Of a stretch of DNA of 64,000 nucleotides, positions 1 through 64,000 are shown one piece after another. The number at the start of each line of letters is the position of its first letter. Within the stretch, counting starts at the first letter, position 1. This DNA is from Patescibacteria group bacterium (GTDB lineage: Bacteria > Patescibacteriota > Microgenomatia > UBA1400 > PJMF01): contig JBMORP010000006.1 of the NCBI GenBank assembly GCA_049322655.1, positions 256,410 to 320,409 of the forward strand, in the 5' to 3' direction. Under the pieces are notes generated by a model, which was not told the origin of the DNA, ran no database searches, and was given only the letters and a program-made list of their open reading frames with translations. A program made the translations under genes and the position numbers.

Positions 1-48
1 CGCTACTTTTTCTAGCTGAGCCACAGCATTTTGATGAGGATCATTCAT
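1..48 (-). CDS. N-terminal fragment of an unidentified CDS (MNDPHQNAVAQLEKVA...) running off the window start
   Basis: ATG at 48..46 on the minus strand, preceded by an AAGGA-like RBS; open to coordinate 1. Only 16 aa are visible, so no product call. Confidence 0.3.
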   Translation of the reverse strand, partial: MNDPHQNAVAQLEKVA

Positions 49-76
49 AAAAATTCCTTTTTTTAAACTAATACTA

Positions 77-1147
77 TTAGTTTCTACTTTCTAGCCACCT
101 CTCGGCATCCAAAGCCGCTTCACAACCCATCCCTGCAGCAGTAATTGCTTGCTTATATCTCACATCAACCACATCACCAGCCGCAAAGACTCCTTCAACC
201 GAGGTCATGGTGGGAAATTTAATCAATTGTTTTTCATCTAAAGCCTCACTAGCTTGCTCTAAACCGGCAGCAGACAAACTTTGTCTGGTAACTAAATAAC
301 CAGCCCTATCCAAATTTAATTGTCCTTGGAAAGCTTGAGTAACTGGTTTATGACCAATCGCTAAAAATACACCATCAGCAGAATAATCTTGTTCTTTACC
401 TTTAGTCTCAATGACAACTTTTTCAACTTTGTTGTCACCTTTAATTTGCTTTAAGTTTGAATTCCACAAGACAGTCACTTTTTTATTGTTTAGAACTCTA
501 TCGGCCATGATTTTACTCGCTCGAAAAGAATCTCGGCGATGAACAACTGTCACTTTGTTAGCAAATTTAGTCAAAGCCAAAGTATCTTCCATCGCACTAT
601 CGCCACCACCAATTACAAAAACGTTTTTATCACGATAAAAAGCCGCATCACAAACTGCACAGGTACTCACCCCTCGACCAAATAATTCTTTTTCCCCAGG
701 AACACCCAACTTAATAGAAGCAGCCCCAGTACTAAGAATGACTGTTTCAGCTTCAAGATCATGAGGTGTTTGTTTTACTGCTTCAATTACGGCAACTATC
801 TCTTCCTGAGAACCATTTTTAAAAACATCAATATTTTTACCATCAGGAAGGTGAGTCCAAAGTTTAAAAGGCCGCTGAGAAAAATCAAAAGCAGTTACAT
901 GAGTATCAATAATCTCTGCTCCAAACCTTAAAGCTTGAGCTCTAAGTCCCATCATAAACTTTGGGCCCATAACACCATCTGGAAAACCAGGAAAATTTTC
1001 TAGTTCAGTGGTATACATTAACTGACCACCACTTTCAACACCTGTATAAACAACTGGCTTGAGTTGAGCTCTAGCAGCATAAATTGCTGCGGTATAACCC
1101 GCTGGACCAGAGCCAACAATGACTAACTTTTCTTTTTTCATACCCAC
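77..1147 (-). CDS. trxB: thioredoxin-disulfide reductase
   Basis: N-terminal FAD-binding GSGPAGYTAA, redox-active CAVCDA, NADPH-binding GGGDSAME, and overall TrxR architecture. Confidence 0.9.
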   Translation of the reverse strand: MGMKKEKLVIVGSGPAGYTAAIYAARAQLKPVVYTGVESGGQLMYTTELENFPGFPDGVMGPKFMMGLRAQALRFGAEIIDTHVTAFDFSQRPFKLWTHLPDGKNIDVFKNGSQEEIVAVIEAVKQTPHDLEAETVILSTGAASIKLGVPGEKELFGRGVSTCAVCDAAFYRDKNVFVIGGGDSAMEDTLALTKFANKVTVVHRRDSFRASKIMADRVLNNKKVTVLWNSNLKQIKGDNKVEKVVIETKGKEQDYSADGVFLAIGHKPVTQAFQGQLNLDRAGYLVTRQSLSAAGLEQASEALDEKQLIKFPTMTSVEGVFAAGDVVDVRYKQAITAAGMGCEAALDAERWLESRN

Positions 1148-1172
1148 CTTCCTTAAAAAGATAAACTCGCTG

Positions 1173-1517
1173 TTATTTTGCTAAAACTTCATCAATCATA
1201 GCTTTGTAGCCAGCTTCTCCAGGAAAACCAATTTGTTTGGCAACAATTTTAACTTCGTCTTCATCTTTCTTAAAAACTAAAACTGTGGGAATACTCATCA
1301 CACCATATTCTTGAGCTGTAGCTGGATTTTCATCTACATTGAGTTTGGTAATCATGATTTTATCTCCATACTCATCGGCCAATTTATCAATCACTGGAGC
1401 AGCCATTTGACATGGACCACACCACTCAGCAAAAAAATCAACAAAAACTGGCTTATCTTGTTGAAGAGCAGTCTTGAAACTTTGATCATCTAAATAAGTT
1501 GCACCTTTATTGCTCAT
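1173..1517 (-). CDS. trxA: thioredoxin
   Basis: WCGPC active site in a roughly 110-aa thioredoxin fold. Lies 25 nt upstream of trxB on the same strand. Confidence 0.9.
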   Translation of the reverse strand: MSNKGATYLDDQSFKTALQQDKPVFVDFFAEWCGPCQMAAPVIDKLADEYGDKIMITKLNVDENPATAQEYGVMSIPTVLVFKKDEDEVKIVAKQIGFPGEAGYKAMIDEVLAK

Positions 1518-1607
1518 AGTTATTATTTTCTCTATTTAAGAGAAATCCTTTCTGTAAGTTTACCTAAAAATTGGTAAAGCTACTTATTACCTATTTAAGT
1601 TTCGCTA

Positions 1608-1850
1608 TTAATAACGAAACACTTCTTTTAAAACATCGTCAAGTGTATCCCACTGTTCTCCACGAGAACATTTTTTAGCCTCAGAAGTTAATAAGTCTCT
1701 AGCGACTCTACCCAATGAACTTCTAACAGCTATAACTTGACGAACAATATCTACACAAGCACGTTCGTCTTGGTACATTCTAGCAATACCCTCAATTTGG
1801 CCGTTTATCCGGTTTAGTTGAGCGACAATGGGATCTTTTTGACTTGTCAT
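1608..1850 (-). CDS. CsoR/RcnR/CstR-family (DUF156) metal- or thiol-sensing transcriptional repressor, two-Cys type
   Basis: 80 aa with the typical helical-bundle pattern (NRINGQIEGIARM...). Cys32 and Cys61 are 29 residues apart, as in the Cys pair of CstR. The position where Cu-CsoR has His (C-4) is Glu here. Confidence 0.8.
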   Translation of the reverse strand: MTSQKDPIVAQLNRINGQIEGIARMYQDERACVDIVRQVIAVRSSLGRVARDLLTSEAKKCSRGEQWDTLDDVLKEVFRY

Positions 1851-1860
1851 ATTTCCAAAT

Positions 1861-1875
1861 ATACCCCTAGGGGGT
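1861..1875. promoter_or_regulatory. CsoR-type operator, inverted repeat TACCCC-TAG-GGGGTA
   Basis: Perfect 6-3-6 palindrome 11-25 nt upstream of the csoR-like start. Nearly identical to the Bacillus subtilis CsoR operator core TACCCTACGGGGGTA. Confidence 0.55.
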
Positions 1876-1883
1876 ATATTGTG

Positions 1884-3722
1884 TCAAGTATTAACTGAAC
1901 GTAAAATTTGTTGATAGTGAGCTATTTTTTTTAATAAGTTATTAAACTCAAGTTCCTCTTGTTCGGTTTTTTCTGCTTTTCGATCAAGTTCTTTAATTTC
2001 TGCTTGGAGTAACTTAATTGATGCTCTAGCACTTTCATTTCTTAAAATCAGCCAAGTATTTAACCACTCTACCTCAAAATCAATCTGTTCTTTTAAAGAA
2101 ATAAATTTGGGATCATAAACAACATCAAAAACTAATTGTTTTAAGTCTTCAGCCAACCCTTGAGTAGCCTTTTTAAGATCCAGCTTGTTTTTAAACTCTG
2201 CTGAGGAAAAATGCTTAATTAATTCAAACAAACCTGGAGTTTGCCAAGCAAAATCATTGATTAACTTAATCTTTTCTGAAAATTTATTACTTTCAAAAAG
2301 TAGAAAAATCAAATATCTCTCTAATGATTGCCTTCTTGATGGAAGGTTTCGCTGAGTAGAAATTGGTTCTCTTGCTGACTCTAGTGGTAAATTTTGCTTA
2401 ATTTTTTGTAAATCTTGTTTAATAAGTTCTGATTTAACTTTCAAAGTTTCTGCCAATTTTTTAATATAGAAATCCTTTTCAACTGCATGAGTTATCTCCG
2501 CAAAAACTGGACCAACCTCTTTAATAATTTCTCGCTTGCCTTCTGGCCTTTCTGGATCATTTTTTCTCAGACTAAATCTTAATAAAAATTCATAGACAGA
2601 GATACTTTGGTTCTCTAATTCTCGCCATACTTTGGGTGTAGATCTAGCCAACTCGTCAACATCCTTTGCCCCACCTTCTAATGAAGACAAGTCAATCACT
2701 CTCAACTCAATATCTGTATCACCCACTACCTCAATAGCTCTCTTGGTAGCTTTAATGCCAGCCTCATCTGCATCCAAACATAACAATATTTTTTTGGCTA
2801 TTCTAGAAATAAGTTTAACTTGTTCTTGAGTCAAAGCAGAGCCCTTAATTGCCACGATATTATTAACGTGGTTCTGTGAAGAAGAAATTACATCAAACTC
2901 ACCTTCAACAACAATCACTGCCTCTTTTTTCTTAATCTCGCTTAACAACTCTTTGTAACCAAATAACATTTTAGATTTATGGTAAAGTTTGGTTTCTGGA
3001 GTGTTAATGTACTTAGCCTCTTTGGCTACTTTATCTAATAATCTACCAGAGAAACCAACCACTCTACCCCGATGATCTTTAAGGGGAAACATTACTCTCC
3101 CTCTAAAACGATCGTAGTAACGGCCACCGCGTCCTTTAATAATTAAACCTGTTTGTTCTATTTCTTCTAAAGGAAATTTTTTCTTGTGATGCAAATACTT
3201 AACTAATCCATCCCAACTAGTCATAGAATAACCCAAATTAAATAACTGAATTGATTCTTGTGAAATAGCTCTCTCTTTAAGGTATTTTCTAGCTTGCTCA
3301 CCAATAGAATGAATGGTTAATAGGTAATGGTAGTACTCTTTAGCTAAATTCAAGATAGCTAGTAAGCGTTCTCTCAACTCATCATCATTAGTTTTTTGAA
3401 ATTCTGCTAACTGAATTCCGGCCTGGTCTGCTAAATATTTAAGAGCTTCAGCAAAACTCATCGCCTCATATTTTTGTAAAAAATCCAGAGCATCGCCAGT
3501 CTCTCCACAACCAAAACAACGATAACGTTGTAACTGTTCACTTACAAAAAAAGATGGAGTTTTTTCACTATGAAAAGGACAAGGTGCTTTATAACTGGAG
3601 CCGGATCTCTGCAACTTGATTCGTTCCCCAATTACCTGAATAATATCGGTAGCATCTTTCACCTGTTGAACTTGGGACATCTTTTGTAGTATACCGTATT
3701 TTACTGAACAAACTGCATACAA
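1884..3722 (-). CDS. dnaG: DNA primase
   Basis: CHC2 zinc finger (CPFHSEKTPSF...CFGCG), Toprim region (EGEFDV...DAD), and a C-terminal helicase-interaction-like domain. Confidence 0.9.
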   Translation of the reverse strand: MYAVCSVKYGILQKMSQVQQVKDATDIIQVIGERIKLQRSGSSYKAPCPFHSEKTPSFFVSEQLQRYRCFGCGETGDALDFLQKYEAMSFAEALKYLADQAGIQLAEFQKTNDDELRERLLAILNLAKEYYHYLLTIHSIGEQARKYLKERAISQESIQLFNLGYSMTSWDGLVKYLHHKKKFPLEEIEQTGLIIKGRGGRYYDRFRGRVMFPLKDHRGRVVGFSGRLLDKVAKEAKYINTPETKLYHKSKMLFGYKELLSEIKKKEAVIVVEGEFDVISSSQNHVNNIVAIKGSALTQEQVKLISRIAKKILLCLDADEAGIKATKRAIEVVGDTDIELRVIDLSSLEGGAKDVDELARSTPKVWRELENQSISVYEFLLRFSLRKNDPERPEGKREIIKEVGPVFAEITHAVEKDFYIKKLAETLKVKSELIKQDLQKIKQNLPLESAREPISTQRNLPSRRQSLERYLIFLLFESNKFSEKIKLINDFAWQTPGLFELIKHFSSAEFKNKLDLKKATQGLAEDLKQLVFDVVYDPKFISLKEQIDFEVEWLNTWLILRNESARASIKLLQAEIKELDRKAEKTEQEELEFNNLLKKIAHYQQILRSVNT

Positions 3723-3742
3723 ACTAATCGATAAGGAAAAAA

Positions 3743-4438
3743 ATGTCTGAAGAAAAAAATCAAGCTTGGAAAAAACTAGAACAAATCACCAAATATTTCA
3801 AAAATCATATCTATAATTTCTATAAAACTCTGAACTTTGAAAATTGGGAGTTTCTACTTATTATCATGATTGGAGCCTTCAGCTTTCTGTTCTGGGAACA
3901 CCTACAACTAAAAAAAGAATTTAATAACACCAAACAAATTGCTGATATTTTACAAAAAAAATCTGGCCTCAGAGTTTACTCCAGAGATGAGCTAGAAATT
4001 AGACAAATAGGTGATGTTTACATTCAAGCACCAAAAGATTGGACTAATGTTATCCAAGACTATTTAACTACTAATGGAGTAAGGAAACACTATATTGCCT
4101 CTTTTGGTGATGGTTTTGGTATTCCCTTTTCTAACGAGTATGCTTTCGTTGTTGGAATTGAAAGAAGGGAAGTAAAAACCAATCTAGAAACTTTTTTGGA
4201 AGAGAATGAGGTTTCTAGTGATCCAGAAAAAACTAAGACTAATTACACAAAAGTTAATGATGAGATGTTTTACATCCCCAGAGATGAAGTTGGACTTGAG
4301 TATTTTAGAAAAGTCGACGATGTAGTTCTCGTTATCTTTGTTTACGATAACGGTGACCGAGAAATTGATGACTTTGAACAAAACTTTATCAATAGTGTCG
4401 GACCAGTGGAAACCAATTCTCTCTTTGATTATAAGTAA
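3743..4438 (+). CDS. hypothetical membrane-anchored protein
   Basis: 231-aa ORF with one predicted TM helix (LLIIMIGAFSFLFW). No recognisable motif. Confidence 0.45.
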   Translation: MSEEKNQAWKKLEQITKYFKNHIYNFYKTLNFENWEFLLIIMIGAFSFLFWEHLQLKKEFNNTKQIADILQKKSGLRVYSRDELEIRQIGDVYIQAPKDWTNVIQDYLTTNGVRKHYIASFGDGFGIPFSNEYAFVVGIERREVKTNLETFLEENEVSSDPEKTKTNYTKVNDEMFYIPRDEVGLEYFRKVDDVVLVIFVYDNGDREIDDFEQNFINSVGPVETNSLFDYK

Positions 4439-4442
4439 AAAA

Positions 4443-4652
4443 TTACTCTGATGCTGGTTCAAACTCTTCTTTAAGAGCAATAAATTTGTTTTCAACCTCA
4501 TTTAGTCTAGTTTTGATTTGTTGAGTTAGTTTTTGAGCTTGTTGAAGTTTCTCTAGGCCTTCATCCAAATCAAGATCTTCATTTTGAAACCAATTATTGA
4601 TTCTTTCTAACTCCTTCATCGCTTCGTTCATCGAAAGTTTTTTAGTTGTCAT
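4443..4652 (-). CDS. xseB: exodeoxyribonuclease VII small subunit
   Basis: 69-aa coiled-coil protein whose start overlaps the xseA stop by 11 nt. Resembles the XseB family. Confidence 0.8.
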   Translation of the reverse strand: MTTKKLSMNEAMKELERINNWFQNEDLDLDEGLEKLQQAQKLTQQIKTRLNEVENKFIALKEEFEPASE

Positions 4653-5856
4653 GTTTTCCTTTCACAACGGTAGCTCCAAACTGGCCATCAGCCACCGTAA
4701 TGGTTAAATCTTGATCTACTAATATTTGTTCAACTGATTTAATAATTTTCCCTTGGTTATTTTTTACCAAACTATAACCTTGCTTTAATTTTAGCTGAGG
4801 ATCGTTAGCCATTAATTGTTTCTCTAAAAGACTCAATTTATCCTTAAAATAAAAAATGTTTTTTTTACCATTACTAAAAATTGATTGAGAAAAATAATCA
4901 ACTCTAGTAAAAAAATACTCAAGTTTCGAAAAAAATTTATTTGTGATTTGGCCCCAGTTATAATTTAAATACTGATCTGCTTGTTTAATTAGTTTTTCCA
5001 TTGCTTGAGTCAGATGTTGAGAAAAATAATCAATTTTTTGTTCAGCTTCTCGCCAATGTTCAGAGAGAATTCTACCAGCATCGGTGGGCGTAGAGGCCCT
5101 GACATCTGCTACTAAATCAGTAATTGAGACATCCCTCTCATGCCCCACCGCTGATAAAACTGGAATTTTTGAGGCAAAAACTGCTTGGGCAACTTCTTCA
5201 GAATTAAAAGCTTGCAAGCTTTCCAAACTACCACCTCCTCTAGTCAAAACCAAAACATCCAAACCACCCTCAACAATGTTGGGATGTTCATTAAACCAGC
5301 GAATACCAGCTACAATTGAATCAATCGCATAAATTCCCTCAACCTTAATATCCCGATGAAAAACTTGAAAACCAAAATTACCCAAGTGTTTTTTTAAATC
5401 ACGAAGTGCATCACCAGTTGCAGAAGTTAGTAAACCAATTTTAATTGGAAATTCTGATAAGGTTCTTTTTCTATCTTCAGTAAAATAGCCCTTGTCAGCC
5501 AATTTTTGCTTCAAAACCTCAAATGCTTTTTGTAGAGCTCCTTCTCCCACTGGCACAATATGTTCAACAACAAAAGTTAATCTACCAGATGGTTTGTAAA
5601 TATTAGTCTTACCAAAAACTTGGACTTCAAGCCCTTCTTCCAAAACAAATGGCAACTGTTGTAACCTAAACTGCCATAAAGCACAAGATAAAACAGCCTG
5701 TTCCTTATTTTTTCCATCACTCAAAGAAAAATAAGCATGCTTTCTAAAACTCACTGAGGTTATTTCTCCTTGAATAACCATCTCAATGTTAGCCAACTGC
5801 TCGTTGAGTAAATCTAAATAATCATTAACAGAATAAACTTTAGGTGTGAGTTTCAC
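4642..5856 (-). CDS. xseA: exodeoxyribonuclease VII large subunit
   Basis: 404 aa with an N-terminal OB-fold region and a central catalytic region (GGGSLE). Paired with xseB. Confidence 0.88.
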   Translation of the reverse strand: MKLTPKVYSVNDYLDLLNEQLANIEMVIQGEITSVSFRKHAYFSLSDGKNKEQAVLSCALWQFRLQQLPFVLEEGLEVQVFGKTNIYKPSGRLTFVVEHIVPVGEGALQKAFEVLKQKLADKGYFTEDRKRTLSEFPIKIGLLTSATGDALRDLKKHLGNFGFQVFHRDIKVEGIYAIDSIVAGIRWFNEHPNIVEGGLDVLVLTRGGGSLESLQAFNSEEVAQAVFASKIPVLSAVGHERDVSITDLVADVRASTPTDAGRILSEHWREAEQKIDYFSQHLTQAMEKLIKQADQYLNYNWGQITNKFFSKLEYFFTRVDYFSQSIFSNGKKNIFYFKDKLSLLEKQLMANDPQLKLKQGYSLVKNNQGKIIKSVEQILVDQDLTITVADGQFGATVVKGKHDN

Positions 5857-6289
5857 TAGTAATCACCATTTTTTTATTAACTAAAAACCAAACAATCCCA
5901 GCTACCAACATGCTGGCAACGGTACCCCAAATAATATCAACAATTACTACTTGTTGTGACCAATTTTTCAAGGTTGCCCAATTACTTAAATCATAGGTAG
6001 CATAAGCCCCAAAACCATACAAGGCTGTATTGAGTAGTAACTCTCTTAAAGATTTGGCTTTAGCAAAACCCCAAAACCATAACATTAGAGGATGAAGGGC
6101 ATAAAATATCAACCCAGGAAATAATAAAAAGTCATCTCTCAATAAATCCCCCAATTCTGCAAAATAAAAATTTTTGGCCACCACACCCAGCCAGATTCCA
6201 TCTATTAAGCCAAAAACAGCCAATAGTAACAAATAAGTAATAATAAAGTTGTGCAAGCTATTAATCTTCATAACCCTATTGTAAACCAA
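5840..6289 (-). CDS. small integral membrane protein (DUF2177-like)
   Basis: 149 aa with four predicted TM helices. Overlaps the xseA start by 17 nt. Confidence 0.45.
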   Translation of the reverse strand: MVYNRVMKINSLHNFIITYLLLLAVFGLIDGIWLGVVAKNFYFAELGDLLRDDFLLFPGLIFYALHPLMLWFWGFAKAKSLRELLLNTALYGFGAYATYDLSNWATLKNWSQQVVIVDIIWGTVASMLVAGIVWFLVNKKMVITSETHT

Positions 6290-6317
6290 GCTAGCAAATC
6301 TCCAACTAACTATTTTT

Positions 6318-8735
6318 TTACCTTAGTTGAGGTTGTAAATGATAGTAAGGTGGAGAATTTTGGTAGCGCTTAATCGCCAAAGAAATAATCTCTTCCAAGA
6401 AGTCACCATAATCCATCCCTGTTAGTTTGGCCACTGAAGGCAGACAATCTGGTTCGTTGATTGAAGGATTAGGATTAAGCTCCAACACGTGAGGATTACC
6501 CTGTTCATCTAGTTTTATTTCCACTCTGCCATAATCATGACAGTCAAGGATAGAGTAAGTATCCATGGCCATTTCTGTAATTAAAGAAATCAATTTTTTA
6601 CTTACTCCTTTAGGTGGTCTCTCCTCTGTAATAAAGTTTTTAAAATCACTATGGTTACCAAACTTAGAATCGAAAGAATAAATATTCCACATTCCTTTTG
6701 GCATTTTATTAAATTGGGTTCTAGATAGAGGCAGGACTCTCAATTCATCACCATTGCCAATAATAGAAACATCATACTCATCTCCTGGTAAATATTCTTC
6801 TATCAAAGCTGGGGATCTTAATTCTTCTAGAACATATTTAATTTGACGTTTCAATTCTTGTTGATTTCTTACGACTGAATCTTGGTTAATCCCAATTGAG
6901 TTATCAGTAGTAGCTGGTTTCACGATTAAAGGAAAAACTAAATCATCTCTAATTTCGTCTTGCAAAGTAAAAGCATAATCCCACTTAGCCGTCGGAATTT
7001 GGTGATAAGTGAGTAGTTTTTTTACTTTAATTTTGTCAATCGCCAAACTCAAAGTAAATGGATTAGAACCGGTATATGGAATTTGATAAGCATCAAAAAA
7101 CGAAGCTACATGAGGCTCTAACAAGCTAGAGCCGTTAATTCTCTCAGCCACATTAAATATCAAATCAATTTTTTGTGACTGCATCATGTTAGAGGCAGTT
7201 TTTAAATCGTTAAAGTCAATAAATGAAGTTTTATAACCTCTTGTTTCCAAGGTGTTTCGAATTTTATTGCCTACTGAAGTCAACTCTGCTTCTATTGCAC
7301 CATCAGCTCCAGAAAAAGTATTGCAAGCAATTGCCAGATGAAGTTTTCTTTGCTCTGAAAGTTTAACTCGTCTAATTTTTTCGATTCTAGCTTGACCAGC
7401 CATAATTCTTTGATCAAACTTAGCCACAGAAAAACGATTAGCTCTCTTGGTTTTCCCTACAGCAGAAACCTCAGAGAAAGGAATAATTTCATAATTAATT
7501 TTTTCTAAAACTTTTTCCAGATTTTCCCTAGAATCATTAGGATTTTCTCCTTTAGTAGTAATCCAACCCAAAAATTCATAAGCAGCCGGAGGAACAAAAA
7601 CAGTATCTCCAACTTCTTTATAGAACTCAAACTCATCTACTTGGTCTTTAGCCGAAAATTTTTCAGGAATATCGAGACTTGAAATTACTCCAGAATTTTC
7701 TGGAATAAAAGAGGTTCCAGTTAAATAAACCGCTGGTTCTTCTGGCTTATCAATTCTTGGAAAATACTCTCCCAACGCAATCTTGACTGCATACTCAATT
7801 AAGTCAACTTTCCAAGCTTGTTTGGAAAAAGAATAAACTTCATCACCACCCATTCTTAGATTAACTTCAATAGGAACTGGACCAGTCGAAGTTTGCTTAG
7901 CTTCAAAATGAATACAACCATTGGTAATCCCCAAATGTTCCAAAACTGATTCTGCCATATCGACCAACTCTTTTTGATCTTCTTCTGGTAAAGCCGAAGG
8001 AATAGCCATTCCACTTTCCATAAAATATGGTTCTTCAGTTTTATAGTTATCAGTAATTGACCAATATTTAATTTTTCCATTCTGCAGTAAGATATCGATG
8101 TCAACTTCATCTCCATCAATATATTCTTCGATCATCACTTCCAAACCATCAGTTAAAGCTGATTCAACTTGAGTGTTAATATTTCTTTTCAAAAACTCAT
8201 AAACTTCAAAAGCCTCTTCTTGATCTTCTGCCTTAATCACAAACGCACTACTGGAACCAAAAGTTGGCTTAAAAACAACAGGTAATTTTAAAGTTTTTAA
8301 GATCTCTTTTAACTCGTCATCTGATTTAACCAAAGAATAATTTGGAGCAGGCAAATTGTGTTTTCTACAAAACTCACGGAAAGCAAATTTATTTCTGGCT
8401 TTAGAGGCAACCTTCCAAGAAATTCCTGGTTTTTTTAAGATTTCACTTAATTTGGCGGTCAACAAGACATCATCTTCCCAAAAAGTGACTACTCCATCAA
8501 CTTGGTTTTTCTTGGCATATTCGGTGATAGCTCTAATCGTAGCATCATGATTGGTGGTATCAACCAAAATCCAGTCATCAACATAGTTCTCTGCCCAGTT
8601 TTTTTGAGCATTAACCACAACTTTTTTTAGATTGGGAATCTTGGCAATTCTTTGGAGAATAAAACGTTTTTTAAGTGAACCAGTATTGACAATAAGGAGA
8701 GTTTTTTGATTTTTTAATGTTGATTTTTCTTGCAT
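6318..8735 (-). CDS. tandem ATP-grasp ligase: N-terminal carboxylate-amine/L-amino-acid-ligase-like domain fused to a C-terminal D-Ala-D-Ala-ligase-like domain
   Basis: One continuous 805-aa ORF. Residues roughly 1-330 carry a pre-ATP-grasp domain plus an ATP-grasp (LPVVFKP..GSSSAFV..MIEEYIDGDEVDID). Residues roughly 480-800 are Ddl-like (LVFPLIVKPATTDNSIGI...LIEEYLPGDEYDVSIIGNG...LELNPNPS). Confidence 0.75.
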   Translation of the reverse strand: MQEKSTLKNQKTLLIVNTGSLKKRFILQRIAKIPNLKKVVVNAQKNWAENYVDDWILVDTTNHDATIRAITEYAKKNQVDGVVTFWEDDVLLTAKLSEILKKPGISWKVASKARNKFAFREFCRKHNLPAPNYSLVKSDDELKEILKTLKLPVVFKPTFGSSSAFVIKAEDQEEAFEVYEFLKRNINTQVESALTDGLEVMIEEYIDGDEVDIDILLQNGKIKYWSITDNYKTEEPYFMESGMAIPSALPEEDQKELVDMAESVLEHLGITNGCIHFEAKQTSTGPVPIEVNLRMGGDEVYSFSKQAWKVDLIEYAVKIALGEYFPRIDKPEEPAVYLTGTSFIPENSGVISSLDIPEKFSAKDQVDEFEFYKEVGDTVFVPPAAYEFLGWITTKGENPNDSRENLEKVLEKINYEIIPFSEVSAVGKTKRANRFSVAKFDQRIMAGQARIEKIRRVKLSEQRKLHLAIACNTFSGADGAIEAELTSVGNKIRNTLETRGYKTSFIDFNDLKTASNMMQSQKIDLIFNVAERINGSSLLEPHVASFFDAYQIPYTGSNPFTLSLAIDKIKVKKLLTYHQIPTAKWDYAFTLQDEIRDDLVFPLIVKPATTDNSIGINQDSVVRNQQELKRQIKYVLEELRSPALIEEYLPGDEYDVSIIGNGDELRVLPLSRTQFNKMPKGMWNIYSFDSKFGNHSDFKNFITEERPPKGVSKKLISLITEMAMDTYSILDCHDYGRVEIKLDEQGNPHVLELNPNPSINEPDCLPSVAKLTGMDYGDFLEEIISLAIKRYQNSPPYYHLQPQLR

Positions 8736-8813
8736 CGATGGGCTTTACCTCAATGCCCACACAGTTACTAATGAGTTATTATTGTATTTAAAGTTTTTAG
8801 AAAATAAATAGAC

Positions 8814-8845
8814 AAAAACCCCTGGCAAAAAGCCAGGGGTTTTTT
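8814..8845. terminator. bidirectional rho-independent terminator (CCCCTGGC-AAAAA-GCCAGGGG flanked by A and T runs)
   Basis: GC-rich 8-bp stem with a T-run. Lies immediately downstream of the minus-strand RRM gene. Confidence 0.6.
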
Positions 8846-8869
8846 AGTTTCAATGATTAGCTAATTTAA

Positions 8870-9259
8870 TTAGCGATCTCTTCTAGATCTATCAAAACCA
8901 CCTGATCTGCCACCGAAACCACCACGACGGTCCCCACCACGGAAACCACCTCTGTCGCCACGATCTTCTCTAGGCTTTGGAGGTTGAGCGATCTTAATAA
9001 ACAACTTACGACCTTGAACATCCTGGTCATTAAGCTGTTCCATAGCTTTGGCTGCATCTTCTGCTGAAGCGAACTTAACAAAGGCGAAACCTTTGGAACG
9101 ACCTGTTCTGAAGTCTGTAATTAATTTACATTCCTCAACTTGGCCATATTGACCAAACATATCGCTAAGCTCTTCTTCTGTCAAAGAATATACAAGATTG
9201 CCAACGTAAAGTTTGCTTGGATCCTGTGCTTGATTAGTACTATCTTGAGAGGTAAACAT
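8870..9259 (-). CDS. RRM-domain RNA-binding protein with C-terminal RGG/Gly-Arg-rich tail
   Basis: RNP2-like LYVGNL and RNP1-like KGFAFVKF motifs. C-terminal tail RGDRGGFRGGDRRGGFGGRSGGF. Confidence 0.85.
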   Translation of the reverse strand: MFTSQDSTNQAQDPSKLYVGNLVYSLTEEELSDMFGQYGQVEECKLITDFRTGRSKGFAFVKFASAEDAAKAMEQLNDQDVQGRKLFIKIAQPPKPREDRGDRGGFRGGDRRGGFGGRSGGFDRSRRDR

Positions 9260-9419
9260 ATTGTCCTCTTTTTTGAGTCACTGTAGCTGACTTAATCCTA
9301 CAGACTCTTTCAAATAAAACCGGACAAAATGCTTAGTGTCTTTTAAAAATCTAAGAACTGCCGTTCAGTCAGAAACACCATTATAACCTATAATTATAAA
9401 TTAGCTACTAGAAAAACAT

Positions 9420-9905
9420 TTAGAGAATTCTTTCCAACTCTAAACCAATTTCTGAAAAACCATTTCTTTTATAAAAACTGATTGCTTTTTTATTTTTCCA
9501 ATAGGCAGCTACGTAAAGTTTTTTGATTTTTTTAACTTTGGCACATTTGGTTGCTTGATTAATTAATAACTGACCAATTCCTTTGGATCGATATTCTGGA
9601 TGAACTCCAATATTCTCTATTTCTAAATAAAGACTATGACGATAACCGAAATCTTTTTCAGCTAAAGCGATATAGCCAACTACTAATTCTTTAATCTTGG
9701 CTAAGTAACATACCCCATAGCTACCAGCTGCCAATTTTTTATAATAAGTAACTCCTTTTTTGGAAAAAGGCCAATTTAAATCAATGTCACTGTCATGGGG
9801 TGCATCATTTAAAAATACAAAGTTATTTAACTCCTGAATTTTTGACCAATCATTTTCTTTGGCCAAAACAATTGACAAATTATTTTTTATTGAGTTTATA
9901 ATCAT
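9420..9905 (-). CDS. GNAT-family N-acetyltransferase
   Basis: 161 aa with the acetyl-CoA-binding motif (RSKGIGQLLIN) typical of GNAT motif A. Confidence 0.75.
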   Translation of the reverse strand: MIINSIKNNLSIVLAKENDWSKIQELNNFVFLNDAPHDSDIDLNWPFSKKGVTYYKKLAAGSYGVCYLAKIKELVVGYIALAEKDFGYRHSLYLEIENIGVHPEYRSKGIGQLLINQATKCAKVKKIKKLYVAAYWKNKKAISFYKRNGFSEIGLELERIL

Positions 9906-9936
9906 GATTCTTAATATAAATATATCTCTTTAAAAT

Positions 9937-11124
9937 ATGAAAAACATCTACCAGGAATCACTTACTTACCACAAACAACACATTGGTAAACTAAAAACTG
10001 ACAGTATAGTCGGTAAATTAACCGACAAACAAAACTTATCTTTAGCTTATACTCCTGGAGTAGCAGAGCCCTGCCGAGTTATTGCCAAAGACAAAAAACT
10101 AGCCTATGACTATACCCTCAAAGGTAGAACCGTTGCTGTCATCTCAGATGGCTCTGCTGTTTTGGGCTTAGGAAACATTGGCGCAGAAGCTGCCTTACCA
10201 GTAATGGAAGGCAAGGCTTTACTAATCAAACAATTTGGTGAAGTTGATGCTTTTCCATTGGTAATTAACACCCAAGACCCAAGAGAAATCATTAGGTTTG
10301 TTAAACAAGTCGCTCCTACTTTCGCTGGTATCAATCTTGAAGATATTGCAGCTCCAGCTTGTTTCCAGGTTGAAGAATCACTCCAAGATATCGGGATTCC
10401 AGTTTTTCATGACGACCAGCATGGAACAGCCATTGTGGTAAGAGCAGCCCTACTCAATGCTGCTAAAGTAGTTAACAAACCATATGAATCATTGAAAGTG
10501 GGTATTATCGGGGCTGGCTCGGCTGGTTTGGCCATTGCCAGAATGATCTTGGGACTAAACTGTAACTCTGACTCTTGTTCACAAGTTAAAGCTGCCAAAC
10601 CAGTTGCAGATGTAATCGTTTTTGACCGTCTAGGAGCTTTAGTTGTAGGAAGAAACAAACAAAACATCTATAAACAAGCTGTCGCTGGTTTGTCTAATAA
10701 AGAAAAAAGGGCTGGTTCACCAGAACAAGCTCTTAAAGGTTTTGATGTAGTGATTGGTGTTTCTGGTCCTGGATCAATTTCAACCACAACTATTAAAAAT
10801 ATGAATGATAAACCAATAGTTTTTGCTTTGGCCAATCCAACTCCAGAGATAATGCCAGCAGAAGCGTTAAAGGCTGGCGCTTTTATTATCGCAACAGGCA
10901 GAAGTGATTTTGCTAATCAAATTAATAATGTCTTAGCTTTCCCTGGAATATTTAAAGCTGTTGTTCAAGGTAAACTTACCAAGATTACTTACGAAATGAA
11001 ACAAGCCGCTTCTGATGAAATTGCCAAACTGATAAAAAATCCAAGTGCAGACCAAATTATTCCAAGTGTCTTCACCGAAAAACTTGCAGAAAAAGTGGCA
11101 ACTGCAGTACTAAGCCAAGCTTAA
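9937..11124 (+). CDS. NAD(P)-dependent malic enzyme (short form, no PTA domain)
   Basis: YTPGVAEPC motif, GxGxxG NAD-binding (GAGSAG), and the ALANPTPE motif. Confidence 0.9.
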   Translation: MKNIYQESLTYHKQHIGKLKTDSIVGKLTDKQNLSLAYTPGVAEPCRVIAKDKKLAYDYTLKGRTVAVISDGSAVLGLGNIGAEAALPVMEGKALLIKQFGEVDAFPLVINTQDPREIIRFVKQVAPTFAGINLEDIAAPACFQVEESLQDIGIPVFHDDQHGTAIVVRAALLNAAKVVNKPYESLKVGIIGAGSAGLAIARMILGLNCNSDSCSQVKAAKPVADVIVFDRLGALVVGRNKQNIYKQAVAGLSNKEKRAGSPEQALKGFDVVIGVSGPGSISTTTIKNMNDKPIVFALANPTPEIMPAEALKAGAFIIATGRSDFANQINNVLAFPGIFKAVVQGKLTKITYEMKQAASDEIAKLIKNPSADQIIPSVFTEKLAEKVATAVLSQA

Positions 11125-11130
11125 AAACAA

Positions 11131-11760
11131 TTAGGTACCAAAATAACGATCTCCATAGTCACCTAGACCTGGAACAATGTATTTTTTATTATTCAATTGC
11201 TCATCAACCGCAGCCACAAAAATCTCTAAATCCAGTCTGGGAAATTCTTTTTTCAAACGATCAATGCCTTCTGGAGCAGCCACTACACTTACGATTCTAA
11301 TTGCTTTTGGTTTCTCTTTAATAACCTTATTAATCAAATGAGCAATTGAGCCACCTGTGGCTAACATCGGATCGGTAATAATCACGACTGAATTAGAAGT
11401 TATTTTGGGCAACTTCCAATAATATTCTCTAGCAACAGCTGTTTCTTCATTTCTTTCCATTCCAACAAAACCAACCTTAATCCTAGGTAAAAGTTTCATG
11501 GCACCAAATAACATTGCTATTCCAGACCTAAGCACCGGAATAATAATAATTTCATCATTGATTTTGGCAACATTAATTTTTGCTAATGGTGTAGAAATTT
11601 GTTCTTTTCTAAAAGTCAAACCAGCTACAGCTTCAGCAAACAAGAAACTACAAATTCGATCAGAATACTCTCTGAATTTTTCTAAAGAAGTTCGTTGATC
11701 TCTTAAATGGCTAAGTGAGTCTACTACAAACGGATGTTCTACCAAATGAAGTTTTTTCAT
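11131..11760 (-). CDS. upp: uracil phosphoribosyltransferase
   Basis: 209 aa with PRPP-binding motif (VIITDPMLATGGS) and the C-terminal YIVPGLGDAGDR-like motif (YIVPGLGDYGDRYFGT). Confidence 0.9.
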   Translation of the reverse strand: MKKLHLVEHPFVVDSLSHLRDQRTSLEKFREYSDRICSFLFAEAVAGLTFRKEQISTPLAKINVAKINDEIIIIPVLRSGIAMLFGAMKLLPRIKVGFVGMERNEETAVAREYYWKLPKITSNSVVIITDPMLATGGSIAHLINKVIKEKPKAIRIVSVVAAPEGIDRLKKEFPRLDLEIFVAAVDEQLNNKKYIVPGLGDYGDRYFGT

Positions 11761-11763
11761 TAA

Positions 11764-13794
11764 TTATTCTCCTTTTACTTTTTCAAGCATACCTAGTTTT
11801 TCCAAACCGACCAGTAACAAAAAAGCATCAAATAAAAGATTGCTTTCTTCTTTATTGGCTGTTGGATATGCTAAATAGTCACTGTTACTTTCCTGAGGAA
11901 ACAAAATCACTCCCTGCCCAGGATCTGCTCCTGAACTAACATTCCCTTTACCCATGGTATCAACATTACCTGCCCACCAACCAGGAGCTACTAAAACTGG
12001 GTATTCAGTTTCATCGTTAAATGGATCATGAAACATCTGCGTACCAGCATTCTGCATATGCCCACCAACCACAATACCTGGTTTGTCATGCATATAAAGA
12101 TCATAATTTCTTTTCAAACCAAAGGTCGGCTTGGAAAACGAACCATGATTACCAAGTTTATCTAAAACCGCCAAAGTATAAGGTAAAGCAGCTTCTGGCC
12201 CAACTGCCAACTCAATTGTAGATAAATGGTGAATGAGTGGAATATCAGCGTGACGAGCTAAGTAACTTCCTGGAGCAATTGGATCATCTCCATTTTTCCA
12301 GTTTTCATCCCTTAAATTAGCATCCAATAATAATGCCAAGCCCTTATCCTCTGATCTTGAAATAAATCTTGCTGTCTTATCTAAAACTTCTCTGCGATTG
12401 GCTAGTTTTCCAACCGTACTATCAATCAAGTTTCTTAAATAGATAACCACAGCGTGAGGATTGTTAATCACAAAATCACGTTGAAATTTATTCGCTCTAT
12501 TAAAACCATCTGTTTGTTCGTTGCTACCAAGCCTAACATTAGAAATAAGTTGTAATAAAATTGGTAATTCTGTTTCAATGTTAAATTTGAGGTGAGAATA
12601 AACGGGCTCTCTCTTCAAGTCATCACCGTTATGACCTTTTTCTTCAAGTCTCTTCAAGGCTTTTTTATTGGGTAGACTTTCCATTTCTTCAGGTGTTTCG
12701 GCTGATGAAAAAACATCCCACTCAATAGTTGGTTCAGTTCCAAACTCAGCCAAAACTAACTCTCTCAGCTCGGCAGTCATGCCTTGCTTTTCAGTACTGT
12801 TTAATAAACCCAAACCTTTCTGAGCTAAATCTGCATGTCTCAAAGTTGGTAATGGAGTATGAACTACTTCTTTTGAACGTTTTTTATATTTACCTACTGG
12901 TCTAGTCATCAGGACACTAGTCATTCCTTTACCAGTTGTATAAGGTCTACCCAATCTCACTCCGAACTGATCAACTGGTAAACTCTTATTAACTGATTTA
13001 ATTGTTCCAGAAGAAACCATATAAATCGGGAAAGATGAACCAGCATGATGTTCTTTGCCCACAGCTAACTGATGAATGTGAGCAGAAGCTGCTCCCTCTG
13101 GTCTATTAGCTTCAGATTTTTTAAGTAATTCTTCTCTATTTCCATGCAAAGCATCATATTTGCTTTTGCTGGTGGGATTATGCCTTGTTTCTAAAACTGA
13201 CTCCTGACCATCAGCAAATATAAAAGTCACTTGACCACCATTCAAAATAGTGTCAACATTACAAGCTTCAGCCAATATAGCCCAGGGATCAATCGTAGTA
13301 GACTCATGAGCCCAACCAGGATGGCCCCAATAATGACTAACCATACCAATCACTTTGCCTGCATCAGCTAGTGGCCTTAAAATTTCATCACGAAAATAAT
13401 TAAGTTGTTCCTGAAGGTGCATATTTAAACCAGTCATATTAGTGGTTAAATATTTACTCTTAACACCCTCGATTTCATCTCCCAAAAAAACAATTTTAAC
13501 ATTACTAGTATCAAAAACGATTGGTTCCCCAGCCTCATCATAGCCAACAATAATCTCATCATCTTCCAACAAAAAATCGCGAAGTTTTTTTAGCTCTTCA
13601 TAATCAGTCGCGGCATGACCAATATGTAAATCTCCAATTAAAAGTACTAACAATGGTTCATCTCCTTCAACCCGATACTCCAGATCCATCGTGGGCTGAA
13701 TATCCATAATTAGTTGTTGTTGGAGCTCAATTAATTCTCTTCTTTTTTCATAATGAGTTTTTCTCTTTTGTTCTTTTTCTGCTGCCAATACCAT
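11764..13794 (-). CDS. large hypothetical protein with N-terminal calcineurin-like metallophosphoesterase motifs
   Basis: GDLHIGH and FLGDEIEG resemble metallophosphatase motifs I and II. The remaining roughly 450 aa have no recognisable family. Start lies 3 nt past the upp stop. Confidence 0.5.
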   Translation of the reverse strand: MVLAAEKEQKRKTHYEKRRELIELQQQLIMDIQPTMDLEYRVEGDEPLLVLLIGDLHIGHAATDYEELKKLRDFLLEDDEIIVGYDEAGEPIVFDTSNVKIVFLGDEIEGVKSKYLTTNMTGLNMHLQEQLNYFRDEILRPLADAGKVIGMVSHYWGHPGWAHESTTIDPWAILAEACNVDTILNGGQVTFIFADGQESVLETRHNPTSKSKYDALHGNREELLKKSEANRPEGAASAHIHQLAVGKEHHAGSSFPIYMVSSGTIKSVNKSLPVDQFGVRLGRPYTTGKGMTSVLMTRPVGKYKKRSKEVVHTPLPTLRHADLAQKGLGLLNSTEKQGMTAELRELVLAEFGTEPTIEWDVFSSAETPEEMESLPNKKALKRLEEKGHNGDDLKREPVYSHLKFNIETELPILLQLISNVRLGSNEQTDGFNRANKFQRDFVINNPHAVVIYLRNLIDSTVGKLANRREVLDKTARFISRSEDKGLALLLDANLRDENWKNGDDPIAPGSYLARHADIPLIHHLSTIELAVGPEAALPYTLAVLDKLGNHGSFSKPTFGLKRNYDLYMHDKPGIVVGGHMQNAGTQMFHDPFNDETEYPVLVAPGWWAGNVDTMGKGNVSSGADPGQGVILFPQESNSDYLAYPTANKEESNLLFDAFLLLVGLEKLGMLEKVKGE

Positions 13795-13825
13795 CAGCGA
13801 ATCCTTTCTAAATTAATTTTTTGCC

Positions 13826-13851
13826 AAAAAAAATCCGCCTAATAGGCGGAA
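13826..13851 (-). terminator. rho-independent terminator (TCCGCCT-AATA-GGCGGA with an 8-nt T-run on the minus strand)
   Basis: Hairpin plus T-run downstream of the minus-strand gene 13963..15063. Confidence 0.5.
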
Positions 13852-13962
13852 GTAACACTTAAAAAATTTTTCTGGTCAAAATAAATAAAAACATAACCAG
13901 GGTTTGAGTATATAGATACTAATGTACTTTTTGCAAGCAGCTAAAAAACTTAAATTATCAAG

Positions 13963-15063
13963 CTAAAATTTTTTATTAAAAACAACTGTTAAAAATATTT
14001 GGGAGATTTTAAAAATATCTTTTTCTTTTAGATGAGGACCTAGTGGCAAATAAATAACTTTTTGTCTTTTAGTCCAACCAAAATTATCTAATTCAAATCG
14101 AACCATCAAACCATTTGATCTCAACTTGTTTAAAATTTCTACAGCATCATCAAGAAATAAACCAACAGGAAAAGCTCTCAGTTTTCCATAATCTCTTTGA
14201 GCAAAATTAATTCTAAAAAATTGTTTAGACTGCCAAAGTGGTTCTAATAGCTTTTGGTAAAGTTCAACTTGGTTGACCTTGGTAACAAAAATATGTTGAT
14301 GGTTAATTTTAAAACTTAGATTTTTAAAAAAATTAAAACCGCTACCAGCCAGCTGACTATCTCCAATATGGTCGTAGCCAACCAGCATTGTCAGTTCAGT
14401 CAACTTGTTCCACCACTGCTGCCATTTTTGAAAAGGTAAAACTAAAACCATTAATAAACAACATTGAAATAAAATCCACCACCATAGAACTTTTAACCTA
14501 TAAATTAATGTCTGATTAATAGGAGTTGGTTTTAATGCTGATAATAAACTCTTTGGACCATAGAGATTGCTACCTTGAAGGGGAACTACTTTCCTCAAAC
14601 TATCAATTATTACATGACGCTCAGTAATTAAAGAAATTTTATTTGAATCAATAACACGATGGACTGAGTCTTCAATTAACAAACTATTTTTAGGTAAAAC
14701 ATCAAGCCATTTTTCTGCCTTATTCAAAAGTTTATTTGTAATACCAACTGCGTGAAAAATTACCACTAAATCTGGTTGGTATTTTTTTAGATATTGTTTA
14801 AAAATTTTTACCGAAGTTTGAAAACCTCGATCAACAGGATAAGTTTTAACAATTAAACCATGAGCGCTCATGTTTTTTACTACATCATCACAATAAAAAT
14901 CAGGCACTAAAATTATTGAACCGGCTTGACAACCAAAATATTTAAGTAAATCCCAAAGAGCATCTTCCCATGAAAGATAAAAAAAATGAGCCAAATTAAC
15001 TGGTGGAAAAGTGGTTTGGTTAGTTAGGTAATACCACCAACCAACTGGTTGAATTGGAGCCAT
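13963..15063 (-). CDS. hypothetical protein; weak resemblance to fold-type-I PLP (DegT-like) aminotransferase core
   Basis: The segment SWEDALWDLL..GSIILVPDFYCDD and then LLIEDSVHRV...DSLRKVVPLQG loosely follow the DegT-family pattern including a candidate Lys. The call is tentative. Confidence 0.35.
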   Translation of the reverse strand: MAPIQPVGWWYYLTNQTTFPPVNLAHFFYLSWEDALWDLLKYFGCQAGSIILVPDFYCDDVVKNMSAHGLIVKTYPVDRGFQTSVKIFKQYLKKYQPDLVVIFHAVGITNKLLNKAEKWLDVLPKNSLLIEDSVHRVIDSNKISLITERHVIIDSLRKVVPLQGSNLYGPKSLLSALKPTPINQTLIYRLKVLWWWILFQCCLLMVLVLPFQKWQQWWNKLTELTMLVGYDHIGDSQLAGSGFNFFKNLSFKINHQHIFVTKVNQVELYQKLLEPLWQSKQFFRINFAQRDYGKLRAFPVGLFLDDAVEILNKLRSNGLMVRFELDNFGWTKRQKVIYLPLGPHLKEKDIFKISQIFLTVVFNKKF

Positions 15064-15084
15064 AAATCTTAAATCTACTAAAAA

Positions 15085-15738
15085 TTAACCTTTTCTAATA
15101 ACCACTCCATAGTGGCCACCATAACCAACATTACACAAGTCACCACCATCTGTTAGTTGCTTTAAAGTAGCATTAATTCCTTTGATTGAATTTAAAGTTT
15201 TGACTATTTGGTTTAAATCAATCCCCTGATATTTAAATGAACCAGAAAGCAAAGCCAACCCACCAGCGTTCAATTTACTGACTAGTAATAGTAAATTTTC
15301 ATAACCCAACTGGTCTGGTAAGTCTGGAATTCGACAAAAAGTAAGAGCATCATAACTCAAATCAGTAAATTGTAAAATTCTCCAAATAGAATCCTGGAGC
15401 GAAACAACTCTACCAAGAGCTATTTCTTGTTCTCCCTCTTCATATAAGATTTGATGGTTAATTTCTTCATCAAGAACCTTAAATCTTGGATAATAGTTCT
15501 CATCACATAACACTAATTTATCTACACCTGGATAAAGGTGCCTATATTTAGATCCTGGAGAACAAATAAAAAATCTTTCTGGAAACATTCCACCCACTCC
15601 AGCCGTCAAAACTGTTCCTCTAAAATCAGTTGTTTTTAAACCAATGTTTTCATAAACATGCCCAAATTGAGCAATATACATTTCTGTATGACTCAAACTA
15701 TCTGCGCTACTATTTGACCAAGTTTCTCTCATTTTCAT
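15085..15738 (-). CDS. hypothetical protein (possible nucleotide-binding or methyltransferase-like Gly-rich loop TAGVGGMF)
   Basis: ORF only; no confident motif. Confidence 0.3.
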   Translation of the reverse strand: MKMRETWSNSSADSLSHTEMYIAQFGHVYENIGLKTTDFRGTVLTAGVGGMFPERFFICSPGSKYRHLYPGVDKLVLCDENYYPRFKVLDEEINHQILYEEGEQEIALGRVVSLQDSIWRILQFTDLSYDALTFCRIPDLPDQLGYENLLLLVSKLNAGGLALLSGSFKYQGIDLNQIVKTLNSIKGINATLKQLTDGGDLCNVGYGGHYGVVIRKG

Positions 15739-15756
15739 TAATTCTAAAAAATATCT

Positions 15757-16149
15757 TCACCATTTTTGTAAATAACTTTCTTCAACTTCCCAACCATCCT
15801 GAAGTTCACTACTCCAATGAACCTTCTCTCTAACTACATAGTAATATTTATAATTTTTATATTCTACAAACTTAACAAGACAGTTTATTTCCCCATTTAG
15901 TCTTACCCCTTCACCAAACTTGAATCTAGGAGCTTTATCTTTAAATTCACTCAACAAAGATTCTTCAACATTGATCTGTTGAGGGGTGATGGTTTCCTGA
16001 TGAAATTCAGCTGGCTCCATATCTCTCTGATAAGCGACCAAAAGCAATTTGTAGTGGTAACCAGGACCATCAGTAGCCAAATCCAAAACTCTATAAATAC
16101 CATCCTGATATACAACAAGAGAGTTATCTGAGAATTTTGGGGTAGTCAT
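15757..16149 (-). CDS. hypothetical protein
   Basis: 130-aa ORF with no motif. Confidence 0.35.
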   Translation of the reverse strand: MTTPKFSDNSLVVYQDGIYRVLDLATDGPGYHYKLLLVAYQRDMEPAEFHQETITPQQINVEESLLSEFKDKAPRFKFGEGVRLNGEINCLVKFVEYKNYKYYYVVREKVHWSSELQDGWEVEESYLQKW

Positions 16150-16230
16150 CTAAAGGATATTATAAGTGATAGATTGAAAATTTTCTTGTATTAGAGTTAG
16201 AGTCAATTTAGAAACAAAACAGCACTATAA

Positions 16231-16788
16231 TTAGGTTAGAGAAGTCATGAAGTACCACTCCATTATAGTTGGTCTCTTTTCACTTAATAAAATTTTTCTT
16301 ACAATCACTTGCTTATCAACTTGATTAACTTTTGCCATTTTTTTGCACAATTTTCTTGCTTCAACATCAATATCATATGCATATATTTTGGAGTTTGGTA
16401 TTTTTAAGGCCAAACCAATTGCGTATTAACCTTCAGCACTGCCAATATTAATTATCTGCTCATATTTTGTACTACAAATTTTTTTTATCAGTGAGTGAAG
16501 TTCTTTTTCGTAAGATCCAAGTAACTTAGGAAAAAATTCGCTCCCTATTGATTTAGGTTCTGTATATTGCATCCCTTTAAAAGGACCATTTTTGACTATT
16601 AAATCAGGAAATAATTTTGAAATAGCTAGTCTAACCACTTTGTTTTCATGAGATTCATCTGGTAATTTAACCTTTTTTCTTGTCTCATGAATGTAGTTTG
16701 CTGCTCTCCATATAGATTTATTAAAAAGAAAGTAAAAAAAATCTATATCAACTAAGCTATCGATAATTATTTTAATTAATTTTTTCAA
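16231..16788 (-). pseudogene. FkbM-like SAM-dependent methyltransferase interrupted by a single in-frame TAA at 16426..16428
   Basis: The two track ORFs (16426..16788 and 16231..16413) are in the same frame. Read through, they give ...NIGSAEG*YAIGLALKIPNSKIYAYDID..., a SAM-binding glycine-rich motif split by one stop codon. Confidence 0.5.
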
Positions 16789-16968
16789 AATAGTTTATAA
16801 CTAATTATTAAAATTAATAGTTTACTTAAATCAACCTTCAATATTTTAAAAAATCAAGTAAAACATCTGATTTTCAATCCTACTTATAATTATATCTGTT
16901 TAAATATTTTTTTGATATTCTTGTAAGCTCTAGTAAAAAAATCATCAATAAGATAAGATCCCCTGCAT

Positions 16969-17436
16969 ATGAACATATTAGAATTAATATCTGTTTTTTT
17001 TGCAGCAACAGAAGGAAAATTTCTTATTGATATTTTATTAGCTACAACTTTTGGATATATTATTGGAGCAGAAAGAGAAAGCAGAGGAAAAGATGCTGGC
17101 ATTAGTACCCATATCATGGTTATTTGTGGAGCAACACTTTTTACTTTTATGTCCTCACTTGTTGATCCAGCTTCAAAATCAAGAATTGCAGCACAAATTG
17201 TTTCAGGGATTGGTTTTTTGGGTGCAGGATTAATTTTAAAAGAGGATGGGACTAAAGTTAGAAATTTAACTACAGCATCAAGTGTGTGGTTCGCAGGAGC
17301 CATTGGTATGGCACTCGGTTTTGACTATCATTTTTTAGGTGCTATTGCTACAGTATTTGCAGTTTTTGTACCACGTATTCCAAAACATAACCAAATCAAA
17401 AAAACAGTCTCATCAAAGATAAAAATTGGGAGATAG
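16969..17436 (+). CDS. mgtC: MgtC/SapB-family membrane protein
   Basis: 155 aa with GAERE and IVSGIGFLGAGLIL motifs typical of the MgtC family. Confidence 0.85.
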   Translation: MNILELISVFFAATEGKFLIDILLATTFGYIIGAERESRGKDAGISTHIMVICGATLFTFMSSLVDPASKSRIAAQIVSGIGFLGAGLILKEDGTKVRNLTTASSVWFAGAIGMALGFDYHFLGAIATVFAVFVPRIPKHNQIKKTVSSKIKIGR

Positions 17437-17521
17437 TTGCTTTAACAATGACATAAATCTATTTATTAGGTGACAGATTTTGCAATAGCAAAAAAAATTG
17501 GCAAAAGCCAATTTTATTATC

Positions 17522-17609
17522 TGGCGGAAGGGGTGGGATTTGAACCCACGAAGCCCTTGCGGGCGCCGGCTTTCGAAACCAGTGCAATAGACCACTATGC
17601 GACCCTTCC
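17522..17609 (-). tRNA. tRNA-Ser (anticodon CGA)
   Basis: Manual fold: acceptor GGAAGGG/CCCTTCC, anticodon loop TTCGAAA, 16-nt variable arm, T-arm GTGGG-TTCAAAT-CCCAC, discriminator G, encoded CCA. Confidence 0.8.
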
Positions 17610-17631
17610 TTACTATGATGGAGATTATACC

Positions 17632-20190
17632 TCAATTACCTTGTTTGGTTGACAAAATTTCTCTTCTTTGTTCAATGAACCACCACTTAATCAACTCAAC
17701 TAAACCTAGTTGCAAGAAACCTAATAAAACTAAAGCCGCCATTACTAAAGGGTGTAAACTCACTGTATCTAAAAATCTTTGTAAAGGAGACCAATAAACA
17801 CTGGCAAACATAATAATGAAACTACTTAGAACTGCCCAATTCATTAATTTATTACTAAATAACTTTTCCTGCCAAATATTTTTTCGTAAACTTTTGACTG
17901 AAAATAAGTAAAGTAAAGAATCAGTCGCCATTACTACAAAAATAATCGTTCTTATTTCTACCAAGGGCATCTCGATTAATCTTAAAAAGTAATATAAACC
18001 TAAAGTTAAAAAATGAACTAGCCCAATAATAATAATCAAGGCTTTCATCTCAGCATCAAAAATAGAGGAATCCTGTCTCCTTGGTTTATCATTCATGACA
18101 TCATCGTCACTTTCTTCGAAAGCCAAAGAAATTCCCGGCAAACCATCCTCAACTAAGTTGATCCATAAAATCTGAACCGCCGTAATCGGTAATGGCCAAC
18201 CCAGAATTAAACTTCCACCCACTATAAATAAACCAGCAAAAACATCAGTTAATAGATAAGTCACGATTTTTTTCATCGTCTCAATAATAATTCTGCCTTC
18301 TTTAATTGCCATTACAATCGATTTAAAATTGCTATCCAAAAGCACCATATCAGCAGTTTCTTTGGATACATCACTAGCCTCATTAACCACCACTCCAATT
18401 TCAGCCGCTTTGAGAGCTGGAGAGTCATTAACACCATCACCAGTCATAGCCACTACTTCATTCATGTCTTGTAAAGCTTGAACAATTTTTAGTTTTTGAT
18501 CAGGAGTTGTCCTCGCAAAGAGTAAAATTTCTGGTAGTTTTTTCTCGATTTCTTTAATCGATAACTTCTTCAACTCTTCTCCAGTCATTACATGATCTTC
18601 AGTTAGTTCTTCAGCCGTAAAACCAAGTTTTTTCAAAACAGTAGCTGCTGTCTCTGCATAATCACCAGTAATCACTTTCACCCCAACCCCTGCCTTTTTG
18701 ACTAGTGCTAGAGCTTCTTTAACTCCAGGACGGACCTTATCTTCAAAAGCAAAAATCCCTTGCCAAACAAATTTTTCAACCTCAGCTAATTTAACTTTTT
18801 TAGAAAAAATCCTGTGGCCGACTGCTACCATTCGATAACCTTCAACTCCAAGTTTTTTTATTGTTGCTAATTCCTTTTTTTGATCTGCTTTTGATAAATT
18901 ACTTTTGGAAAGAATTAATTCTGGAGCTCCAATGATTAAAGCATGAAATTTTTTATCTTTTTCGATTAGACTCGCTGCATATTTTTTTTCTGAAGAAAAA
19001 GGGATATTTTCTATTCTCTTGCATTGTTTCTTTAATTCTTCTACAGAATTAATTCTCGACCAAACCTCACCTTTTTTCAGTTCTTCCTTGGCCCAAGATA
19101 CCAAAGCATCACCCACTTCATCAACCTCATCATTAACTAACACTGCTGCTTTGAGTAAAATTTCTTTATTACCAACTGTCTCTGCAACAGTTAAAACTCC
19201 TTCGGTCAAAGTTCCGGTTTTATCACAACAAATGACTGTCACACTGCCCAAGGTCTCTGCAGAAATTAGTTTTCTTACTAAAGCTTTTTGCTTAAAGATT
19301 TTTTGCATGCCTAAAGATAAAACAACCGTTAAACTCACCACCAAACCTTCAGGTATAGCCGAAACAGCCACTGCAACCGCTGTTTCTAGCATTTCCAAAA
19401 AGTGATTGCCTCGCCACCAACCAAAAGCTAGGATTAGCAAAGAACCAAAACCAACAATAATCGATAAAATTTTTGATAAGCCTGCTAGTTTAATTTGTAA
19501 TGGAGTTGGTTTTTCTTCCAAAGTTTCCAAAGTATGAGCAATTTTACCCACCTCGGTCTCAAAACCAGTTTTAATAACTAACATCCGACCCACCCCAGAC
19601 ATAACAGTTGTCCCCATATAAACAAATTTTTCTGCTTGATCACTTTGAGGACCTGCTACTTTAATCTTTTCCAACTCTTCGAATTTTTTTTCATCAACCA
19701 ATTTTTTGACTGGACGACTTTCTCCAGTCAAAATCGACTCAGAAACTTTTAAGTTTTCTGCTATAACAATTACACCATCAGCTGGAATACTCTGCCCAGC
19801 TGAAACCAAACAAATATCACCAGGAACCACTTCTCCTAAAGGAATGATCTTTTTCTCACCATCACGAATCACCATTGCCTTGGGCTTCAAAAAAGACTTC
19901 AAAGCTTCAAGTGATTTGGCCGCCTTCTTTTCCTGGAAAAAACCCAAGGAAGTATTCAAAATCACTACTAACATGATTACTAGTGCATCAAAATATTCAT
20001 GCATCAGCACTGTAACTAGCCCAGCAAAAAATAAGATATAGATCAAAGGAGAAGTCAGTTGAGAAATGAAAATCTTGAGTAAACTATATTCTTTTTTATG
20101 AGCTAGCTCATTTGGACCAACTTTTTTAAGAATTTTTTTAGCTTCTTCGGTCGTTAAACCAGTTTGAAAAAAATGTTGATCCAACTTCAT
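17632..20190 (-). CDS. cation-transporting P-type ATPase, type II (Ca2+/PMCA-SERCA-like)
   Basis: CDKTGTLT phosphorylation site, TGDGVNDSPAL hinge, PEGL motif in M4, and an 852-aa 10-TM architecture. Confidence 0.9.
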   Translation of the reverse strand: MKLDQHFFQTGLTTEEAKKILKKVGPNELAHKKEYSLLKIFISQLTSPLIYILFFAGLVTVLMHEYFDALVIMLVVILNTSLGFFQEKKAAKSLEALKSFLKPKAMVIRDGEKKIIPLGEVVPGDICLVSAGQSIPADGVIVIAENLKVSESILTGESRPVKKLVDEKKFEELEKIKVAGPQSDQAEKFVYMGTTVMSGVGRMLVIKTGFETEVGKIAHTLETLEEKPTPLQIKLAGLSKILSIIVGFGSLLILAFGWWRGNHFLEMLETAVAVAVSAIPEGLVVSLTVVLSLGMQKIFKQKALVRKLISAETLGSVTVICCDKTGTLTEGVLTVAETVGNKEILLKAAVLVNDEVDEVGDALVSWAKEELKKGEVWSRINSVEELKKQCKRIENIPFSSEKKYAASLIEKDKKFHALIIGAPELILSKSNLSKADQKKELATIKKLGVEGYRMVAVGHRIFSKKVKLAEVEKFVWQGIFAFEDKVRPGVKEALALVKKAGVGVKVITGDYAETAATVLKKLGFTAEELTEDHVMTGEELKKLSIKEIEKKLPEILLFARTTPDQKLKIVQALQDMNEVVAMTGDGVNDSPALKAAEIGVVVNEASDVSKETADMVLLDSNFKSIVMAIKEGRIIIETMKKIVTYLLTDVFAGLFIVGGSLILGWPLPITAVQILWINLVEDGLPGISLAFEESDDDVMNDKPRRQDSSIFDAEMKALIIIIGLVHFLTLGLYYFLRLIEMPLVEIRTIIFVVMATDSLLYLFSVKSLRKNIWQEKLFSNKLMNWAVLSSFIIMFASVYWSPLQRFLDTVSLHPLVMAALVLLGFLQLGLVELIKWWFIEQRREILSTKQGN

Positions 20191-20418
20191 TATTATTCCA
20201 GTCTAGCAGATTTAAAACCAGGACTCCAGGATTCCCCTTGTTGAGGATTACTCCACAAAGTACTTGCTATAAAAACTTTGTTTTCTTAGCGAGTATATTA
20301 GACGCATACTATTGCACTCGCCGATGACACAGCTTCACTTCGTAGACTAGGCGGTGAACCACGCACTGCATACTAACTTATGTAGCGCAATCTTTTCCCT
20401 TTGAACAAATGCATAAAA
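20191..20418 (-). promoter_or_regulatory. roughly 230-nt 5' leader of the P-type ATPase; GC-enriched, structured, possible cis-regulatory RNA
   Basis: Locally high GC and several hairpins (for example GCGAGT...ACTCGC). Lies between the tRNA-Arg terminator and the ATPase start. Class not identified. Confidence 0.25.
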
Positions 20419-20449
20419 CAAAAAAAACAGACTTTAGTCTGTTTTATTT
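20419..20449. terminator. bidirectional rho-independent terminator (CAGAC-TTTA-GTCTG with an A8 run on one side and a T-run on the other)
   Basis: On the minus strand the hairpin is followed by eight Ts, directly downstream of tRNA-Arg. Confidence 0.65.
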
Positions 20450-20454
20450 GTTTG

Positions 20455-20526
20455 TGCACCCACCAGGACTCGAACCTGGATTAATGGTTCCGCAAACCAT
20501 TGTTCTATCCCTTAAACTATGGGTGC
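20455..20526 (-). tRNA. tRNA-Arg (anticodon GCG by manual fold), CCA not encoded
   Basis: 72 nt with acceptor GCACCCA/TGGGTGC, D-arm GTTT/GAAC, anticodon stem ATGGT/ACCAT with loop TTGCGGA, and T-arm CCAGG-TTCGAGT-CCTGG. Confidence 0.65.
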
Positions 20527-20603
20527 TTGAACTCTGGTATTGTACGCTGAATCAAGAAATTCGGCAAGAAATACTAATTGAGTTATAGTATTACTAATAA
20601 AAT

Positions 20604-20846
20604 ATGAAAAGAACCGACCTTAAACTCGAACCAAACCAACTTAGCCAATTACTAAAAATGAATCGTATACCAACCTCTTTCAAAGAAAAATTAGAACATT
20701 GTCACTCTGACCAAGCTCAATTTATTTCTACCAATGAAGAAGAACTAGAGAAAATTCTAGACCTACTTCCTCCTCCACATTTGGCTAATGGCCAAGAGCA
20801 ACAACTCAGAGAGTTATTAACCATTACTTTGCAAAAAATGAGTTAG
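20604..20846 (+). CDS. hypothetical protein
   Basis: 80-aa ORF with no motif. Confidence 0.35.
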   Translation: MKRTDLKLEPNQLSQLLKMNRIPTSFKEKLEHCHSDQAQFISTNEEELEKILDLLPPPHLANGQEQQLRELLTITLQKMS

Positions 20847-22048
20847 ATTTTTTCTGGAAAATATTTTTTCTTTTTAAGTTTTTCTGGTAACAAACTCTTT
20901 TTTTGAGGATACATCTCATAACCTTGACCATAGCCTTGTTTTTTCATCAAAGCTGTCACTGGGTTTCTTAACTCCATAGGAATTGGCAAATTAGCAAAGC
21001 TTTGCACATCAGCCTGAGCTGATCTAAGGGCATCATATACTCGACGATCTTTTTTGGCTTTAGCTAAATAAATAGCTCCATGAGAAAGATTGATGGCACA
21101 CTCTGGATAACCAATCACTTTACAAGCTTTAAAAACCTCATTAGCCACAACTAAAGCAGTAGGTTGGGCCATACCAATATCTTCACTAGCAAAAATTACC
21201 ATTCTTCTGGCAATAAAAAGCGGATCTTCACCGGCCGCCACCATTCTAGCCAAATAATAAACAGCAGCATCTGGATCACTAGCTCTCATGCTCTTGATAA
21301 AAGCACTGATAGTGTTGTGATGTTCTTCACCATGTTGGTCATAACGAAGATGTTGAGACTGCAAAGCATTTTTAAGGTGCCCCAAAGTTAAATCTCCATA
21401 AAGAGCAAAAGTATGTTCAATTATCGTTAAAAGTTGCCTGGCATCACCATCAGCAAACCTCAGCAACCACTCTTTAGCCTCCTTGTTAATCGTTAACTTT
21501 AGGCTTTTGGGTTCTTTTTTGAGCAGTTTGATCGCTCGGTCAATCACAGCCAACATTTCTTTTTCAGTTAATGAATTGAGAACATAAACTCTAGCTCTAG
21601 AAAGTAGTGGAGAAATTACTTGAAAACTAGGATTTTCTGTGGTTGCTCCAATTAAAATCAATGTTCCATCCTCAACATAAGGTAATAAAAAATCTTGCTG
21701 AGCTTTATTAAAACGATGAATCTCATCCAAAAATAAAACTGGAGCCGTATAACTTTCAGTAAGCTGACGTTGTTTTTTAGTTTCTTCAACTATTTTTCTA
21801 ATGTCAGCTTTACCAGCGCTTACCGCTGACAACTCAACAAAATCATGGCCAGTTTTACTAGCTAAAATTCTGGCTAAAGTGGTTTTTCCAACCCCAGGCG
21901 GACCCCAAAAAATCATGCTAGAAATTATGCCTAATTCGAGCATTACCCTCAGCGGTTTACCTTCTCCAACTAAATGAGTCTGACCTATAAAATCAGTTAA
22001 AGAGGCTGGTCTTAAACGAGCAGCTAAGGGCATAGAAACATTCACCAC
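20843..22048 (-). CDS. rarA: replication-associated recombination protein A (AAA+ ATPase)
   Basis: Walker A GPPGVGKTT, Walker B LFLDEIHR, and a C-terminal MgsA-specific helical domain. Confidence 0.9.
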   Translation of the reverse strand: MVNVSMPLAARLRPASLTDFIGQTHLVGEGKPLRVMLELGIISSMIFWGPPGVGKTTLARILASKTGHDFVELSAVSAGKADIRKIVEETKKQRQLTESYTAPVLFLDEIHRFNKAQQDFLLPYVEDGTLILIGATTENPSFQVISPLLSRARVYVLNSLTEKEMLAVIDRAIKLLKKEPKSLKLTINKEAKEWLLRFADGDARQLLTIIEHTFALYGDLTLGHLKNALQSQHLRYDQHGEEHHNTISAFIKSMRASDPDAAVYYLARMVAAGEDPLFIARRMVIFASEDIGMAQPTALVVANEVFKACKVIGYPECAINLSHGAIYLAKAKKDRRVYDALRSAQADVQSFANLPIPMELRNPVTALMKKQGYGQGYEMYPQKKSLLPEKLKKKKYFPEKI

Positions 22049-22094
22049 AACCTAGAGCTTACACCTTTTCGAAACACGAAAAAAGAGCGAAATT

Positions 22095-23819
22095 TTATTC
22101 GATCCTAATCAATACTCTTCCAGTCATTTCCTCTGGTTTTTTTAAACCTAATAAATCAATCATTGTCGGGGCCAAATCAGCCAAGATTCCCTGATCTAAT
22201 TGAGTAGGATTATGTTCGAGTTTTTTGGCTACAAAAATGCAGGGCACAGGGTAAGTAGAGTGAGCGGTATCTATTTCTCCTGTCTCATTGTCAATCATTT
22301 CTTCGATATTGCCATGATCAGCAGTAATAATCAGCATGCCATTAGTTTTGTTAATTGCTTCTACAATTTTACCAACCTGAAGATCAACTACTTCGCAGGC
22401 TTTGATACCAGCTTCCAAATTACCAGTATGACCAACCATGTCACCATTACAAATGTTAACTACGGCCGCATCAAAACTTTGGTGCTCGATTTCTTCGACT
22501 AAAGCATCAGCAATTTCTTTGGCTGTCATTTCTGGCGCCTCCTGATAAGAACTGACTTTTTTGGAAGGAAAAATCAGGACATGTTCTCCAGGTAAATATG
22601 TTTCTACTTTGCCATCAATATAATAAGTCACCATTTTTTCTTTTTCTGTCTCGGTTAACCTTAGCTGCCTGACACCTTGTTCAGATAAAAATCTACCGAG
22701 ATTAACCTGAATATCCTCCCTGGGAAAAACAACCGGCACCACCATATCACTATCATAATCTGTCATGGTAACAAAAAATAAATCTTGATATCGCTTATTT
22801 CTAATAAATGTTTTGACTGTGGCTCCTTTTAGTTGATCTTCTGTTAAAGGCTTGCCACAACTCCCACCACTCAAATCACGATATTCAAAGTCAGCCAAAA
22901 CAAAGGCCCAACTTAGTTGCCTGGGTCGATCTACTCTAAAATTAAAAAACACAACTACATCACCCTCATCAATTGTTGGTAAACTTCCGTCTTCTCTTTT
23001 AATAATGATCGGCTCCACAAATTCATCTGTTATTTGACGATCATAAGAGTTTTGCAAAGCTCTTTGCCAATCATCAGTTAAAATTCCCTTGCCTTCAGTC
23101 AAAGCCTCATAAGCTTTTTGGGTCCGATCCCAATTGCGATCACGATCCATCGCATAAAATCTCCCCATAATTGAAGCTATTCTGCCAACCCCAAGGTCAG
23201 CCATCAACACCTCTAAATTTTGTAGTGTAGACAAACCAATTGTCACTTGAGAGTCCCTGCCATCGGTAAAAGCGTGAACTTCAACCTTAGTAAGCTGATG
23301 CTCTTTGGCCATTTTAAGCAATGCCTCTAAATGCTTAACACTAGAGTGAACGAGACCGGGTCCAACTAAACCCATAAAATGAAGCTTGCCACCGGTTTGT
23401 TTGACTTGGTTAAAGGCTTTTTGCAACATCTCGTTAACAAAAAAAGTGCCATCCTCAATAGCCTGACTAACTCTTGGCAAGTTTTGGCGCACAATTCTAC
23501 CAGCCCCAATATTCATGTGACCTGTCTCAGAATTACCATCCACTCCTTTTGGTAAACCGACATATTCTCCGCTTGCTCCCAATTGGGTATGTGGGTATTT
23601 TAACCAGAGAGCATCCATTACTGGTGTTTTGGCTAACTCAATGGCATTGCCAGCCGTCTTAGGACCAATTCCCCAGCCATCAAGAATCAGTAACACCACC
23701 GGACCATTTTTAAGCTCATACCTGGTCTGATTAGCAACAAAGGGAATTTCTCTATCTATTTTTGGTTCCAAAACACGTTGGTTTTTGACTAATTGTGGAC
23801 CAGTTAAATTGTCATTCAT
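22095..23819 (-). CDS. gpmI: 2,3-bisphosphoglycerate-independent phosphoglycerate mutase
   Basis: 574 aa with iPGM metal-binding and catalytic motifs (ILDGWG, TADHGN) along the full length. Confidence 0.9.
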   Translation of the reverse strand: MNDNLTGPQLVKNQRVLEPKIDREIPFVANQTRYELKNGPVVLLILDGWGIGPKTAGNAIELAKTPVMDALWLKYPHTQLGASGEYVGLPKGVDGNSETGHMNIGAGRIVRQNLPRVSQAIEDGTFFVNEMLQKAFNQVKQTGGKLHFMGLVGPGLVHSSVKHLEALLKMAKEHQLTKVEVHAFTDGRDSQVTIGLSTLQNLEVLMADLGVGRIASIMGRFYAMDRDRNWDRTQKAYEALTEGKGILTDDWQRALQNSYDRQITDEFVEPIIIKREDGSLPTIDEGDVVVFFNFRVDRPRQLSWAFVLADFEYRDLSGGSCGKPLTEDQLKGATVKTFIRNKRYQDLFFVTMTDYDSDMVVPVVFPREDIQVNLGRFLSEQGVRQLRLTETEKEKMVTYYIDGKVETYLPGEHVLIFPSKKVSSYQEAPEMTAKEIADALVEEIEHQSFDAAVVNICNGDMVGHTGNLEAGIKACEVVDLQVGKIVEAINKTNGMLIITADHGNIEEMIDNETGEIDTAHSTYPVPCIFVAKKLEHNPTQLDQGILADLAPTMIDLLGLKKPEEMTGRVLIRIE

Positions 23820-23885
23820 GACTATTCCTTGTTATGATTGTTAAAAGTTACAGCTATGCTAATAATAATACCTGACTAAGGGTTT

Positions 23886-24929
23886 ATGCAAAGTACTAAA
23901 GAAGCCACCATTACTAGAATCATCGAAACCGGTAAAATTTCCGATAACGATCAAACAAAAGAATTTCAAAAATTGGAGTTAACAATCAAAGATACTGGTG
24001 AAACTGTCGAAATTCTCCATACCCAAGAACCATATACTCGCTGGGAACCTTATCAGTTAAACCAACAAGTAGTTGTTCAACAACCAGAAGGATTAACAAG
24101 CTGGATCATTACTGATTTTTTCAGGATTCCGGCTTTGGCTCAATTATCGTTGATTTTTATTACTCTAGTAATTTTAATTGGCAAATGGTGGGGAGTCAGA
24201 TCTCTAATTTCTTTAGCCTCTTCATTTGTGGTAATTTTTGGTCTAGTTTTACCATTAATTATCCAAGGATTTAATCCCCTCCTAATTACCTTGATCGGAT
24301 CATTAATTATTGTCCCTACTACTTTTTATCTTTCCCATGGTTGGAAAGTAAAAACTCACATCGCCATCGCCGGCACTTTAATTGCCTTGTTTTCTGCTGG
24401 CCTGCTGGCTACTATCTTTATGGATAATACTTATTTAACTGGTTTTGCTAGCGAAGAAGCAGGTTTTTTAAGTGTTATGACTAAAAATCAGCTCGATATT
24501 AGAGGCCTTCTTTTAGCTGGCATTATCATCAGTTTACTGGGAACACTAGATGACGTCGCTATCTCCCAAGCTTCATTTGTTCAACAACTTAAAGAAGCTG
24601 ATCCCCAAATGTCCTTCAGAGAGTTGTTTATTAGAGCCATGAGAGTTGGCCAAGACCATATCTCTTCAATGGTTAATACTTTAGTCCTGGTCTACGCTGG
24701 AGCTTCTTTACCACTACTATTACTTTTTCTAACTTCAGATACTAGCATCAGCCAAGTCTTAAATTTGGAAATTGTTGCCGAAGAAATCGTCAGGACTCTT
24801 TCAGGATCAATTGGCATTGTCCTAGCCGCCCCAATCACAACCTTAATCGCGGCTTCTGTTTTCACTAATAAAAAAGATATCCCTAAAGAACCAATTCCTA
24901 GAAAGAAAAAAGAGAAATTTCATCTTTAA
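23886..24929 (+). CDS. YibE/F-family multi-pass membrane protein
   Basis: 347 aa with an N-terminal soluble segment followed by about seven TM helices. Confidence 0.55.
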   Translation: MQSTKEATITRIIETGKISDNDQTKEFQKLELTIKDTGETVEILHTQEPYTRWEPYQLNQQVVVQQPEGLTSWIITDFFRIPALAQLSLIFITLVILIGKWWGVRSLISLASSFVVIFGLVLPLIIQGFNPLLITLIGSLIIVPTTFYLSHGWKVKTHIAIAGTLIALFSAGLLATIFMDNTYLTGFASEEAGFLSVMTKNQLDIRGLLLAGIIISLLGTLDDVAISQASFVQQLKEADPQMSFRELFIRAMRVGQDHISSMVNTLVLVYAGASLPLLLLFLTSDTSISQVLNLEIVAEEIVRTLSGSIGIVLAAPITTLIAASVFTNKKDIPKEPIPRKKKEKFHL

Positions 24930-24946
24930 ACCCTGCTATACTAGCA

Positions 24947-25579
24947 ATGACTATGAAACAGTTAATTTTATTTGATATTGATGACACTATCTTTAACACC
25001 ATCCTCTTTAGAAAAATCCAGGATGAAACTTTGGCTAAATACCTGGAAATCACTGACCTAGAAATCAAAAAAATCAGAAGTGAATATTATTACCAACTTG
25101 AAAGAGGTAGTGATTTTTCTATTGATGAATTTCTCAAAATAATTGCTGAAAAATATCAGCATGATTTTTTAGAAATAAAAAAAGTTTTCCTTAATAAAAA
25201 AAATGTTGAGTTATGCCTATACACAGAAATCCCTGAGGTTTTGGCTAAATTAAAAAAACAAAATTATTCTTTAGGGGTTTTTTCTGAAGGACATAAAAGC
25301 TTCCAACTTCACAAACTTAAGGCTAAAAATATAATTAGTTTTTTTTCTCAAAGTCATCTTTATATTTTAAGAAGAAAAATCGATCCAGCTATTTTAAAAA
25401 ACCTACCCAAAGATACGATCATTATCGATGATAAACCAGATATTCTCGAGGAACTAAAAAAGTTCGACAACATTAGACCAATCCAAATAATAAGAGAAAA
25501 CAAAAAACATGAACCAATTGTCTGTGATAACATCATTAACAGTACTGAGCAGTTATTAAGATTGCTCCAGCTTGACTAA
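24947..25579 (+). CDS. HAD-superfamily hydrolase
   Basis: N-terminal ILFDIDDTIF (DxD motif I) and a later IIIDD motif. Confidence 0.6.
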   Translation: MTMKQLILFDIDDTIFNTILFRKIQDETLAKYLEITDLEIKKIRSEYYYQLERGSDFSIDEFLKIIAEKYQHDFLEIKKVFLNKKNVELCLYTEIPEVLAKLKKQNYSLGVFSEGHKSFQLHKLKAKNIISFFSQSHLYILRRKIDPAILKNLPKDTIIIDDKPDILEELKKFDNIRPIQIIRENKKHEPIVCDNIINSTEQLLRLLQLD

Positions 25580-26446
25580 TTTTGACAAAGCAAATAGCAG
25601 TACCAAAGCAAAAATATACTGGACTGGCACTAAATAAGTTTTATAAACAACAGCATCTATCACAATAGCTAAAACAGGAAAAACCAATTCTAGTAATGTG
25701 GATAATCTTACTGGAGTTGTCTTCAAACCTTTGTAATAGATATAAAGAGCCACCATTCCAGTAGATAAAGCAATGAAAGTCAAACTTGCCCACTGACTAA
25801 AGTCAGGCAATAAAAAGTTGTTTCTTTGAAAAACAATTAAAGACAAACCAGCAAAAAAAGTAGTTGCCAAAAACCTCAAGCCGGTAGCCTGCTTTGAGTC
25901 TACTTTGTTTAAAATCTTTTTGGAAAAAGTTGTGCCAGTCCCCCAAAAAAAAGCTGCTCCAAGCGCGTACAACGCCGCCAAAATATTATTACCATCCTGA
26001 CTAAGAGAAACACTGCCTGTGGGGAAAGTAATATAAAAAGCAGCAATCAAAGCCACTGCCGCCCATAACCAATAATAAGATGAAAATTTTTCCTGCAAAA
26101 TTATTTTTGCTGAACCAATTGCAAAAATAGGTTGGAGTTTTTGTAATAAAAAAACCACACTAAAAGAAATAAAAAATACTTGCTGCAAAGCAGCTGTAAA
26201 TAAAATCGTTCCTAACAAACCACTAAAAAGCGCCACTAACAAAACCTCTTTCCAAACTTGTTTGAAATCTTTAAATTTTAGTTTCCAAATAATCGGTAAT
26301 AAAAAAACCACCCCAACTAAATGCTCAAGAAAAACTATTTGCAAAGGTGACAAAACAAATAAATTTCTTCTAATCACCCCATCAAAAGCCCACAAACCTG
26401 CAGCTAAAACTATATATAGTGGTCCAAAATTAAATTTATTCAACAT
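25556..26446 (-). CDS. EamA/DMT-family transporter
   Basis: 296 aa, 10 TM helices with two EamA-like repeats. Confidence 0.7.
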   Translation of the reverse strand: MLNKFNFGPLYIVLAAGLWAFDGVIRRNLFVLSPLQIVFLEHLVGVVFLLPIIWKLKFKDFKQVWKEVLLVALFSGLLGTILFTAALQQVFFISFSVVFLLQKLQPIFAIGSAKIILQEKFSSYYWLWAAVALIAAFYITFPTGSVSLSQDGNNILAALYALGAAFFWGTGTTFSKKILNKVDSKQATGLRFLATTFFAGLSLIVFQRNNFLLPDFSQWASLTFIALSTGMVALYIYYKGLKTTPVRLSTLLELVFPVLAIVIDAVVYKTYLVPVQYIFALVLLFALSKLVKLEQS

Positions 26447-26804
26447 TTAGGCTTTGTTTTATATCTCTTATATCCTTACTAATCTGTTCTTTTAGTAAAG
26501 AAAAATCTGTAAAATCCATTACACCTCTTATATATTGCTCTAAAGAAAACTCAACTTCTCGTCCATAAATCTGAGCTGAAAAATCTAGAACAAAGATCTC
26601 CAACACATCAAAATGCTCATTCTTAACCAACCTCGGACCAAAGTAGGCAGCTCCAGGAAAAACCTTGTTATCGATTTTTACCCAACTAGCATAAACCCCT
26701 TTTTTCAAATTAGTTGGCAAAACTTGTGGATCCAAGTTAATGGTTGGATAAGCCTTCTTTGTTCCTTCTTTTGCCCCATGGAAAACCTGTGATTTATAAA
26801 ACAT
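26436..26804 (-). CDS. monofunctional riboflavin kinase
   Basis: YPTINL, GVYA, a FGPRLVKNEH-like flavin-site segment and FDxxIYG; 122 aa with no FAD-synthetase domain. Confidence 0.7.
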   Translation of the reverse strand: MFYKSQVFHGAKEGTKKAYPTINLDPQVLPTNLKKGVYASWVKIDNKVFPGAAYFGPRLVKNEHFDVLEIFVLDFSAQIYGREVEFSLEQYIRGVMDFTDFSLLKEQISKDIRDIKQSLNVE

Positions 26805-27833
26805 CTAATCTTTCTTTTCTGTAGCTGAAACAGTGGCTTCTGGTTTTTTTTCTTGAGCCTTGTTTAAATCTTCAAGCTTAATATCCCAGACTACACCATC
26901 CTCTTCATGTAAAGCTGCCCAACAAAACCATAACTGAGGGTAACCACCAACCCGCTGACCATCTTGTGTGACAATCACTTCAGAACCTACCCGACCAGCT
27001 CTAATCTCGGTTCCTTCAAAATTTCTTACTCTAACCTCTTCTGGTGGTAAATCATTAAAAGAAAAAGTTAGTGATTTTTCTCCTAATGGAACTACATACA
27101 TCATTTCTTTTTTGGAAAAACGTTTATTTTGATAAGAAACGTAATCAGGAATTTCTTCTGTTGCTAAATAACCACTATAAGGATTAAAACTATAGTTATT
27201 AAAATAACCAGTGTCTTGACTCAAAACCTCAGCATCATAGTGATTAATTCTGACATCTTTGAAAGTTAACACTTGTGTAGTTCGAACCAAATCTAAAGTT
27301 ACTTTATTAAAATCTCCAGCAATAGCTCTACCCAATCCCTGTGACCAGAGACTTTCTGTTTTAGTGTCATAGAACACCAAATTAGCTTTGTAAAGCAAGC
27401 CACTCGCTCTAAATTTAAGCCCTTGATCTTCAGCACTAGCTCGATAAACAGCAATTGATTCACAAAAAGGACTATAAGTTACAGCAAAAGGAACTCCTTC
27501 CATAAAATCATTAATTACTTCATGCCAAACTAAAATATTTGCAGGATAAAATCTCTTCTTGCCCGTAATATCTACTAACACTCCTTTAGTGGAATCTTTA
27601 AGTTGTTTCTGAGCTTCTTTAACAGAAATAAATTTAGGCTCGTAAATCTCTGGGATGTCATCTTTACCCACTTTTCCTAAAATTAAATCATCAGTTTCAA
27701 TACTCTTTTCTTGCCAATTAGTCCTAAATGAATTAAAACGCTGGTAACGATAAAACAAATTGTAGCCATAACTTCCAACCAACCAGCCCGCTAGCAACAG
27801 TAATCCCCCAAAAATAACTTTTTTATTCTTCAT
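26805..27833 (-). CDS. secreted or membrane-anchored protein, possibly DUF3179 family
   Basis: N-terminal signal anchor, conserved TYSPFCES segment, and length about 340 aa. Confidence 0.4.
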   Translation of the reverse strand: MKNKKVIFGGLLLLAGWLVGSYGYNLFYRYQRFNSFRTNWQEKSIETDDLILGKVGKDDIPEIYEPKFISVKEAQKQLKDSTKGVLVDITGKKRFYPANILVWHEVINDFMEGVPFAVTYSPFCESIAVYRASAEDQGLKFRASGLLYKANLVFYDTKTESLWSQGLGRAIAGDFNKVTLDLVRTTQVLTFKDVRINHYDAEVLSQDTGYFNNYSFNPYSGYLATEEIPDYVSYQNKRFSKKEMMYVVPLGEKSLTFSFNDLPPEEVRVRNFEGTEIRAGRVGSEVIVTQDGQRVGGYPQLWFCWAALHEEDGVVWDIKLEDLNKAQEKKPEATVSATEKKD

Positions 27834-27855
27834 AATACTTTTTATCTTAACTGAT

Positions 27856-28581
27856 TTAAGCTTTTGATTCTAGAAAAATTTTGTCAATTTCTTGTTTAGT
27901 TAATAGCCTTGCTTCTCCTGGCTTTAACTTGCCCAATACTAGCCCTCCGACGGCAACTCTCACCAGTTTTTTTACTTCCAAATTAATAGCTTTCATCATT
28001 CTTCTAATCTGTCTATTTAATCCTTGGTATAAAGTTATTTCCAAAATCGCAATCCCATCATCTTTATCCAAAACTCTAATTTCAGCTGGAGAGAACTTGC
28101 CTCTCTTCATTTTTATTCCCTTACGAATCTGCAATAGACCATTGCTACTAATTTTTCCAACCACTGAAACATGATAAATTTTGGGTAAATGATGGCTGGG
28201 ATGAGTCAACCTATTGGTAAACTTACCATCATTAGTGAGAATAATTAAGCCTTCAGAATCAACATCCAATCTTCCCACAGGATAAACTCTTTGTTTAGTT
28301 TCAACCAATGAAGTTACCACTGGTTTTCCTTCTGGATCATGAGTTGAACTAACATAACCAACTGGTTTATAAACTAACCAATATTCGAAATGCTTAGGCG
28401 CTGAAGTTGGTGGGTAAATTTTTTTCCCAACTTGAACTGTATCCTGGTAATCATCAACTTTGTCACCTAATCTAGCAACTTGATGATTAATTAAAACTTT
28501 TTTCTTCTCGATTAATTCATCGATTTTTCTTCTGGAAGCAACTCCTAAACTAGCCAAATATTTATTGATTCTTTGCAACAT
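27856..28581 (-). CDS. pseudouridine synthase, RsuA/RluB family
   Basis: N-terminal S4 domain (LQRINKYLASLGVASRR) and catalytic VGRLDVDSEGL. Confidence 0.85.
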   Translation of the reverse strand: MLQRINKYLASLGVASRRKIDELIEKKKVLINHQVARLGDKVDDYQDTVQVGKKIYPPTSAPKHFEYWLVYKPVGYVSSTHDPEGKPVVTSLVETKQRVYPVGRLDVDSEGLIILTNDGKFTNRLTHPSHHLPKIYHVSVVGKISSNGLLQIRKGIKMKRGKFSPAEIRVLDKDDGIAILEITLYQGLNRQIRRMMKAINLEVKKLVRVAVGGLVLGKLKPGEARLLTKQEIDKIFLESKA

Positions 28582-28694
28582 AACTACCCATCTAAGATAC
28601 TTTTAACAAGATAACTAAAGATGTATTATACCTTTGTTTTGTAACTAACAAAAAATAAAATTGTCTTCTCTAGAAGACTAGAATCAGGAACAAA

Positions 28695-29942
28695 ATGAAA
28701 ATCACTGATATTTACGGCAGACAAGTTTTAGATTCCAGAGGTAATCCAACTATAGAAGTTGAAGTTACTGTTGAGGGTAACTTTATGGGCAGAGCAACTA
28801 TTCCAAGTGGGGCATCTACTGGGGCTCACGAGGCTTTGGAGTTAAGAGATGGTGGTGATTTATACCTTGGTCAAAGTGTGCTCAAAGCAGTTGAAAATGT
28901 TAATACTACTCTCAAAAAAGCCATTGTTGGTAATGATTATGAACAAATAACTTTAGACAGATTCATGATCGAATTAGATGGCACTGAAAAAAAAGAAAAG
29001 CTTGGTGCTAATGCTATTTTAGGAATCTCTCTTGCTTTTGCTTGGGCCTGTAGTCACGCTCAACACCGCCCTCTATACGAATATATTGGCGAACTTTATG
29101 AAAATAAAAACTTTGTTTTGCCAAGACCAATGTTAAATATTATGAATGGTGGCAAACACGCAGGTTGGGCTACTGATATCCAAGAATATATGGTCATACC
29201 CATGACGGCTCCTACTTGGAATGAAAAAATTAGAACTGGAGTAGAGATTTTTCAACATTTACAAAAAATTATCAAAGCCAAAGGTTACTCAACCAATGTT
29301 GGCAATGAAGGTGGCTTTGCCCCAGAAGTAAAATCTAATACCGAAGCTTTAGACTTAATTGTCGCAGCAATCGAAAAAGCTGGTTACTCACTCGGAGATG
29401 AAGTGATGATTGGTTTTGATGCTGCCGCCACCGAGTTTTATAACACCACCACGGGCAACTATGAGCTAAAGAAAGATAAACAAACGCTCACTCCAGATCA
29501 AATGGTTGATTGGGTCATTAACCTATCCCAAAAATATCCAGTCGCTTCTTTTGAAGATATGCTGGCTGAAGATGATTGGACTACCTGGTCAAAATTGACC
29601 GAAAAAGTTGGTAACAAAATTCAGATTGTCGGTGATGATTTATTAGTTACTAATAAAAAACGAATTGCTGAGGCTATTAATAAAAAATCTTGTAACGCTT
29701 TACTCGTCAAACTCAACCAAATTGGCACCCTGACAGAAACTTTAGAAGCCATGAAAACTAGTGAACAAGCTGGTTGGAAAAATGTGGTATCTCACCGCAG
29801 TGGTGAAACTGAAGATGTCACAATTTCTCACTTGGTTGTTGGTACTGGGGCTGGTCAAATCAAAACTGGAGCTCCTAGTAGAAGTGAGCGAACAGCCAAG
29901 TATAATGAATTGACCAGAATTGCTGAAAAACTAGAAAAATAA
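28695..29942 (+). CDS. eno: enolase (phosphopyruvate hydratase)
   Basis: 415 aa; GASTGxHEALELRDG and SHRSGETED motifs conserved throughout. Confidence 0.95.
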   Translation: MKITDIYGRQVLDSRGNPTIEVEVTVEGNFMGRATIPSGASTGAHEALELRDGGDLYLGQSVLKAVENVNTTLKKAIVGNDYEQITLDRFMIELDGTEKKEKLGANAILGISLAFAWACSHAQHRPLYEYIGELYENKNFVLPRPMLNIMNGGKHAGWATDIQEYMVIPMTAPTWNEKIRTGVEIFQHLQKIIKAKGYSTNVGNEGGFAPEVKSNTEALDLIVAAIEKAGYSLGDEVMIGFDAAATEFYNTTTGNYELKKDKQTLTPDQMVDWVINLSQKYPVASFEDMLAEDDWTTWSKLTEKVGNKIQIVGDDLLVTNKKRIAEAINKKSCNALLVKLNQIGTLTETLEAMKTSEQAGWKNVVSHRSGETEDVTISHLVVGTGAGQIKTGAPSRSERTAKYNELTRIAEKLEK

Positions 29943-29958
29943 AAACTAACAAAAGACC

Positions 29959-30582
29959 ATGAAGTTGTTTACCAATCCACTAGTTTGGCTGCAAAAGTTT
30001 GTTGCCACCAACCAAAAAGCAGTCATTAGATTTAGCTATCTATTGATGATCACCCTAATTGGGCTGGTCGTGACGACCTATTTGGTAAAAGACTACCGAG
30101 TTTATTGGTCTGAACTAGGTAAAAAGGCCGCTACGCTGAGTTTGATCTTGTTTTGGGTGACACTCATTCCAGGAATATTAAAAAGATTTCAATTAACTGG
30201 TATTTTTATGCCCATTAGAGTGATCATCATGCTTTTTAGAAAAGAAATCGGGATTTTAATGTTTCTTTTGGCCTTTGCTCATTACTTTTGGTCCAGATTT
30301 CTACCCATCTTGGTAATAAAAGGTGATCTGCTTGCTTTTAGCCTCTTTGAAATTTTTGGCTTGGGAGCTCTAGTCTTAGCTTTCCCAATGTTTATCACTT
30401 CTAATGATTTATCGATTCAAAAACTTGGCAAAGTCTGGAAATTAATTCATTCGGCCACTTATATAATAATTTGGCTTTTGTTTCTTCATGTTGTTTTGAG
30501 AAACCCAGACATTAAAGCCTTAATCACTTTAATTTTGGGTTGTCTAACTTTGGCCTCATTGGCTAAAGAAAAAACTAGTTAA
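29959..30582 (+). CDS. ferric-reductase-like transmembrane domain protein (MsrQ/YedZ-like, putative b-heme membrane protein)
   Basis: 207 aa, six TM helices with His residues inside helices (AFAHYFW, IHSATY, FLHVV). Confidence 0.5.
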   Translation: MKLFTNPLVWLQKFVATNQKAVIRFSYLLMITLIGLVVTTYLVKDYRVYWSELGKKAATLSLILFWVTLIPGILKRFQLTGIFMPIRVIIMLFRKEIGILMFLLAFAHYFWSRFLPILVIKGDLLAFSLFEIFGLGALVLAFPMFITSNDLSIQKLGKVWKLIHSATYIIIWLLFLHVVLRNPDIKALITLILGCLTLASLAKEKTS

Positions 30583-30997
30583 GATCACCAATATAAAAAT
30601 TCTGTAATAAAGACATAGCCTCAGCAGAATGAGGTCGTTTAGTCTCCTTGCCAATATTGTTCCACATCTCTGTAGCATCTTTCCCACAACCCTTATTCAT
30701 AGCCTTACCTCCTGGGTGAACTTGCTCTGCAATATAAAGAGTCACATCATAAACTCTGCCCTCAATGGCCATCCAACAATCTTCTGCAGTAGCATGCTGA
30801 GCCACTTCTTCCAAAGAAAAACTATTAGTTTCAACTGGTTGTTGTTTTTGTCTCTGGTAGTAATTAAAAAATAAAAAACTCGCACCAAAAATAATCACTA
30901 ACAAACTAATAATCAAAGATTTAAAACGAGGATTTCTAGTTATTTTTTTTCTTGGCTTAGCTTTTTTGTTAATTTTCGAGGGTAGTTTTTTGGGCAT
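30575..30997 (-). CDS. membrane-anchored cytochrome b5-like heme-binding domain protein
   Basis: N-terminal basic segment plus TM helix, then a b5 fold: EDCWMAIEGRVYDVT...HPGG...RPHSAEA (both axial His present). Confidence 0.75.
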   Translation of the reverse strand: MPKKLPSKINKKAKPRKKITRNPRFKSLIISLLVIIFGASFLFFNYYQRQKQQPVETNSFSLEEVAQHATAEDCWMAIEGRVYDVTLYIAEQVHPGGKAMNKGCGKDATEMWNNIGKETKRPHSAEAMSLLQNFYIGDLN

Positions 30998-31069
30998 GAC
31001 TAAAAAAATAGATAATTACTAACAGCTATCCATTCTAATTTAAATCTTAACTGGCTTAAAGCAGGAAAA

Positions 31070-31495
31070 TTACTCTAGATCACCAATATAAAAATTTGCT
31101 AAATAACCTTCAGCTTTCTCAGAGTGAGAACCGCTCCCATTGGGTCTATTTCTAAATAATTCACTAGCATCAGAACCACACCCCAACAAGATTGCTTCAC
31201 CTCCCGGATGAATGCCTTGTTTGATATAGGCAGTTACATCATAAACCTTACCCTCGATAACAAGCCAGCAATCACTAGCTGAGGAATGTTCTTTAACATC
31301 AGCTAAAGTATATGTTTCCATTTCATTTTGGTTGTCACCAGTCGGCTGGTTGTCAACCCCAACAAGTTGTTGCTCCTGAACAGGCAAGTCAGTGACAGCT
31401 GGTATTGGCTTATCCTGGCTAGAAACTAGATAATTATTAAGTAAAAAACCAACAGCTACTAACAATAACAAAATTAAAAAAAAATTTTTAGTCAT
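31070..31495 (-). CDS. membrane-anchored cytochrome b5-like heme-binding domain protein (paralog)
   Basis: Signal anchor, then SDCWLVIEGKVYDVT...HPGG...SHSEKA. The C-terminal FYIGDL motif is shared with the upstream paralog. Confidence 0.75.
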   Translation of the reverse strand: MTKNFFLILLLLVAVGFLLNNYLVSSQDKPIPAVTDLPVQEQQLVGVDNQPTGDNQNEMETYTLADVKEHSSASDCWLVIEGKVYDVTAYIKQGIHPGGEAILLGCGSDASELFRNRPNGSGSHSEKAEGYLANFYIGDLE

Positions 31496-31632
31496 AAAAA
31501 ATCTCGGTTACTTAATAACTCAATTTCAGATTACAGTATAACTAATAACTAAGCATGAATGAGTGAAAAAAATTACAAAAAATGTGAGCTGAATTACTAA
31601 GTTTTTATTTAGAAAGAAAGTATAATGATGAT

Positions 31633-32379
31633 ATGAGTTTTTCATTAGATGGTTCTCAAGTCGGTTTTATCACGGCTTACTTAGCTGGTTTGTTAACTTT
31701 TTTTGCTTCTTGTATCTTACCTTTAGTTCCTACTTACTTGGGTTATTTATCAGGAATTGCTTTCAGAGATTTAGATAAAAAAGAAAATAGTCTTAAAATC
31801 TTTAAAACAGCCAGTATTTTTGTTTTTGGCTTTGTCCTGAGTTTTGTTTTGATGGGCTTATTACTTCAAAGATTGGCTGGTTTATTGATTGTTTATCGGC
31901 CAATGATTGAAAAAGTAAGCGGAGTTTTCTTTATAGTTTTTGGTCTTTATCTCTTGGGCATTTTCAAATCAAGATTTTTAGCCAAAGAAAAACAAACTAA
32001 TTTAAATAATTTTTTTGAAAAAAATATCTACCTTCATGCGTTGTTTACAGGGCTAGGCTTTGGTTTTAGCTGGACACCTTGTATTGGGCCAGTCCTAGCA
32101 GTAATTCTTTACTGGTCTGCCCAAGCAGAAACAACAATAATCGGCTCCTTACTACTAGTTAGCTTTGGTTTTGGAATTGGCACACCATTCTTGCTCGTCT
32201 CGTTAGCTTTTGAAAAACTTGTCCCCTTATTAAAAAGATACAAACACATCAGTAAGTATATTACTTATATATCAGGAGCAATTGTTTTATTATTCGGTTT
32301 ACTTTTATTTTTAGGTCAATATCAAACTTTGGCTATTGGTCTAGTAAATTTTTTATCGATTTCTGCTAAATCATTTTAG
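31633..32379 (+). CDS. ccdA: cytochrome c-type biogenesis / thiol-disulfide transporter CcdA (DsbD TM-core family)
   Basis: Conserved Cys in TM1 (FASCILPLVPTYLGY) and TM4 (WTPCIGPVLA). Confidence 0.8.
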   Translation: MSFSLDGSQVGFITAYLAGLLTFFASCILPLVPTYLGYLSGIAFRDLDKKENSLKIFKTASIFVFGFVLSFVLMGLLLQRLAGLLIVYRPMIEKVSGVFFIVFGLYLLGIFKSRFLAKEKQTNLNNFFEKNIYLHALFTGLGFGFSWTPCIGPVLAVILYWSAQAETTIIGSLLLVSFGFGIGTPFLLVSLAFEKLVPLLKRYKHISKYITYISGAIVLLFGLLLFLGQYQTLAIGLVNFLSISAKSF

Positions 32380-32380
32380 T

Positions 32381-33436
32381 TTACTCAATCCACATTGCAT
32401 CACCAAAACTAAAAAATCGATAGTTTTTCTTGATTGCTTCCAGATAAGCTTTGCCAATTAAACAACTAGTAAAATCACTAAACTTAATAGAAGTATTGGG
32501 AAAAGACACCAAAGAACTAACCAACATTAATAGACTAGATTTTGGCAAATGAAAGTTGGTAATTAAAGAATCAACAAACTCAAATTTATATGGAGGAAAA
32601 ATAAATAAGTCGGTAGAACCTGTGCCTGGCTTGATTTGACCATTCTCAACCACACTTTCCAAAGTTCTAGCCGAAGTAGTGCCAACCGCAATAATTCTCT
32701 TACCAACTTTTTTAGCTTGGTTAAGTCTTTCTGCTACTTTTTTTTCTACCTCATAAAACTCTTGATGGAGTTTTTTAGTTTTAAGATTTTCTGGTCTTAA
32801 ATTTTGAAAAGTGCCCAAACCAACATGAAGTGTTATTTTTTCTATCTGAACACCTCTTGCCTGCAGTTTTTTTAATAAATTATCAGTAAAATGTAAACCA
32901 GCTGTTGGCGCTGCCGCAGATCCACGATTCTTGGCATAAACAGTTTGATATTTTTTCCTTAAATCATTTTCTGATAATTCACTTTCAATATATGGAGGAA
33001 TTGGTGTGTGGCCATGTTTATCTAATAACTTATCAATATTTTCATTACTTATAATCTCTACTTGTAACTCCCCAGAGACTGATTTTTCCAAGACCTTAGC
33101 AAAACTAGTTGAATTAAAAATAATTTTTTGCTGAATTTTTAAATTTGGTTTACCAATAGCTGTCCATTTGTTTTCACCTAAAGGTCTTAGTAAAAGTAAT
33201 TCTGCCGCCTTTCCAGACTCTTTTTCCCCAAATAACCTAGCTGGAAAAACCTTACTTTCATTGATTACCAAAACATCGTTAACCGTTAATAATTCACTAA
33301 TATCACTAAAAACTAAATGCTGAAATTTGGTTGTTTGTCGATTAATTACTAATAGTTTAGCTGAATCTCTAGGCTCAGCTGGGAACTGGGCAATGCTAGG
33401 TTTGGGTAAAAAATAATCAAATAAATTAATATTCAT
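32381..33436 (-). CDS. queA: S-adenosylmethionine:tRNA ribosyltransferase-isomerase
   Basis: N-terminal FDYFLP..IAQFP and overall QueA similarity; 351 aa. Confidence 0.88.
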   Translation of the reverse strand: MNINLFDYFLPKPSIAQFPAEPRDSAKLLVINRQTTKFQHLVFSDISELLTVNDVLVINESKVFPARLFGEKESGKAAELLLLRPLGENKWTAIGKPNLKIQQKIIFNSTSFAKVLEKSVSGELQVEIISNENIDKLLDKHGHTPIPPYIESELSENDLRKKYQTVYAKNRGSAAAPTAGLHFTDNLLKKLQARGVQIEKITLHVGLGTFQNLRPENLKTKKLHQEFYEVEKKVAERLNQAKKVGKRIIAVGTTSARTLESVVENGQIKPGTGSTDLFIFPPYKFEFVDSLITNFHLPKSSLLMLVSSLVSFPNTSIKFSDFTSCLIGKAYLEAIKKNYRFFSFGDAMWIE

Positions 33437-33590
33437 AGGCCCACTATTATAACCTTAAACATCAAGTCATTAAGACTTGGAAACTATACTCATTACCAAT
33501 TAAAACCATAATGATAAAACCTAAAAATAAATATTATTGATCTTTCATCTTTATTTAATCCAATAAACAAGCTATTCTGATGCAAGGTTT

Positions 33591-34664
33591 ATGCTGAGTT
33601 TTTTTCAACAATTAATAATAATTATTAAACAAAAAAAATGGCTTTGGGGAGTTTTTTTAGGCATTATTACTTCAACTGCTATTACTACTTACCTACTAGG
33701 TAAAAACCAACTAACCACTAACAAAATAAACTCATTTATTCCCCAATTTAACCAAGAACAAACCACAAATATAGAAGATAAAGAATCTTTAACTGTGTTA
33801 TTGCTTGGTTATGGTGGTGCTGGACATCAAGGAGGATTTTTATCTGATGTCGTTCAAGTTATTCACTTTGATTTTATCCAAGCAAAAACCGTCATGATCT
33901 CAATCCCCAGAGATTTGTGGGTTTCTTTGCCCAATGGAACAGAAAATAAAATCAACGCTGCTTATAACTTAGATAGACAAAAGAATGATAATCAGGCCAC
34001 CACCACTAAAAAAATGGCTGAAGTAGTCACTGGTTTACCAATCGATTACTATTTAGCAGTTGATTTCGTTGGTTTTCAAAGAATTATTGGTGAAGAATTA
34101 GGAGGAATCGATGTCGAGATTAGCGAGCCACTAGATGACCCCTGGTATCCAATAAAAGGAGAAGAACTAAATACCTGTGGCAAAACCCCAGAAGAAGTAG
34201 CCGCTTTATCTACCCAATATTCTGGTTTTGAACTTGAAAAACAATTTGTTTGTCGCTATGAACACCTCTACTATCCAGCAGGAATAGTGCACATGGAAGG
34301 TGGAGACGCCCTAAAATTTGTCCGATCCAGACATGGCTCTGCTGGGGGAGATTTTTCTAGAGCAAAAAGACAACATGAAGTGTTATTAGCGATTAAAGAA
34401 AAACTTTTTTCACTGGAAGGAATAGATAATATTCCTGCTGTTTTCAAACAATTTGTTGAACATACTCAAACAGATCTAGATGCTAATTTAGCCGAAAAAT
34501 TATGGCCACTACTCAAAAGTACTAAAACCCATCAAACTATAAAAATTAACCTATCCACAGAAAACGTCTTTACTAGCGGGCATTCTTCTCAAGGAGCCTA
34601 TGTAATTCAACCAAAATCATCTTGGCAAAATGTTCATGATTACATTTATAATTTAATTAATTAA
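33591..34664 (+). CDS. LytR-CpsA-Psr (LCP) family cell-envelope phosphotransferase
   Basis: TM anchor followed by the LCP core (LLLGYGGAG...ISIPRDLWV). Confidence 0.85.
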   Translation: MLSFFQQLIIIIKQKKWLWGVFLGIITSTAITTYLLGKNQLTTNKINSFIPQFNQEQTTNIEDKESLTVLLLGYGGAGHQGGFLSDVVQVIHFDFIQAKTVMISIPRDLWVSLPNGTENKINAAYNLDRQKNDNQATTTKKMAEVVTGLPIDYYLAVDFVGFQRIIGEELGGIDVEISEPLDDPWYPIKGEELNTCGKTPEEVAALSTQYSGFELEKQFVCRYEHLYYPAGIVHMEGGDALKFVRSRHGSAGGDFSRAKRQHEVLLAIKEKLFSLEGIDNIPAVFKQFVEHTQTDLDANLAEKLWPLLKSTKTHQTIKINLSTENVFTSGHSSQGAYVIQPKSSWQNVHDYIYNLIN

Positions 34665-34667
34665 AAA

Positions 34668-35921
34668 ATGCTCAAACATACTTTTTTCTTAGCCAAAAAT
34701 CAAAGTAGTCAAAAACTGCTCCATTATATTTTGATTGTTACAATCGTGTTTTTTGCAGATGCAATTTTAGCTTTTTGGCTACCCACTTATCTTGATTTGA
34801 CTTTTTCTAGCTCAATGATCATGGGTTTAATTATTTCTTTTTCATCCGTAGTTGGTCTTGCTACAGATTTTTTGTTTCCTCAGCTATTTCCTAGTATTAG
34901 TGAGAAAAAGACACTAAATTTTACTTTATTTTTCCTAGCAGGTTTTATTGGTTTACTAATGTTGTCTTTGCAGTTCCCTTACTGGTGGATCTTTATTTTG
35001 GCGGTTTCTTCTTGGGGAATTTATTATGAATTCTTGACTTTTGCTAGTAAAATGTATGTTTCAGAACATGTCAATAAAAAACTTTATACTAACGCCTGGG
35101 CAGAAATAGATCTAGGTAAAAGTTTTGCTTACCTACTAGGACCTATTGTTGCTAGTATTTTACTAGTAAGAGGTAATTTTTCAGTGATTATTGCTAGTTT
35201 GATAGCTTTAATTTTAGCCCAGCTACTACTAAGTTTTTTCAAAGAGAACAACAAGGAAACTAAAGAACCAGATAAAACTCAACCCATTGCCATACAACCG
35301 GCTATGGAGTTAAGTCACTGGGTTTCCCTTGGAAAAAAAGTCTGGCCTGTCATTTTGCTGAATTTTTTAACAACCTCGATCGATGCTACTTTTTGGACAA
35401 CTGGAGCAGTTTTTGCTGAAAAAACGGTAGCAAGCTATCCATTAGCTATTTTTATCATGCCCCTTTATATGGCTCCAATGCTGATTGCTCAGGTTATTTT
35501 GATCAAAAAAGGCATAAATATAAACAAAGAAAAAAAGGCAACTTTGTTATTAATCATCAACGCTCTACTTCTAATAATTTTAGGTAGTATTCAAGTTGGT
35601 CATGGAGTTTTGTTAACAACTTTTGCGATAGGCTTATTAGTCTCATTCGCCTACCCATTAATAGAATCTAGCTACTCCGATCTGGAAGAAAGAATGGGTA
35701 TTCACAAAAAACACCTAATTGCCTTATCTTCTTCTATTTATAGTCTTGCCTACATTATTGCCCCAATTACTGCTGGCTTTATCGGCGATCTTTTTGGTGA
35801 ACAAAAATCATTCAGTTATTTAGGAATAATGGTCGGCTTTTTTGCAGTTATAACTTTGATTTTAAATAGAAAAAAAATCACTATTCCTCAAAAAGAAATC
35901 ACTACCTGGGATACAAAGTAA
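34668..35921 (+). CDS. MFS transporter
   Basis: 417 aa, 12 TM helices; start lies 4 nt after the LCP stop. Confidence 0.7.
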   Translation: MLKHTFFLAKNQSSQKLLHYILIVTIVFFADAILAFWLPTYLDLTFSSSMIMGLIISFSSVVGLATDFLFPQLFPSISEKKTLNFTLFFLAGFIGLLMLSLQFPYWWIFILAVSSWGIYYEFLTFASKMYVSEHVNKKLYTNAWAEIDLGKSFAYLLGPIVASILLVRGNFSVIIASLIALILAQLLLSFFKENNKETKEPDKTQPIAIQPAMELSHWVSLGKKVWPVILLNFLTTSIDATFWTTGAVFAEKTVASYPLAIFIMPLYMAPMLIAQVILIKKGININKEKKATLLLIINALLLIILGSIQVGHGVLLTTFAIGLLVSFAYPLIESSYSDLEERMGIHKKHLIALSSSIYSLAYIIAPITAGFIGDLFGEQKSFSYLGIMVGFFAVITLILNRKKITIPQKEITTWDTK

Positions 35922-36002
35922 ACTTTGCTCTATTGACTTTGTTAATAAATCAGTTAAATTTTAGCTACGAAAGAAACAATCCGCTTTTCAATTATTGTAG
36001 TT

Positions 36003-36920
36003 TTGTTTATAGCCATTTTTATTGGTATTAAAAATGGTTATCTTAGCTTTGCTGTAACTGAAAATAAAGAAATTGAACAAAATAATAAACAAAAATCAAA
36101 ATATCAATTTTTATCTAAATACGTTTCAGATAACCAAATCTCCCAAACTAAAACTAATGAATTTCAAAATAAAATTAATACTATAAAACAACAAAATCAA
36201 GAAATAGATTTTTCTGTCTATTTTAGAGACTTTAATAATGGCCCTTGGTTGAGTTACAATTCTTTGGTTTTTTTTGATGGGGCTAGCTTACTAAAATTAC
36301 CAATCTTAGTAACTTATCTAAAAGCTGCAGAAAAAAATGAATCATTGCTGCAACAAAAAGTTTTTTATGAATCAGCTTACTCATCCGATAGAAATCCAGA
36401 CGAAAAATTTGATCAAACTCTTAATGTTGGAGAAACATATACTATTGGTTACTTATTAGAGGTCATGACCACTAAATCTGACAATGTTGCTAAAAATATG
36501 CTTCAAGATTTGATCAATGAACTTGATATCAGACCAAACTTAGAAGAAACAAAAGAAATCCTTGGCGTTTATGATGAGACAACTAATTCAATTAGTAGTG
36601 AAAAATATGCTGGAATTTTCAGAATTTTATATAATGCAGAATACTTAACCCCACAAATGTCAGAAAAAGCTTTAGAAATTCTTTCTAGAGCAGAATATAA
36701 AGATGGCCTAGTTAATAAACTTCCAGATAATATCAAGGTTAGCCACAAATTCGGGGTAAGATATTCAAGTCAAAACAGCAACTATCAACTTCATGATTGT
36801 GGCATAATCTATGCAACTAATCCATATTCATTGTGTGTTATGACCATTGGCAACAATCCAGAAAAACAAAAGCAAATCATTTCAGAAATATCAAAAATAA
36901 GCTTCGAACTATTTAATTAA
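36003..36920 (+). CDS. class A beta-lactamase-like serine hydrolase (penicillin-binding-protein-like fold)
   Basis: SxxK (DGASLLK), an SDN-like SDNVAKN segment, and a KFG triad-like HKFGVR. TTG start; hydrophobic N-terminus. Confidence 0.6.
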   Translation: MFIAIFIGIKNGYLSFAVTENKEIEQNNKQKSKYQFLSKYVSDNQISQTKTNEFQNKINTIKQQNQEIDFSVYFRDFNNGPWLSYNSLVFFDGASLLKLPILVTYLKAAEKNESLLQQKVFYESAYSSDRNPDEKFDQTLNVGETYTIGYLLEVMTTKSDNVAKNMLQDLINELDIRPNLEETKEILGVYDETTNSISSEKYAGIFRILYNAEYLTPQMSEKALEILSRAEYKDGLVNKLPDNIKVSHKFGVRYSSQNSNYQLHDCGIIYATNPYSLCVMTIGNNPEKQKQIISEISKISFELFN

Positions 36921-38994
36921 GTGGCTGTTGTAACTGATTTTCTTCAATTACTGGCAAAGAACTTTGATTGGCCCCACGTAGTCTACTTTTAGATCGATAC
37001 AAATATATTGCCAACCCCACCAATATGACCAAACTAACAATTCCTCCTAAAGTATAAAGCATGTTTTTCTTCATGCCAAAAATTAGATCAACATCTTTAC
37101 CTTCAGCAATTAACTCTGTTGCTTCTTTTTCAATTTGTTCAACTGTTGGATGAACTGGATATGACTGTTCAACTTTAGTCAAAAACTCTAACGACTTACT
37201 AAATCTATTCTGCCAATAGTAAGCCAAAGCTGTCTCCCAATTTTGATAGGTTTCACTAGCATCATTTTGAAGCTGCTGAGATTCATCTATGGCCAAATTT
37301 CTTAAATCTTCAATGTCTCTTAAAAAATTAAAACTGCCAACTTCATCCAAAATGCCAAAAGTAGCAATACCAATCACTTCACCTCGGTCGTTAAAGGCTG
37401 GCCCGCCACTATTCCCATGACCAATACTAGCATCTGTCTGAATTAGTTTATTGCCCTGGTTATCTTTCTTAATTGAGCTCACAATCCCTCGAGTAATTGT
37501 TGCCTGAGTACTTGAAGAAGTATAATCAATCAAACCTGGACCACTGTCAGAGCCACTTACCACTCCAGGAAAACCAACAACTAAAACCGCATCTCCCTCT
37601 TTTAAATCATCGACTGACCCTAGTTTTAAACTAGGATAAGTGTAGTTTTTATCGGTACTTATTTTGAGTAATGCCACATCAGAGCCCATTGGTTTTTCCT
37701 GACCCATTACTACCGCTTTAGCAAACAAATTGGCATAGTCAGCTCCAACTAAACTAGCCGAAAAAATTGCTTCTTTGGGATTAACAAAACTATCAATATT
37801 ATCTAAGGTTAACTTTTTGACATTGAAGTCAAAAGGTTCTTTACCAAGGTTAACCAAATATTTCTCGGCAACTGGGACAACATCAATGGCTTTCGTTTCG
37901 AGTAAATCATAGATGGAGTTAACCAACACTTGCACTCCAGATGGATTTTCCAACATCTGTCTAGTGAAATTGACTCCTTCAGCCGGTGTAGTTTGCAAAC
38001 CTTTCGTTGCCAAGGCTTCCCTAACGAAATCAACCAAAAAACTAGCTATAGCTTGATCTCCTTGGTTCAAACCACCAATTAAATCTTCTTCTGGGTAAGT
38101 AGTTACCACATGACCATTGGTCGCCAACAAACCAGAACCATCAACTAAAAATCCTGAACCAAAATTACCATTACAAAATTGATAACTGGGCCGTAAATAC
38201 ACTGCAGGAATTTCTTTGGAAACCCTGATTTCTTTACAATATAAGTGAAGAATATTGGCCACCGAAGGCTTGACTAGTTCTGCAATTTCAGACTCAGCAA
38301 AAACAAACTCATCTGTGGTAACGCCCTTAACCAAACCCCCATTCTCCTCAATAAAAGCCACTGCATTAAAAAACTCTGTTAATTTACTATCCACTACTGT
38401 TGATGGAGTTAATCTAACCTCTGCTTCTAAATAATGATCTTTCCCTGGAATGACAAATTCATAATAAACCGCTTTTTCACCCATAATTTCTTCAGTAAAC
38501 TGATATCTAATCACTGTTCTTTCACCCAAATCAACTAAATCCATTGCTAAATAGTCGTCACCTTTTTCAATTGCCAATTTTTCTGAAAAAGCAGTTGCTA
38601 GCTGATCAATTGTTAACTGTTTTTCTTCCTCAGTTAATTCATAAATATCCAAATAAACAGACGCAAAACCGAATTCATTCCGGAAAATAAATAAACTCGG
38701 ATCATTGCCTGGCAAATCTTGGTCTGTTGCTTGTTGCCACCCAGTATTGCCAGAAAGAGCTAACCTATAGTTATTTTGAGAAGAAATAAATACTTCAGAT
38801 AAATCTTGGCTATCACATTCACCATTTAAACAATTGCTACCAACATCATTATTCCCCAACCAGGCTTGTTGCCTAAGATCTTGATTATCATTCAAAAAAA
38901 TTAAAGCCGATAATCCGGCAGTCAAAACAAACAAAATTAACAATAAACTCAACAAAAAAGAGTTTCTCTTTTTTCTATAAATGAGATTAGACAT
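36913..38994 (-). CDS. trypsin-like (S1C/DegP-type) serine protease with N-terminal membrane anchor and C-terminal helical domain plus TM
   Basis: Catalytic-triad context motifs (LATNGHVV, GNSGGPAFN) and an N-terminal TM helix; 693 aa. Confidence 0.8.
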   Translation of the reverse strand: MSNLIYRKKRNSFLLSLLLILFVLTAGLSALIFLNDNQDLRQQAWLGNNDVGSNCLNGECDSQDLSEVFISSQNNYRLALSGNTGWQQATDQDLPGNDPSLFIFRNEFGFASVYLDIYELTEEEKQLTIDQLATAFSEKLAIEKGDDYLAMDLVDLGERTVIRYQFTEEIMGEKAVYYEFVIPGKDHYLEAEVRLTPSTVVDSKLTEFFNAVAFIEENGGLVKGVTTDEFVFAESEIAELVKPSVANILHLYCKEIRVSKEIPAVYLRPSYQFCNGNFGSGFLVDGSGLLATNGHVVTTYPEEDLIGGLNQGDQAIASFLVDFVREALATKGLQTTPAEGVNFTRQMLENPSGVQVLVNSIYDLLETKAIDVVPVAEKYLVNLGKEPFDFNVKKLTLDNIDSFVNPKEAIFSASLVGADYANLFAKAVVMGQEKPMGSDVALLKISTDKNYTYPSLKLGSVDDLKEGDAVLVVGFPGVVSGSDSGPGLIDYTSSSTQATITRGIVSSIKKDNQGNKLIQTDASIGHGNSGGPAFNDRGEVIGIATFGILDEVGSFNFLRDIEDLRNLAIDESQQLQNDASETYQNWETALAYYWQNRFSKSLEFLTKVEQSYPVHPTVEQIEKEATELIAEGKDVDLIFGMKKNMLYTLGGIVSLVILVGLAIYLYRSKSRLRGANQSSLPVIEENQLQQPLN

Positions 38995-39047
38995 ATCATC
39001 TAGTATGATGAGCTTCTCAACAAATTACAAGCGAAAAAATTAAAAAT

Positions 39048-39620
39048 TTAAAAAAGTGGTTTAGCTATTATTACTAGTCTTTTGCTATCCAAAAAACCAG
39101 TACAAGTATAAATAATCAAAGTTTCTTTATTGCTTTCAAGCAGCCCCACTTCATCTGGATCTACTACTTTTTTGGCTGTAACTAAATAATAAAATTTTTG
39201 ACCGCTGGCTGTTTTGACTATGATATCTTGACCAACTACTAATTGAGTTAGTTGACCAAAAACAGCTGGAGTGTTATGACCATAAATTATAACTGGCCCA
39301 ACATCTCCAGGCCTAGCAGACTCATAAACATAGTTAGCAGCAGCATCAACCAATAACCATTCTCCATTTTTGACATGAGTAGTTACAACATCTCTATTAA
39401 TATTTAAACTTGGAAAACTAACCTCTGTAACAAAAGAATCTTCATTCTGTAAAACCTTAACCCTGGTATAACTTTGCCAAAAAAACTTGCGAACAAAGTA
39501 AAAACTACCCCACAGAATTAAGATCCAAGCTACAAAAACAGCAAATGAAAAATTCATTTGCTGTTTACTAGTTCGATTAGATTGAGAAAACTTGTTAGTT
39601 TTTCTTTTTGCTTTTGGCAT
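39048..39620 (-). CDS. sortase family transpeptidase
   Basis: Catalytic TLxTC (LIIYTCTG), conserved His (IIYGHN), and an N-terminal TM anchor. Confidence 0.75.
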   Translation of the reverse strand: MPKAKRKTNKFSQSNRTSKQQMNFSFAVFVAWILILWGSFYFVRKFFWQSYTRVKVLQNEDSFVTEVSFPSLNINRDVVTTHVKNGEWLLVDAAANYVYESARPGDVGPVIIYGHNTPAVFGQLTQLVVGQDIIVKTASGQKFYYLVTAKKVVDPDEVGLLESNKETLIIYTCTGFLDSKRLVIIAKPLF

Positions 39621-40611
39621 GACTCAACAATACTATACCATAAGCAATCGAGCTTAAAGCCATTAAGTCTTCGCTAATCCCAGTGTTAGCCATAGTGGAG
39701 ACACCCAGGACTTGACCATTAGTCGTGGCAGTGGAAACACCCAAAACTAGACCACCAACACCTGGAGTTGGTTCTTCACCAGCTGCACAGTTTTCTGGCA
39801 TGTTAACTTTCATACTTTGAGATGGATAACCATTATCTGGAGTAGCCTTGAGATCATAATTGCCTTGTTGAGGGAAAGTAACACTAGCTCGACCATCAAC
39901 ATTAGTCATAACTTGTTTAGCAAGACCATTATAGGTAAAGTTTACTGAGATATTGGCCTGAGCAACACCATTATCTTTTAGATCAAAGGTTGCCAAAAAG
40001 TCACCCTCATTACAACTAATGTCATAACCTAGTACTGAGGTTTTACCTGCTTGTGGCTCTTCGGTTGGGGTAGGAGTTGGATCCTGGTTTGGAATTTCAG
40101 TTGGAGTTGGGGTGGGTATTTCAGTAGGTGTTGGAGTGGGAGTAGGTTCAGTGGTTGGAGTAGGAGTAGGATCAACTTCACCTGGAATTTGACAGTCATT
40201 TGCCAAAATATCCAAACCTTCAGTCGTTAGATTTTTACCTTGATAAGTAAAATTACCTTTGTCAGCATATTTTTTATCATTGCCTTGACCAGTAGAACAA
40301 TCTTTCTTGTTATCGTCACTGGTATATAAAGATTGATCTAAAGGACAACCATAATAATCAAATGAAGGAATAATATCTCCCCAAGAATGATCAGCAATAC
40401 CTTCATACCATACGTCACCATTATGATAGTGATGGCCATTAGGAAGATTAATTATAGAATCAGCATCAACAGAATTTTGAGTATAGGGATTACTATGAGA
40501 ATCAGTAGCATGACAAAGAGTTATATTTTCATCTGCTGAAACCTGTAAATTGGGTAAAATTATCCAAAACAAACCTAACACTAGAAAAATAATTGAAATA
40601 CTTTTTTTCAT
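39595..40611 (-). CDS. secreted surface protein with Pro-Thr tandem repeats and a C-terminal sorting-signal-like tail
   Basis: Signal peptide, (PTPT)n repeat linker, and a C-terminus with ...STMANTG, a hydrophobic stretch, then a KSKKKN positive tail. Overlaps the sortase gene by 26 nt. Confidence 0.65.
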   Translation of the reverse strand: MKKSISIIFLVLGLFWIILPNLQVSADENITLCHATDSHSNPYTQNSVDADSIINLPNGHHYHNGDVWYEGIADHSWGDIIPSFDYYGCPLDQSLYTSDDNKKDCSTGQGNDKKYADKGNFTYQGKNLTTEGLDILANDCQIPGEVDPTPTPTTEPTPTPTPTEIPTPTPTEIPNQDPTPTPTEEPQAGKTSVLGYDISCNEGDFLATFDLKDNGVAQANISVNFTYNGLAKQVMTNVDGRASVTFPQQGNYDLKATPDNGYPSQSMKVNMPENCAAGEEPTPGVGGLVLGVSTATTNGQVLGVSTMANTGISEDLMALSSIAYGIVLLSHAKSKKKN

Positions 40612-40722
40612 AAAAACCTGCCTTTTTTTATGATTAATTTAATTTCACAAAAAAATTATAATAATTGACGTTATTATAACATAATATATCAAAATATAGT
40701 AAAAATATATGAGATAACTTAA

Positions 40723-41430
40723 CTAGATATTTTTTTGCACCAACAACACTTGGCCATCAGCTAGAGTTACTTCCACAATCTCTTCTAACAAAGCACCAGT
40801 CATTGGATCTTTCTTGAGAAAGACAGTGTATTGTTCTCTAATAGCCTCTTCATCTGCTTTTTCTCCCAAAACTTTACCAGAAAAATTAAATTGCTCAGCA
40901 AACTGTCTTTGCCATCTATCAACCATTAAAGATTCATAGGCCATAATACCCATAGAAGAGATATCAGCGTCTTGCACTTCTGTACCGCCACTGAAACTAG
41001 CTGCTATTCTACGAGCAATCAATGAGCCCCTGGCTTGAGACTCGCCCCTTCTTACTGGTTGCTTGTTCTGAGAGTTTTCTCCAGTTCGAAGACTATAAAA
41101 TAATTTACCAGTAGCAAAAGCTCCATAACTAGTACCCTCATCATCGGGCCCTCGATTTTCTTTATCTGGTCGGCGCTCAATTTTCCCAATCACATCAAGT
41201 AGCACCATTGAGATAAGTGGGACTGTTTCACTATCACTAATCAACTCTTTAATTAATTCAAATAGGGATAAATCGGTAAACTCTTCATCACTAATTTCTG
41301 AAAGTTGTCTGACTAAGTCCAAAGTAATCACCTCAGCAACACCTGTAGTTTCAAGTTCTTTAGCTCTTTCTCTCATGGCAGCAAGTACAACTTTGGCATC
41401 AGCTATGGCTTGGGCTAACTTTTCAGACAT
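40723..41430 (-). CDS. hypothetical protein (Ala/Glu/Arg-rich, no recognised domain)
   Basis: 235-aa ORF whose composition differs from neighbouring genes. Confidence 0.45.
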   Translation of the reverse strand: MSEKLAQAIADAKVVLAAMRERAKELETTGVAEVITLDLVRQLSEISDEEFTDLSLFELIKELISDSETVPLISMVLLDVIGKIERRPDKENRGPDDEGTSYGAFATGKLFYSLRTGENSQNKQPVRRGESQARGSLIARRIAASFSGGTEVQDADISSMGIMAYESLMVDRWQRQFAEQFNFSGKVLGEKADEEAIREQYTVFLKKDPMTGALLEEIVEVTLADGQVLLVQKNI

Positions 41431-41524
41431 AAATTTAACATCCTAGTAATTACTATGACTATAATAAGTACATCAAATTATATCATTAAATTTAAGGAAA
41501 AATAAAAAGATTGCAAAAAAGTTG

Positions 41525-42139
41525 CTAAGTTTTTTCGGCCAAAATAAATAAATGTTTTTCCTGGCCACTTTGATCTATTTCACTCAATAAAATCTCAAAA
41601 CCAGCATTTTTAACCATTTCTAGATTGGTTCTAGCATCATAATGGCTAGACCAAACTTTTTGACCATATAAATCATGTTCAGCCTCAAAGTTATCCTCGC
41701 CCATGGAAATTAATAATTTGCCACCAACTGGTAAAAATGAGGCAATTTTTTCCAAAAAATCTAAATGCATTTTTCTGGGTAAGTGAAAAATCGTATAAAG
41801 AGAAACTACGGCATCTACCTGATATTCATTTTCTTTTAACTCCATTATGTCCTTAACAAAAAAAGCACCCCCCTTACAACGTTGTTTAGCCATATTAATT
41901 TGTGTCTCGGAAATATCAAGACCAGTCACCAAATGGCCTTTTTTTATCAAGTAATCATCGACCGGCACTCCAGCGCCACAGCCCAAATCCAAAATACTAG
42001 CCTGTCTAGGTAGAATCTCCTCAAATCTCGTCACATAGCGATGGCTCCGCAATCTACTTCTGTCTTGTAAATATGCTCCAGCCATTTGGTTGTAAGCTTG
42101 TTTATTCAATAACAATTTCTCGGTCATGTTGCACATCAC
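41525..42139 (-). CDS. class I SAM-dependent methyltransferase
   Basis: Motif I ILDLGCGAGV, post-I acidic residue (LDIS), and motif II/III spacing; 204 aa. Confidence 0.8.
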   Translation of the reverse strand: MMCNMTEKLLLNKQAYNQMAGAYLQDRSRLRSHRYVTRFEEILPRQASILDLGCGAGVPVDDYLIKKGHLVTGLDISETQINMAKQRCKGGAFFVKDIMELKENEYQVDAVVSLYTIFHLPRKMHLDFLEKIASFLPVGGKLLISMGEDNFEAEHDLYGQKVWSSHYDARTNLEMVKNAGFEILLSEIDQSGQEKHLFILAEKT

Positions 42140-43046
42140 TAATTAATTCTTTTAATGAATCAACTAAAGGATGGTTTTTCACTTCTCTTTGATCAAAAAT
42201 AGTCACTGTTTGGTTAGCAAATCTTTGCATTTCATTATGACCGCCACCAATAATATTCCTGGCAATCTGCACATTCCATTTAACCAATCCTCCAAGCAAC
42301 ATTTCCTGTTCAGCAGCTACGTTGCCTCTCTCAGTTAAAAATGCTTCTAGCTTATTAACTGGTAAAGAGACTTGAAAAGCTAAAGCGTGACTATTTCTTA
42401 ACTTGCTTCTCTTATTCTCATCAATGACTGCTTCATCACCATGAAAATCAACATAGATGCTGATCGGATCATGATTAGGCATAGAGTGATAAATTCTTTG
42501 CTTACCCAAGATTTCTTCGCCCAATTCCTTTAATAATAAATCCTCAACATTCTCTCCATCGAGATGTGCTCCAATGACAGCATGTGAAGCGGCGCAAGCC
42601 CCACAATGTTCATGAACTTGTTTTGCTTCATTACCCAAATTATCTTCTAATCTTTCATCAATACAATGCAAAGAATAACCATCTTGTTTGAGAAAACGAT
42701 AAAAATCACCCATTAAACTCAATTCTCTTAAAGAAAAGTTCACCCCGGCGATATTAATCCTACCGCCTGTTTCACTGGCTACTTTTTCAATTGCTGCCCA
42801 AATTTGTGAATCTTCACTAGCAAAAGTCAAAGGTAAACCCCCACCAGCTACAAAAACTATTTGTCCAGGAATATCAGTTAACCACTCTTGTGGCTGAGCC
42901 TGAACTTGCTCCCATAACTGATAAACAGTCTTAACTTCGTTGGGCAAGGTTTGTTCTTTTAACATTGGTTTTCCTTCTGATTTAGCTGCCATTGGTCCCT
43001 TTCTAACTGAAAAACCCAGTTTATATTTTTCAAAAATAAAAAGCAA
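42102..43046 (-). CDS. hypothetical protein with Cys/His cluster (LHCIDER...HEHCGACAASH)
   Basis: ORF only. Likely true start at internal Met (MAAKSEGK, near 42991), which avoids the overlap with the MTase gene. Possible metal-binding site. Confidence 0.4.
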   Translation of the reverse strand: MLFIFEKYKLGFSVRKGPMAAKSEGKPMLKEQTLPNEVKTVYQLWEQVQAQPQEWLTDIPGQIVFVAGGGLPLTFASEDSQIWAAIEKVASETGGRINIAGVNFSLRELSLMGDFYRFLKQDGYSLHCIDERLEDNLGNEAKQVHEHCGACAASHAVIGAHLDGENVEDLLLKELGEEILGKQRIYHSMPNHDPISIYVDFHGDEAVIDENKRSKLRNSHALAFQVSLPVNKLEAFLTERGNVAAEQEMLLGGLVKWNVQIARNIIGGGHNEMQRFANQTVTIFDQREVKNHPLVDSLKELISDVQHDREIVIE

Positions 43047-43079
43047 TTATAACTCCAAAATATATTTTTCAACTGCCAA

Positions 43080-43110
43080 CTAAAAGGCACCTCCTTTGGG
43101 GGTGCCTTAA
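43080..43110 (-). terminator. rho-independent terminator (AAGGCACC-loop-GGTGCCTT followed by TTTT on the minus strand)
   Basis: Hairpin directly downstream of the CpxP-like gene. Confidence 0.45.
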
Positions 43111-43136
43111 CTATTTAATGATAGCTGCAAAAAAAT

Positions 43137-43589
43137 TTAGCGGCCCATTCTACCCATACCTCTACTTTCACCTCGACCAAAACCCATTTCAGCTAAAAAA
43201 CTCATGTCGATACCATTTGCTTCAGACCAAGCTTGGAGCTCTTGTCGGTGAGTCTCTCTTTGTTGTTTGGCTTGATCAAATTGAGCTCTTAGCTCTTCAT
43301 GTTTGGTCAATAACAACTGCTTTTGTTCTTCGGTAATTTCACCATTTTGCACAGCTTCAGTTAGCCTGTTTGCAAAAGATGTTTCAGCTTGTTGACGGTG
43401 CTCTTCTCTAAGTGAGTTGAAAGCTGTTTGCACCTCTGCCTCACTTTTACCCAGCTTTTTGGCTAAATATGCTACCATGTTTTGTTGACTGCCATTACCA
43501 AAAGCAAAAGCTTGAACTTGGGTAGTAGTGTAAACTAAGCCACCAGCCACCGCTAATGCTCCTAAAGATAAAGCTAGTTTATTTTTCAT
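43137..43589 (-). CDS. secreted CpxP/Spy-like (LTxxQ-motif) periplasmic stress protein
   Basis: Signal peptide and a helical Gln/Glu-rich body with an LTxxQ-like motif (LTEAVQ) and a related LTKHEE segment. Sits immediately downstream of a two-component system, as cpxP sits next to cpxRA. Confidence 0.5.
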   Translation of the reverse strand: MKNKLALSLGALAVAGGLVYTTTQVQAFAFGNGSQQNMVAYLAKKLGKSEAEVQTAFNSLREEHRQQAETSFANRLTEAVQNGEITEEQKQLLLTKHEELRAQFDQAKQQRETHRQELQAWSEANGIDMSFLAEMGFGRGESRGMGRMGR

Positions 43590-43668
43590 AAAAATCTCCT
43601 TTCAGTGAGATGATTAATACTAACCATGAACTATATAAAAGAAACTTGAGAAAACTTTGAGAATAGTT

Positions 43669-44685
43669 TTAAAAAATAAGGGTAAAAACTGAACCCCTAC
43701 CTAGTTCACTTGTAACCTTAATTTTTGCTCCATGTTGATCAATAATTTTTTTAGCTAGAGCCAAACCAAGACCATAACCATGACGTTCTCCTTTGGTTCT
43801 AGCTTCATCAACCCGATAAAAACGAGCAAAAATTTGTGCTAAATGTTTTTTATCAATGCCAATACCTTGATCAATTATTTGCAAAATTAAATTATTTTTT
43901 TGAGTTTTAACTTTAATTTTGATTTCTGATTTTTTATTACTATATTTAATGGCATTATCAACTAAAACCATGACGGCCTCTACCAAAGCATTTTCATTAC
44001 CTAAAACTGTCTGATTATTTAAACCACTAACTTTGATTTTAATTTTCTTTTGCTCTGACAAAGGTTTTAAATGTTGAAGAACTCTATTAATAATTTTTTC
44101 TAACTCAATCACAGTAAAACTAAAAACAAAATCTTCACTATCCAATCTAGCCAAAGAGAGTAAATTTTCGGTTAAAGCCGTTAGGCTATTAACATCTGCC
44201 AAATTTGATTTTAATAATTTCTTTGCAACACTATTTATTTTTTTATCCATTAATCCAACCTCCAAAGATGTCTTTAAAGCCGTTAAAGGTGTTCTGAGCT
44301 CATGAGCTGCATCCCCGATAAACTGTTTTTGCTGCTCCAAAGAAACTTGAATTGGTTTCAAAGTTTTTCCAGCCAAAAAATAACTCACTGCCCCACCAAT
44401 AACAAATACCATTGCATTAATAAACAATAGTTGTCTAACCAAAAAACTTCTAATTAATTCTAAGTCTTCTGTTAATAATTCCAATCTTTGAGGCAGGTTG
44501 CGTCTTTGCTGAGAAAATGGTGAAATCCTTTGATCGTTCAACCTGATCTCTATTTGTTTATACTGAACCTCAATCATGGCAACTGTTTTTTGATAATAAA
44601 TAGTACTCAAGAATAAACTTACTACCATCAAAGTTAGGGTGTACCAAAAAGTTAATCTCAATTTAGCTGTTAAAAGCTGATTCAT
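43669..44685 (-). CDS. sensor histidine kinase (two TM helices, HisKA, HATPase_c)
   Basis: H-box AAHELRTPL, N-box LVDNAIKY, and G-boxes DQGIGI and GYGLGLA. Confidence 0.85.
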   Translation of the reverse strand: MNQLLTAKLRLTFWYTLTLMVVSLFLSTIYYQKTVAMIEVQYKQIEIRLNDQRISPFSQQRRNLPQRLELLTEDLELIRSFLVRQLLFINAMVFVIGGAVSYFLAGKTLKPIQVSLEQQKQFIGDAAHELRTPLTALKTSLEVGLMDKKINSVAKKLLKSNLADVNSLTALTENLLSLARLDSEDFVFSFTVIELEKIINRVLQHLKPLSEQKKIKIKVSGLNNQTVLGNENALVEAVMVLVDNAIKYSNKKSEIKIKVKTQKNNLILQIIDQGIGIDKKHLAQIFARFYRVDEARTKGERHGYGLGLALAKKIIDQHGAKIKVTSELGRGSVFTLIF

Positions 44686-45365
44686 GATTGCTTTTCTCCT
44701 AATCTGTAACCAAAACCTCTAACTGTTTGAATTAGTTGTTTCTCTGTGGGAAAAGCTCTATCAATTTTATTTCTTAGATAACCTAAATAAACCTGAGCTG
44801 TATTAGGTAAAACATCACTTGCAAACTCCCAAACTCTTTCAGTTAATTGCTCTTTAGTAAAAACCGAGCCTTCGTTCTTCATTAAAAACTCCAATAAAGC
44901 AAATTCTTTTTTGGATAAATTAATGATTTCTCCGGCTCTAACTACTTCATAGTTTTTCGTGTCCAAAACCAAATTATCTACAGACAACTTAGTCGAAACC
45001 AACCGACTTGGCCTTCTAGCTAAAGCTTTCACTCTAGCCAAGAGCTCCACAAAAGCAAAGGGTTTACCCAAATAGTCATCAGCTCCAGCATCTAAACCGT
45101 CAACTCTATCACTAAGTTCTATTTTGGCGGTAAGTAACAAAACCGGAGTATGATTACCTTCACGTCTTAATCTCTGACAAACCTGTATGCCATCTAAATC
45201 AGGCAACATTCTATCCAAAATAATCACATCATATGTTTCATTCAAAGCAAAATCCAAACCAGCTAAACCGTCATGAGCAACATCAACAATATTGGCTTTC
45301 AATTCCAAGCCCTTTTTTATAGAAGCTGCAATTTTTTGTTCATCTTCAATTACTAGAATTTTCAT
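44682..45365 (-). CDS. OmpR-family response regulator
   Basis: Receiver domain (DVIILDRMLPDLDG, K at LLLTAK) plus a winged-helix trans_reg_C domain. Overlaps the HK start by 4 nt. Confidence 0.9.
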   Translation of the reverse strand: MKILVIEDEQKIAASIKKGLELKANIVDVAHDGLAGLDFALNETYDVIILDRMLPDLDGIQVCQRLRREGNHTPVLLLTAKIELSDRVDGLDAGADDYLGKPFAFVELLARVKALARRPSRLVSTKLSVDNLVLDTKNYEVVRAGEIINLSKKEFALLEFLMKNEGSVFTKEQLTERVWEFASDVLPNTAQVYLGYLRNKIDRAFPTEKQLIQTVRGFGYRLGEKQS

Positions 45366-45421
45366 TGACAGTTAATTATAAACTTTTTCTTGAGAAATTA
45401 TTGAGAGTTAACTAAATATAA

Positions 45422-46483
45422 TTACGATAAAACAAAATTATTTTTTTCTCTTAACTCTGGAAAAATTAAAAACAAAAACTCTTTAGCAGCATGTCTATTT
45501 TTACCCTGATAAGGATAATCATGAATATCAAATCCTGGTGAGTCATTGATTTCAATAATCACATAACTATCTCTAGTTTGTGGCTTAGTAATATCCTTAG
45601 TCATAAAATCTATCCCGGTAAAAGAAAGACCAGGAATAGTGCTAATCGTTTTTAAAGCAATCTCTTTTACAGACTGGTGAACTTTATCTGTGTAGTCAAT
45701 AGCATCACCCCCCTGAGAAACATTAGAAACCATTCTCAAAAAAATCTGTTCGCCTTTTTGTGGAACAAATTTAAAGGATAGTTTTTGTGCTAGCAAAAAC
45801 TCCTGTAATTTTTTATCCATTCTAATCTTAAAATGAGATTTATTGCTTCCTTTATTACCTCGATTTAAGTTTTTAAGATTAATTAATTTTTCTATAGTAT
45901 TGATACCGTCACCAATAATATTTGCTGGGACTCTTTTCAAAACTCCAATAACTTTTTCTCTACTAACCAAAATTCTAAATTCATCACCTTTGAACATTTC
46001 TTCAACCATCACTGTTGTGTTTTCACTTCCAGAATAGTTAAAAGCCAACTTAATTGCCGTTAAATATTGCTGGTAAGAATTAATACTAGTCGTAACGTTT
46101 TCCCCCCAAGTTCCACTATTGGGTTTTACAACAATTGGCTTTTTTAAACTAACAAATATTTCCTTCAAATATGAAGCATCATATGTTCGTCTAATTCTAA
46201 AACCATTGGGAACACTGATTCCATTTCTTTTTAGCAAACGGCTAGTAATTTGTTTGTTATTACAAACATATTTAGCTAAGGCAGTAGTAGAACAAGGAAT
46301 TTGATGATAATAAAATCTTTCCTTTTTGTTATAAGTTAATTTAACAATTTGAGTTCCGGGAATAATTTCCCAATCTATGCCAAATTTTTCTGCTTCTTTT
46401 ATTGCCAATCTAGAGCTATTACTAATATTTTTATTTTTCTGTAAACCACAAGGAGCATAATCCTGATAAATCAATTTTGTCAC
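45422..46483 (-). CDS. stand-alone ATP-grasp ligase resembling the cyanophycin-synthetase (CphA) G-domain
   Basis: Segments VPANIIGDGINTIEKLI, VSQGGDAIDYTDKVHQ, GIDFMTKDITKPQ and IIEINDSPG match the CphA ATP-grasp core. No Mur-ligase-like M-domain; 353 aa. Confidence 0.65.
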   Translation of the reverse strand: MTKLIYQDYAPCGLQKNKNISNSSRLAIKEAEKFGIDWEIIPGTQIVKLTYNKKERFYYHQIPCSTTALAKYVCNNKQITSRLLKRNGISVPNGFRIRRTYDASYLKEIFVSLKKPIVVKPNSGTWGENVTTSINSYQQYLTAIKLAFNYSGSENTTVMVEEMFKGDEFRILVSREKVIGVLKRVPANIIGDGINTIEKLINLKNLNRGNKGSNKSHFKIRMDKKLQEFLLAQKLSFKFVPQKGEQIFLRMVSNVSQGGDAIDYTDKVHQSVKEIALKTISTIPGLSFTGIDFMTKDITKPQTRDSYVIIEINDSPGFDIHDYPYQGKNRHAAKEFLFLIFPELREKNNFVLS

Positions 46484-46624
46484 ACAATCTTTCCAATTGA
46501 ATAAAAATTACAAACAAGAAACCAACTTCATTCAATCACCAACTAATAAAAACTAAGCAAAGTAACAAGAAACCAAAGCTTCAGAAATCATTATACCAGA
46601 CTAATTGAGTTAATATTTATGAGA

Positions 46625-47422
46625 CTATTCATCAATATGAAGTTCCTCTTCTAGGTAGACCGACTCTTCTTGACCATGTTCGTCGTGACTATGTGGAACC
46701 AAAGCCAAAGTCATATACATCAAAATCACTCCTAACAACAATAAACCAACTGATTTAAATCTATCGACCCCTTTACTTGCTTTGGGTAAAAAGTCGCTGG
46801 CTCCCAAATAAACAAACATACCAGTAGCTATTGCCATTAAAATTCCTTGAGTTGTTTCACCCACAGCGTAGTAATAAACATAAACAGCTCCTACTACAGT
46901 CGATAGTGAAGATAAGAAATTAAGCCAGAAAACTTTTCTTTTAGAAAAACCATTTTTTAACAAAATACCGAAATCACCAATTTCATGAGGAATTTCATGA
47001 AGTAAAGAAGAAACAGCTGTCGCTAAACCCAAGCCAGGATTGATTAAATAAGCGGCTGCAATTGCTACCCCATCAATAAAGTTGTGAACTGTATCGCCAA
47101 TAATAACTAAAAAAGAAGACGAGTGATGATGGCCATGGTCATCATCTTGGTGATGATGTAAATCAAAAATAAAGTTTTCAAACAGATACGAACCAATAAA
47201 ACTCACAAAAACTATTAAAAAAGCTTGTTCACCAATCATATAAACAGCTTCTGGAAGTAAACCTAGAAAAGACACTGTCAATAAAACACCGGCTGCAAAA
47301 GGAGTTGAGTACTTAGACAAAGCTTTGCTCCAACTATTAATTTTCAAAAAAAGAGAAGCTACAACAATACCAGCTACCCCTCCCAATAAAGATAATAAAA
47401 AAATGTTACTTAAATCTGACAT
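46625..47422 (-). CDS. ZIP-family divalent metal (zinc) transporter
   Basis: HEIPHEIGDF signature, His-rich loop (HHHQDDDHGHHHSS), and 8 TM helices. Confidence 0.85.
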   Translation of the reverse strand: MSDLSNIFLLSLLGGVAGIVVASLFLKINSWSKALSKYSTPFAAGVLLTVSFLGLLPEAVYMIGEQAFLIVFVSFIGSYLFENFIFDLHHHQDDDHGHHHSSSFLVIIGDTVHNFIDGVAIAAAYLINPGLGLATAVSSLLHEIPHEIGDFGILLKNGFSKRKVFWLNFLSSLSTVVGAVYVYYYAVGETTQGILMAIATGMFVYLGASDFLPKASKGVDRFKSVGLLLLGVILMYMTLALVPHSHDEHGQEESVYLEEELHIDE

Positions 47423-47571
47423 AAAAAACCCTCTCTACATTTAATTATATAGAAGCTGTAAAGTAGCAAAAAATAAAAATTCAAAAAAATTAACTCAATT
47501 TAAGTTTTTTTATGTTTTAACTCCATTTTAGTAACTAATTTTGTTATAGAATATCTAGTCTCATTTTTATT

Positions 47572-49284
47572 TTAACCAAAAGTAAAAGCATAAATTTCAA
47601 CGTTACCATCAAACTCTATTCTCAGCTCATGTCTACCGGGCTCATCTAGTTTAATTAGTTTATATAAAGTATTTTTCTTAACTTCAACAATTCCATTATC
47701 ATTATCTTCACCCATCCCAGCTATAGCATCATCTAAATAAACTTTCATCTCACCTGCTTTTTCGTCAGTGGGTCTAGCCACTAGAAAAACTTCTCTGGCT
47801 TCAAAATTAAGATACAACTTAGAACCTACCGTTGGATAAGCAAACTCACCATTCACCACCCAGCTGCCTTCATAAGCAAAACCATTAGTTGGCAATAATC
47901 CGGGGACAGTAAAAACTGTTGGTTCTCCTGGTTCAAAACTTTGCGGTGAAACTAAGTTACTAATTCTATCACTTCCCAAATATAACTCTGGAGTTTTGCT
48001 ATAAGTTTGATAATCTGGGTTATCTATGTTGACACTCACTTCAACTCCTGTCTCCTTTAATAAATCTTGAATAATCTGTTCTGTTTCATCATAATCACCC
48101 TCGCCAAAGTGGGTGTAACGAATAACGCCATCCTTATCAACCAAGTATTTGGCTGGCCAATATCTATTTTTATATGCGCGCCAGGTAGAAAAGTTATTAT
48201 CTTGCATAATTGGATACTCTAGACCAAAATCATCAATGGCTTGTTGCAGATTGGCTGGCTCTTTTTCAAAGGCAAATTCTGGACTATGAACGCCAATAAT
48301 CACTAAACCTTGGTCTTGATATTTGGTCCACCAGTTTCTGAGGTAAGGGAATGTTCTTTGACAGTTAATACAAGAATAGGTCCAAAAATCTACCAATATC
48401 ACTTTGCCTTTTAAATCAGCCAAAGTGAGTGGCTCTGAATTGAACCACTCACCACCAGCAACTAATTCTGGAGCTGAGTTTATTTTTTTCATTACATCTG
48501 ACATCGGTTGTCCTTTCTCAAAATCGTCAAGAGATCTAGAGTTAATTTGTTCTAATTCTTGTTTGACCTGTTCGTTATCTTCAAACTTAGTCAAGCCAAC
48601 TCCATAGTTTGGAAATTTTTCTAAAATATATGATTGAAACTGACGATCAACATTAAAATAAATAGCTATCGCAGTCAGAATCATTAACATGCCAAATAAT
48701 TTTTGAATATTACCAGTATTTTTAACCAACCAAGGCACTCTTTGTAATGCCGTTACGCCAACTTTCATGATCAACAACATTGGTAAAGCCGTACCGAGTG
48801 CATAAAATAAAGTAATTAAAAAGGCTTGAGTGTTAACTGAACCAGTCAACGCCAAACTGATAACCGAAGCCAAAATTGGACCAACGCACGGTGTCCATAA
48901 TAGCCCTAAAGATAAACCTACAACAAAACCACCACCAAAGCCAGTTTTTCTTTCAGCAGTTGGGGTTGAGCTAGCCAACTTACTAAAAAGTATTTCTAAT
49001 AAGGCCTGAACTTTGGGAATCAATAAACTCAAACCAAAAGTTGCCAAAATAAAAATTGATATAAATCTTAATGAGCTAGCAGAAATCCCCAAAAATGTAA
49101 CAATCGTCGATAGAAAAAGTGTGAAAAAAGTAAAACTGGCAATAAAACCAACCACTACTCCCAATGGACGTTGTTTGTTGTCTGCGTCAGCAGAAGCCAA
49201 GATAATTGGCAATAAGGGTAGGATGCATGGGGATAAAACAGTGACTATCCCAGCTAAAAAAGCAAAAGCTATTAATAAAATCAT
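47572..49284 (-). CDS. DsbD-like fusion: CcdA-type transmembrane electron transporter plus periplasmic thioredoxin-like (TlpA/ResA) domain plus C-terminal beta-rich domain
   Basis: CcdA Cys pair in TM helices (LSPCILPLLP, WTPCVGPILAS) and a thioredoxin CxxC (WTYSCINCQ); 570 aa. Confidence 0.8.
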   Translation of the reverse strand: MILLIAFAFLAGIVTVLSPCILPLLPIILASADADNKQRPLGVVVGFIASFTFFTLFLSTIVTFLGISASSLRFISIFILATFGLSLLIPKVQALLEILFSKLASSTPTAERKTGFGGGFVVGLSLGLLWTPCVGPILASVISLALTGSVNTQAFLITLFYALGTALPMLLIMKVGVTALQRVPWLVKNTGNIQKLFGMLMILTAIAIYFNVDRQFQSYILEKFPNYGVGLTKFEDNEQVKQELEQINSRSLDDFEKGQPMSDVMKKINSAPELVAGGEWFNSEPLTLADLKGKVILVDFWTYSCINCQRTFPYLRNWWTKYQDQGLVIIGVHSPEFAFEKEPANLQQAIDDFGLEYPIMQDNNFSTWRAYKNRYWPAKYLVDKDGVIRYTHFGEGDYDETEQIIQDLLKETGVEVSVNIDNPDYQTYSKTPELYLGSDRISNLVSPQSFEPGEPTVFTVPGLLPTNGFAYEGSWVVNGEFAYPTVGSKLYLNFEAREVFLVARPTDEKAGEMKVYLDDAIAGMGEDNDNGIVEVKKNTLYKLIKLDEPGRHELRIEFDGNVEIYAFTFG

Positions 49285-49305
49285 AAGTTTTATCCCAAAA
49301 ATTTA

Positions 49306-49848
49306 TTATTTAATGTTCTTTAGTAACTCCTCAACCGAGCCACCATTCCATTTTTTAATTACTTCGCCATTTGCATCAATTTGTACAAAAGTATGTTGGT
49401 AAATAACTCCATATTTATTGGCCAAAGCCTTTTCAGTATTATCAGTGTCAGTATCATTATAGTTAACTTTAATCACAGTTAAATCTGCTGGTAAATCAGC
49501 TTTAATCAAAGCAGCGTCAACTGGCTGACAAGTTGGACACCAATTGGCATAAAAAAATAACACTCTTTTTCCATCATCCTTGGTCATCAAATCTTCTCCA
49601 CCATAAACAACATATTTGCCTGATCCTTCCATCATGGCGCTTTCATCATCTTTTACCATCGTCTCATCTTCTTTCACCATAGCATCAATATCATCTTCCA
49701 TCTTAGTTTCAGCTTCGTCTTTCATCATGGTTACTTCTTCATTCTCCATCATTTTTGAGTCAGTTTCATTTTTTTGCAAAATAAAATAACCAATAACTCC
49801 AACTAAGGCTAAGCCCAATATCAAGACCAATGTATTATTATTTTTCAT
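49306..49848 (-). CDS. membrane-anchored thioredoxin-like protein with Met/Glu-rich low-complexity region
   Basis: WCPTC active site in a thioredoxin fold, preceded by MMENEEVTMMKDEAETKMEDDIDAMVKEDETMVKDDESAMMEG. Confidence 0.7.
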   Translation of the reverse strand: MKNNNTLVLILGLALVGVIGYFILQKNETDSKMMENEEVTMMKDEAETKMEDDIDAMVKEDETMVKDDESAMMEGSGKYVVYGGEDLMTKDDGKRVLFFYANWCPTCQPVDAALIKADLPADLTVIKVNYNDTDTDNTEKALANKYGVIYQHTFVQIDANGEVIKKWNGGSVEELLKNIK

Positions 49849-49921
49849 TGTTAAGTTTCCTTTACAAAAATAATAAACACTTTAACAATAAATGTCAAAC
49901 ATACTTTACATTTTTGTAAGA

Positions 49922-50281
49922 TTAATTACGAAAATAGTGAAAGATTCTAGAAATTAGCTTAACTAACACCATACTAGCTAGAGAATAAATCAGCCATGGA
50001 TCAATATCATGCATCAAAGCTTGGTTAGCAATTCCTACTACCAAAATAAAAGCTCCAACAAAAAAAGAAATTCTGCCAGACTTTAAAATATGGACATCAT
50101 CACGTTCATCAACTGCCTTTTCTTTCCAAACCAAACCAACAAAAGCCAAAAAACCAATAATCAAACCAACAATTAACATCATGTTGGTTGAGTTCGGCAT
50201 CAATAAGTCTTTAGCATTTAAAAAAGTAGCTAAAATAAATAAAATAATCAAACTAACAATAAATTCTAATTTTATTTTCAT
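49922..50281 (-). CDS. small membrane protein (DUF2178-like partner of an XRE regulator)
   Basis: 119 aa, 3-4 TM helices; overlaps the upstream HTH gene by 4 nt. Confidence 0.45.
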   Translation of the reverse strand: MKIKLEFIVSLIILFILATFLNAKDLLMPNSTNMMLIVGLIIGFLAFVGLVWKEKAVDERDDVHILKSGRISFFVGAFILVVGIANQALMHDIDPWLIYSLASMVLVKLISRIFHYFRN

Positions 50282-50484
50282 AGTTTTATTTTAAAGATTT
50301 CCTCTACTGGTTTCGCAAAAAAACGAGCTATTTTTAATACTAGTAACACAGATGGTGTATAGTTGCCTTTTTCAATAGCAATAATCGTTTGACGAGTTAC
50401 ACCAACCTCATCAGCCAATTGCTCCTGGGTGAGTTTTCTCTGTTTTCTAAAATCAGCTAATTTATTAGTTACCTTCTCTGACAT
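50278..50484 (-). CDS. XRE-family helix-turn-helix transcriptional regulator
   Basis: 68 aa with a classic HTH_3 motif (LTQEQLADEVGVTRQTIIAIEKG). Confidence 0.8.
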   Translation of the reverse strand: MSEKVTNKLADFRKQRKLTQEQLADEVGVTRQTIIAIEKGNYTPSVLLVLKIARFFAKPVEEIFKIKL

Positions 50485-50550
50485 ATCAATTTCAAAAAAT
50501 TATAAACCATAAAAAATTAATGAATGCTAGTTAAAAATAAATAAAAACCA

Positions 50551-51600
50551 TCACTTATCAATATGTGCCACACCTTCTCCTTGAGCCGCTAAAGACACCA
50601 AAGTAAATTGAGCATTCTTTTGAAATTGCTCGATATTCTTTGCCCCGGTATAAGACATCGCGCTGCGCAAACCACCTACCAAATCATTAATAATAATTTC
50701 TGCCGATCCTTTATATGGAACCATCGTCGTTACTCCCTCTGCACTTCTGAATTCCCCCATTTGTGAACCATTATCTTTCATGTAATCTTCTGAAGCTTGG
50801 CCTCGAGCTTTTTTAACTCCACCGACCACCTCACCAGGAGCTTCTTCTGTCCCAGCCAGCATTGAACCAACCATAATTACTTTAGCTCCAGCAGCGATTG
50901 CTTTAGCAAAATCTGCTGGCTTACGAATTCCTCCATCAGCAATAATCTCTAAACCAGAAGAAACAGTTTCAAAAACAGCTGATAGTTGAGGAAAACCAGC
51001 TCCAGCCACTAATCTAGTAATACACATTCCACCCCCACCAACCCCAACTCTAGCAATCTTTAAACCAGCACTTTTATAAGACATAGCTTGGTCATAACTG
51101 ACAATATTGCCAGCAATCACCGTTAAGTTTAGTTTGGCTTGAATCTCGGCTGCTATTTCAACAATATTCTTCATCCCACCATGAGCCACATCCAACAACA
51201 ACATTTCAGCACCAAGCTTTTTAAATTTTTTAGCATCTTCCATTGCATTTTTAAATCCAATCGAATAGACAGCCTTAATGTTATTTTTTTGCAAACGAGC
51301 ACAAGCATCAAGTGCCTCATCAATAAAAACCCTTGGCATGAAAGTCAGGCCACCTAGCTTGTGCATTAACTTGGCCATTTTTTCACCACTCACAGTATCC
51401 ATTGGGGCTGTCACAATTGGCTTTTTGAGTTTGAATGGACCAAAATTAACTAAGACATCAGTCTCTTTTCTAGAGCTTATTTTCGTTAATGATTGGGGAA
51501 CTAACAAAACGTCGTCATAAGTTAAACTGGCTGGGTGAGTAGTAGTAAGATTCGGCCAGACCTCAGTCTTGCCTAGGGAGTGGTAGAAATTAAAGGACAC
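50551..51600 (-). CDS. IMP dehydrogenase/GMP reductase family protein without CBS subdomain (GuaC-like)
   Basis: LTYDDVLLVP N-terminus, catalytic-loop Cys (GGGGMCITR), and a length of 349 aa typical of GMP reductase. Confidence 0.7.
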   Translation of the reverse strand: MSFNFYHSLGKTEVWPNLTTTHPASLTYDDVLLVPQSLTKISSRKETDVLVNFGPFKLKKPIVTAPMDTVSGEKMAKLMHKLGGLTFMPRVFIDEALDACARLQKNNIKAVYSIGFKNAMEDAKKFKKLGAEMLLLDVAHGGMKNIVEIAAEIQAKLNLTVIAGNIVSYDQAMSYKSAGLKIARVGVGGGGMCITRLVAGAGFPQLSAVFETVSSGLEIIADGGIRKPADFAKAIAAGAKVIMVGSMLAGTEEAPGEVVGGVKKARGQASEDYMKDNGSQMGEFRSAEGVTTMVPYKGSAEIIINDLVGGLRSAMSYTGAKNIEQFQKNAQFTLVSLAAQGEGVAHIDK

Positions 51601-51821
51601 ATTTAACAGTATACTTGAAAAAATAATAAAAAAATAATCTTAAAATAAGGTATGATAAACTCACAAATGGAAAAACAAGAAAAAACCATTCAAGAACTTT
51701 GGCTAGAGAGTGATAAAAAAAATAAAGAAATTCTCAAAAATCCATTAAAAGATCCACTTCACTTTTTAAGATTAATTTTGTTTCTAGGCATAACCAAAAA
51801 AAATTTTTCTGAAAAATAATC

Positions 51822-52493
51822 TTAATTAATAACTTCCAATAAAAACTCGTTATGGCCACAGATCACCACAATATCTTCTGCTTGAAAAGTAAAATTAGCT
51901 TCTTCTTTATTAAGTAAAATTTTATTGTCTCTTTTGACTGCTACTAACATTGAATGCTCAGTCATAAAAAATTCTATTTCTGAGACTTTCTTTCCAACCC
52001 AATCAGTTAAAACCTTTAGCTCAACAAACTTAAAATCATTTGATAACTCCATCGAGTCAATAATGTTGGAATATAAACTAAGGGCTACTTTTTTACCTGT
52101 TTCTTTTTCTGGAGAAATTACCCAATCAGCTCCAATTCTTTTTAAAATCTTTTCATGGAGTTCTTGTGAAGCTTTAGCAGCCACAAACTTAGCCCCTAAT
52201 TCCTTAACTAGAGTCGTAATTAACACACTAGATTCGATATCATAACCAATCGCTACCACCACCGCATCAAAATCCTCAATACCCAATGATCTTAAAAAGT
52301 CTTCATCATGGATGTCCCCAGAAAGTGCCTCAGTAACTTCATCAACCAACATTGCTGCTTTATGCTCTTCATCATCAACCGCTACTACTTCACAACCCAG
52401 CTGACTGGCATTTCTAGCAAAACTCGAACCAAATCGACCTAAACCAATTACTAAAAATGATTTACTTTTATTTTTGGGTTTTTTTATAAACAT
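51822..52493 (-). CDS. trkA: Trk/Ktr potassium-uptake regulatory subunit (RCK N- and C-domains)
   Basis: GxGxxG Rossmann motif (IGLGRFGSS) and a TrkA_C-like C-terminus. Overlaps the TrkH-type gene by 10 nt. Confidence 0.85.
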   Translation of the reverse strand: MFIKKPKNKSKSFLVIGLGRFGSSFARNASQLGCEVVAVDDEEHKAAMLVDEVTEALSGDIHDEDFLRSLGIEDFDAVVVAIGYDIESSVLITTLVKELGAKFVAAKASQELHEKILKRIGADWVISPEKETGKKVALSLYSNIIDSMELSNDFKFVELKVLTDWVGKKVSEIEFFMTEHSMLVAVKRDNKILLNKEEANFTFQAEDIVVICGHNEFLLEVIN

Positions 52494-53824
52494 ATTTTCG
52501 CCTTTGGATATTGTTTATTTACTATTTTCTTTTTCTTACTAAAAATATAACCATACAATAAAACATATAAACCAACTCGACCAATAAACATTAATAAAAT
52601 CAAAATTATCTTACTAAACATTGAGAGTTTACCCGTTAAACCTAATGACAAACCAACTGTTCCCATAGCTGAAAATGTCTCAAACAAAACATCTAAAAAT
52701 CCTGGATCATCACTAAATTCTAACAAAGTAGTAGCCACCACCACCAAAATTAAACTAATGATAGCCGTACTCATTGCTCTAATTACTGTTTGAAAATCAA
52801 TACTTCTTTTACTAAACTGAATATTTAAGTTACCTCTGATTAAACCAATAATCATCAACACTAAAATAAAAGCAGAAATCACCTTAATTCCACCCGCCGT
52901 TGATGCTGGTGAACCACCAATAAACATTAGCCACATCATCACTATGATTGATGGTTTATCCATTTCAGATAAATCAAAAACACTAAAGCCAGCAGTTCTC
53001 GCACTAACACTATGAAACAAAGATTCTCTAAAATGAGTAATTTCACCGACTAAATTAGCCCTATTTTGGTATTCCAAAAACCAAAAGCTAACTGTTCCTA
53101 AAATAATAAGAACGATATTTAAACCAATAATTAATTTACTGTAATAACTTAATCTATGAGCATGAGGATTTTTTAGCTTCTGCAGAAGATCTAGCCAAAC
53201 AGGATAACCCAAACCACCCAGGACAATTAAGAGCATAATAATCTCTGCTGCAAAACTAACTTCGATAAAAGTCTTACCGCTATCTCCTAAAGCAAAAATA
53301 TCAAAGCCAGCATTAGCAAAAGCAGAAATGGCATGAAAAAAGCCAAATTTAAATGATTCAAAAAAGCTAAAACCATGATTGAGAAAAGCCAAACTCAGTA
53401 AAATAGCCCCAAAAAACTCCAATAGTAATACATAAAACATGACATTTTTTAGAATTTTTAAAACTTCACCTTTGTTTTCTGCTCCTAGATCATCACTCAA
53501 TAATTGTTTATCAGTGTAAAAAAGTCTTTTACCAAAAAGATAAGCGGCATAACCACCAATCGTAACTACACCCAAAGCACCAACTTGAATCAAGAGCAAA
53601 ATCACTAATTGGCCCCAACCAGACCAATAGCTGCCAGTCTCGACTACTGCTAAACCGGTCACAAACAAAGCTGAAGCCGAAGTAAAAACGGCATCAACAG
53701 GGTGAGTAATTTCTCCAGTTTGAGTTGCCCATGGGTGCATCAGTAAAAATCCACCCAAAAACATCACTGAAATAAAAGACAAAGCCACCATCAAAAATGG
53801 GTTAGTAATCTTTTTTTGATACAT
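52484..53824 (-). CDS. trkH: TrkH/KtrB-family potassium transporter membrane subunit
   Basis: 446 aa with repeated M1-P-M2 units carrying selectivity-filter-like Gly (TAGFS, GGSPASTAGG, GTVGLSLG). Confidence 0.85.
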   Translation of the reverse strand: MYQKKITNPFLMVALSFISVMFLGGFLLMHPWATQTGEITHPVDAVFTSASALFVTGLAVVETGSYWSGWGQLVILLLIQVGALGVVTIGGYAAYLFGKRLFYTDKQLLSDDLGAENKGEVLKILKNVMFYVLLLEFFGAILLSLAFLNHGFSFFESFKFGFFHAISAFANAGFDIFALGDSGKTFIEVSFAAEIIMLLIVLGGLGYPVWLDLLQKLKNPHAHRLSYYSKLIIGLNIVLIILGTVSFWFLEYQNRANLVGEITHFRESLFHSVSARTAGFSVFDLSEMDKPSIIVMMWLMFIGGSPASTAGGIKVISAFILVLMIIGLIRGNLNIQFSKRSIDFQTVIRAMSTAIISLILVVVATTLLEFSDDPGFLDVLFETFSAMGTVGLSLGLTGKLSMFSKIILILLMFIGRVGLYVLLYGYIFSKKKKIVNKQYPKAKICL

Positions 53825-53977
53825 AGAAGATCTTGTTCAACATTATGGCAAGAAAAAACTAAACTGTGAAGAATTAACTCCTTAACACAAAAGTTTTTTG
53901 TAATTAAAATTACTTAAAGCTATTATTTAGTTCTTAAACCAGCTATATTATTTTTGTAATTAAACTAACAAACTAAT

Positions 53978-54514
53978 ATGAAAATACAAGCTATAGCTTT
54001 GCCTATTAATAAAATTTTAACCAAACAAACTCTATTCTATTTGACGATCTTTACTCTGCCATTACTTAGCCATGCCAACCAACTCTTGGTTGGAACTGCC
54101 GTTAACTTAATGCTGTTCTTGGGAGCCAAAAACCTCACCCACAAAGAACTGATTCTGTTGGCCATCCTGCCCAGTCTTGGAGCAATCAGTAACGGCGTTT
54201 TATTTGGCTCATTTACCATGTTGCTGATTTATTTTGCTCCAGCTATTTGGTTGGGAAACTATTTGATGATGAGAGTCTTTAACCAAACCAAAAACTTACC
54301 TACCTTAATCAGTATCATTAGCGCAGCCCTAGTTAAAACAGCTTTATTATTTGGAGTAGCCTTAAGTTTAGTCAAACTAAGTTTGGTGCCAACAATTTTT
54401 CTCACAGCAATGGGAACAGTTCAGTTTATTACAGCTACAACTGGGGGAATCTTAGCTAATTTGCTTAGTCAAAGCAAACTTTTTACCGAAACCAAGGAGC
54501 CTGCCAATGACTGA
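53978..54514 (+). CDS. small polytopic membrane protein (5-6 TM helices; ECF S-component-like size), unknown function
   Basis: 178 aa, hydrophobic. Its stop overlaps the downstream hydrogenase-like gene by 8 nt. Confidence 0.5.
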   Translation: MKIQAIALPINKILTKQTLFYLTIFTLPLLSHANQLLVGTAVNLMLFLGAKNLTHKELILLAILPSLGAISNGVLFGSFTMLLIYFAPAIWLGNYLMMRVFNQTKNLPTLISIISAALVKTALLFGVALSLVKLSLVPTIFLTAMGTVQFITATTGGILANLLSQSKLFTETKEPAND

Positions 54515-55415
54515 CCAGCTACCAGTTAAACCAAAAACAGAACCTGAAATCTTAATTGACTTACTAAAAAAAAATCAACCACTAGTGGCAATGCTTGCCC
54601 CATCATTCCCCATTGTTTATGAATTTGCTAACATTGTTGGAAAATTAAAAAGACTTGGTTTTAGCTATGTAGTTGAAGTCACTGCTGGTGCAATGCATAC
54701 CAATGCTGCAGCCATTGAACTACTAAAAAATAATCCTCAAGCTAGAGTTATCACTAGCCCTTGCGCCAGTTTTGTTAGAATGATTAGAACTAAATATCCA
54801 CATTTAGAAAAATATTTAGGCTTTGCTGCAGATTCACCAATGGTCGCTACAGCTAGAATTGTTAAAAAAAAATACCCAAATCACAAACCTGTTTTTATTG
54901 GCCCATGTAATGCCAAAAAACTTGAAGCTAATGAAGATTACCCAGAATTAGAGATTCTGTCAGTAACCTACAAACAAATGCAAACTGTTTTTGACCATTT
55001 TCAACTTCAAGATGACCCAACTGATGAACAGGCAAAACTAGATCTTGAAGAAACTCATACCAGACTCTATCCAATCTCTGGAGGTTTAGCTCAAAGCAGT
55101 GCTGTCAAAGATTTATTAGCAGATGAAGAAATAGAAGTTGTTTCTGGCTGGCAAAATTGTGAGCAAGCTCTCAAAAGATTTGAAACCAGTGACCGAATTA
55201 GACTATTAGATATTCTCTTTTGTGAGGGTGGTTGTATCAATGGACCAGGAATTAATAGCCCTCTTTCTCTGGCTGAACGTAGAGAAAAAATAGTTCAATT
55301 TTGGGAACTGGGTAATAAACAACCAATTCCCATTGTAGAGTTAAATAAAGCTACTCAATTTAAAAAAATTTTTCCAGCTATAAGAAAAGCCCTCACGGGC
55401 TTATTCCATTTTTAA
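54507..55415 (+). CDS. [FeFe]-hydrogenase H-cluster-domain-like protein (minimal, 302 aa) with variant L1 motif TSPC
   Basis: Aligns by eye to the CpI H-domain: APSFPIVYEF..LKRLGFSYVVEV, L1 ITSPCASFV (vs FTSCCPGW), L2 IGPCNAKKLEA (vs MPCTSKKFEA), L3 FCEGGCINGPG (vs MACPGGCVNGGG). All four [4Fe-4S]H Cys ligands and the Lys/Glu of L2 are present. Confidence 0.65.
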   Translation: MTDQLPVKPKTEPEILIDLLKKNQPLVAMLAPSFPIVYEFANIVGKLKRLGFSYVVEVTAGAMHTNAAAIELLKNNPQARVITSPCASFVRMIRTKYPHLEKYLGFAADSPMVATARIVKKKYPNHKPVFIGPCNAKKLEANEDYPELEILSVTYKQMQTVFDHFQLQDDPTDEQAKLDLEETHTRLYPISGGLAQSSAVKDLLADEEIEVVSGWQNCEQALKRFETSDRIRLLDILFCEGGCINGPGINSPLSLAERREKIVQFWELGNKQPIPIVELNKATQFKKIFPAIRKALTGLFHF

Positions 55416-55928
55416 AGTTTCTTGACGTAACCAAGCAATTAAATAAAAAATGTGTTCTCGACTATACTGGTAATTTTTTAAATCAGTTATTTTTACCCAC
55501 TCAGCTTGATGAGTGTGAGTCGGTTTTGTTGGCATAAACTCAGTATCATCAGGAATAATAGCCGTATAACAAGCCACTATGTCACTATTAGCCTGAGTTT
55601 CTTGATCATTTGTTTTAACTCTGTAAACACCAAATAACTCCAATGACGCCTCTAAATTTTTAACTCCAGCATCCCAACGTAACTCTCTAAGAGCCGCATC
55701 CTCAACATTAATGGCATCAGCAAAGGCCCCCTTACCACTAGCCAAAGCCATTTTGCCCCTTATCGGTTTTAACATTACTGCCGTTCGATCGTGATTAAAA
55801 GCCAACACTACCACTACTTCGGCTTTGGCCAACTCACTTTCAGCCAATCTTTCGACTAAATAGCCACTACCAGTGACCTCCTTAGTCAAAAAACCCAACA
55901 ACTCATTGTCTTTATTGATACCAGTCAT
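55401..55928 (-). CDS. NUDIX-like hydrolase (degenerate Nudix box)
   Basis: Partial Nudix-box match: GKGAFADAINVEDAALRELRWDAGV. Confidence 0.4.
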   Translation of the reverse strand: MTGINKDNELLGFLTKEVTGSGYLVERLAESELAKAEVVVVLAFNHDRTAVMLKPIRGKMALASGKGAFADAINVEDAALRELRWDAGVKNLEASLELFGVYRVKTNDQETQANSDIVACYTAIIPDDTEFMPTKPTHTHQAEWVKITDLKNYQYSREHIFYLIAWLRQETLKME

Positions 55929-55965
55929 AAACTTAGCTTAGATTATATGATAAATCGATAAAAAA

Positions 55966-57045
55966 CTATCTAGTGAAAGCTTCAACAGATCTGGCCATTG
56001 CCTGATTAAAAACACTTCCTTCTAGATCATGGCCACCACTAGGATACTCAAATAATTTTAAATTAACAGAAGAGTCTTGGAGAAGTGCTACTAAATTTCG
56101 ACTATAAGCGATTGATACTGTTTGATCATCAACTGCGTGATGTAACTGAATTTCTCCAGGATAATTTTTTAACCAAGATATTGGAGAAACCAATTGCCAA
56201 AACTTACTGCCAGAATCTAATTCACCAACTTTGGCAAAAAGGTCTGCTCTACTTGGTTGATGTTCTCTAGGTAAATCTTCCCTACGAAAACTACTATCAT
56301 TAATACCATACTCACGCATATCTGAGTAACTATAAACAGCCCCAGCCCAAATTACGCCTGCTTTAATATTGGGATTAACCGCAATAGATCTAGCAACTAT
56401 GTTGCCAGCCATACTGTGACCCCACAAACTAATTTTTTCTGCAGCCACTTCGGGCAAAGTCTTAATGCTTTCAACTGCATTTAAAACATCTAACACATAG
56501 TCATTAGAAAAATAGGCGCCAGCAGCTTCTCCCTCTGATTGATCATGACCTCTCAGATCTAACTTAAAAACTATCAAACCACTACTGGCCAAATAATCAA
56601 CATAATCTAAATAGCGTTGATTGGTTTTATAAATCTGGGGAGGAATATAGCCATGAATAAAAATTACTGCAGGAGTCGAACTCAGTTGTGCACCATCAGG
56701 TATCGTTAACAAACCATAAATCCTATAACCCTCAGCAAGATACGAAGCCCGATATTCGGTGTAATTACTTTTTTTAGCCACAGTTTCTTCAATTTTCAAA
56801 GGACTACGATCCAAAGGGATCGTTTTAATAACAGGAATAGTTAGTTCAGCAAACTCACCATATTCAGCTGTTATTTTTTCAGCTGCTGTAGTTAATTCTG
56901 CTGGTTGGTTTTCTATCAAAGTAGAGTTTTTAGTTAATAAAGCGGTTTGGTATTGAGCAACAAAAAATCTATAACTTAAAAATGAGGAACCAAAAAATAA
57001 AAAAACAATCAACCAATTTTTTTTCTGGAAAAAGAACTGCACCAA
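55966..57045 (-). CDS. alpha/beta-hydrolase (S9/dienelactone-hydrolase-like esterase or peptidase) with N-terminal membrane anchor
   Basis: GxSxG nucleophile elbow (GHSMAG), downstream Asp/His candidates, and an N-terminal TM helix. Confidence 0.75.
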   Translation of the reverse strand: MVQFFFQKKNWLIVFLFFGSSFLSYRFFVAQYQTALLTKNSTLIENQPAELTTAAEKITAEYGEFAELTIPVIKTIPLDRSPLKIEETVAKKSNYTEYRASYLAEGYRIYGLLTIPDGAQLSSTPAVIFIHGYIPPQIYKTNQRYLDYVDYLASSGLIVFKLDLRGHDQSEGEAAGAYFSNDYVLDVLNAVESIKTLPEVAAEKISLWGHSMAGNIVARSIAVNPNIKAGVIWAGAVYSYSDMREYGINDSSFRREDLPREHQPSRADLFAKVGELDSGSKFWQLVSPISWLKNYPGEIQLHHAVDDQTVSIAYSRNLVALLQDSSVNLKLFEYPSGGHDLEGSVFNQAMARSVEAFTR

Positions 57046-57430
57046 AATAGTCTAACAAAAAAGAAACAATTAGTTATTAAGATATCTAACAAATAGTTAT
57101 GTTTACTAAAAAAAATCTTTTTTCAAGTTAATTTAAAGTAATCTAGATTAGCAATTAAATAAATTTTTGTTATAAAATAGAAATTAATTATGCGAAAAAA
57201 GAAAGCTAGAAAAGCCAACGAACCAAATCAAAGTAAAATATCTAGTAATAACAACCCTGGAATATTGCCCCAATTTAAACAAAAAATTAATCAAAGAAAC
57301 TTTAGAGCAGCTAGTATCTTCATGCCTAGAAGACCTAAATAAAAATTTTAACTCTTTTAATTCATGCGACGGCTTTTTTTTGAGAAGTAATAAATGTACA
57401 ATGAGTTTAAAGTAATATTAGGAGGAAAAA

Positions 57431-58240
57431 ATGGAACTTCAGCCAAATAGTAATCTGTTAAACTTATCAGGTAAAACTGCAATCGTTACTGGAGGAGCTT
57501 TGGGAATTGGGTTTGGAATTGCTTACCGGTTAGCTGAAGCAGGCGCTAATGTTGTCATCGCCAACCGCAACCAAGAGGACGCTCAACAAGCTGTGCAAAC
57601 CTTAAAAAATAATGGTTGGTCAGCCGAAGCAGTTACTACTGATGTCTCAGTTGAAGATCAGGTCAAAAACTTAGTACAAAAAACAGTAGCATTATTTGGG
57701 AGCATAGATATCTTGGTCAATAATGCAGGAATTTTCCCTTCTATTCCCTTGGCTAAAATGACCAATGCAGACTTTTCCAAAGTAATTGAGATTAATCTCA
57801 AGGGTGTATTTTTGTGCACCAAATATGCCTCAGAGCAAATGATTCAACAAGGCAAAGGAGGAAAAATCATTAACATTACTTCCATTGATGCTCTTCACCC
57901 ATCAAGCATCGGTTTAGCTCATTATGATGCTTCAAAACATGGTGTTTGGGGATTCACCAAAAATGTTGCCTTAGAACTTGCTCAACACCAAATCTGGGTA
58001 AATGCTATTGCTCCTGGTGGAGTAGCTACTCCAGGTGTACAAAAAATGCAGGCCCAAGCACCTGTCGATCCAGCAATCGATATGACCAAAGTTATGGAAG
58101 CTTTCTTAGCCAAAATTCCAATGCATCGCATGGGCGAACCTGACGATATTGGGAAAGTGGCTTTATTTTTAGCTTCAGAGATGTCCTCTTACATGACTGG
58201 CGAACAAATTGTCGTCGATGGAGGCGCGCTGTTGTCCTAA
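57431..58240 (+). CDS. SDR-family oxidoreductase (FabG-like)
   Basis: TGGALGIGFGIA Rossmann motif, NNAG, catalytic YDASK; 269 aa. Strong RBS AGGAGG. Confidence 0.9.
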   Translation: MELQPNSNLLNLSGKTAIVTGGALGIGFGIAYRLAEAGANVVIANRNQEDAQQAVQTLKNNGWSAEAVTTDVSVEDQVKNLVQKTVALFGSIDILVNNAGIFPSIPLAKMTNADFSKVIEINLKGVFLCTKYASEQMIQQGKGGKIINITSIDALHPSSIGLAHYDASKHGVWGFTKNVALELAQHQIWVNAIAPGGVATPGVQKMQAQAPVDPAIDMTKVMEAFLAKIPMHRMGEPDDIGKVALFLASEMSSYMTGEQIVVDGGALLS

Positions 58241-58284
58241 AAACAGAATTTAAAAATAATCTGCAAAAGCTTTTAACACTAAAT

Positions 58285-58512
58285 TTAAAATTTTTTCAAC
58301 CTAAAAAGACCTTTTTTAGGTTTATAAACTTGGTCTGGATATTTTTCTAAAAGCTTCCACACACAACCATTAATAGTTTTGGGGTGAAAGGCTGGATAGG
58401 TTTCTTCTAACTTAGTTTTCAAATCTGTCCAACTCAAACCGGCTGGATACTGTTCTAACAATTCCAAAGCTTTAGCATTAATCTGACCAGTAATAGTAAG
58501 TTTCTTAATCAT
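58285..58512 (-). CDS. hypothetical small protein (75 aa)
   Basis: ORF only, immediately downstream of copZ in the same direction. Confidence 0.35.
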   Translation of the reverse strand: MIKKLTITGQINAKALELLEQYPAGLSWTDLKTKLEETYPAFHPKTINGCVWKLLEKYPDQVYKPKKGLFRLKKF

Positions 58513-58536
58513 ATAGCTAAAAAACCTTTTTAATAA

Positions 58537-58782
58537 TTACTCTTCCACTTTATAGCCCAAAGCCTCAATCGTTTTTTTAATTTTTTCTAAATTAACTTTT
58601 TCTGAATCATATTCCACTTTAGTCTCTGCTTTGGCATAGCTAGTAGTGGCACTGTTTACTCCCGTTAAATCTTCAAGCTCACCATCAATACTCATACTAC
58701 AGCTAGTACAATGCATGCCATTAATCCTCAAAGTAGCTACTGTTCCAGCTTGATTTTTATTTTTTTTAAAAAAATTTAACAT
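58537..58782 (-). CDS. copZ: heavy-metal-associated (HMA) copper chaperone
   Basis: GMHCTSCS MxCxxC motif in an 81-aa ferredoxin-like fold. Confidence 0.8.
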   Translation of the reverse strand: MLNFFKKNKNQAGTVATLRINGMHCTSCSMSIDGELEDLTGVNSATTSYAKAETKVEYDSEKVNLEKIKKTIEALGYKVEE

Positions 58783-58786
58783 ATAG

Positions 58787-59899
58787 TTAGATAACCTCCA
58801 TAATACCTGTGTACATTCCCATCGAACAAGAAAAAGTAAATTTACCTTTTCTGGTTGGGGTAAAAGTGAAACTTTGCGTATCAGTAGATTTTAAATAAGT
58901 ATTAATACCAAATTCCCTAAAAACAAAAGCCAAAGCACAAGAGTAAGTATTGTTACTTTGTAGGGTCATTTCTACTGGTACACCACTTTTCACTTTAATA
59001 TAGTTAGGTTGATAACCACGACTCAAAACATCTATTTTTATTTGTTGAACACCATTTTTTACACCAACACTATTGCCAGCCTGTTCAAATCTATCTGCAG
59101 AAAAAAAATAAGTAATTGGTTGAACAATTTTATTGAGTGTAAGCGGTGAATCAACTACTAATAAAACTCCATTAACACTATAAACAGCCATACCAATGAG
59201 AACGGTTGCCGCAAGCTTAGTAAATTTTTGATACCAACCCTCACTAAGCTTAGCTGTGGCTACACCCAAAATAGCAAATAATGGAGAAGTCCCCAAAATG
59301 AAAGTAAACATAATTGCTGCGCCAACAAAAGGATTGCCAGAGTTAATGGCTAATACCTCCATCGCTTGAGTTACTCCACAAGGAATAAAAATCGTCATCA
59401 AGCCCAATACGGCTGGAGCAAATAAAGCCTGACTTTTACTTGTTCCCCTAATTAATCTTTGAAGAAACTTGGGTGGTTGAAAAGCTAAATGACGAAAAAT
59501 AGGGTGAACATCCAATAAGTTCATGGCTGTGGCAAACATAAAAACAGCAGTGAAAACTTGAAAAGTTAATCTCATGCCTAAACTTAAAGTTATGGTTGAA
59601 CCAAGCAAACCTAGTAAAAAACCCAAAATGGTGTGAGCAACTAACTTAGCCAATAAAAACATCAAGACTGGCAACCAGTCTAATTGATCGAAAGACTGTA
59701 AAGAAAAACTATTTTCTTGTAAAGATTTTAAATATTTTTCTTTCCTCTTGGCTTTTTCTTTAACTTTGTTGTCATCAACTTCATCACGTTCTTGTTCTTT
59801 TTGGTTGGCAACCACACTAGCCAACAAGCCACCTTGCATCGCTAAACAAGATAACCCTCCTGTAGTTAAACCTGTTAGAAAAATAACTAATAAATCCAT
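58787..59899 (-). CDS. membrane protein with N-terminal DsbD/UreH-like transmembrane domain and C-terminal cupredoxin-like soluble domain (putative Cu-handling permease)
   Basis: GLTTGGLSCLAMQGGLL motif in TM1, a second Cys-containing TM segment (IFIPCGVTQAM), and a C-terminal beta-rich domain with a Cys/Met cluster (FSCSMGMYTG). Confidence 0.5.
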   Translation of the reverse strand: MDLLVIFLTGLTTGGLSCLAMQGGLLASVVANQKEQERDEVDDNKVKEKAKRKEKYLKSLQENSFSLQSFDQLDWLPVLMFLLAKLVAHTILGFLLGLLGSTITLSLGMRLTFQVFTAVFMFATAMNLLDVHPIFRHLAFQPPKFLQRLIRGTSKSQALFAPAVLGLMTIFIPCGVTQAMEVLAINSGNPFVGAAIMFTFILGTSPLFAILGVATAKLSEGWYQKFTKLAATVLIGMAVYSVNGVLLVVDSPLTLNKIVQPITYFFSADRFEQAGNSVGVKNGVQQIKIDVLSRGYQPNYIKVKSGVPVEMTLQSNNTYSCALAFVFREFGINTYLKSTDTQSFTFTPTRKGKFTFSCSMGMYTGIMEVI

Positions 59900-59912
59900 A
59901 ATTTTCTCCTTG

Positions 59913-62129
59913 TTATAATTTAATGCTCTTTAACCTCAAAGCATTTAATACCACACTTACACTTGAAAAAGCCATAGCTGCCCCAGCCATCATTGGATTC
60001 AACAGTACCCCAAAAGGCCAATACAATACTCCCATCGCCACTGGAATTAATAACACGTTGTAACCAAAAGCCCAAAACAGGTTTTGGCTGATATTCCTCA
60101 TCGTCGCTTTGGAAAGTTTGATGGCGGTTGGTACCAAACCGATATCACTTCGTAACAAAGTTACTCCAGCTGACTCAATCGCCACATCGGTGCCTCCACC
60201 CATTGCAATCCCCACATCAGCCGCAGCTAGTGCCGGAGCATCATTAATACCATCACCAACCATTGCGACCACTCCAAAATCTTTTCTTAATTGTCGCACC
60301 ACTCGTTCCTTATCTTTTGGCAAAACTTCAGCCACCACTTCATCTATGCCCAATTTATCAGCAATAATTTTGGCAGTTGTTTGGTTATCACCGGTTAACA
60401 TCACGGTTCTAATATTTTCCTCTTTTAATGAATCAATTACTGTAACAGAATTAACTTTTTCTTTATCAGCAATACCCAATATTGCTACTAGTTTTTTAGC
60501 TATCACCACCAGCACTAAAGTCTGGCCATTATTTTTTAATGAATCCACTTTTTCTTGCTCAGCAACAGTCAATTTAACTTTCAACTCTGTCAATAATTTT
60601 TCATTACCCACAGCCACTTGCTTACCATCAACTTGAGCAATCACTCCTTTACCGCCAATATCTTTAAAATCAGTCACTTCACTAAGCTTAACTTTTGGTT
60701 TGAGTAGTTTATCTGCATACTCAGTCAGGGCCGTAGCTAATGGATGATGAGATAATTCTTCAACTTTTTTAATCACTGCCAAAACTTGTTGCTGATTAGT
60801 TGTCATAAAATCAGCTTGCTGAACACGAGGTTTACCTTCTGTTAAGGTGCCGGTTTTATCAAATACAACTGTCTTAACCTTATTAGCCACTTCTAAAGCC
60901 TGAGCATCTTTAATTAAAACTCCCAATTTTGCTCCTTTACCAATCCCCACCATTAATGAAGTCGGTGTTGCTAAACCCAAAGCACATGGACAAGCAATAA
61001 TTAACACATTAATCATGCTCACCAAAGCAAATAATAACCTTGGCTCTGGACCAAAGATCAGCCACCCTACAAAAGTCAAAATTGCTAAAATAATCACTGT
61101 AGGCACAAAATAAGAAGAAATTTTGTCAACTAAAGCCTGAATTTGTGGTCTAGAACCTTGAGCTTCTTTGACCAAACGAATAATACTAGCCAACATGGTT
61201 TCATTGCCCACTTTGGTTGCCTTGATTTCAATACTACCTGATTGGTTGATAGTAGCGCCTACTACTTCATCCTTAACCATTTTCGTAACAGGCAAACTTT
61301 CTCCAGTAACCATACTTTCATCTAATGAAGTTTCACCTTTGATAATCACCCCATCAACTGGAACTTTTTGACCAGGTTTAACTAATAACACATCACCAAT
61401 TTGCACTTGATCAATTGGTACTTCCACCCATTGATTTTTTTTCTTCAACCAAGCAGTTTTGGCCTGTAAATTAAGTAACTCTTTAATCGCTGCTGAAGTT
61501 TTGGCTTTAGCTCTAATTTCCAGAAATTTACCCAATAAAATAAAAGTAATAATGGCAGCCGCTGCCTCAAAATAAACATGAGTATCAAGCCCATGACTCA
61601 TAAACCATTCTTCCCAAAGAGTCACGATTACTGAATAAAAATAAGCCACTGAAGTGCCTAGTACCACTAAAGTATCCATATTAGTAGTTTTATTTTTTAA
61701 ACTAGACCAAGCTCCTTGGTAAAATCTACTACCAGCCCAAAATTGAACTGGGGTAGCTATCAACCATTGGAACCAAGGGTTATAAAAAATAGCAGGTAGA
61801 TTGGGCAACATCCCAGAAAGCAAAACAGTAGAGAATACCCCACCTACTAGCAACTTATTTTTCATCAACTTTAACTCTTTAGCTCGCTCTTGTTCTTGAA
61901 TATCTTCATCTACTTCCAAATGTGCCATGTAGCCCAAAGAATTAACGGCTGCAACTAAATCGGTTGTCGCAGCTTGATTATCATCAAACACTACAGTCGC
62001 CTGCTCATTAGCATAATTAACATTAGCTTCAATCACCCCTTTAGTTTTGGTTAACTTTCTGGTGGTGTTACTAGCACAACTGACACAATGCATCCCAGAA
62101 ACATGAAAAGATATGGTTTGCTTAGACAT
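59913..62129 (-). CDS. copA: copper-translocating P1B-type ATPase
   Basis: N-terminal HMA domain (GMHCVSCA), CPC in TM6 ([12 protein letters not shown]), [17 protein letters not shown]. Confidence 0.9.
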
Positions 62130-62661
62130 ACTTAGTTGGATCCTGTTGAAATAACTTCATACAACCACTGGCACAAAAATAATAAGTTTGATGATCATGA
62201 TCACAACTAAAGCCAGCCGTTTTGGGAGAAATTCTCATCCGACAAACAGGATCATGAACTAAAGGCACTAAGTCGTTGATTTTCATCATCGCCTCCTTAG
62301 TAGATTGACCACTTTCGACTAATTGCTGAATAGTAATCTCTCGCATTAAATCACTGGCTTGAATAAACTTTTTATCAGCTAAGGAATAAAAGACCTGTTT
62401 ACCATCACGACGAGTTTTAACAATGCCAGTATCACGCAATAACATCAGATGTTGGCTAATGTTAGCCTGTGGTAAATCAAGCATTTGGTGAATATCACTG
62501 ACTGATAACTCTTGGTCTCTAATCAGATGAATAATTTCTAAACGCTTGGGATGAGCCAAAGCTTTTAATAACTGTGCATGTAATGCAAATACTTCAGAAT
62601 ACATATTCGATATTATGAATATGTTTTTAAATGATGCAAGTGGGAAAATCATGTTTGACAA
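62122..62661 (-). CDS. ArsR/SmtB-family metalloregulator fused to a C-terminal YHS/TRASH-like metal-binding domain
   Basis: ArsR HTH ([16 protein letters not shown]...[16 protein letters not shown]) and a C-terminal DPVCRM...FCASGC segment. The track start is a TTG; the true start is more likely ATG at 62652 or 62604. Confidence 0.8.
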
Positions 62662-62683
62662 ATCAACTCAATAGTTATATTAT
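62655..62683 (+). promoter_or_regulatory. sigma70-type promoter TTGACA-N17-TATTAT driving the DUF5320-like and DUF134 genes
   Basis: Consensus -35 at 62655..62660, 17-nt spacer, and -10 at 62678..62683. A good RBS (AAGGAG) precedes the ATG at 62718. Confidence 0.5.
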
Positions 62684-62701
62684 GAATATATATTCATAAT
62701 A
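62678..62701. promoter_or_regulatory. perfect 24-nt palindromic operator TATTATGAATAT|ATATTCATAATA (ArsR/SmtB-type 12-12 site)
   Basis: Perfect inverted repeat overlapping the -10 element. The 12-mer TATTATGAATAT recurs at 62611..62622 as part of an imperfect palindrome near the likely arsR start. Confidence 0.55.
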
Positions 62702-62717
62702 ATAAGAAAGGAGAACC

Positions 62718-62826
62718 TATGCCAAATAGAGATGGTACCGGCCCAAATGGTAAAGGACCTAGGACTGGTCGTAAAATGGGGAGCTGTAAACCAAAAATAA
62801 ATTCACCTAAAAAAAGTAAAAAATAA
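62718..62826 (+). CDS. small DUF5320-like ORF (MPNRDGTGPNGKGP...) with an apparent +1 frameshift near 62758
   Basis: N-terminal MPxxDGTGPxGxGP motif as recalled for small proteins encoded beside DUF134 genes. Frame 1 stops after 18 codons (…GPKDWS*). Dropping one A in CCTAAGG restores ...RTGRKMGSCKPKINSPKKSKK*, ending at 62826. Confidence 0.35.
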
Positions 62827-62843
62827 TTTTTAAATAGATTTTT

Positions 62844-63119
62844 ATGCCAAGACCTAAAAAGCTTCGTAGATTGAGATTTGATCCAAATGTTATTTACTTC
62901 AAACCAAGAGGTGTTCCCTTAAGCGAACTTGAAGAAGTGATTTTGGAGACAGATGAAATAGAGGCCTTAAAATTGCATGATGTTAATCAACTCAATCAAA
63001 ATAAAGCTGCTAAAGAAATGAAAATTTCTCAACCAACTTTTACCAGAATTTTAAACTCTGCTTATAAAAAATTGGCTGACGGGATTATTAATGGCAAAGC
63101 CATTAGAATTAAAAAATAA
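62844..63119 (+). CDS. DUF134-family predicted DNA-binding protein (sigma-70 region-4-like HTH)
   Basis: MPRPKK.RR..F.P.V.YFKP.G N-terminus and a C-terminal HTH (AAKEMKISQPTFTRILNSA); 91 aa. Confidence 0.75.
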   Translation: MPRPKKLRRLRFDPNVIYFKPRGVPLSELEEVILETDEIEALKLHDVNQLNQNKAAKEMKISQPTFTRILNSAYKKLADGIINGKAIRIKK

Positions 63120-63126
63120 GAAAAAT

Positions 63127-64000
63127 TTATTTTGTTAAAGGAAGCGAAAAAGCAAAAACACTTCCCTTTCCTAGTTTTGATTCAACTAACTTTAAATCAC
63201 CCCTCATATTTTGACAAATTTGCTTAGAAATATATAAACCAAGACCTGTTCCAGCTTGTCTCATCTTACCAGTATCAAATTGTTTAAATTTTTCAAAAAG
63301 CTTATCCTTATCTGAATCTTTAATTCCAACTCCAGTATCAGCAACATAAACAAAAGCATGAGTATCGTCTTTCTTAGTAGTAATCGTAATCTTACCTTTA
63401 GTTGTAAATTTCAAAGCATTACCTAATAAATTATTAAGTATTTGAGAGACTTTATCTCTATCTGCTTCTACTACCAAATCTGTCAACGCTATAAATTCTA
63501 AAGAAAGATTCTTTTCTTGAGCCACTATGTTTAACAACTTAGCTTGTTCTTGAATAAGTTCTTTTAAGTTAAATTTAGAAAAATTATATTCCAGCTTACC
63601 AGCTTCAATTCTAGAAACGTTCAACATATCATTTACTAAATTAATTAATCTTTTACTTGAACTTTTAACATCCTTAAGTGGCTCTTGGATATTTTTAGCA
63701 ACTTTTCCATAGTCTCCATCAATGATCATACTAATCAAACCATCAATTGCTGTTAATGGAGTTCTCAACTCATGAGAAGCTACAGAAACAAACTCATCTT
63801 TCATCCTAGCTAGATCTTTTTCTTGAGTGATATCTCTTTCTATACCAACAAAAAATAGAATTTTTCCTCGGTCATCAAAAACTGGGGCAATTTTAATCTC
63901 TGCTTCATAAATAGTTCCATTCTTACGCTTATTAACCAATTGACCTGAATAATTTTGTTTCTTATTTTTGATAATATCCCACATGTTCTGATAAAAAGAA
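63127..64000 (-). CDS. sensor histidine kinase (PAS-HisKA-HATPase_c), N-terminus truncated by the window end
   Basis: H-box ASHELRTPL, N-box LLGNALKFT, G-boxes DTGVGI and GTGLGL. The reading frame stays open upstream of the first Met to coordinate 64000. Confidence 0.8.
   Translation of the reverse strand, partial: SFYQNMWDIIKNKKQNYSGQLVNKRKNGTIYEAEIKIAPVFDDRGKILFFVGIERDITQEKDLARMKDEFVSVASHELRTPLTAIDGLISMIIDGDYGKVAKNIQEPLKDVKSSSKRLINLVNDMLNVSRIEAGKLEYNFSKFNLKELIQEQAKLLNIVAQEKNLSLEFIALTDLVVEADRDKVSQILNNLLGNALKFTTKGKITITTKKDDTHAFVYVADTGVGIKDSDKDKLFEKFKQFDTGKMRQAGTGLGLYISKQICQNMRGDLKLVESKLGKGSVFAFSLPLTK

Follow-up and report, generated by a model that had tools for sequence, protein, structure and literature searches.

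A CsoR-family regulator with a C-E-C motif and a CsoR-type operator at the head of a putative thioredoxin operon in Patescibacteria

Introduction

What would a CsoR-family regulator control, and what would it sense, when the genes that follow it encode thioredoxin and thioredoxin reductase? The question arises from a 64-kb stretch of patescibacterial DNA (the whole stretch analysed here, called 'the window'), in which a sequence-only reading had placed a two-cysteine repressor of the CstR type, with a CsoR-type operator, at the head of a trxA-trxB operon. The CsoR family has so far been credited with four classes of inducer, namely Cu(I), Ni/Co, formaldehyde, and persulfide. In a comprehensive network analysis, several large clusters of the family remained uncharacterised (PMC8643695). 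Literature searches on CsoR together with thioredoxin, trxA, trxB, Patescibacteria, or the candidate phyla radiation returned no published description of such wiring.

The regulator and its sensing residues

The regulator gene (positions 1608..1850, minus strand) encodes a protein of 80 amino acids that matches Pfam PF02583 (Trns_repr_metal, formerly DUF156) with an E-value of 3e-18 and a score of 66 bits against a cutoff of 22.8, and contains, as had been noticed from the sequence, exactly two cysteines (C32 and C61). It has no histidine, and it reaches none of the NCBIfam equivalog cutoffs. Its closest relatives of solved structure are CsoR, CstR, and InrS (E=5e-9 to 8e-8). Gap-free alignments to Geobacillus CsoR (4m1p), Mycobacterium tuberculosis CsoR (2hh7), InrS (5fmn), and Streptococcus pneumoniae CstR (7mq1) assign C32 to sensing position X, E57 to Y, and C61 to Z; the residue at Y is His in the three metal sensors (4m1p, 2hh7, and 5fmn) and Asn in CstR (7mq1). 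The AlphaFold model of the monomer is all-helical (pLDDT 86.6). Searched against the PDB with Foldseek, it retrieves CstR, CsoR, and InrS at the top, with E-values of at least 0.1 and rmsd above 13 Å; none of these matches is significant, the native fold being formed only in the tetramer and collapsed in the monomer model.

The C-E-C motif (X-Y-Z) recurs in 169 of 181 family sequences, and Ala takes position Y in 7/181. His is found at Y in 0/181, and Asn is never found there in this close family; 142 of the 181 sequences have cores that lack His altogether. Both cysteines are kept in every sequence that covers both positions (180/180). The N-termini of the family are variable, with no conserved His or Pro at position W, and residue 2 of the window protein is Thr at a position that varies among relatives. 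The earlier statement that the regulator lacks the His used by copper sensors is correct in that the protein has no His and Glu57 stands at Y in the comparison with the CsoR, CstR, and InrS structures; it does not strictly extend to a ligand-free Y, as Glu57 could serve as a ligand for harder metals and give a Cys2-Glu site.

Several established identities are ruled out by these residues and by the NCBIfam scores. A Cu-sensing CsoR (x-C-H-C) would have His rather than Glu57 at Y. RcnR and InrS (H-C-H-H or H-C-H-C, with His at W) are incompatible with a protein that has no His, and FrmR (P-C-H-x) with one that has Thr as residue 2 and Glu at Y. The RcnR/FrmR branch shares the fold with the window protein, which lacks the His3 or Pro2 of position W as well as His at Y and Z, and which scores 24-27 bits against NCBIfam cutoffs of 133-138 (23.9 against 138 for RcnR and 26.8 against 133 for FrmR).

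From the Cu(I)-sensing CsoRs of M. tuberculosis, Bacillus subtilis, Streptomyces lividans, and Geobacillus, with which it shares the fold family and an autoregulatory arrangement in which the operator lies over the promoter, the regulator is set apart by C-E-C in place of C-H-C and by the absence of the second-shell Tyr that precedes Cys X in those proteins, the position being variable here. Nor are copA or copZ, which accompany such CsoRs, seen in the loci whose gene content was examined here.

The proposed assignment to the CstR type survives as a resemblance only. The CstRs of Staphylococcus aureus, Enterococcus faecalis, S. pneumoniae, and S. mitis belong to the same Pfam family, are of similar size, and likewise have two conserved cysteines at X and Z, 29 residues apart, with a Y position that lacks His. 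Their motif, however, is x-C-N-C, with a 'wedge' Asn at Y (SSN clusters 4 and 10; PMC11672702, PMC8643695), whereas the window protein has Glu at that position. Identity to CstR is about 39% over the aligned part, and CstRs come from Firmicutes rather than Patescibacteria. They regulate genes for rhodanese (a sulfurtransferase), persulfide dioxygenase, SQR, and CoA-persulfide reductase, whereas the neighbours here are trxA and trxB (and gdh). With its C-E-C motif and with no cop or cst genes nearby, the regulator, as judged from sequence and context, is strictly speaking neither a CsoR nor a CstR.

Operator and promoter

A perfect inverted repeat, AATATACCCC-TAG-GGGGTATATT, occupies positions 1858..1880 (10+3+10 nt, 100% complementary). 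The palindrome that had been reported 11-25 nt upstream of the regulator start corresponds to the core of this repeat (1862..1876, against an ATG at 1850), the full repeat being longer. Within the core, the TAC-N9-GTA layout with C4/G4 tracts is that of a type-2 CsoR/CstR site. The exact core, TACCCCNNNGGGGTA, is present in one copy in the 64 kb and in 0/100 shuffles. A mismatch-tolerant search of the window for further copies likewise yielded none, a result that carries little weight alone because about 0.9 chance hits are expected at up to three mismatches; the argument for the operator therefore rests on the exact-core test and on conservation across loci.

The same positions carry a sigma-70-like promoter on the minus strand (1858..1887), composed of TTGACA (1887..1882), an 18-nt spacer, and TATATT (1863..1858). 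It matches at 11/12 positions and is the best match in 4 kb. The operator occupies the spacer of this promoter, and the right arm of the operator provides the -10 element; the stop codon of dnaG (TGA, 1886..1884) falls within the -35 element. The regulator ATG at 1850 lies only 7 nt past the -10 element, and the mRNA is therefore probably leaderless.

The copZA operators of S. lividans, to which CsoR binds experimentally, have exactly the core found in the window (TACCCCCTAGGGGTA; PMC3902906), and the S. mitis cst operator resembles it closely (PMC8643695); the type-2 form of CstR sites is ATATACCC..GGGGTATAT. The window operator is therefore a generic type-2 CsoR/CstR site and is uninformative about the inducer.

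Gene content and operon structure

All genes of the locus are on the minus strand. The regulator is followed by trxA (1173..1517), encoding a thioredoxin of 114 amino acids with a WCGPC active site (TIGR01068, 111 bits against a cutoff of 96.8; Pfam PF00085), and by trxB (77..1141), encoding a thioredoxin-disulfide reductase that carries a CAVC redox centre and an NADPH-type motif, HRRDSFRAS (TIGR01292, 354.6 bits, cutoff 343.45). For trxB, the ATG at 1141, which has AAGGAAGGTGG upstream, is a likelier start than the alternative GTG at 1147. The 5' end of a glutamate dehydrogenase gene (gdh; 1..48) begins 28 nt past the trxB stop; the complete gene is present in a near-identical locus (L001, positions 5801-7090; Pfam ELFV_dehydrog), and gdh is probably the last gene of the trx unit. 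On the other side, the upstream neighbour dnaG (DNA primase; 1884..3722; TIGR01391, E=4e-126) provides context and lies outside the redox unit.

The short gaps attributed to this gene order are found as described: 90 nt between the regulator and trxA and 31 nt between trxA and trxB, with 28 nt between trxB and gdh. The second value is counted from the ATG at 1141; in L001 the distance is 23 nt, to a TTG at 1149. The 90-nt region (1518..1607) contains three small hairpins, none of them followed by a U-run, and has an RNA fold z-score of -2.83. Its minus strand holds no promoter match of 9/12 or better, and no terminator match occurs on the minus strand anywhere within 77..1883. The Rfam matches in 1..4000 are limited to two sub-threshold eukaryotic snoRNA/scaRNA hits, which we take as chance, and none falls in 1518..1607. 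Since the gaps are short and canonical terminators and promoters are absent, we infer that regulator, trxA, and trxB (and probably gdh) are co-transcribed, although the structured 90-nt gap could conceal a weak promoter or an attenuator.

Conservation in close and distant relatives

In 62 close patescibacterial loci, an operator of the form ATACCC-N5-GGGTAT occurs once per locus, immediately upstream of the regulator (62/62). Only three other sites, with one mismatch each, were found across these loci, each of which spans at most about 8.2 kb. The promoter keeps its arrangement of TTGACA, operator, and -10 element in 51/62. Wherever the downstream DNA suffices, trxA and trxB follow the regulator collinearly (59/59), with a median gap of 49 nt (minimum 12) between regulator and trxA and of 32 nt between trxA and trxB. 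In 18 loci the first of these gaps is 30 nt or shorter, which leaves no room for a separate trxA promoter. The gene after trxB encodes glutamate dehydrogenase (GDH) in 36 loci or malic enzyme in seven, 43 of 61 in all, and dnaG was found upstream of the regulator in 57 loci but not in the other five, at a distance that reaches about 1.2 kb in a few cases. The neighbours identified in the close loci were dnaG, trxA, trxB, and gdh or the malic enzyme gene, with no cop genes among them, and the classes assigned to the first open reading frame downstream of trxB included none for detoxification of sulfide or reactive sulfur species.

As the close loci all belong to one lineage, part of their synteny may simply be inherited. 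This concern is lessened, but not removed, by eight more distant relatives with Glu at Y (30-46% identity). Each has a CsoR/RcnR-type operator upstream of the regulator (8/8), including type-1-like sites of the RcnR kind (TACT, a G/C tract, and AGTA), and in each a thioredoxin-family gene adjoins the regulator or comes one gene later (8/8). The partners are trxA-trxB in six, trxA-groESL in one, and ccdA with a Trx-like gene in one. In none of them is dnaG the immediate upstream gene (0/8); the upstream genes are mostly unrelated, and the flanks are mostly unlike those of the window. Among distant relatives the second cysteine is shifted to Y+2 or to a CxxxxC arrangement in helix 3 and the Glu is kept, a pattern that thiol chemistry fits better than a fixed metal-coordination geometry does. 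Two Bacillota proteins considered as members of the clade from outside the candidate phyla radiation (P0352 and P0356) were rejected, both being ordinary C-H-C CsoRs with no trx neighbour.

The central proposition of the sequence-only reading, that a CsoR-family repressor with a CsoR-type operator heads a trxA-trxB operon, is supported, and much strengthened, by the constancy of the operator and the gene order in the close loci and by the thioredoxin linkage in the distant ones; control of the operon by the regulator is predicted from the same evidence. This conserved wiring points to a redox control circuit for which we found no earlier description.

A proposed redox circuit and its alternatives

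We consider it probable that the regulator is an autoregulated dithiol-switch repressor of the trxA-trxB operon, with thiols that would be oxidised under disulfide or persulfide stress and that thioredoxin probably reduces again. With both thiols reduced, the repressor would bind the palindrome at 1858..1880, most likely as tetramers in the manner of other family members. Bound between the -35 and -10 elements and over the latter, it would shut off transcription of the regulator, trxA, trxB, and probably gdh from what is probably a leaderless transcript. Under thiol-oxidising stress, for which disulfide stress, peroxide-derived oxidants, and per- or polysulfides are candidates, Cys32 would become crosslinked to Cys61' of the partner protomer, and the crosslinked repressor would leave the DNA, so that the thioredoxin system is induced. 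The induced thioredoxin and its reductase would then draw on NADPH to reduce the crosslink and restore repression, closing a homeostatic feedback loop.

Loops with this logic are familiar from other bacteria. RsrA-SigR (Streptomyces trxBA), Spx (Bacillus), and OxyR (Escherichia coli grxA and trxC) are thiol sensors that induce a thioredoxin or glutaredoxin system, and the induced reductase re-reduces the sensor in a homeostatic feedback. Those sensors are a zinc-containing anti-sigma factor, an RNA-polymerase-binding ArsC-like protein, and a LysR-type activator, respectively, whereas the regulator proposed here would be a direct repressor acting in cis on its own operon. Within the CsoR family, release of the repressor through thiol crosslinking, which is a proposal for the window protein, is a property of CstR; in dithiol members of the CstR type, persulfides, and also simple oxidants such as tetrathionate, react with the protein and reversibly abolish its DNA binding (PMC8643695).

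This documented chemistry (PMC8643695) also lends itself to a narrower interpretation, which we regard as somewhat unlikely: the dithiol might be selective for sulfane sulfur and form di-, tri-, or tetrasulfide bridges, with the thioredoxin system acting as a persulfide reductase where other low-molecular-weight-thiol systems are missing. The x-C-x-C arrangement without His is the same as in persulfide sensors, and S. pneumoniae CstR, at about 39% identity over the aligned region, is among the closest solved relatives. Thioredoxin-like proteins of S. aureus are reported to reduce protein persulfides (PMC6196236), and sulfane sulfur is reported to induce trx and grx genes of E. coli via OxyR (PMC6831875). 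A sensor of this kind would, however, be expected to have the CstR wedge Asn where the family has a near-invariant Glu, and neither the window locus nor any of the eight distant loci with called genes has a gene for rhodanese, persulfide dioxygenase, SQR, or CoA-persulfide reductase beside the regulator. Moreover, plain oxidants also react with CstRs, so that specificity for persulfides is unreadable from sequence.

Sensing of a metal appears improbable. On such an interpretation, Cys32-Glu57-Cys61 would bind Cu(I) via the thiolates, or Zn(II), Ni(II), or Fe(II) with help from the Glu, and derepression would follow from metal binding or, as in zinc-thiolate switches, from oxidative loss of the metal. 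Most characterised members of the family do sense metals through X, Y, and Z (PMC8643695, PMC11672702), a potential ligand is almost invariant at Y, and the annotation of the protein in public databases is 'metal-sensitive transcriptional regulator'. Against this, position Y lacks His, the Cu(I) ligand on which the allosteric response depends, and CstR does not respond to the Cu(I) that it binds (PMC8643695). There is also no conserved N-terminal His or Pro at W, the second cysteine drifts among the Glu-containing relatives, and the conserved neighbours are redox enzymes; the genes next to the regulator in the window locus and in the eight distant loci for which genes were called include no copA, copZ, or rcnA-type gene.

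Equally doubtful is that the regulator controls only itself, or acts on distant targets, with trxA-trxB adjacent through inherited gene order and transcribed from an unregulated promoter of their own: the single operator copy upstream of the regulator itself, the structured gap before trxA in the window, and the derivation of the close loci from one lineage would suit this, but the regulator-trxA gaps of 12-30 nt in 18 loci, the lack of promoter-like matches in the window gap and of terminator-like matches on the coding strand of the unit, and a thioredoxin linkage that outlasts the replacement of flanking genes in the eight distant relatives, as the dnaG linkage does not, all argue against it.

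Significance

The dithiol-switch circuit may have a wider meaning, which we advance tentatively and with less confidence than the circuit itself. The x-C-E-C clade could represent a fifth functional class of the CsoR superfamily, whose members would sense the thiol-redox state in general (disulfide stress), be re-reduced by the thioredoxin that they control, and act as the principal regulators of redox homeostasis in Microgenomates-type Patescibacteria. The operon would then be self-contained, encoding the sensor together with thioredoxin, its reductase, and a dehydrogenase that regenerates NADPH (GDH or malic enzyme).

Because the parts are small (an 80-amino-acid protein and a 23-bp site), the circuit is open to tests in vitro or in a heterologous host, with no need to grow the organism itself. 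For the CsoR family, a C-E-C clade hard-wired to thioredoxin genes would, if confirmed, mean a new output and probably also a new logic of induction. For Patescibacteria, which have very few regulators and almost none with an assigned target, it would be the first concrete, testable transcriptional circuit for redox homeostasis.

The regulator and its ligand residues

By sequence, the 80-aa regulator (1608..1850, minus strand) belongs to the CsoR/RcnR superfamily: it matches Pfam PF02583 (Trns_repr_metal, E=3e-18), and its matches to the NCBIfam models RicR, FrmR, and RcnR fall far short of the cutoffs. The source organism belongs to the Patescibacteria, and a MAG labelled ‘Patescibacteria group bacterium’ has an identical protein annotated. 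The sequence-only reading had described two Cys residues 29 apart and no His, and had named alignment to characterised CsoR-family proteins as a check. This description is borne out by gap-free HMMER alignments to family proteins of known structure, which assign Cys32 to ligand position X, Glu57 (and no His) to Y, and Cys61 to Z; the whole protein contains zero His. Position Y is occupied by His in two Cu sensors (4m1p, 2hh7) and in InrS, a Ni sensor (5fmn), and by Asn in Streptococcus pneumoniae CstR (7mq1). Because 169 of 181 family sequences have Glu there (Ala in 7, His and Asn in 0), the Y residue of the regulator is not neutral. Both Cys are kept in 180/180 family sequences that cover both positions.

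Cu-sensing CsoR was rejected, as Y lacks His and no cop genes were seen in the loci with examined gene content; RcnR, InrS, and FrmR were rejected since the protein lacks the ligands at W and Y. The assignment to the CstR type stands in part: two Cys without His at Y agree with it, whereas two of the criteria tested set the regulator apart from CstR, with Glu in place of the wedge Asn (the Asn at Y in CstR) and no sulfide-detoxification neighbourhood in the loci with examined gene content.

Operator and promoter

The palindrome reported upstream of the regulator is confirmed as AATATACCCC-TAG-GGGGTATATT (1858..1880), now with 10-nt arms of 100% complementarity. Its core, TACCCCNNNGGGGTA, arose in 0/100 dinucleotide-preserving shuffles, and the proposed search for further copies, covering the 64-kb window, found the exact core once, with no second copy. 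On the minus strand the core reads TACCCCCTAGGGGTA, exactly as in two Streptomyces lividans copZA operators, both bound by CsoR, and conforms to the Streptomyces consensus ATATACCCCTNAGGGGTATAT (PMC3902906); the Streptococcus mitis cst operator, ATATACCCTTATGGGGTATAT, which is bound by CstR, is of the same type (PMC8643695). These matches identify the window site as a predicted canonical type-2 (CsoR/CstR-type) operator, which argues for DNA binding by the CsoR family and leaves the inducer unspecified.

In a consensus scan, the top promoter match in the first 4 kb (11/12 positions) pairs TTGACA (1887..1882) with TATATT (1863..1858) on the minus strand across an 18-nt spacer, which the palindrome occupies, its right arm supplying the -10 hexamer. 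The regulator ATG (1850) lies 7 nt past the -10, suggesting a leaderless mRNA. The stop codon (TGA, 1886..1884) of dnaG, the upstream neighbour (1884..3722, minus strand), is embedded in the -35 hexamer (1882..1887), and no terminator follows dnaG, so that transcription continuing out of dnaG would run up against the repressor as a roadblock.

A candidate thioredoxin operon

Gene order on the minus strand (window G+C ~35%) is dnaG, regulator, trxA (1173..1517; passes TIGR01068, carries WCGPC), trxB (77..1141, or to 1147 with a GTG start; passes TIGR01292, carries CAVC and HRRDSFRAS), and a further gene running past the window end, of which the first 48 nt are present (1..48). The regulator and trxA are separated by 90 nt, trxA and the trxB ATG (1141) by 31 nt, and trxB and the gene after it by 28 nt. 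Promoters or terminators between the genes had been named as grounds for abandoning co-transcription; consensus scans found no minus-strand promoter match of at least 9/12 in the regulator–trxA gap and nothing resembling a terminator on the coding strand throughout the unit. That gap (1518..1607, minus strand) folds into three small hairpins (z-score -2.83), none followed by a U-run or resembling an intrinsic terminator, and Rfam returned nothing credible; the first hairpin spans the regulator stop codon. A candidate operon of regulator, trxA, and trxB (and gdh) is the best-supported arrangement, and it is unlikely that the regulator autoregulates only, with trxAB independent.

The window TrxB comprises 354 aa, against 300 positions in the TIGR01292 model and 321 in an E. 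coli-type model; each model aligns to it as two distinct segments, suggesting lineage-specific insertions.

Close relatives

A scan with each species represented by a single genome gave 62 loci, nearly all from Patescibacteria MAGs (Pacebacteria, Woesebacteria, and unclassified), with regulators 43–100% identical to the window protein. The claim that the regulator heads trxA-trxB holds across these relatives, both genes following it on the same strand in 59/59 loci extending far enough (median gaps 49 nt for regulator–trxA and 32 nt for trxA–trxB; first gap ≤30 nt in 18 loci). Each of the 62 loci has a single TACCC-N5-GGGTA (≤1 mismatch) upstream of the regulator, an exact match in 58, and the A and T on either side vary little or not at all (ATACCC..GGGTAT); only three other operator-like sites, with one mismatch each, occur across the set. 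An independent sign of operator conservation comes from database entries whose mis-called N-terminal extensions (YTPRGY, IPLGGI, and YPQGVY) are translated operator. TTGACA (≤1 mismatch) precedes the operator in 51 of the 62 loci, and a -10-like hexamer begins at the right arm in 51. The ATG lies 6–9 nt past the -10 in about half, a distance into which no Shine-Dalgarno sequence fits, which suggests leaderless translation of the operon's first gene.

In 43/61 loci the gene after trxB, in the same orientation and across a short gap, encodes an NAD(P)H-producing dehydrogenase (glutamate dehydrogenase in 36, malic enzyme in 7; e.g. window 1..48, minus strand, and close-relative loci L001 5801-7090 and L011 6617-7822). 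Together with the NADPH-type HRRDSFRAS motif in TrxB, this indicates that the operon may bundle its own NADPH supply. In one patescibacterial MAG (L035, 4235-5803), a single open reading frame has homology to both TrxA and TrxB, apparently a fusion of thioredoxin with thioredoxin reductase. MAG records L001, L004, L006, L008–L014, and others are titled ‘uncultured Pseudomonadales bacterium’ despite a clearly patescibacterial locus, and one 1.4-Mb contig with such a locus is titled ‘Vitreimonas sp.’; these titles are probably taxonomic mislabels.

Distant relatives

When 1.84 billion representative proteins were searched with a profile, those with Glu at Y made up a graded clade: its scores fall from 142 bits to ~60 bits, the level at which ordinary C-H-C CsoRs start dominating. 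Eight members, 30–46% identical to the window protein, were examined. None of the eight has dnaG directly upstream; the upstream genes, which include SfLAP, radical-SAM, DUF488, AAA kinase, Zip transporter, and methyltransferase genes, are mostly unrelated, a few recurring between locus pairs. The order regulator, trxA, trxB is found in 6/8, followed by GDH in three and by DsbA-like genes (one behind GDH), NUDIX, or ferredoxin. Alternative outputs appear in one locus with regulator, trxA, groES, groEL (L073, 3501-6234) and in another where the regulator is followed by genes for a CcdA/DsbD membrane protein and a thioredoxin-like protein, in that order (L074, 3501-5043), the latter pair being a possible extracytoplasmic reducing pathway. 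Since all eight loci have thioredoxin-family genes and none has dnaG directly upstream, and two Bacillota C-H-C proteins from the same search lack a thioredoxin neighbour, the association of the Glu-at-Y clade with thioredoxin-family genes is probably more than inherited gene order.

A CsoR- or RcnR-type operator lies directly upstream in 8/8 loci, several having the type-1 (RcnR-type) form (TACT, G/C tract, AGTA) in place of the type-2 site, so that operator type appears to have switched within a clade keeping the same downstream genes. The RcnR-like sites (ATACT, G/C tract, AGTAT) of L063, L064, L065, L073, L075, and L076 lie ~10–40 nt upstream of position 3501.

Mechanism and novelty

The interpretation of a CsoR-family repressor over trxA-trxB is supported and extended by operator and gene-order conservation, its function being predicted: the regulator is best read as an autoregulated repressor with a dithiol switch, acting on a regulator-trxA-trxB(-gdh) transcript. 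Persulfides crosslink the X and Z' Cys of CstR proteins, as do simple oxidants (tetrathionate, for example), and operator binding is then reversibly lost (PMC8643695). By this precedent, a crosslinked Cys pair would cause the repressor to leave its operator. Induced thioredoxin would then re-reduce the sensor, a natural reset given that the operon encodes the cell's reductase for disulfides and persulfides. Reset of a sensor by its induced output also occurs in RsrA-SigR-trxBA, Spx, and OxyR with Grx and Trx. The trigger may be general disulfide stress or sulfane sulfur, between which sequence alone does not choose; a persulfide-specific (sulfane sulfur) trigger is a tentative, somewhat doubtful possibility. 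A metal-dependent switch via Glu57 is improbable: most family members lack any His, no N-terminal ligand is conserved, and the second Cys drifts, which together favour thiol chemistry over metal coordination. Among distant Glu-at-Y relatives, Glu is retained throughout while the second Cys moves to Y+2 (ESC..L; proteins P0343, P0309, P0160, and P0163) or the X Cys is lost and a CxxxxC pair stands at the start of helix 3 (P0135, P0140, and P0142).

A network analysis of 32,476 family members distinguished Cu, Ni/Co, formaldehyde, and persulfide sensors, with clusters 6–9 uncharacterised, and the word ‘thioredoxin’ is absent from its main text (PMC8643695); a 2024 review gives the same inducer set. 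Literature searches, covering open-access papers, found no account of a CsoR-family regulator linked to trxA-trxB, whether in Patescibacteria or in other organisms, which is absence of evidence only. The x-C-E-C regulator (Cys at X, Glu at Y, Cys at Z) is a conserved and apparently undescribed variant of a known family, with a new predicted regulon.

Follow-up and report, generated by a model that had tools for sequence, protein, structure and literature searches.

A fusion of an L-amino-acid-ligase-type and a Ddl-fold ATP-grasp module in Patescibacteria: a putative two-step peptide ligase

Results and discussion

The ligase gene and its neighbourhood

The gene described here lies in a 64-kb window (the whole stretch of DNA that was analysed) from a Patescibacteria group bacterium. 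The list of open reading frames and their translation show one unbroken frame of 805 residues with an ATG start (Table 1). An earlier note on this DNA had recognized this single uninterrupted frame, but its orientation needed correction: the gene is encoded on the minus strand, and the plus-strand frame over the same positions contains many stops. Because of this orientation, the genes for an RRM-RGG RNA-binding protein and a GNAT protein, which had been said to follow the ligase gene, are in fact located upstream of it. Between them and the ligase gene is a hairpin resembling an intrinsic terminator, with a 13-bp stem that includes seven G-C pairs and a T run. With this strong predicted hairpin in between, the ligase gene is set apart from its RRM and GNAT neighbours, and co-transcription with them is not expected. 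Both genes were rejected as functional partners, since this terminator intervenes and since they recur near the fusion in only a few lineages.

A weak sigma-70-like promoter match (9 of 12 positions) precedes the ATG of the ligase gene, and is regarded as tentative since promoter-like matches in this region are no commoner than in shuffled sequence. On the other side, 28 nt downstream, lies a gene for a membrane protein of family DUF2177, with xseA as the next gene. The DUF2177 gene is probably co-transcribed with the ligase gene. A DUF2177 gene next to the fusion is restricted to the closest relatives (loci L001-L003), suggesting that this adjacency reflects synteny within a lineage and no conserved partnership. 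None of the partner genes known from other genomes (the partner GNAT, the third ATP-grasp/decarboxylase and the MurL-like genes, see below) was found in the 64-kb window.

Table 1. Features of the ligase gene and of nearby or related genes in the window
Feature	Residues	Position (nt)	Strand	Basis
Whole gene, two-module ATP-grasp ligase fusion	805 aa	6318..8735	-	ORF translation, ~800-aa homologues, 91 loci
N module, L-amino-acid-ligase-type ATP-grasp	1-420 (domain ~10-420)	7476..8735	-	Pfam, 3VOT match, Foldseek
ATPgrasp_N	39-103	8427-8621	-	Pfam
ATP-grasp_4	150-298	7842-8288	-	Pfam, E 1e-28
LAL_C2	343-416	7488-7709	-	Pfam, E 6.5e-11
Linker, motif S424-x-x-G427-K-T429-x-R431, then helix	421-465	7341..7475	-	Conservation
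C module, Ddl-fold ATP-grasp, distinct subfamily	466-793	6357..7340	-	Pfam, NCBIfam, PDB alignments, DdlB profile alignment, Foldseek
Dala_Dala_lig_C	584-784	6384-6986	-	Pfam, E 8.5e-36
C-terminal tail (consensus PPYYHLQ) and stop codon		6318..6356	-	Conservation
Intrinsic-terminator-like hairpin, 3' of RRM gene		8814..8844	-	13-bp stem, 7 G-C pairs, T run
Weak sigma-70-like promoter match, upstream of ligase ATG		8801..8828	-	9/12 positions
DUF2177 membrane-protein gene		5840..6289	-	Pfam
xseA		4642-5856		
Separate ATP-grasp gene resembling cyanophycin synthetase G domain		45422-46483		CphA model matches

Distribution and integrity of the fusion

Homologous fusions, which the earlier note had proposed to seek in CPR or Patescibacteria genomes, turned up at 91 loci, of which 67 are non-redundant, in independent metagenome assemblies. 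These loci derive from an alignment-based metagenome scan; a single-sequence scan of genome contigs gave four true relatives only. The same architecture is seen in at least 120 full-length proteins about 800 residues long, which together with the 91 loci rule out a frameshift or an assembly artefact. Identity to the relatives is mostly 51–63%, with two close relatives at 85–86%, and the fusion has been kept across Pacebacteria, Komeilibacteria, Peregrinibacteria and Wirthbacteria; a version in Bdellovibrionales is 29% identical. Identity between the two halves is only about 28% over about 108 residues, and a recent internal duplication was therefore rejected. Stand-alone versions of each half also exist, sometimes without the other half nearby. 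A Rosetta-stone test for adjacent split N-like and C-like genes identified none: P0139 has no C-like neighbour, and P0144 is followed by a Fem-like GNAT gene.

The presence of two complete ATP-grasp modules in tandem, as first noticed from the sequence, is borne out by Pfam, NCBIfam, Foldseek and the retained catalytic residues described below. An AlphaFold model of the 805-residue protein has a mean pLDDT of 86.6; its pTM is 0.57, and the relative placement of the two modules is uncertain.

The N-terminal module

The N-terminal half is an ATP-grasp ligase of the L-amino-acid ligase (LAL) type with a pre-ATP-grasp domain, in agreement with the original description. Its ATP-grasp_4 domain scores 100.4 bits (cut-off 27), placing it in the ATP-grasp superfamily, and its LAL_C2 domain scores 42.8 bits (cut-off 29.4), which with ATPgrasp_N completes the three-domain architecture of LALs. 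Against PDB sequences it matches the LAL BL00235 (3VOT) with an E-value of 1e-22, and in Foldseek the AlphaFold model of this half superimposes on that structure with TM scores of 0.85–0.87. The known LALs BL00235, BacD/YwfE and RizA share with it the three-part architecture, the fold and the catalytic motif E-x-N-x-R-x-G-G, but they are only about 20% identical to it, and the N-terminal half differs from them in being fused to a second ligase.

Residue conservation was scored over 51 fusion sequences of 54–85% identity. In the N module, K116, K156, E203, E278, N292, R294, G296 and G297 are invariant, and E204 and E290 are found in 50 of the 51 sequences. BacD Trp332, which limits the size of the N-terminal substrate, corresponds to Asp298 (43 of 51).

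The C-terminal module and its departure from true Ddl enzymes

The second complete ATP-grasp module is equally clear, with a Dala_Dala_lig_C domain of 123.8 bits (cut-off 24), NCBIfam Ddl models aligning over residues 488-788, and TM scores of 0.79–0.86 of the AlphaFold model on Ddl structures (Foldseek). It is characterized by the signature motifs CER.N..S.LEPH, DNSIGIT and NPNPSI..DC. The ATP/Mg and catalytic residues of the Ddl enzymes (DdlB, DdlA and the VanA family), i.e. K97, K144, E180, K215, R255, E270 and N272, are kept, and in the 51 sequences D567, K568, K606, S613, E646, E647, K691, R737, E752 and N754 are invariant, with E739 present in 49. Since these residues, as well as their counterparts in the N module, are invariant or nearly so, both modules appear to be active and under selection for activity.

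The C-terminal half had been called unmistakably D-Ala-D-Ala-ligase-like. This holds for the fold, but not for the function. The half scores below the NCBIfam cut-offs for Ddl (194.5 versus 243 for PRK01372; 156.5 versus 245.65 for TIGR01205), and every one of the Ddl, Van and equivalog models listed from NCBIfam is far below its cut-off. The residues that hold D-Ala in true Ddl enzymes have also changed. In the numbering of E. coli DdlB (2DLN), the site for the first D-Ala is formed by the triad Glu15-Ser150-Tyr216. Of this triad, Ser150 is replaced by Asn612 (48 of 51 sequences) and Tyr216 by a variable Trp, Phe or Tyr (25, 19 and 6 of 51, respectively). The site for the carboxylate of the second D-Ala is not retained either: Ser281 has become Asp763 (42 of 51) and Leu282 Cys764 (47 of 51), while nearby Gly276 has become Ser758 (49 of 51). 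The replacement of the carboxylate-binding Ser281 by an aspartate argues against a carboxylate at this spot. The profile alignment left residues 1-73 of DdlB (the N-terminal subdomain) unaligned; in a manual alignment, Glu15 is probably kept as E482. Glu15 of Ddl binds the donor D-Ala at its free amino group, and retention of this residue would fit a free amino acid as donor of the C module better than a peptide.

These data bear on whether the C module could be a housekeeping D-Ala-D-Ala ligase of murein synthesis, fused to a LAL with a cell-wall role of its own, such as the synthesis of another stem-peptide dipeptide. The best sequence and fold matches of this half are true Ddl enzymes, JGI annotates members of the family as D-alanine-D-alanine ligase, and no separate canonical Ddl is present in the window or in any of the loci, for which about 14 kb per genome was covered. 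Moreover, the Fem-like, MurL-like, LysA-like and enolase-type epimerase partners described below all have relatives that act on murein peptides. We nevertheless consider this quite unlikely in view of the missed cut-offs and the family-wide changes in the D-Ala sites. In addition, the closest stand-alone relatives of the C half share its signature motifs and commonly occur in Woesearchaeota and other DPANN archaea, and DPANN archaea are not known to have murein. Finally, the fusion gene was never found in a mur/dcw cluster in the 91 loci, so a genomic link to murein synthesis is lacking. The label "D-alanine-D-alanine ligase" on these genes is probably wrong.

Linker, C-terminal tail and possible cooperation of the modules

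The linker motif between the two modules is invariant and sits in a loop of low confidence in the AlphaFold model (pLDDT below 50 at residues 424-427). Stand-alone N-like proteins stop short of this motif. In the C-terminal tail, H799 and L800 are invariant, and pLDDT is low at residues 800-805. The invariance of both segments suggests selection for modules that work together.

The two modules could also act on unrelated substrates, as independent enzymes that have been fused incidentally and make separate dipeptides or amides without a common product. The occurrence of stand-alone halves without the other half nearby would agree with this, as would the uncertain geometry between the modules in the AlphaFold model and the observation that each stand-alone half has its own favoured partner families. 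Yet the fusion is stable at about 51–63% identity across CPR classes and persists at 29% in Bdellovibrionales, the linker motif and tail do not vary, and the clusters in which further ligases and epimerases have been added resemble a single pathway. Independent action of the modules is therefore an unlikely reading in our opinion.

Gene partners in other genomes

In 21 of the 64 informative non-redundant loci, a partner gene lies directly downstream of the fusion in the same direction, at less than 150 nt. These partners are a FemAB-like or LPG_synthase_C-like GNAT (13 loci), a third ATP-grasp (7 loci) and a MurL-like protein (one locus). The GNAT partner is a FemX/MprF-like dupli-GNAT, and in five loci the third ATP-grasp gene is followed by a gene for a LysA-like PLP-dependent decarboxylase. 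In 42 of the 64 loci no informative gene follows the fusion, so that only a minority of genomes contribute to the context evidence. In locus L040, the fusion shares its strand with a closely packed series of genes: a dupli-GNAT, a MurL-like gene, an MR_MLE_C gene (enolase superfamily), a DegT-like gene, an ATP-grasp gene and a second MurL-like gene.

The stand-alone relatives of each half have these same partners. N-like LAL genes are followed by a FemAB-like GNAT in one locus (L094) and by a MurL-like gene in another (L100), and stand-alone C-like ligase genes of Woesearchaeota are followed by LPG_synthase_C genes. One Peregrinibacteria locus has three LAL-like genes in tandem, and in L038 an extra C-like paralogue adjoins the fusion. 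The MurL-like genes show remote resemblance to MurL (best E-value 7e-8), far below the family cut-off; a profile of this family matched only TtuA-type PP-loop proteins among the PDB sequences (E 0.13), and the profile of the Fem-like GNAT family gave only a spurious match to SidK. In a single Wirthbacteria locus (L004), trehalose-synthesis genes are located upstream of the fusion, hinting at an osmolyte role there.

Many ATP-grasp enzymes modify proteins or ribosomal peptides, and instead of making a free small peptide the fusion protein might act in a similar way, adding amino acids as RimK or tubulin-tyrosine ligase do, or working like a graspetide cyclase. Weak Pfam matches to RimK point in this direction, as does the RRM-RGG gene located upstream of the ligase gene both in this genome and in a few further lineages. 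Both halves have their best relatives among small-molecule ligases, however, and the RRM gene lies behind the terminator and is not generally found near the fusion. A graspetide cyclase would have a conserved precursor-peptide gene next to it, but the small open reading frames (20-69 residues) located up to 700 nt from the gene show no conservation outside single lineages. Protein or ribosomal-peptide modification is thus very unlikely. Small open reading frames that do recur near the fusion look like other reading frames of the adjacent genes.

The suggestion in the earlier note that the enzyme makes a cyanophycin-like polymer found no support. In one lineage (L006, L007 and L082), a Peptidase_S51 gene of the cyanophycinase/dipeptidase E family is located two genes upstream, and the window contains a separate ATP-grasp gene resembling the G domain of cyanophycin synthetase. 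But the S51 neighbour is restricted to that lineage, and the ligase itself has neither the M domain of Mur-ligase type nor the N domain of CphA, as no Mur-ligase or CphA model matched the 805-residue protein in the Pfam and NCBIfam results examined. Epimerases, a decarboxylase and Fem-like transferases would moreover suit a defined short peptide, and we regard a polymerase for this or another poly-amino-acid storage polymer as most improbable.

Comparison with known systems

The nearest functional parallel to a pair of consecutive ligations comes from rhizocticin biosynthesis, in which the LALs RhiM and RhiC are reported to build a tripeptide stepwise without an NRPS (PMC13579937). RhiM and RhiC are separate proteins, both of LAL type, encoded in a phosphonate natural-product cluster, whereas here the ligases are fused and the second is of Ddl type.

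A tripeptide is also made by one polypeptide in two ATP-dependent steps by GshF, the bifunctional glutamate-cysteine ligase/glutathione synthetase, whose second module is an ATP-grasp. Its first module is of GshA type and not an ATP-grasp, whereas the N-terminal half of the present protein is an ATP-grasp LAL, and no GshA-type family matched the 805-residue protein in the Pfam and NCBIfam results examined. The large subunit of carbamoyl-phosphate synthetase likewise has two ATP-grasp modules per chain, and is the top Foldseek match by E-value. The global superposition is poor, however (TM 0.36–0.38, rmsd about 23 Å), the score with TIGR01369 is 68.1 bits against a cut-off of 1027, and the chemistry and accessory domains differ from those of the fusion.

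In the alternative murein pathway of Xanthomonas, MurD2 ligates an L-residue and MurL subsequently epimerizes this terminal residue to the D-form in an ATP-dependent reaction (PMC5808125). The occurrence of MurL-like genes adjoining the fusion or the stand-alone N-like ligases recalls this pair, but MurD2 is a Mur ligase and the ligase here an ATP-grasp, and a MurL-like gene is absent from the window.

Proposed function

With both modules complete, the catalytic residues kept and the fusion real, two successive ATP-dependent amide-bond formations, as already put forward in the earlier note, are the most economical reading. We propose, with moderate confidence, that the protein is a bifunctional enzyme that forms two successive amide bonds to make a short non-NRPS peptide, possibly with D-residues. 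In the N module, a carboxylate would be converted into an acyl-phosphate and coupled to an L-amino acid through the amino group of the latter, so that a dipeptide or an aminoacylated small molecule results. The C module, whose acceptor pocket is remodelled, would form another amide bond; in the simplest case it would lengthen what the N module has made. A short peptide or peptide-amine metabolite would arise in this way, with neither ribosomes nor an NRPS involved. That both reactions serve one product, their order and the nature of the substrates are inferred.

In other genomes this product may be tailored by the dupli-GNAT, which would probably perform an aminoacyl-tRNA-dependent addition, by the third ATP-grasp with the LysA-like decarboxylase, or by MurL-like enzymes as ATP-dependent L-to-D epimerases. 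Since these tailoring genes follow the same core, the natural product probably carries extra residues, which in some genomes would include D-residues.

A more far-reaching and tentative idea is that the fusion forms the core of a ribosome-free and NRPS-free peptide-assembly pathway that is shared by ultra-small symbionts, namely CPR bacteria, and of which the Ddl-like half with an MprF-C-like partner occurs in DPANN archaea, leading to a product with D-residues for the envelope or for interaction with a host. In such a pathway, the LAL-type module would add an L-residue, and a MurL-like enzyme would flip this terminal residue to the D-form. The Ddl-fold module, as the descendant of an enzyme that handled D-substrates, would then extend the peptide. 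Finally, a Fem/MprF-like transferase would add a residue from aminoacyl-tRNA, or a third ATP-grasp and a decarboxylase would add a residue or an amine.

Implications

CPR bacteria make do with very small genomes from which most biosynthesis has been lost. The product of this enzyme is likely to matter to them, since an ATP-consuming protein of 800 residues has been kept at more than 50% identity across classes. No description of the fusion, of the Ddl-like subfamily in CPR or DPANN, of its remodelled Ddl pocket, or of the partnership with Fem/MprF-like, MurL-like and LysA-like genes was found in the literature searched. Since much is known about both catalytic types, the protein lends itself to testing in vitro. 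Once identified, the product could prove to be a new small peptide or a new envelope component of CPR bacteria and DPANN archaea, and it could show a new route by which D-residues enter peptides without racemases or NRPS.

Architecture of the fusion protein

The fusion gene is a single reading frame with GAGGT 11 nt 5' of its ATG, in a sequence of about 35% GC; translation of the plus strand over the same interval gave stops throughout. In addition to the Pfam domains listed in the table, NCBIfam models of D-Ala-D-Ala ligase (Ddl) align with residues 488–788. In a sequence search of solved structures, the best match of the N half is the L-amino-acid ligase (LAL) BL00235 (3VOT; E 3e-22), and the C half matches many Ddl enzymes at about 2e-19. 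In an AlphaFold model computed from an alignment of 51 sequences, the mean pLDDT is 86.6 and the pTM only 0.57, indicating that the modules are well defined and their mutual arrangement is not; Foldseek relates the N half to 3VOT (TM 0.85–0.87) and the C half to Ddl structures (TM 0.79–0.86). The single frame and the domain and structure matches confirm the earlier note's proposal of one protein with two ATP-grasp modules, LAL-like and Ddl-like. The halves are only about 28% identical, across about 108 residues; the fusion is therefore old and joined two distinct ATP-grasp lineages.

Coordinates of the fusion gene, its domains and related features (nucleotide positions in the window, except L040, a CPR (Patescibacteria) locus in its own numbering)
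Feature	Position	Strand	Source or remark
Fusion ORF, 805 aa	6318..8735	minus	ORF list and translation; ATG start, uninterrupted
ATPgrasp_N	aa 39-103	minus	Pfam
ATP-grasp_4	aa 150-298	minus	Pfam, E 1e-28
LAL_C2	aa 343-416	minus	Pfam
Dala_Dala_lig_C	aa 584-784	minus	Pfam, E 8.5e-36
Linker motif S424-x-x-G-K-T-x-R431	aa 424-431, nt 7443-7466		invariant
C-terminal tail PPYYHLQ	aa 795-801, nt 6333-6353		invariant
Strong intrinsic terminator	8844-8814	minus	end of RRM-RGG gene
RRM gene with RGG-rich tail	8870-9259	minus	upstream of fusion
Two-component system	43669-45365		
Stand-alone ATP-grasp, 353 aa	45422-46483	minus	NCBIfam
Richest cluster, L040	6971-16394	one strand	seven genes

Distribution

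Among 5.8 billion proteins searched, at least 120 share the complete domain set at full length (about 800 residues; 54–85% identity). Named carriers among the listed matches are Pacebacteria, Komeilibacteria, Peregrinibacteria and 'Patescibacteria group', and the only annotations on the listed homologues are 'ATP-grasp domain-containing protein' and JGI's 'D-alanine-D-alanine ligase'. The full-length form falls into about a dozen 50%-identity clusters in an exhaustive HMMER search, one of them a Bdellovibrionales homologue of the same architecture (29% identity). Recovery in 91 loci from independent assemblies (67 once redundancy at 90% identity is removed) shows that the fusion is real and excludes mis-assembly and the sequencing or assembly frameshift against which the earlier note had cautioned.

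The closest public contig, CAYSQA010000003.1 (locus L003), shares 96% nucleotide identity with positions 1–16191 (16.2 kb). Its label, 'uncultured Pseudomonadales', conflicts with the relatives of its genes, all from CPR (Pacebacteria-like), and is probably wrong. N-like LAL modules also occur embedded in proteins of 1000–5900 residues.

Conserved residues and substrate pocket

Conservation was counted in 51 fusion sequences (mean column identity 65%). Invariant are K116, K156, E203, E278, N292, R294, G296 and G297 in the N module, with E204 and E290 kept in 50 of the 51, and D567, K568, K606, S613, E646, E647, K691, R737, E752 and N754 in the C module, with E739 kept in 49. From these residues, both modules look active. 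The linker motif lies in a low-confidence loop of the model, and stand-alone N-like proteins end before it and lack it. That the two modules are simply independent enzymes is unlikely in view of the deep conservation of fusion, linker and tail.

The C half scores below every NCBIfam Ddl cut-off (e.g. 194.5 versus 243). It was aligned to solved Ddl sequences and, by profile, to the E. coli DdlB sequence, which agrees with the Yersinia Ddl alignment. The ATP/Mg residues of Ddl are retained. Differences are found at the residues that have substrate roles in DdlB structures: Ser150 is replaced by Asn612, Tyr216 by a variable W/F/Y, Gly276 by Ser758, Ser281 by Asp763 (42 of 51 sequences) and Leu282 by Cys764. 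In DdlB, Ser281 and Leu282 bind the carboxylate of the second D-Ala; Asp763 at the Ser281 position would argue for an acceptor other than D-Ala, perhaps one offering an amine or hydroxyl at this point. The N-terminal subdomain of the C half gave no profile alignment to DdlB, and contains an E-x-E fitting Glu15 (E482). Judged by sequence, the C half does not qualify as a canonical Ddl. It shares the motifs CER.N..S.LEPH, DNSIGIT and NPNP.I..DC with stand-alone proteins of about 350 residues (34–42% identity) that are frequent among DPANN archaea, including Woesearchaeota; to our knowledge, these archaea have no murein.

Genomic context

The earlier note placed the RRM-RGG and GNAT genes after the fusion. 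Instead, the RRM-RGG gene lies upstream and ends in a strong terminator, so that neither gene is co-transcribed with the fusion. RRM homologues (cluster c9) adjoin the fusion in the close relatives L001–L003; in the distant loci L067, L068 and L071 they lie next to it in the opposite orientation. The downstream DUF2177 and xseA genes are probably co-transcribed with the fusion; among the 91 loci they are its neighbours only in the closest relatives. None of the partner families described below (dupli-GNAT, third ATP-grasp, PLP decarboxylase, MurL-like) was found in the 64-kb window. The window's separate ATP-grasp, which adjoins a two-component system, resembles the cyanophycin synthetase G domain (253 bits), the GshF C-terminal domain (225 bits) and N-acetylglutaminylglutamine synthetase (144 bits), all far below NCBIfam cut-offs.

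The ORFs of all 91 loci were clustered. Of the 64 informative non-redundant loci, 21 have a partner of one of three kinds directly downstream (co-directional, <150 nt from the fusion). In 13 loci this position is taken by a dupli-GNAT of about 300 residues that matches Pfam Acetyltransf_6 and FemAB_like (in L040 LPG_synthase_C instead), and in seven by a third ATP-grasp of about 440 residues, followed in five (L004, L054, L056, L059, L061) by a PLP decarboxylase nearest to LysA, yet below cut-off. A MurL-like protein of about 460 residues is directly downstream in one locus and adjoins the fusion in several more; MurL is the sole NCBIfam match of this family (4 of 5 members, best E 7e-8), which carries SFGKDS and C-x-x-C-x-K-C motifs and, in one copy, a weak QueC/PP-loop match. 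The richest cluster, L040, comprises the fusion, an LPG_synthase_C-like GNAT, a MurL-like protein, an enolase-superfamily (MR_MLE_C) protein, a DegT-like protein, a third ATP-grasp and a second MurL-like protein.

Genes for stand-alone halves have similar partners. In L094, an N-like LAL (42% identity) has a Fem-like GNAT 6 nt downstream; another, in L100 (44% identity), has a MurL-like gene (E 8e-154 to the family profile) 10 nt downstream. Three tandem LAL-like ATP-grasp genes (434, 416 and 447 aa) share one strand in L099 (6001–9932, Peregrinibacteria). In L038, an additional C-like paralogue precedes the fusion by 4 nt. In L095 and L097 (7001–10113), from Woesearchaeota (DPANN), a stand-alone C-like gene precedes one or two LPG_synthase_C (MprF-C-like) genes, which share 35% identity with the gene that follows the fusion in L040 (E 1e-60 to 1e-65). 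Hence Fem-like GNATs and MurL-like epimerases accompany the LAL-type module; the Ddl-type module is accompanied, in bacteria and archaea alike, by MprF-C-like GNATs. The latter pair occurs in archaea that, as far as we know, are murein-free.

In L004 (308–7750, Wirthbacteria), the fusion, ATP-grasp and PLP decarboxylase directly follow an Fe-ADH and trehalose-synthesis genes for an OtsA-OtsB fusion, a trehalose phosphatase and TreT; this single locus hints at an osmolyte link.

Proposed function

Each module would follow standard ATP-grasp chemistry, forming an acyl-phosphate intermediate that is then attacked by an amine, as its intact residues suggest and as LALs and Ddl are known to do. With two amide bonds made in succession by the fusion, a short peptide could be assembled stepwise without ribosome or NRPS. 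The stable fusion and its partners (further ligases, aminoacyl-tRNA-transferase-like GNATs, ATP-dependent and enolase-type epimerases, decarboxylase) point to this model, which we consider somewhat more probable than its negation. Speculatively, an L-residue added by the LAL module may be inverted to the D form by a MurL-like enzyme before the Ddl-fold module extends it. Asp298, at the position of BacD Trp332, and Asp763 weakly hint at basic or amine substrates. Sequential action of two ATP-grasp ligases has a precedent in RhiM and RhiC (PMC13579937).

A housekeeping Ddl role of the C module would fit its fold and the murein-flavoured partner families, but is distinctly unlikely, since the C half falls short of the NCBIfam cut-offs and has an altered pocket and relatives in DPANN archaea, and the 91 fusion loci show no mur context. 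Modification of a protein or RiPP is very improbable, since the closest relatives are small-molecule ligases and comparison of small ORFs across loci found no conserved one adjoining the fusion gene. The cyanophycin-like polymer suggested in the earlier note is hardly credible as a product: the fusion has no M domain, and a neighbouring Peptidase_S51 gene (dipeptidase E/cyanophycinase family; 8492–9130, two genes upstream) is confined to one lineage (L006, L007, L082). Stepwise assembly of a short peptide remains our preferred reading.

Neither module is new in kind, and tandem ATP-grasp proteins have been seen before: like the fusion, carbamoyl-phosphate synthetase (CPS) is one, as are uncharacterised metagenomic fusions of two Ddl-like modules (P0190, P0204, P0218, P0243; 640–730 aa) or two LAL-like modules (P0258; 817 aa). 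In the literature searched, we found no description of this LAL-plus-Ddl-fold fusion, of its remodelled pocket, of its CPR-wide conservation or of its recurrent partners. The fusion is a well-defined enzyme that is easy to assay; its hosts keep very little biosynthesis, and its product is probably important.

Follow-up and report, generated by a model that had tools for sequence, protein, structure and literature searches.

The locus under study, at positions 29,959 to 32,379 of the window (the whole stretch of patescibacterial DNA that was analysed, 64,000 nucleotides in length), encodes a ferric-reductase-domain (FRD) protein of the MsrQ/YedZ type, two anchored cytochromes b5 (b5A and b5B) and CcdA. 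The FRD protein and the anchored cytochromes most likely act as a small wire carrying electrons out of the cell. The arrangement that we lean towards is a split b-haem transmembrane electron relay, in which the MsrQ-type FRD would deliver electrons to the cytochromes b5 outside the membrane and ccdA would be separate. The pairing of FRD and b5 genes in CPR was known before: cytochrome b5 (PF00173) occurs within 10 kb of PF01794 in 185 of 1427 FRD-bearing genomes, and the colocalisation was called CPR-specific and of unknown function in a 2021 preprint (bioRxiv 10.1101/2021.11.17.468889). The parts and the logic were worked out here, and an anonymous colocalisation becomes a testable wiring, from flavin to one membrane haem and on to the haem(s) of exported b5. 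CPR/Patescibacteria have been described as being without electron-transport chains, and what their scattered "electron carrier" genes do has been left as a question (PMC8080830).

Gene organization of the locus

The four genes named in the initial annotation were found to be real open reading frames with the coordinates first assigned to them. The FRD gene (29,959-30,582, plus strand) encodes 207 aa with six TM segments and follows the enolase gene on the same strand after a gap of 16 nt. It is convergent with the gene for b5A (30,575-30,997, minus strand, 140 aa), which it overlaps by 8 bp, and it is not co-transcribed with the b5 genes in the window. The gene for b5B (31,070-31,495, minus strand, 141 aa) precedes b5A on the same strand; the two are tandem paralogues with 44% identity. 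As first noted, ccdA (31,633-32,379, plus strand, 248 aa) diverges from b5B, across a spacer of 137 nt (31,496-31,632). The four genes form three transcription units and not one operon.

The surrounding backbone, EamA-flavokinase-DUF3179-RluB-enolase...QueA-LytR-MFS, is collinear in the relatives with the same arrangement. Two further relatives, L012 and L028, showed the same backbone with the b5/ccdA/queA block missing. Both observations, together with the three separate transcription units, agree with a reading in which the genes are neighbours by coincidence: FRD, the b5 pair and CcdA would each have other partners, and their adjacency would be synteny inherited in a Pacebacteria-like clade. 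The mostly solitary occurrence of these genes elsewhere points the same way, with no b5 within 5 kb in 15 of 20 species-level FRD loci and no FRD nearby in about 70 of 75 b5 loci. This reading is considered unlikely in view of the linkage found in other lineages, which is given below.

No respiratory chain was visible across the 64-kb window, as had been stated initially. The window was also without a cytoplasmic reductase (FNR/Fre-like), MsrP, an iron transporter or another candidate acceptor, and neither MsrA, FTR1 nor Fur was found in it. The description of the locus as a self-contained unit could not be kept, since the FRD has no dehydrogenase and the window holds no FNR/Fre-like donor. 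The metal genes nearest to the locus, ZIP at 46.6 kb and a copper cluster at 58-62 kb, are both distant. The locus itself has no two-component system; the closest histidine kinase and response regulator stand at 43.7-45.4 kb, 12 kb off. An Rfam scan of the window for riboswitches (e.g. FMN) returned two tRNAs only.

Classification of the FRD protein

The FRD protein matched Pfam PF01794 (Ferric_reduct) marginally, with 28.7 bits for a cut-off of 28. Comparison with E. coli MsrQ by hhalign gave a probability of 91.5% (E = 8.8e-7). In a profile search of the PDB by sequence STEAP2 alone was returned, with a non-significant E value of 0.18. The AF2 model (pLDDT 88.4) showed the six-TM fold of the superfamily, and its best nine PDB matches in Foldseek were all NOX5, SpNOX, STEAP or DUOX. 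The six-TM, ferric-reductase-like character first proposed was confirmed, but the proposed intramembrane His pairs were replaced by three invariant His, namely H108 in TM3 and H164 and H177 in TM5, with 13 residues between the latter two. R94 occupies the position of the first TM3 His, which is the MsrQ/YedZ/STEAP pattern; Arg for His, with three His retained, is the signature of the YedZ/STEAP group (PMC3591440).

In the alignment, R94, K95, H108, M144, S148, W160, H164 and H177 correspond to MsrQ R77, R78, H91, L131, S135, W147, H151 and H164, whose roles have been described (PMC12525009). The cofactor residues of MsrQ were kept in 26-27 of 27 CPR family members. On this basis H108 and H177 are predicted as ligands of an outer haem b, while R94, K95, M144, S148, W160 and H164 are predicted to form a flavin pocket on the cytoplasmic side. 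Judged from its sequence, the protein belongs to the MsrQ/YedZ type within the ferric-reductase superfamily. E. coli MsrQ (YedZ), a member of the YedZ/STEAP group, likewise has six TM segments, Arg for the first TM3 His and three His, and its outer-haem (H91/H164) and FMN (R77, R78, L131, S135, W147, H151) residues are all conserved in the FRD (PMC12525009, PMC3591440); it also has no fused dehydrogenase. However, the two sequences are very distant, the score against the NCBIfam MsrQ equivalog NF003831 being 16.7 bits for a cut-off of 130. The partner differs too: MsrQ serves the molybdoenzyme MsrP, whereas the FRD of the window adjoins cytochrome b5, and Oxidored_molyb/MsrP genes were absent from the window and from every related locus. 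This suggests that the MsrQ design can pair with a partner besides MsrP. Unlike the setting of MsrQ, the host is probably without quinones.

The superfamily fold is shared with bacterial NOX/long-form bFRE proteins (SpNOX, the TM domain of NOX5). These have an FAD/NAD domain and four His, but the FRD of the window, with 207 aa, has no dehydrogenase domain and no fourth His and is not of this type; relatives at four other loci (L037, L113-L115) have both features. Since the fourth His is absent, one haem and not two is predicted. The lack of a fused dehydrogenase implies that a separate cytoplasmic reductase would be needed, as Fre is for MsrQ. In two proteins (P0159 and P0266) an FRD of the window type carries a fused FNR-like dehydrogenase, a sign that the electrons ultimately come from NAD(P)H. 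The CPR-type FRD family was found to comprise 233 representative clusters, nearly all of them uncharacterised.

Properties of the tandem cytochromes b5

Both proteins matched Pfam Cyt-b5 (PF00173) far above its cut-off of 23.7 bits, with 68.9 bits for b5A and 68.2 bits for b5B. In b5A a polybasic N-tail (12 K/R) precedes a TM helix at about residues 27-45, and the b5 domain (61-139) contains a Cys pair, HPGG and the second His. This type of paralogue was found only in the window and in one relative of 93% identity (L013). The AF2 model of b5B, which carries a membrane anchor or signal peptide, shows a helix at 3-25, a disordered linker at 27-56 and a confidently modelled b5 domain at 60-140. 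Its axial ligands are H96 (HPGG) and H124, with equivalents in b5A, and its Cys pair is C76/C106; the second His of the two proteins stands in a PHS/SHS context. The tandem pair with N-terminal anchors, HPGG and a second His was therefore correctly recognized at the outset. The motif FYIGDL, singled out at the time as a shared tail, is the C-terminal element that the b5 fold normally conserves; the aligned residues are YLIGTL in 1CXY and YYIGDV in rat b5.

The axial His were (near-)invariant in the family alignment, the second one being present in 76 of 78 relatives. By structure and by sequence, the best match of the window b5s was cytochrome b558 of Ectothiorhodospira vacuolata (1CXY): Foldseek with b5B gave a TM score of 0.88 and an rmsd of 2.0 Å, with b5 proteins in all of the top 50 places, and the profile search of the PDB gave E = 2e-25, with both family Cys aligned to the cysteines of 1CXY. 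In the crystal structure, described in 1999, the latter are reportedly joined by a disulfide. The HPG and second-His ligands are common to both, but b558 is soluble, whereas the window proteins have an N-terminal helix anchor with a 30-aa linker and occur as a tandem duplicate. We know of no established partner or function for the Ectothiorhodospira protein. By fold and ligands, b5A and b5B belong with the classical bis-His cytochromes b5, as members of the bacterial b558 (1CXY) type, and haem binding is predicted.

A hydrophobic N-segment was observed in 75 of the 78 relatives, lipobox-like motifs in 29 and the Cys pair in all 78. The family is taken to be exported because lipoboxes are common among the relatives. 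An extracytoplasmic location of the b5 domains, which had been proposed initially, is likewise indicated by the polybasic N-tail of b5A, the N-segments of the relatives and the Cys pair. The rarity then ascribed to bacterial b5 domains does not hold in the CPR lineage: a single metagenome scan yielded 300 relatives confirmed by tblastn, and the family has been described in CPR (bioRxiv 10.1101/2021.11.17.468889). The "pFre + cytb5" clusters of that preprint show the same PF01794/PF00173 colocalisation as the window. Their description centres on the MAPR-like, Tyr-ligated cytb5MY, the divergent CBLA/CBLB and two-component regulators, whereas the b5s of the window are bis-His and belong to clade 2; the MsrQ-type classification of the FRD, the export, the fusions and the NOX-like operons with poly-b5 genes are given here.

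CcdA and the divergent spacer

CcdA scored 58.1 bits against Pfam DsbD_TM and has six hydrophobic segments (6 TM). It aligned with Thermus CcdA 5VKV (E = 2.6e-26); the Cys motifs SCILPLVP and TPCIGPVL are present, with C27 and C150 aligned. The predicted product is thus a genuine, canonical CcdA, with both Cys motifs of the known CcdA/DsbD thiol-disulfide electron conduits. Unlike known CcdA, it is accompanied neither by c-type cytochrome maturation genes nor by an adjacent thioredoxin-like acceptor, and its relation to b5 appears to be positional only. Alignment of the spacer from five relatives revealed two conserved elements, a TATACT-like one on the b5B side and, about 8 nt ahead of the ATG of ccdA, an invariant GTATAAT. 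A generic sigma-70/terminator scan gave fewer promoter-like matches than shuffled sequences.

DsbD_TM-family genes were not enriched near b5 (two independent cases versus about 1.9 expected by chance, by our own arithmetic), and for this reason ccdA was set aside from the module. Its inclusion, as first proposed, is doubtful, given also the absence of the block in L012 and L028. It is probably a co-located bystander outside the haem relay; as a distinct, thiol-based conduit it would be a neighbour by chance.

The gene would belong to the unit if the locus served oxidative-stress defence in the envelope, where FRD and b5 would feed oxidant detoxification or an outside repair enzyme, together with CcdA-dependent thiol systems. 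Such a role would fit the presence of MsrA beside b5 at two loci (L038 and L052) and near b5 at L050/L061, and a DsbD_TM-peroxiredoxin-thioredoxin fusion directly downstream of b5 at L105/L109, which has an orthologue in the window at 47,572-49,284. Methionine-sulfoxide repair is also the role of E. coli MsrQ (PMC12525009), and a function in oxidative stress has been suggested for CPR electron carriers in the Vampirococcus paper (PMC8080830). However, the enrichment of MsrA is mild (three independent loci versus 0.63 expected), and these proteins are without signal peptides and work by thiol chemistry, which cannot be supplied by a haem protein that carries single electrons. With DsbD_TM neighbours at chance level and neither MsrP nor another molybdoenzyme present, this role is judged quite improbable. 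Repair of methionine sulfoxide or disulfides, suggested initially as a use of the unit, is improbable for b5 itself on chemical grounds, since its haem carries one electron at a time.

Linkage of FRD and b5 genes in related genomes

The order FRD-b5(-b5)-CcdA is retained in the close clade. Adjacency of FRD and b5 was observed in five lineages with unrelated flanks, whose FRDs are just 28-45% identical to one another. Outside the close clade four independent cases were found. At L002 the FRD gene is followed by a b5-like gene after about 25 nt. At L052 MsrA precedes b5, which is convergent with and overlaps the FRD gene, as in the window. A true long-form FRD lies directly upstream of b5 at L037, and the FRD of L057 has as its flanking neighbours an FTR1 iron permease and a Fur-family regulator, b5 being 1.4 kb off. 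In 409 kb of b5 flanks 3-4 FRD-superfamily neighbours were counted, versus 0.63 expected when one FRD per genome is assumed.

The linkage extends to gene fusion. One protein (P0136) joins an FRD of the window type (E = 2.3e-50) to an extra TM helix and two b5 domains with the full signature; it was found once only, on a contig of 1.9 kb, and could be due to loss of a stop codon or to an assembly error. In addition, at three Pacebacteria-type loci in different neighbourhoods (L113, L114, L115), genes for exported poly-b5 proteins with 3-4 b5 domains each share their first 4 nt with four-His NOX-like FRD-FAD-NAD genes. The adjacency among divergent FRDs, its excess over chance, the fusion and the three operons all argue against coincidental neighbours. 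It is on the adjacency in five lineages, the P0136 fusion and the NOX-like operons that the step from FRD to b5 in the proposed relay is based, and a physical contact between the two is inferred. The FRD as a transmembrane conduit to the b5 proteins, as first envisaged, is therefore plausible.

Three other ORFs were considered as FRD candidates. Those of 208 aa beside b5 at L006 and of 207 aa at L112 were tested and are not FRDs; a 255-aa FRD-like ORF at L044 reached an hhalign probability of just 36% and was left uncounted as a firm case. At distant FRD loci (L012-L029) no recurrent third gene was found, only occasional Dus-like genes.

The surroundings of L057 raise the question of whether the same relay serves metal uptake by reducing Fe(III) or Cu(II) outside the cell, as an assimilatory reductase similar to FRE/STEAP. 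Fur-family genes were found within about 3 kb at five loci, the related STEAP and FRE are metalloreductases (PMC3591440), and MsrQ-like proteins that cluster with VIT1 have been proposed as iron reductases (PMC8238504). On the other hand, FTR1 occurred at only one of about 100 loci, Feo, FTR1 and Fur are absent near the locus of the window, from which ZIP and the copper cluster are far off, and the outer haem of FRE/STEAP reduces metals directly, without b5. We hold metal uptake to be about as improbable as the role in stress defence.

Proposed electron transfer

In the favoured relay, the cytoplasmic-side flavin of the FRD would be reduced by free reduced flavin or by an NAD(P)H:flavin reductase encoded by a separate gene, and would pass the electrons to the single haem b close to the outer face. 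From there they would reach b5A and b5B, which would be held outside the membrane by flexible linkers and N-terminal anchors and would relay single electrons to some extracytoplasmic acceptor. A typical b5 has a potential near 0 mV. In MsrQ the potentials are -340 mV for FMN and about -250 mV for the haem (PMC12525009). Taken together, these values would make a flow from inside to outside thermodynamically natural.

The supply of the cofactor counts against the relay, since CPR are generally regarded as incapable of haem synthesis. Import of both haem and flavin is implied for these organisms, which bears on their dependence on a host. The same auxotrophy, and the exposure of predicted haem binders at the surface, would suit haem-scavenging receptors in a symbiont, with the FRD aiding haem or iron handling. 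Such an assignment is very unlikely, because the strict bis-His hexacoordination and the b558-type fold are typical of electron carriers and not of hemophores, b5 is linked to NAD(P)H-dependent NOX-like conduits, and no haem transporter lies beside the genes.

The NOX-like operons with poly-b5 genes hint at a b-haem route of extracellular electron transfer. It is possible, though doubtful, that non-respiring and probably haem-auxotrophic Patescibacteria have such a pathway. MsrQ-like or NOX-like FRDs would conduct electrons derived from NAD(P)H across the membrane, and these would move along exported b5 domains, either single and anchored, as in the window, or in chains of 3-4 domains, and b5 proteins with wall-spanning modules would lead them to a sink outside the cell. 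Such a pathway would be the b5-based counterpart of the conduits that Geobacter and Shewanella build from multihaem c-type cytochromes and, if true, would offer an electron sink for fermentative episymbionts or a redox link to their hosts. Related poly-b5 proteins were found to contain up to nine b5 domains, some of them together with Ig-like or SH3 wall-spanning modules.

Gene organization of the locus

The four open reading frames described in the initial annotation were present. The ferric-reductase-domain protein (FRD; 29959-30582, plus strand, 207 aa) matched Pfam Ferric_reduct with 28.7 bits (cut-off 28). The tandem cytochrome b5 paralogues b5A (30575-30997, minus strand, 140 aa) and b5B (31070-31495, minus strand, 141 aa) matched Cyt-b5 with 68.9 and 68.2 bits, and CcdA (31633-32379, plus strand, 248 aa) matched DsbD_TM with 58.1 bits. 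Generic protein names for the locus are already given in the NCBI annotation of the 652-kb Patescibacteria (CPR) contig. The FRD gene follows enolase on the plus strand after 16 nt and is convergent with b5A, their ends overlapping by 8 bp. The b5B and b5A genes share one orientation at a spacing of 72 nt, and a 137-nt spacer separates b5B from the divergent ccdA; thus, the four genes are not a single operon. In this spacer (31496-31632; alignment A4, five relatives) a GTATAAT motif about 8 nt 5' of the ccdA ATG was invariant, its position suggesting a leaderless or near-leaderless ccdA transcript, and a conserved mid-spacer block, TGTRAGCTGAATTAC, could be an operator. No further b5 or FRD gene was found in the 64-kb window, and a Pfam survey of essentially all its ORFs revealed no respiratory-complex or haem-biosynthesis genes.

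The membrane protein is of the MsrQ type

The intramembrane histidine pairs initially attributed to the FRD were not borne out: an alignment of ten relatives displayed three invariant histidines instead, H108, H164 and H177 (the last two thirteen residues apart), and R94, S148 and W160 were likewise invariant. Comparison of the FRD profile with annotated E. coli MsrQ gave a probability of 91.5% (E 8.8e-7). In MsrQ, H91 and H164 ligate a single periplasm-side haem, and H151, R77, R78, W147, L131 and S135 form a cytoplasm-side FMN pocket (PMC12525009). The YedZ/STEAP group is recognized by an Arg in the position of the first histidine of TM3 (PMC3591440). When 27 distinct CPR family members were aligned with MsrQ (MAFFT), H91, S135, W147, H151 and H164 were kept in all 27 and R77 in 26; the lone exception carries His, and we infer that it is the four-histidine NOX-like fusion of locus L037. 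The AF2 model was confident (pLDDT 88.4, pTM 0.84), and its nine best PDB matches were all NOX5, SpNOX, STEAP1/2 or DUOX. The loop charges fit the usual N-in topology, which places H108 and H177 near the outer face. The protein is of the MsrQ type and not a two-haem ferric reductase. It is not, however, an MsrQ orthologue: it scored 16.7 bits on the NCBIfam equivalog model (cut-off 130), and no MsrP gene was found in the window or the related loci.

The family is large: at E <= 1e-30 it fell into 233 representative clusters, almost all of stand-alone proteins of about 200 aa. In two matches (P0159 and P0266) an MsrQ-type FRD is fused to an FNR-like dehydrogenase, suggesting that electrons in this family come ultimately from NAD(P)H.

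An EamA-family transporter gene (25556-26446, minus strand) overlaps a stand-alone riboflavin kinase gene (26436-26804, minus strand). The pair is conserved near the FRD in relatives, with just one gene, enolase, between them in L012 and L028, and could provide the riboflavin and FMN for the predicted flavin site. The window yielded no FMN riboswitch. A membrane-anchored DUF3179 protein (208 bits; 26805-27833, minus strand), encoded between riboflavin kinase and RluB, is kept in the closer relatives L004 and L007 and missing from L012 and L028.

The b5 proteins are predicted to be exported

In an alignment of 36 b5 sequences, C76, Y85, H96 (of HPGG) and C106 (b5B numbering) were invariant and H124 nearly so, and many members started with a lipobox. 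Among 78 distinct b5 ORFs, a hydrophobic N-terminal segment was present in 75, a lipobox-like motif in 29, both cysteines in all and the second histidine in 76. The N-terminus of b5B is signal-anchor-like, and in the AF2 model of this protein a helix (3-25) is joined to the b5 fold (60-140) by a disordered linker (27-56). In b5A, the segment ahead of the TM helix holds 12 Lys/Arg and no acidic residue. The nearest solved structure was Ectothiorhodospira vacuolata cytochrome b558 (PDB 1CXY), by sequence (E 2e-25) as well as by structure (TM 0.88, rmsd 2.0 A), and both family cysteines align with cysteines of 1CXY. These two cysteines reportedly form a disulfide, according to a 1999 paper on 1CXY. 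By these features the window proteins are b558-type cytochromes, predicted to be exported. The FYIGDL tail, initially noted as shared by the two proteins, is the ordinary end of a b5 domain. Identity between the paralogues is 44%. Only the window and a 93%-identical relative (L013) have the b5A type, which combines a polybasic tail with a diverged HPGG-to-His segment; the remaining relatives carry a single b5.

Linkage of FRD, b5 and CcdA

The FRD-b5-CcdA order is retained in close relatives (FRDs 57-93% identical), which is weak evidence by itself because the whole neighbourhood is collinear. Independent FRD-b5 adjacencies were found at four loci, whose FRDs share only 28-45% identity. An anchored b5-like gene begins about 25 nt after the FRD in L002; L052 has MsrA, then b5, then a convergent and overlapping FRD, as in the window; in L037 an FRD fused to FAD and NAD domains lies directly upstream of b5; the fourth is L057. 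The 409 kb around 75 b5 genes contained three firm and one weak FRD-superfamily genes, against 0.63 expected even if every genome has one FRD (P about 0.026 for three cases, 0.004 for four). Moreover, the fifth-best match to the FRD profile (P0136, a singleton on a 1.9-kb contig) apparently runs, in one polypeptide, from an MsrQ-type FRD through an added TM helix to two b5 domains, both with the full Cys/HPGG/His signature.

Against a functional link, 15 of 20 species-level FRD loci had no b5 within 5 kb, b5 genes are mostly stand-alone, and b5, ccdA and queA are all missing from the enolase-FRD-LytR-MFS backbone that is conserved in L012 and L028.

The ccdA product resembles 5VKV (E 2.6e-26), with both Cys motifs present, and by these features is a genuine CcdA. 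Its membership in a redox module, as first proposed, is probably wrong: DsbD_TM-family genes are frequent in the genome (the window by itself has three) and occur near b5 about as often as expected by chance. CcdA was therefore treated as co-located but outside the haem relay. A row of genes at 77-1850 (minus strand) encodes thioredoxin reductase, thioredoxin and a metal-sensitive repressor of the CsoR type; this group is the likely cytoplasmic electron source for CcdA/DsbD-type proteins.

The most likely mechanism, which we hold to be slightly better than an even bet, is that an MsrQ-like single-haem flavocytochrome would reduce two tethered extracytoplasmic cytochromes b5. The earlier reading of outward electron transfer to surface b5 proteins is retained in spirit; the unit is not self-contained, as no FNR/Fre-like gene was found in the window.

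As to acceptors, a faint oxidative-stress theme was observed among b5/FRD neighbours: MsrA recurred at three independent loci, and in L105 and L109 the gene immediately downstream of b5 encodes a DsbD_TM-peroxiredoxin-thioredoxin fusion. A second faint theme was iron: in L057 the FRD is flanked by an FTR1 permease and Fur, and five loci have Fur-family genes nearby. The window holds an ortholog of the L105/L109 fusion (570 aa; DsbD_TM, AhpC/TSA/Redoxin and Thioredoxin_10; 47572-49284, minus strand), adjoined by a membrane-anchored thioredoxin (49306-49848, minus strand). L057 (4517-8302) is the sole locus tying the relay to iron uptake; there, genes for histidine kinase, PadR and b5 are followed by Fur and TruB in the other orientation and then by an FRD convergent with the FTR1 iron permease.

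NOX-like operons and relation to previous work

A NOX-like Ferric_reduct-FAD-NAD gene (four His) precedes a gene for an exported poly-b5 protein, with a 4-nt overlap, in L113 (4694-8127), L114 (4688-8004) and L115 (1998-5509), the poly-b5 gene being the second of a two-gene operon. These are three of the four multi-b5 proteins with context retrieved, and their neighbourhoods are unrelated; the arrangement is a further argument for a link between FRD and b5. Poly-b5 proteins behind NOX-like reductases may act as b-haem electron wires. Exported poly-b5 proteins with 2-9 tandem domains were seen in P0284, P0287, P0299, P0297, P0285, P0288 and P0301, some with Big_7, SH3_3, DoxX or DUF2231 modules.

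The system was already flagged in outline by a 2021 preprint, in which PF00173 lies within 10 kb of PF01794 in 185 of 1427 PF01794-bearing CPR genomes, a CPR-specific colocalisation of function given as unknown; its focus was on MAPR-like Tyr-ligated b5 proteins and two-component regulators (bioRxiv 10.1101/2021.11.17.468889). Cytochrome b5 is also among the unexplained CPR electron carriers of the Vampirococcus paper (PMC8080830). In the literature searched we found no work that places the CPR FRD, with its complete set of cofactor residues, in the MsrQ flavocytochrome type, and no description of an export and putative disulfide signature in the b5 family, of the FRD-b5-b5 fusion, of the NOX-like/poly-b5 operon or of exported proteins in which b5 domains number up to nine. 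The system would gain in interest should its b5 domains turn out to make up an extracellular electron-transfer chain.

Other observations

Several MAGs with a CPR-type FRD in a typical CPR neighbourhood (L010, L013-L019, L027) are labelled 'uncultured Pseudomonadales' or 'Gammaproteobacteria', and their taxonomy is probably mislabelled. A copper/heavy-metal cluster (58537-62661, minus strand) encodes an HMA chaperone, an HMA-domain P-type ATPase, a DsbD_2-cupredoxin fusion (58787-59899) and a YHS-domain regulator of the ArsR type. A 302-aa protein (54507-55415, plus strand) contains the Fe-only hydrogenase large-subunit C-terminal domain and nothing else (111 bits); upstream lies a 178-aa ORF whose N-terminus is signal-like and for which Pfam gave no match. 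Five consecutive ORFs (676, 366, 217, 130 and 120 aa; 11764-16788, minus strand) had no Pfam match at E <= 1e-4, and a 129-aa protein (8870-9259, minus strand) carries an RNA recognition motif of the eukaryotic type (RRM_1, 91.7 bits).
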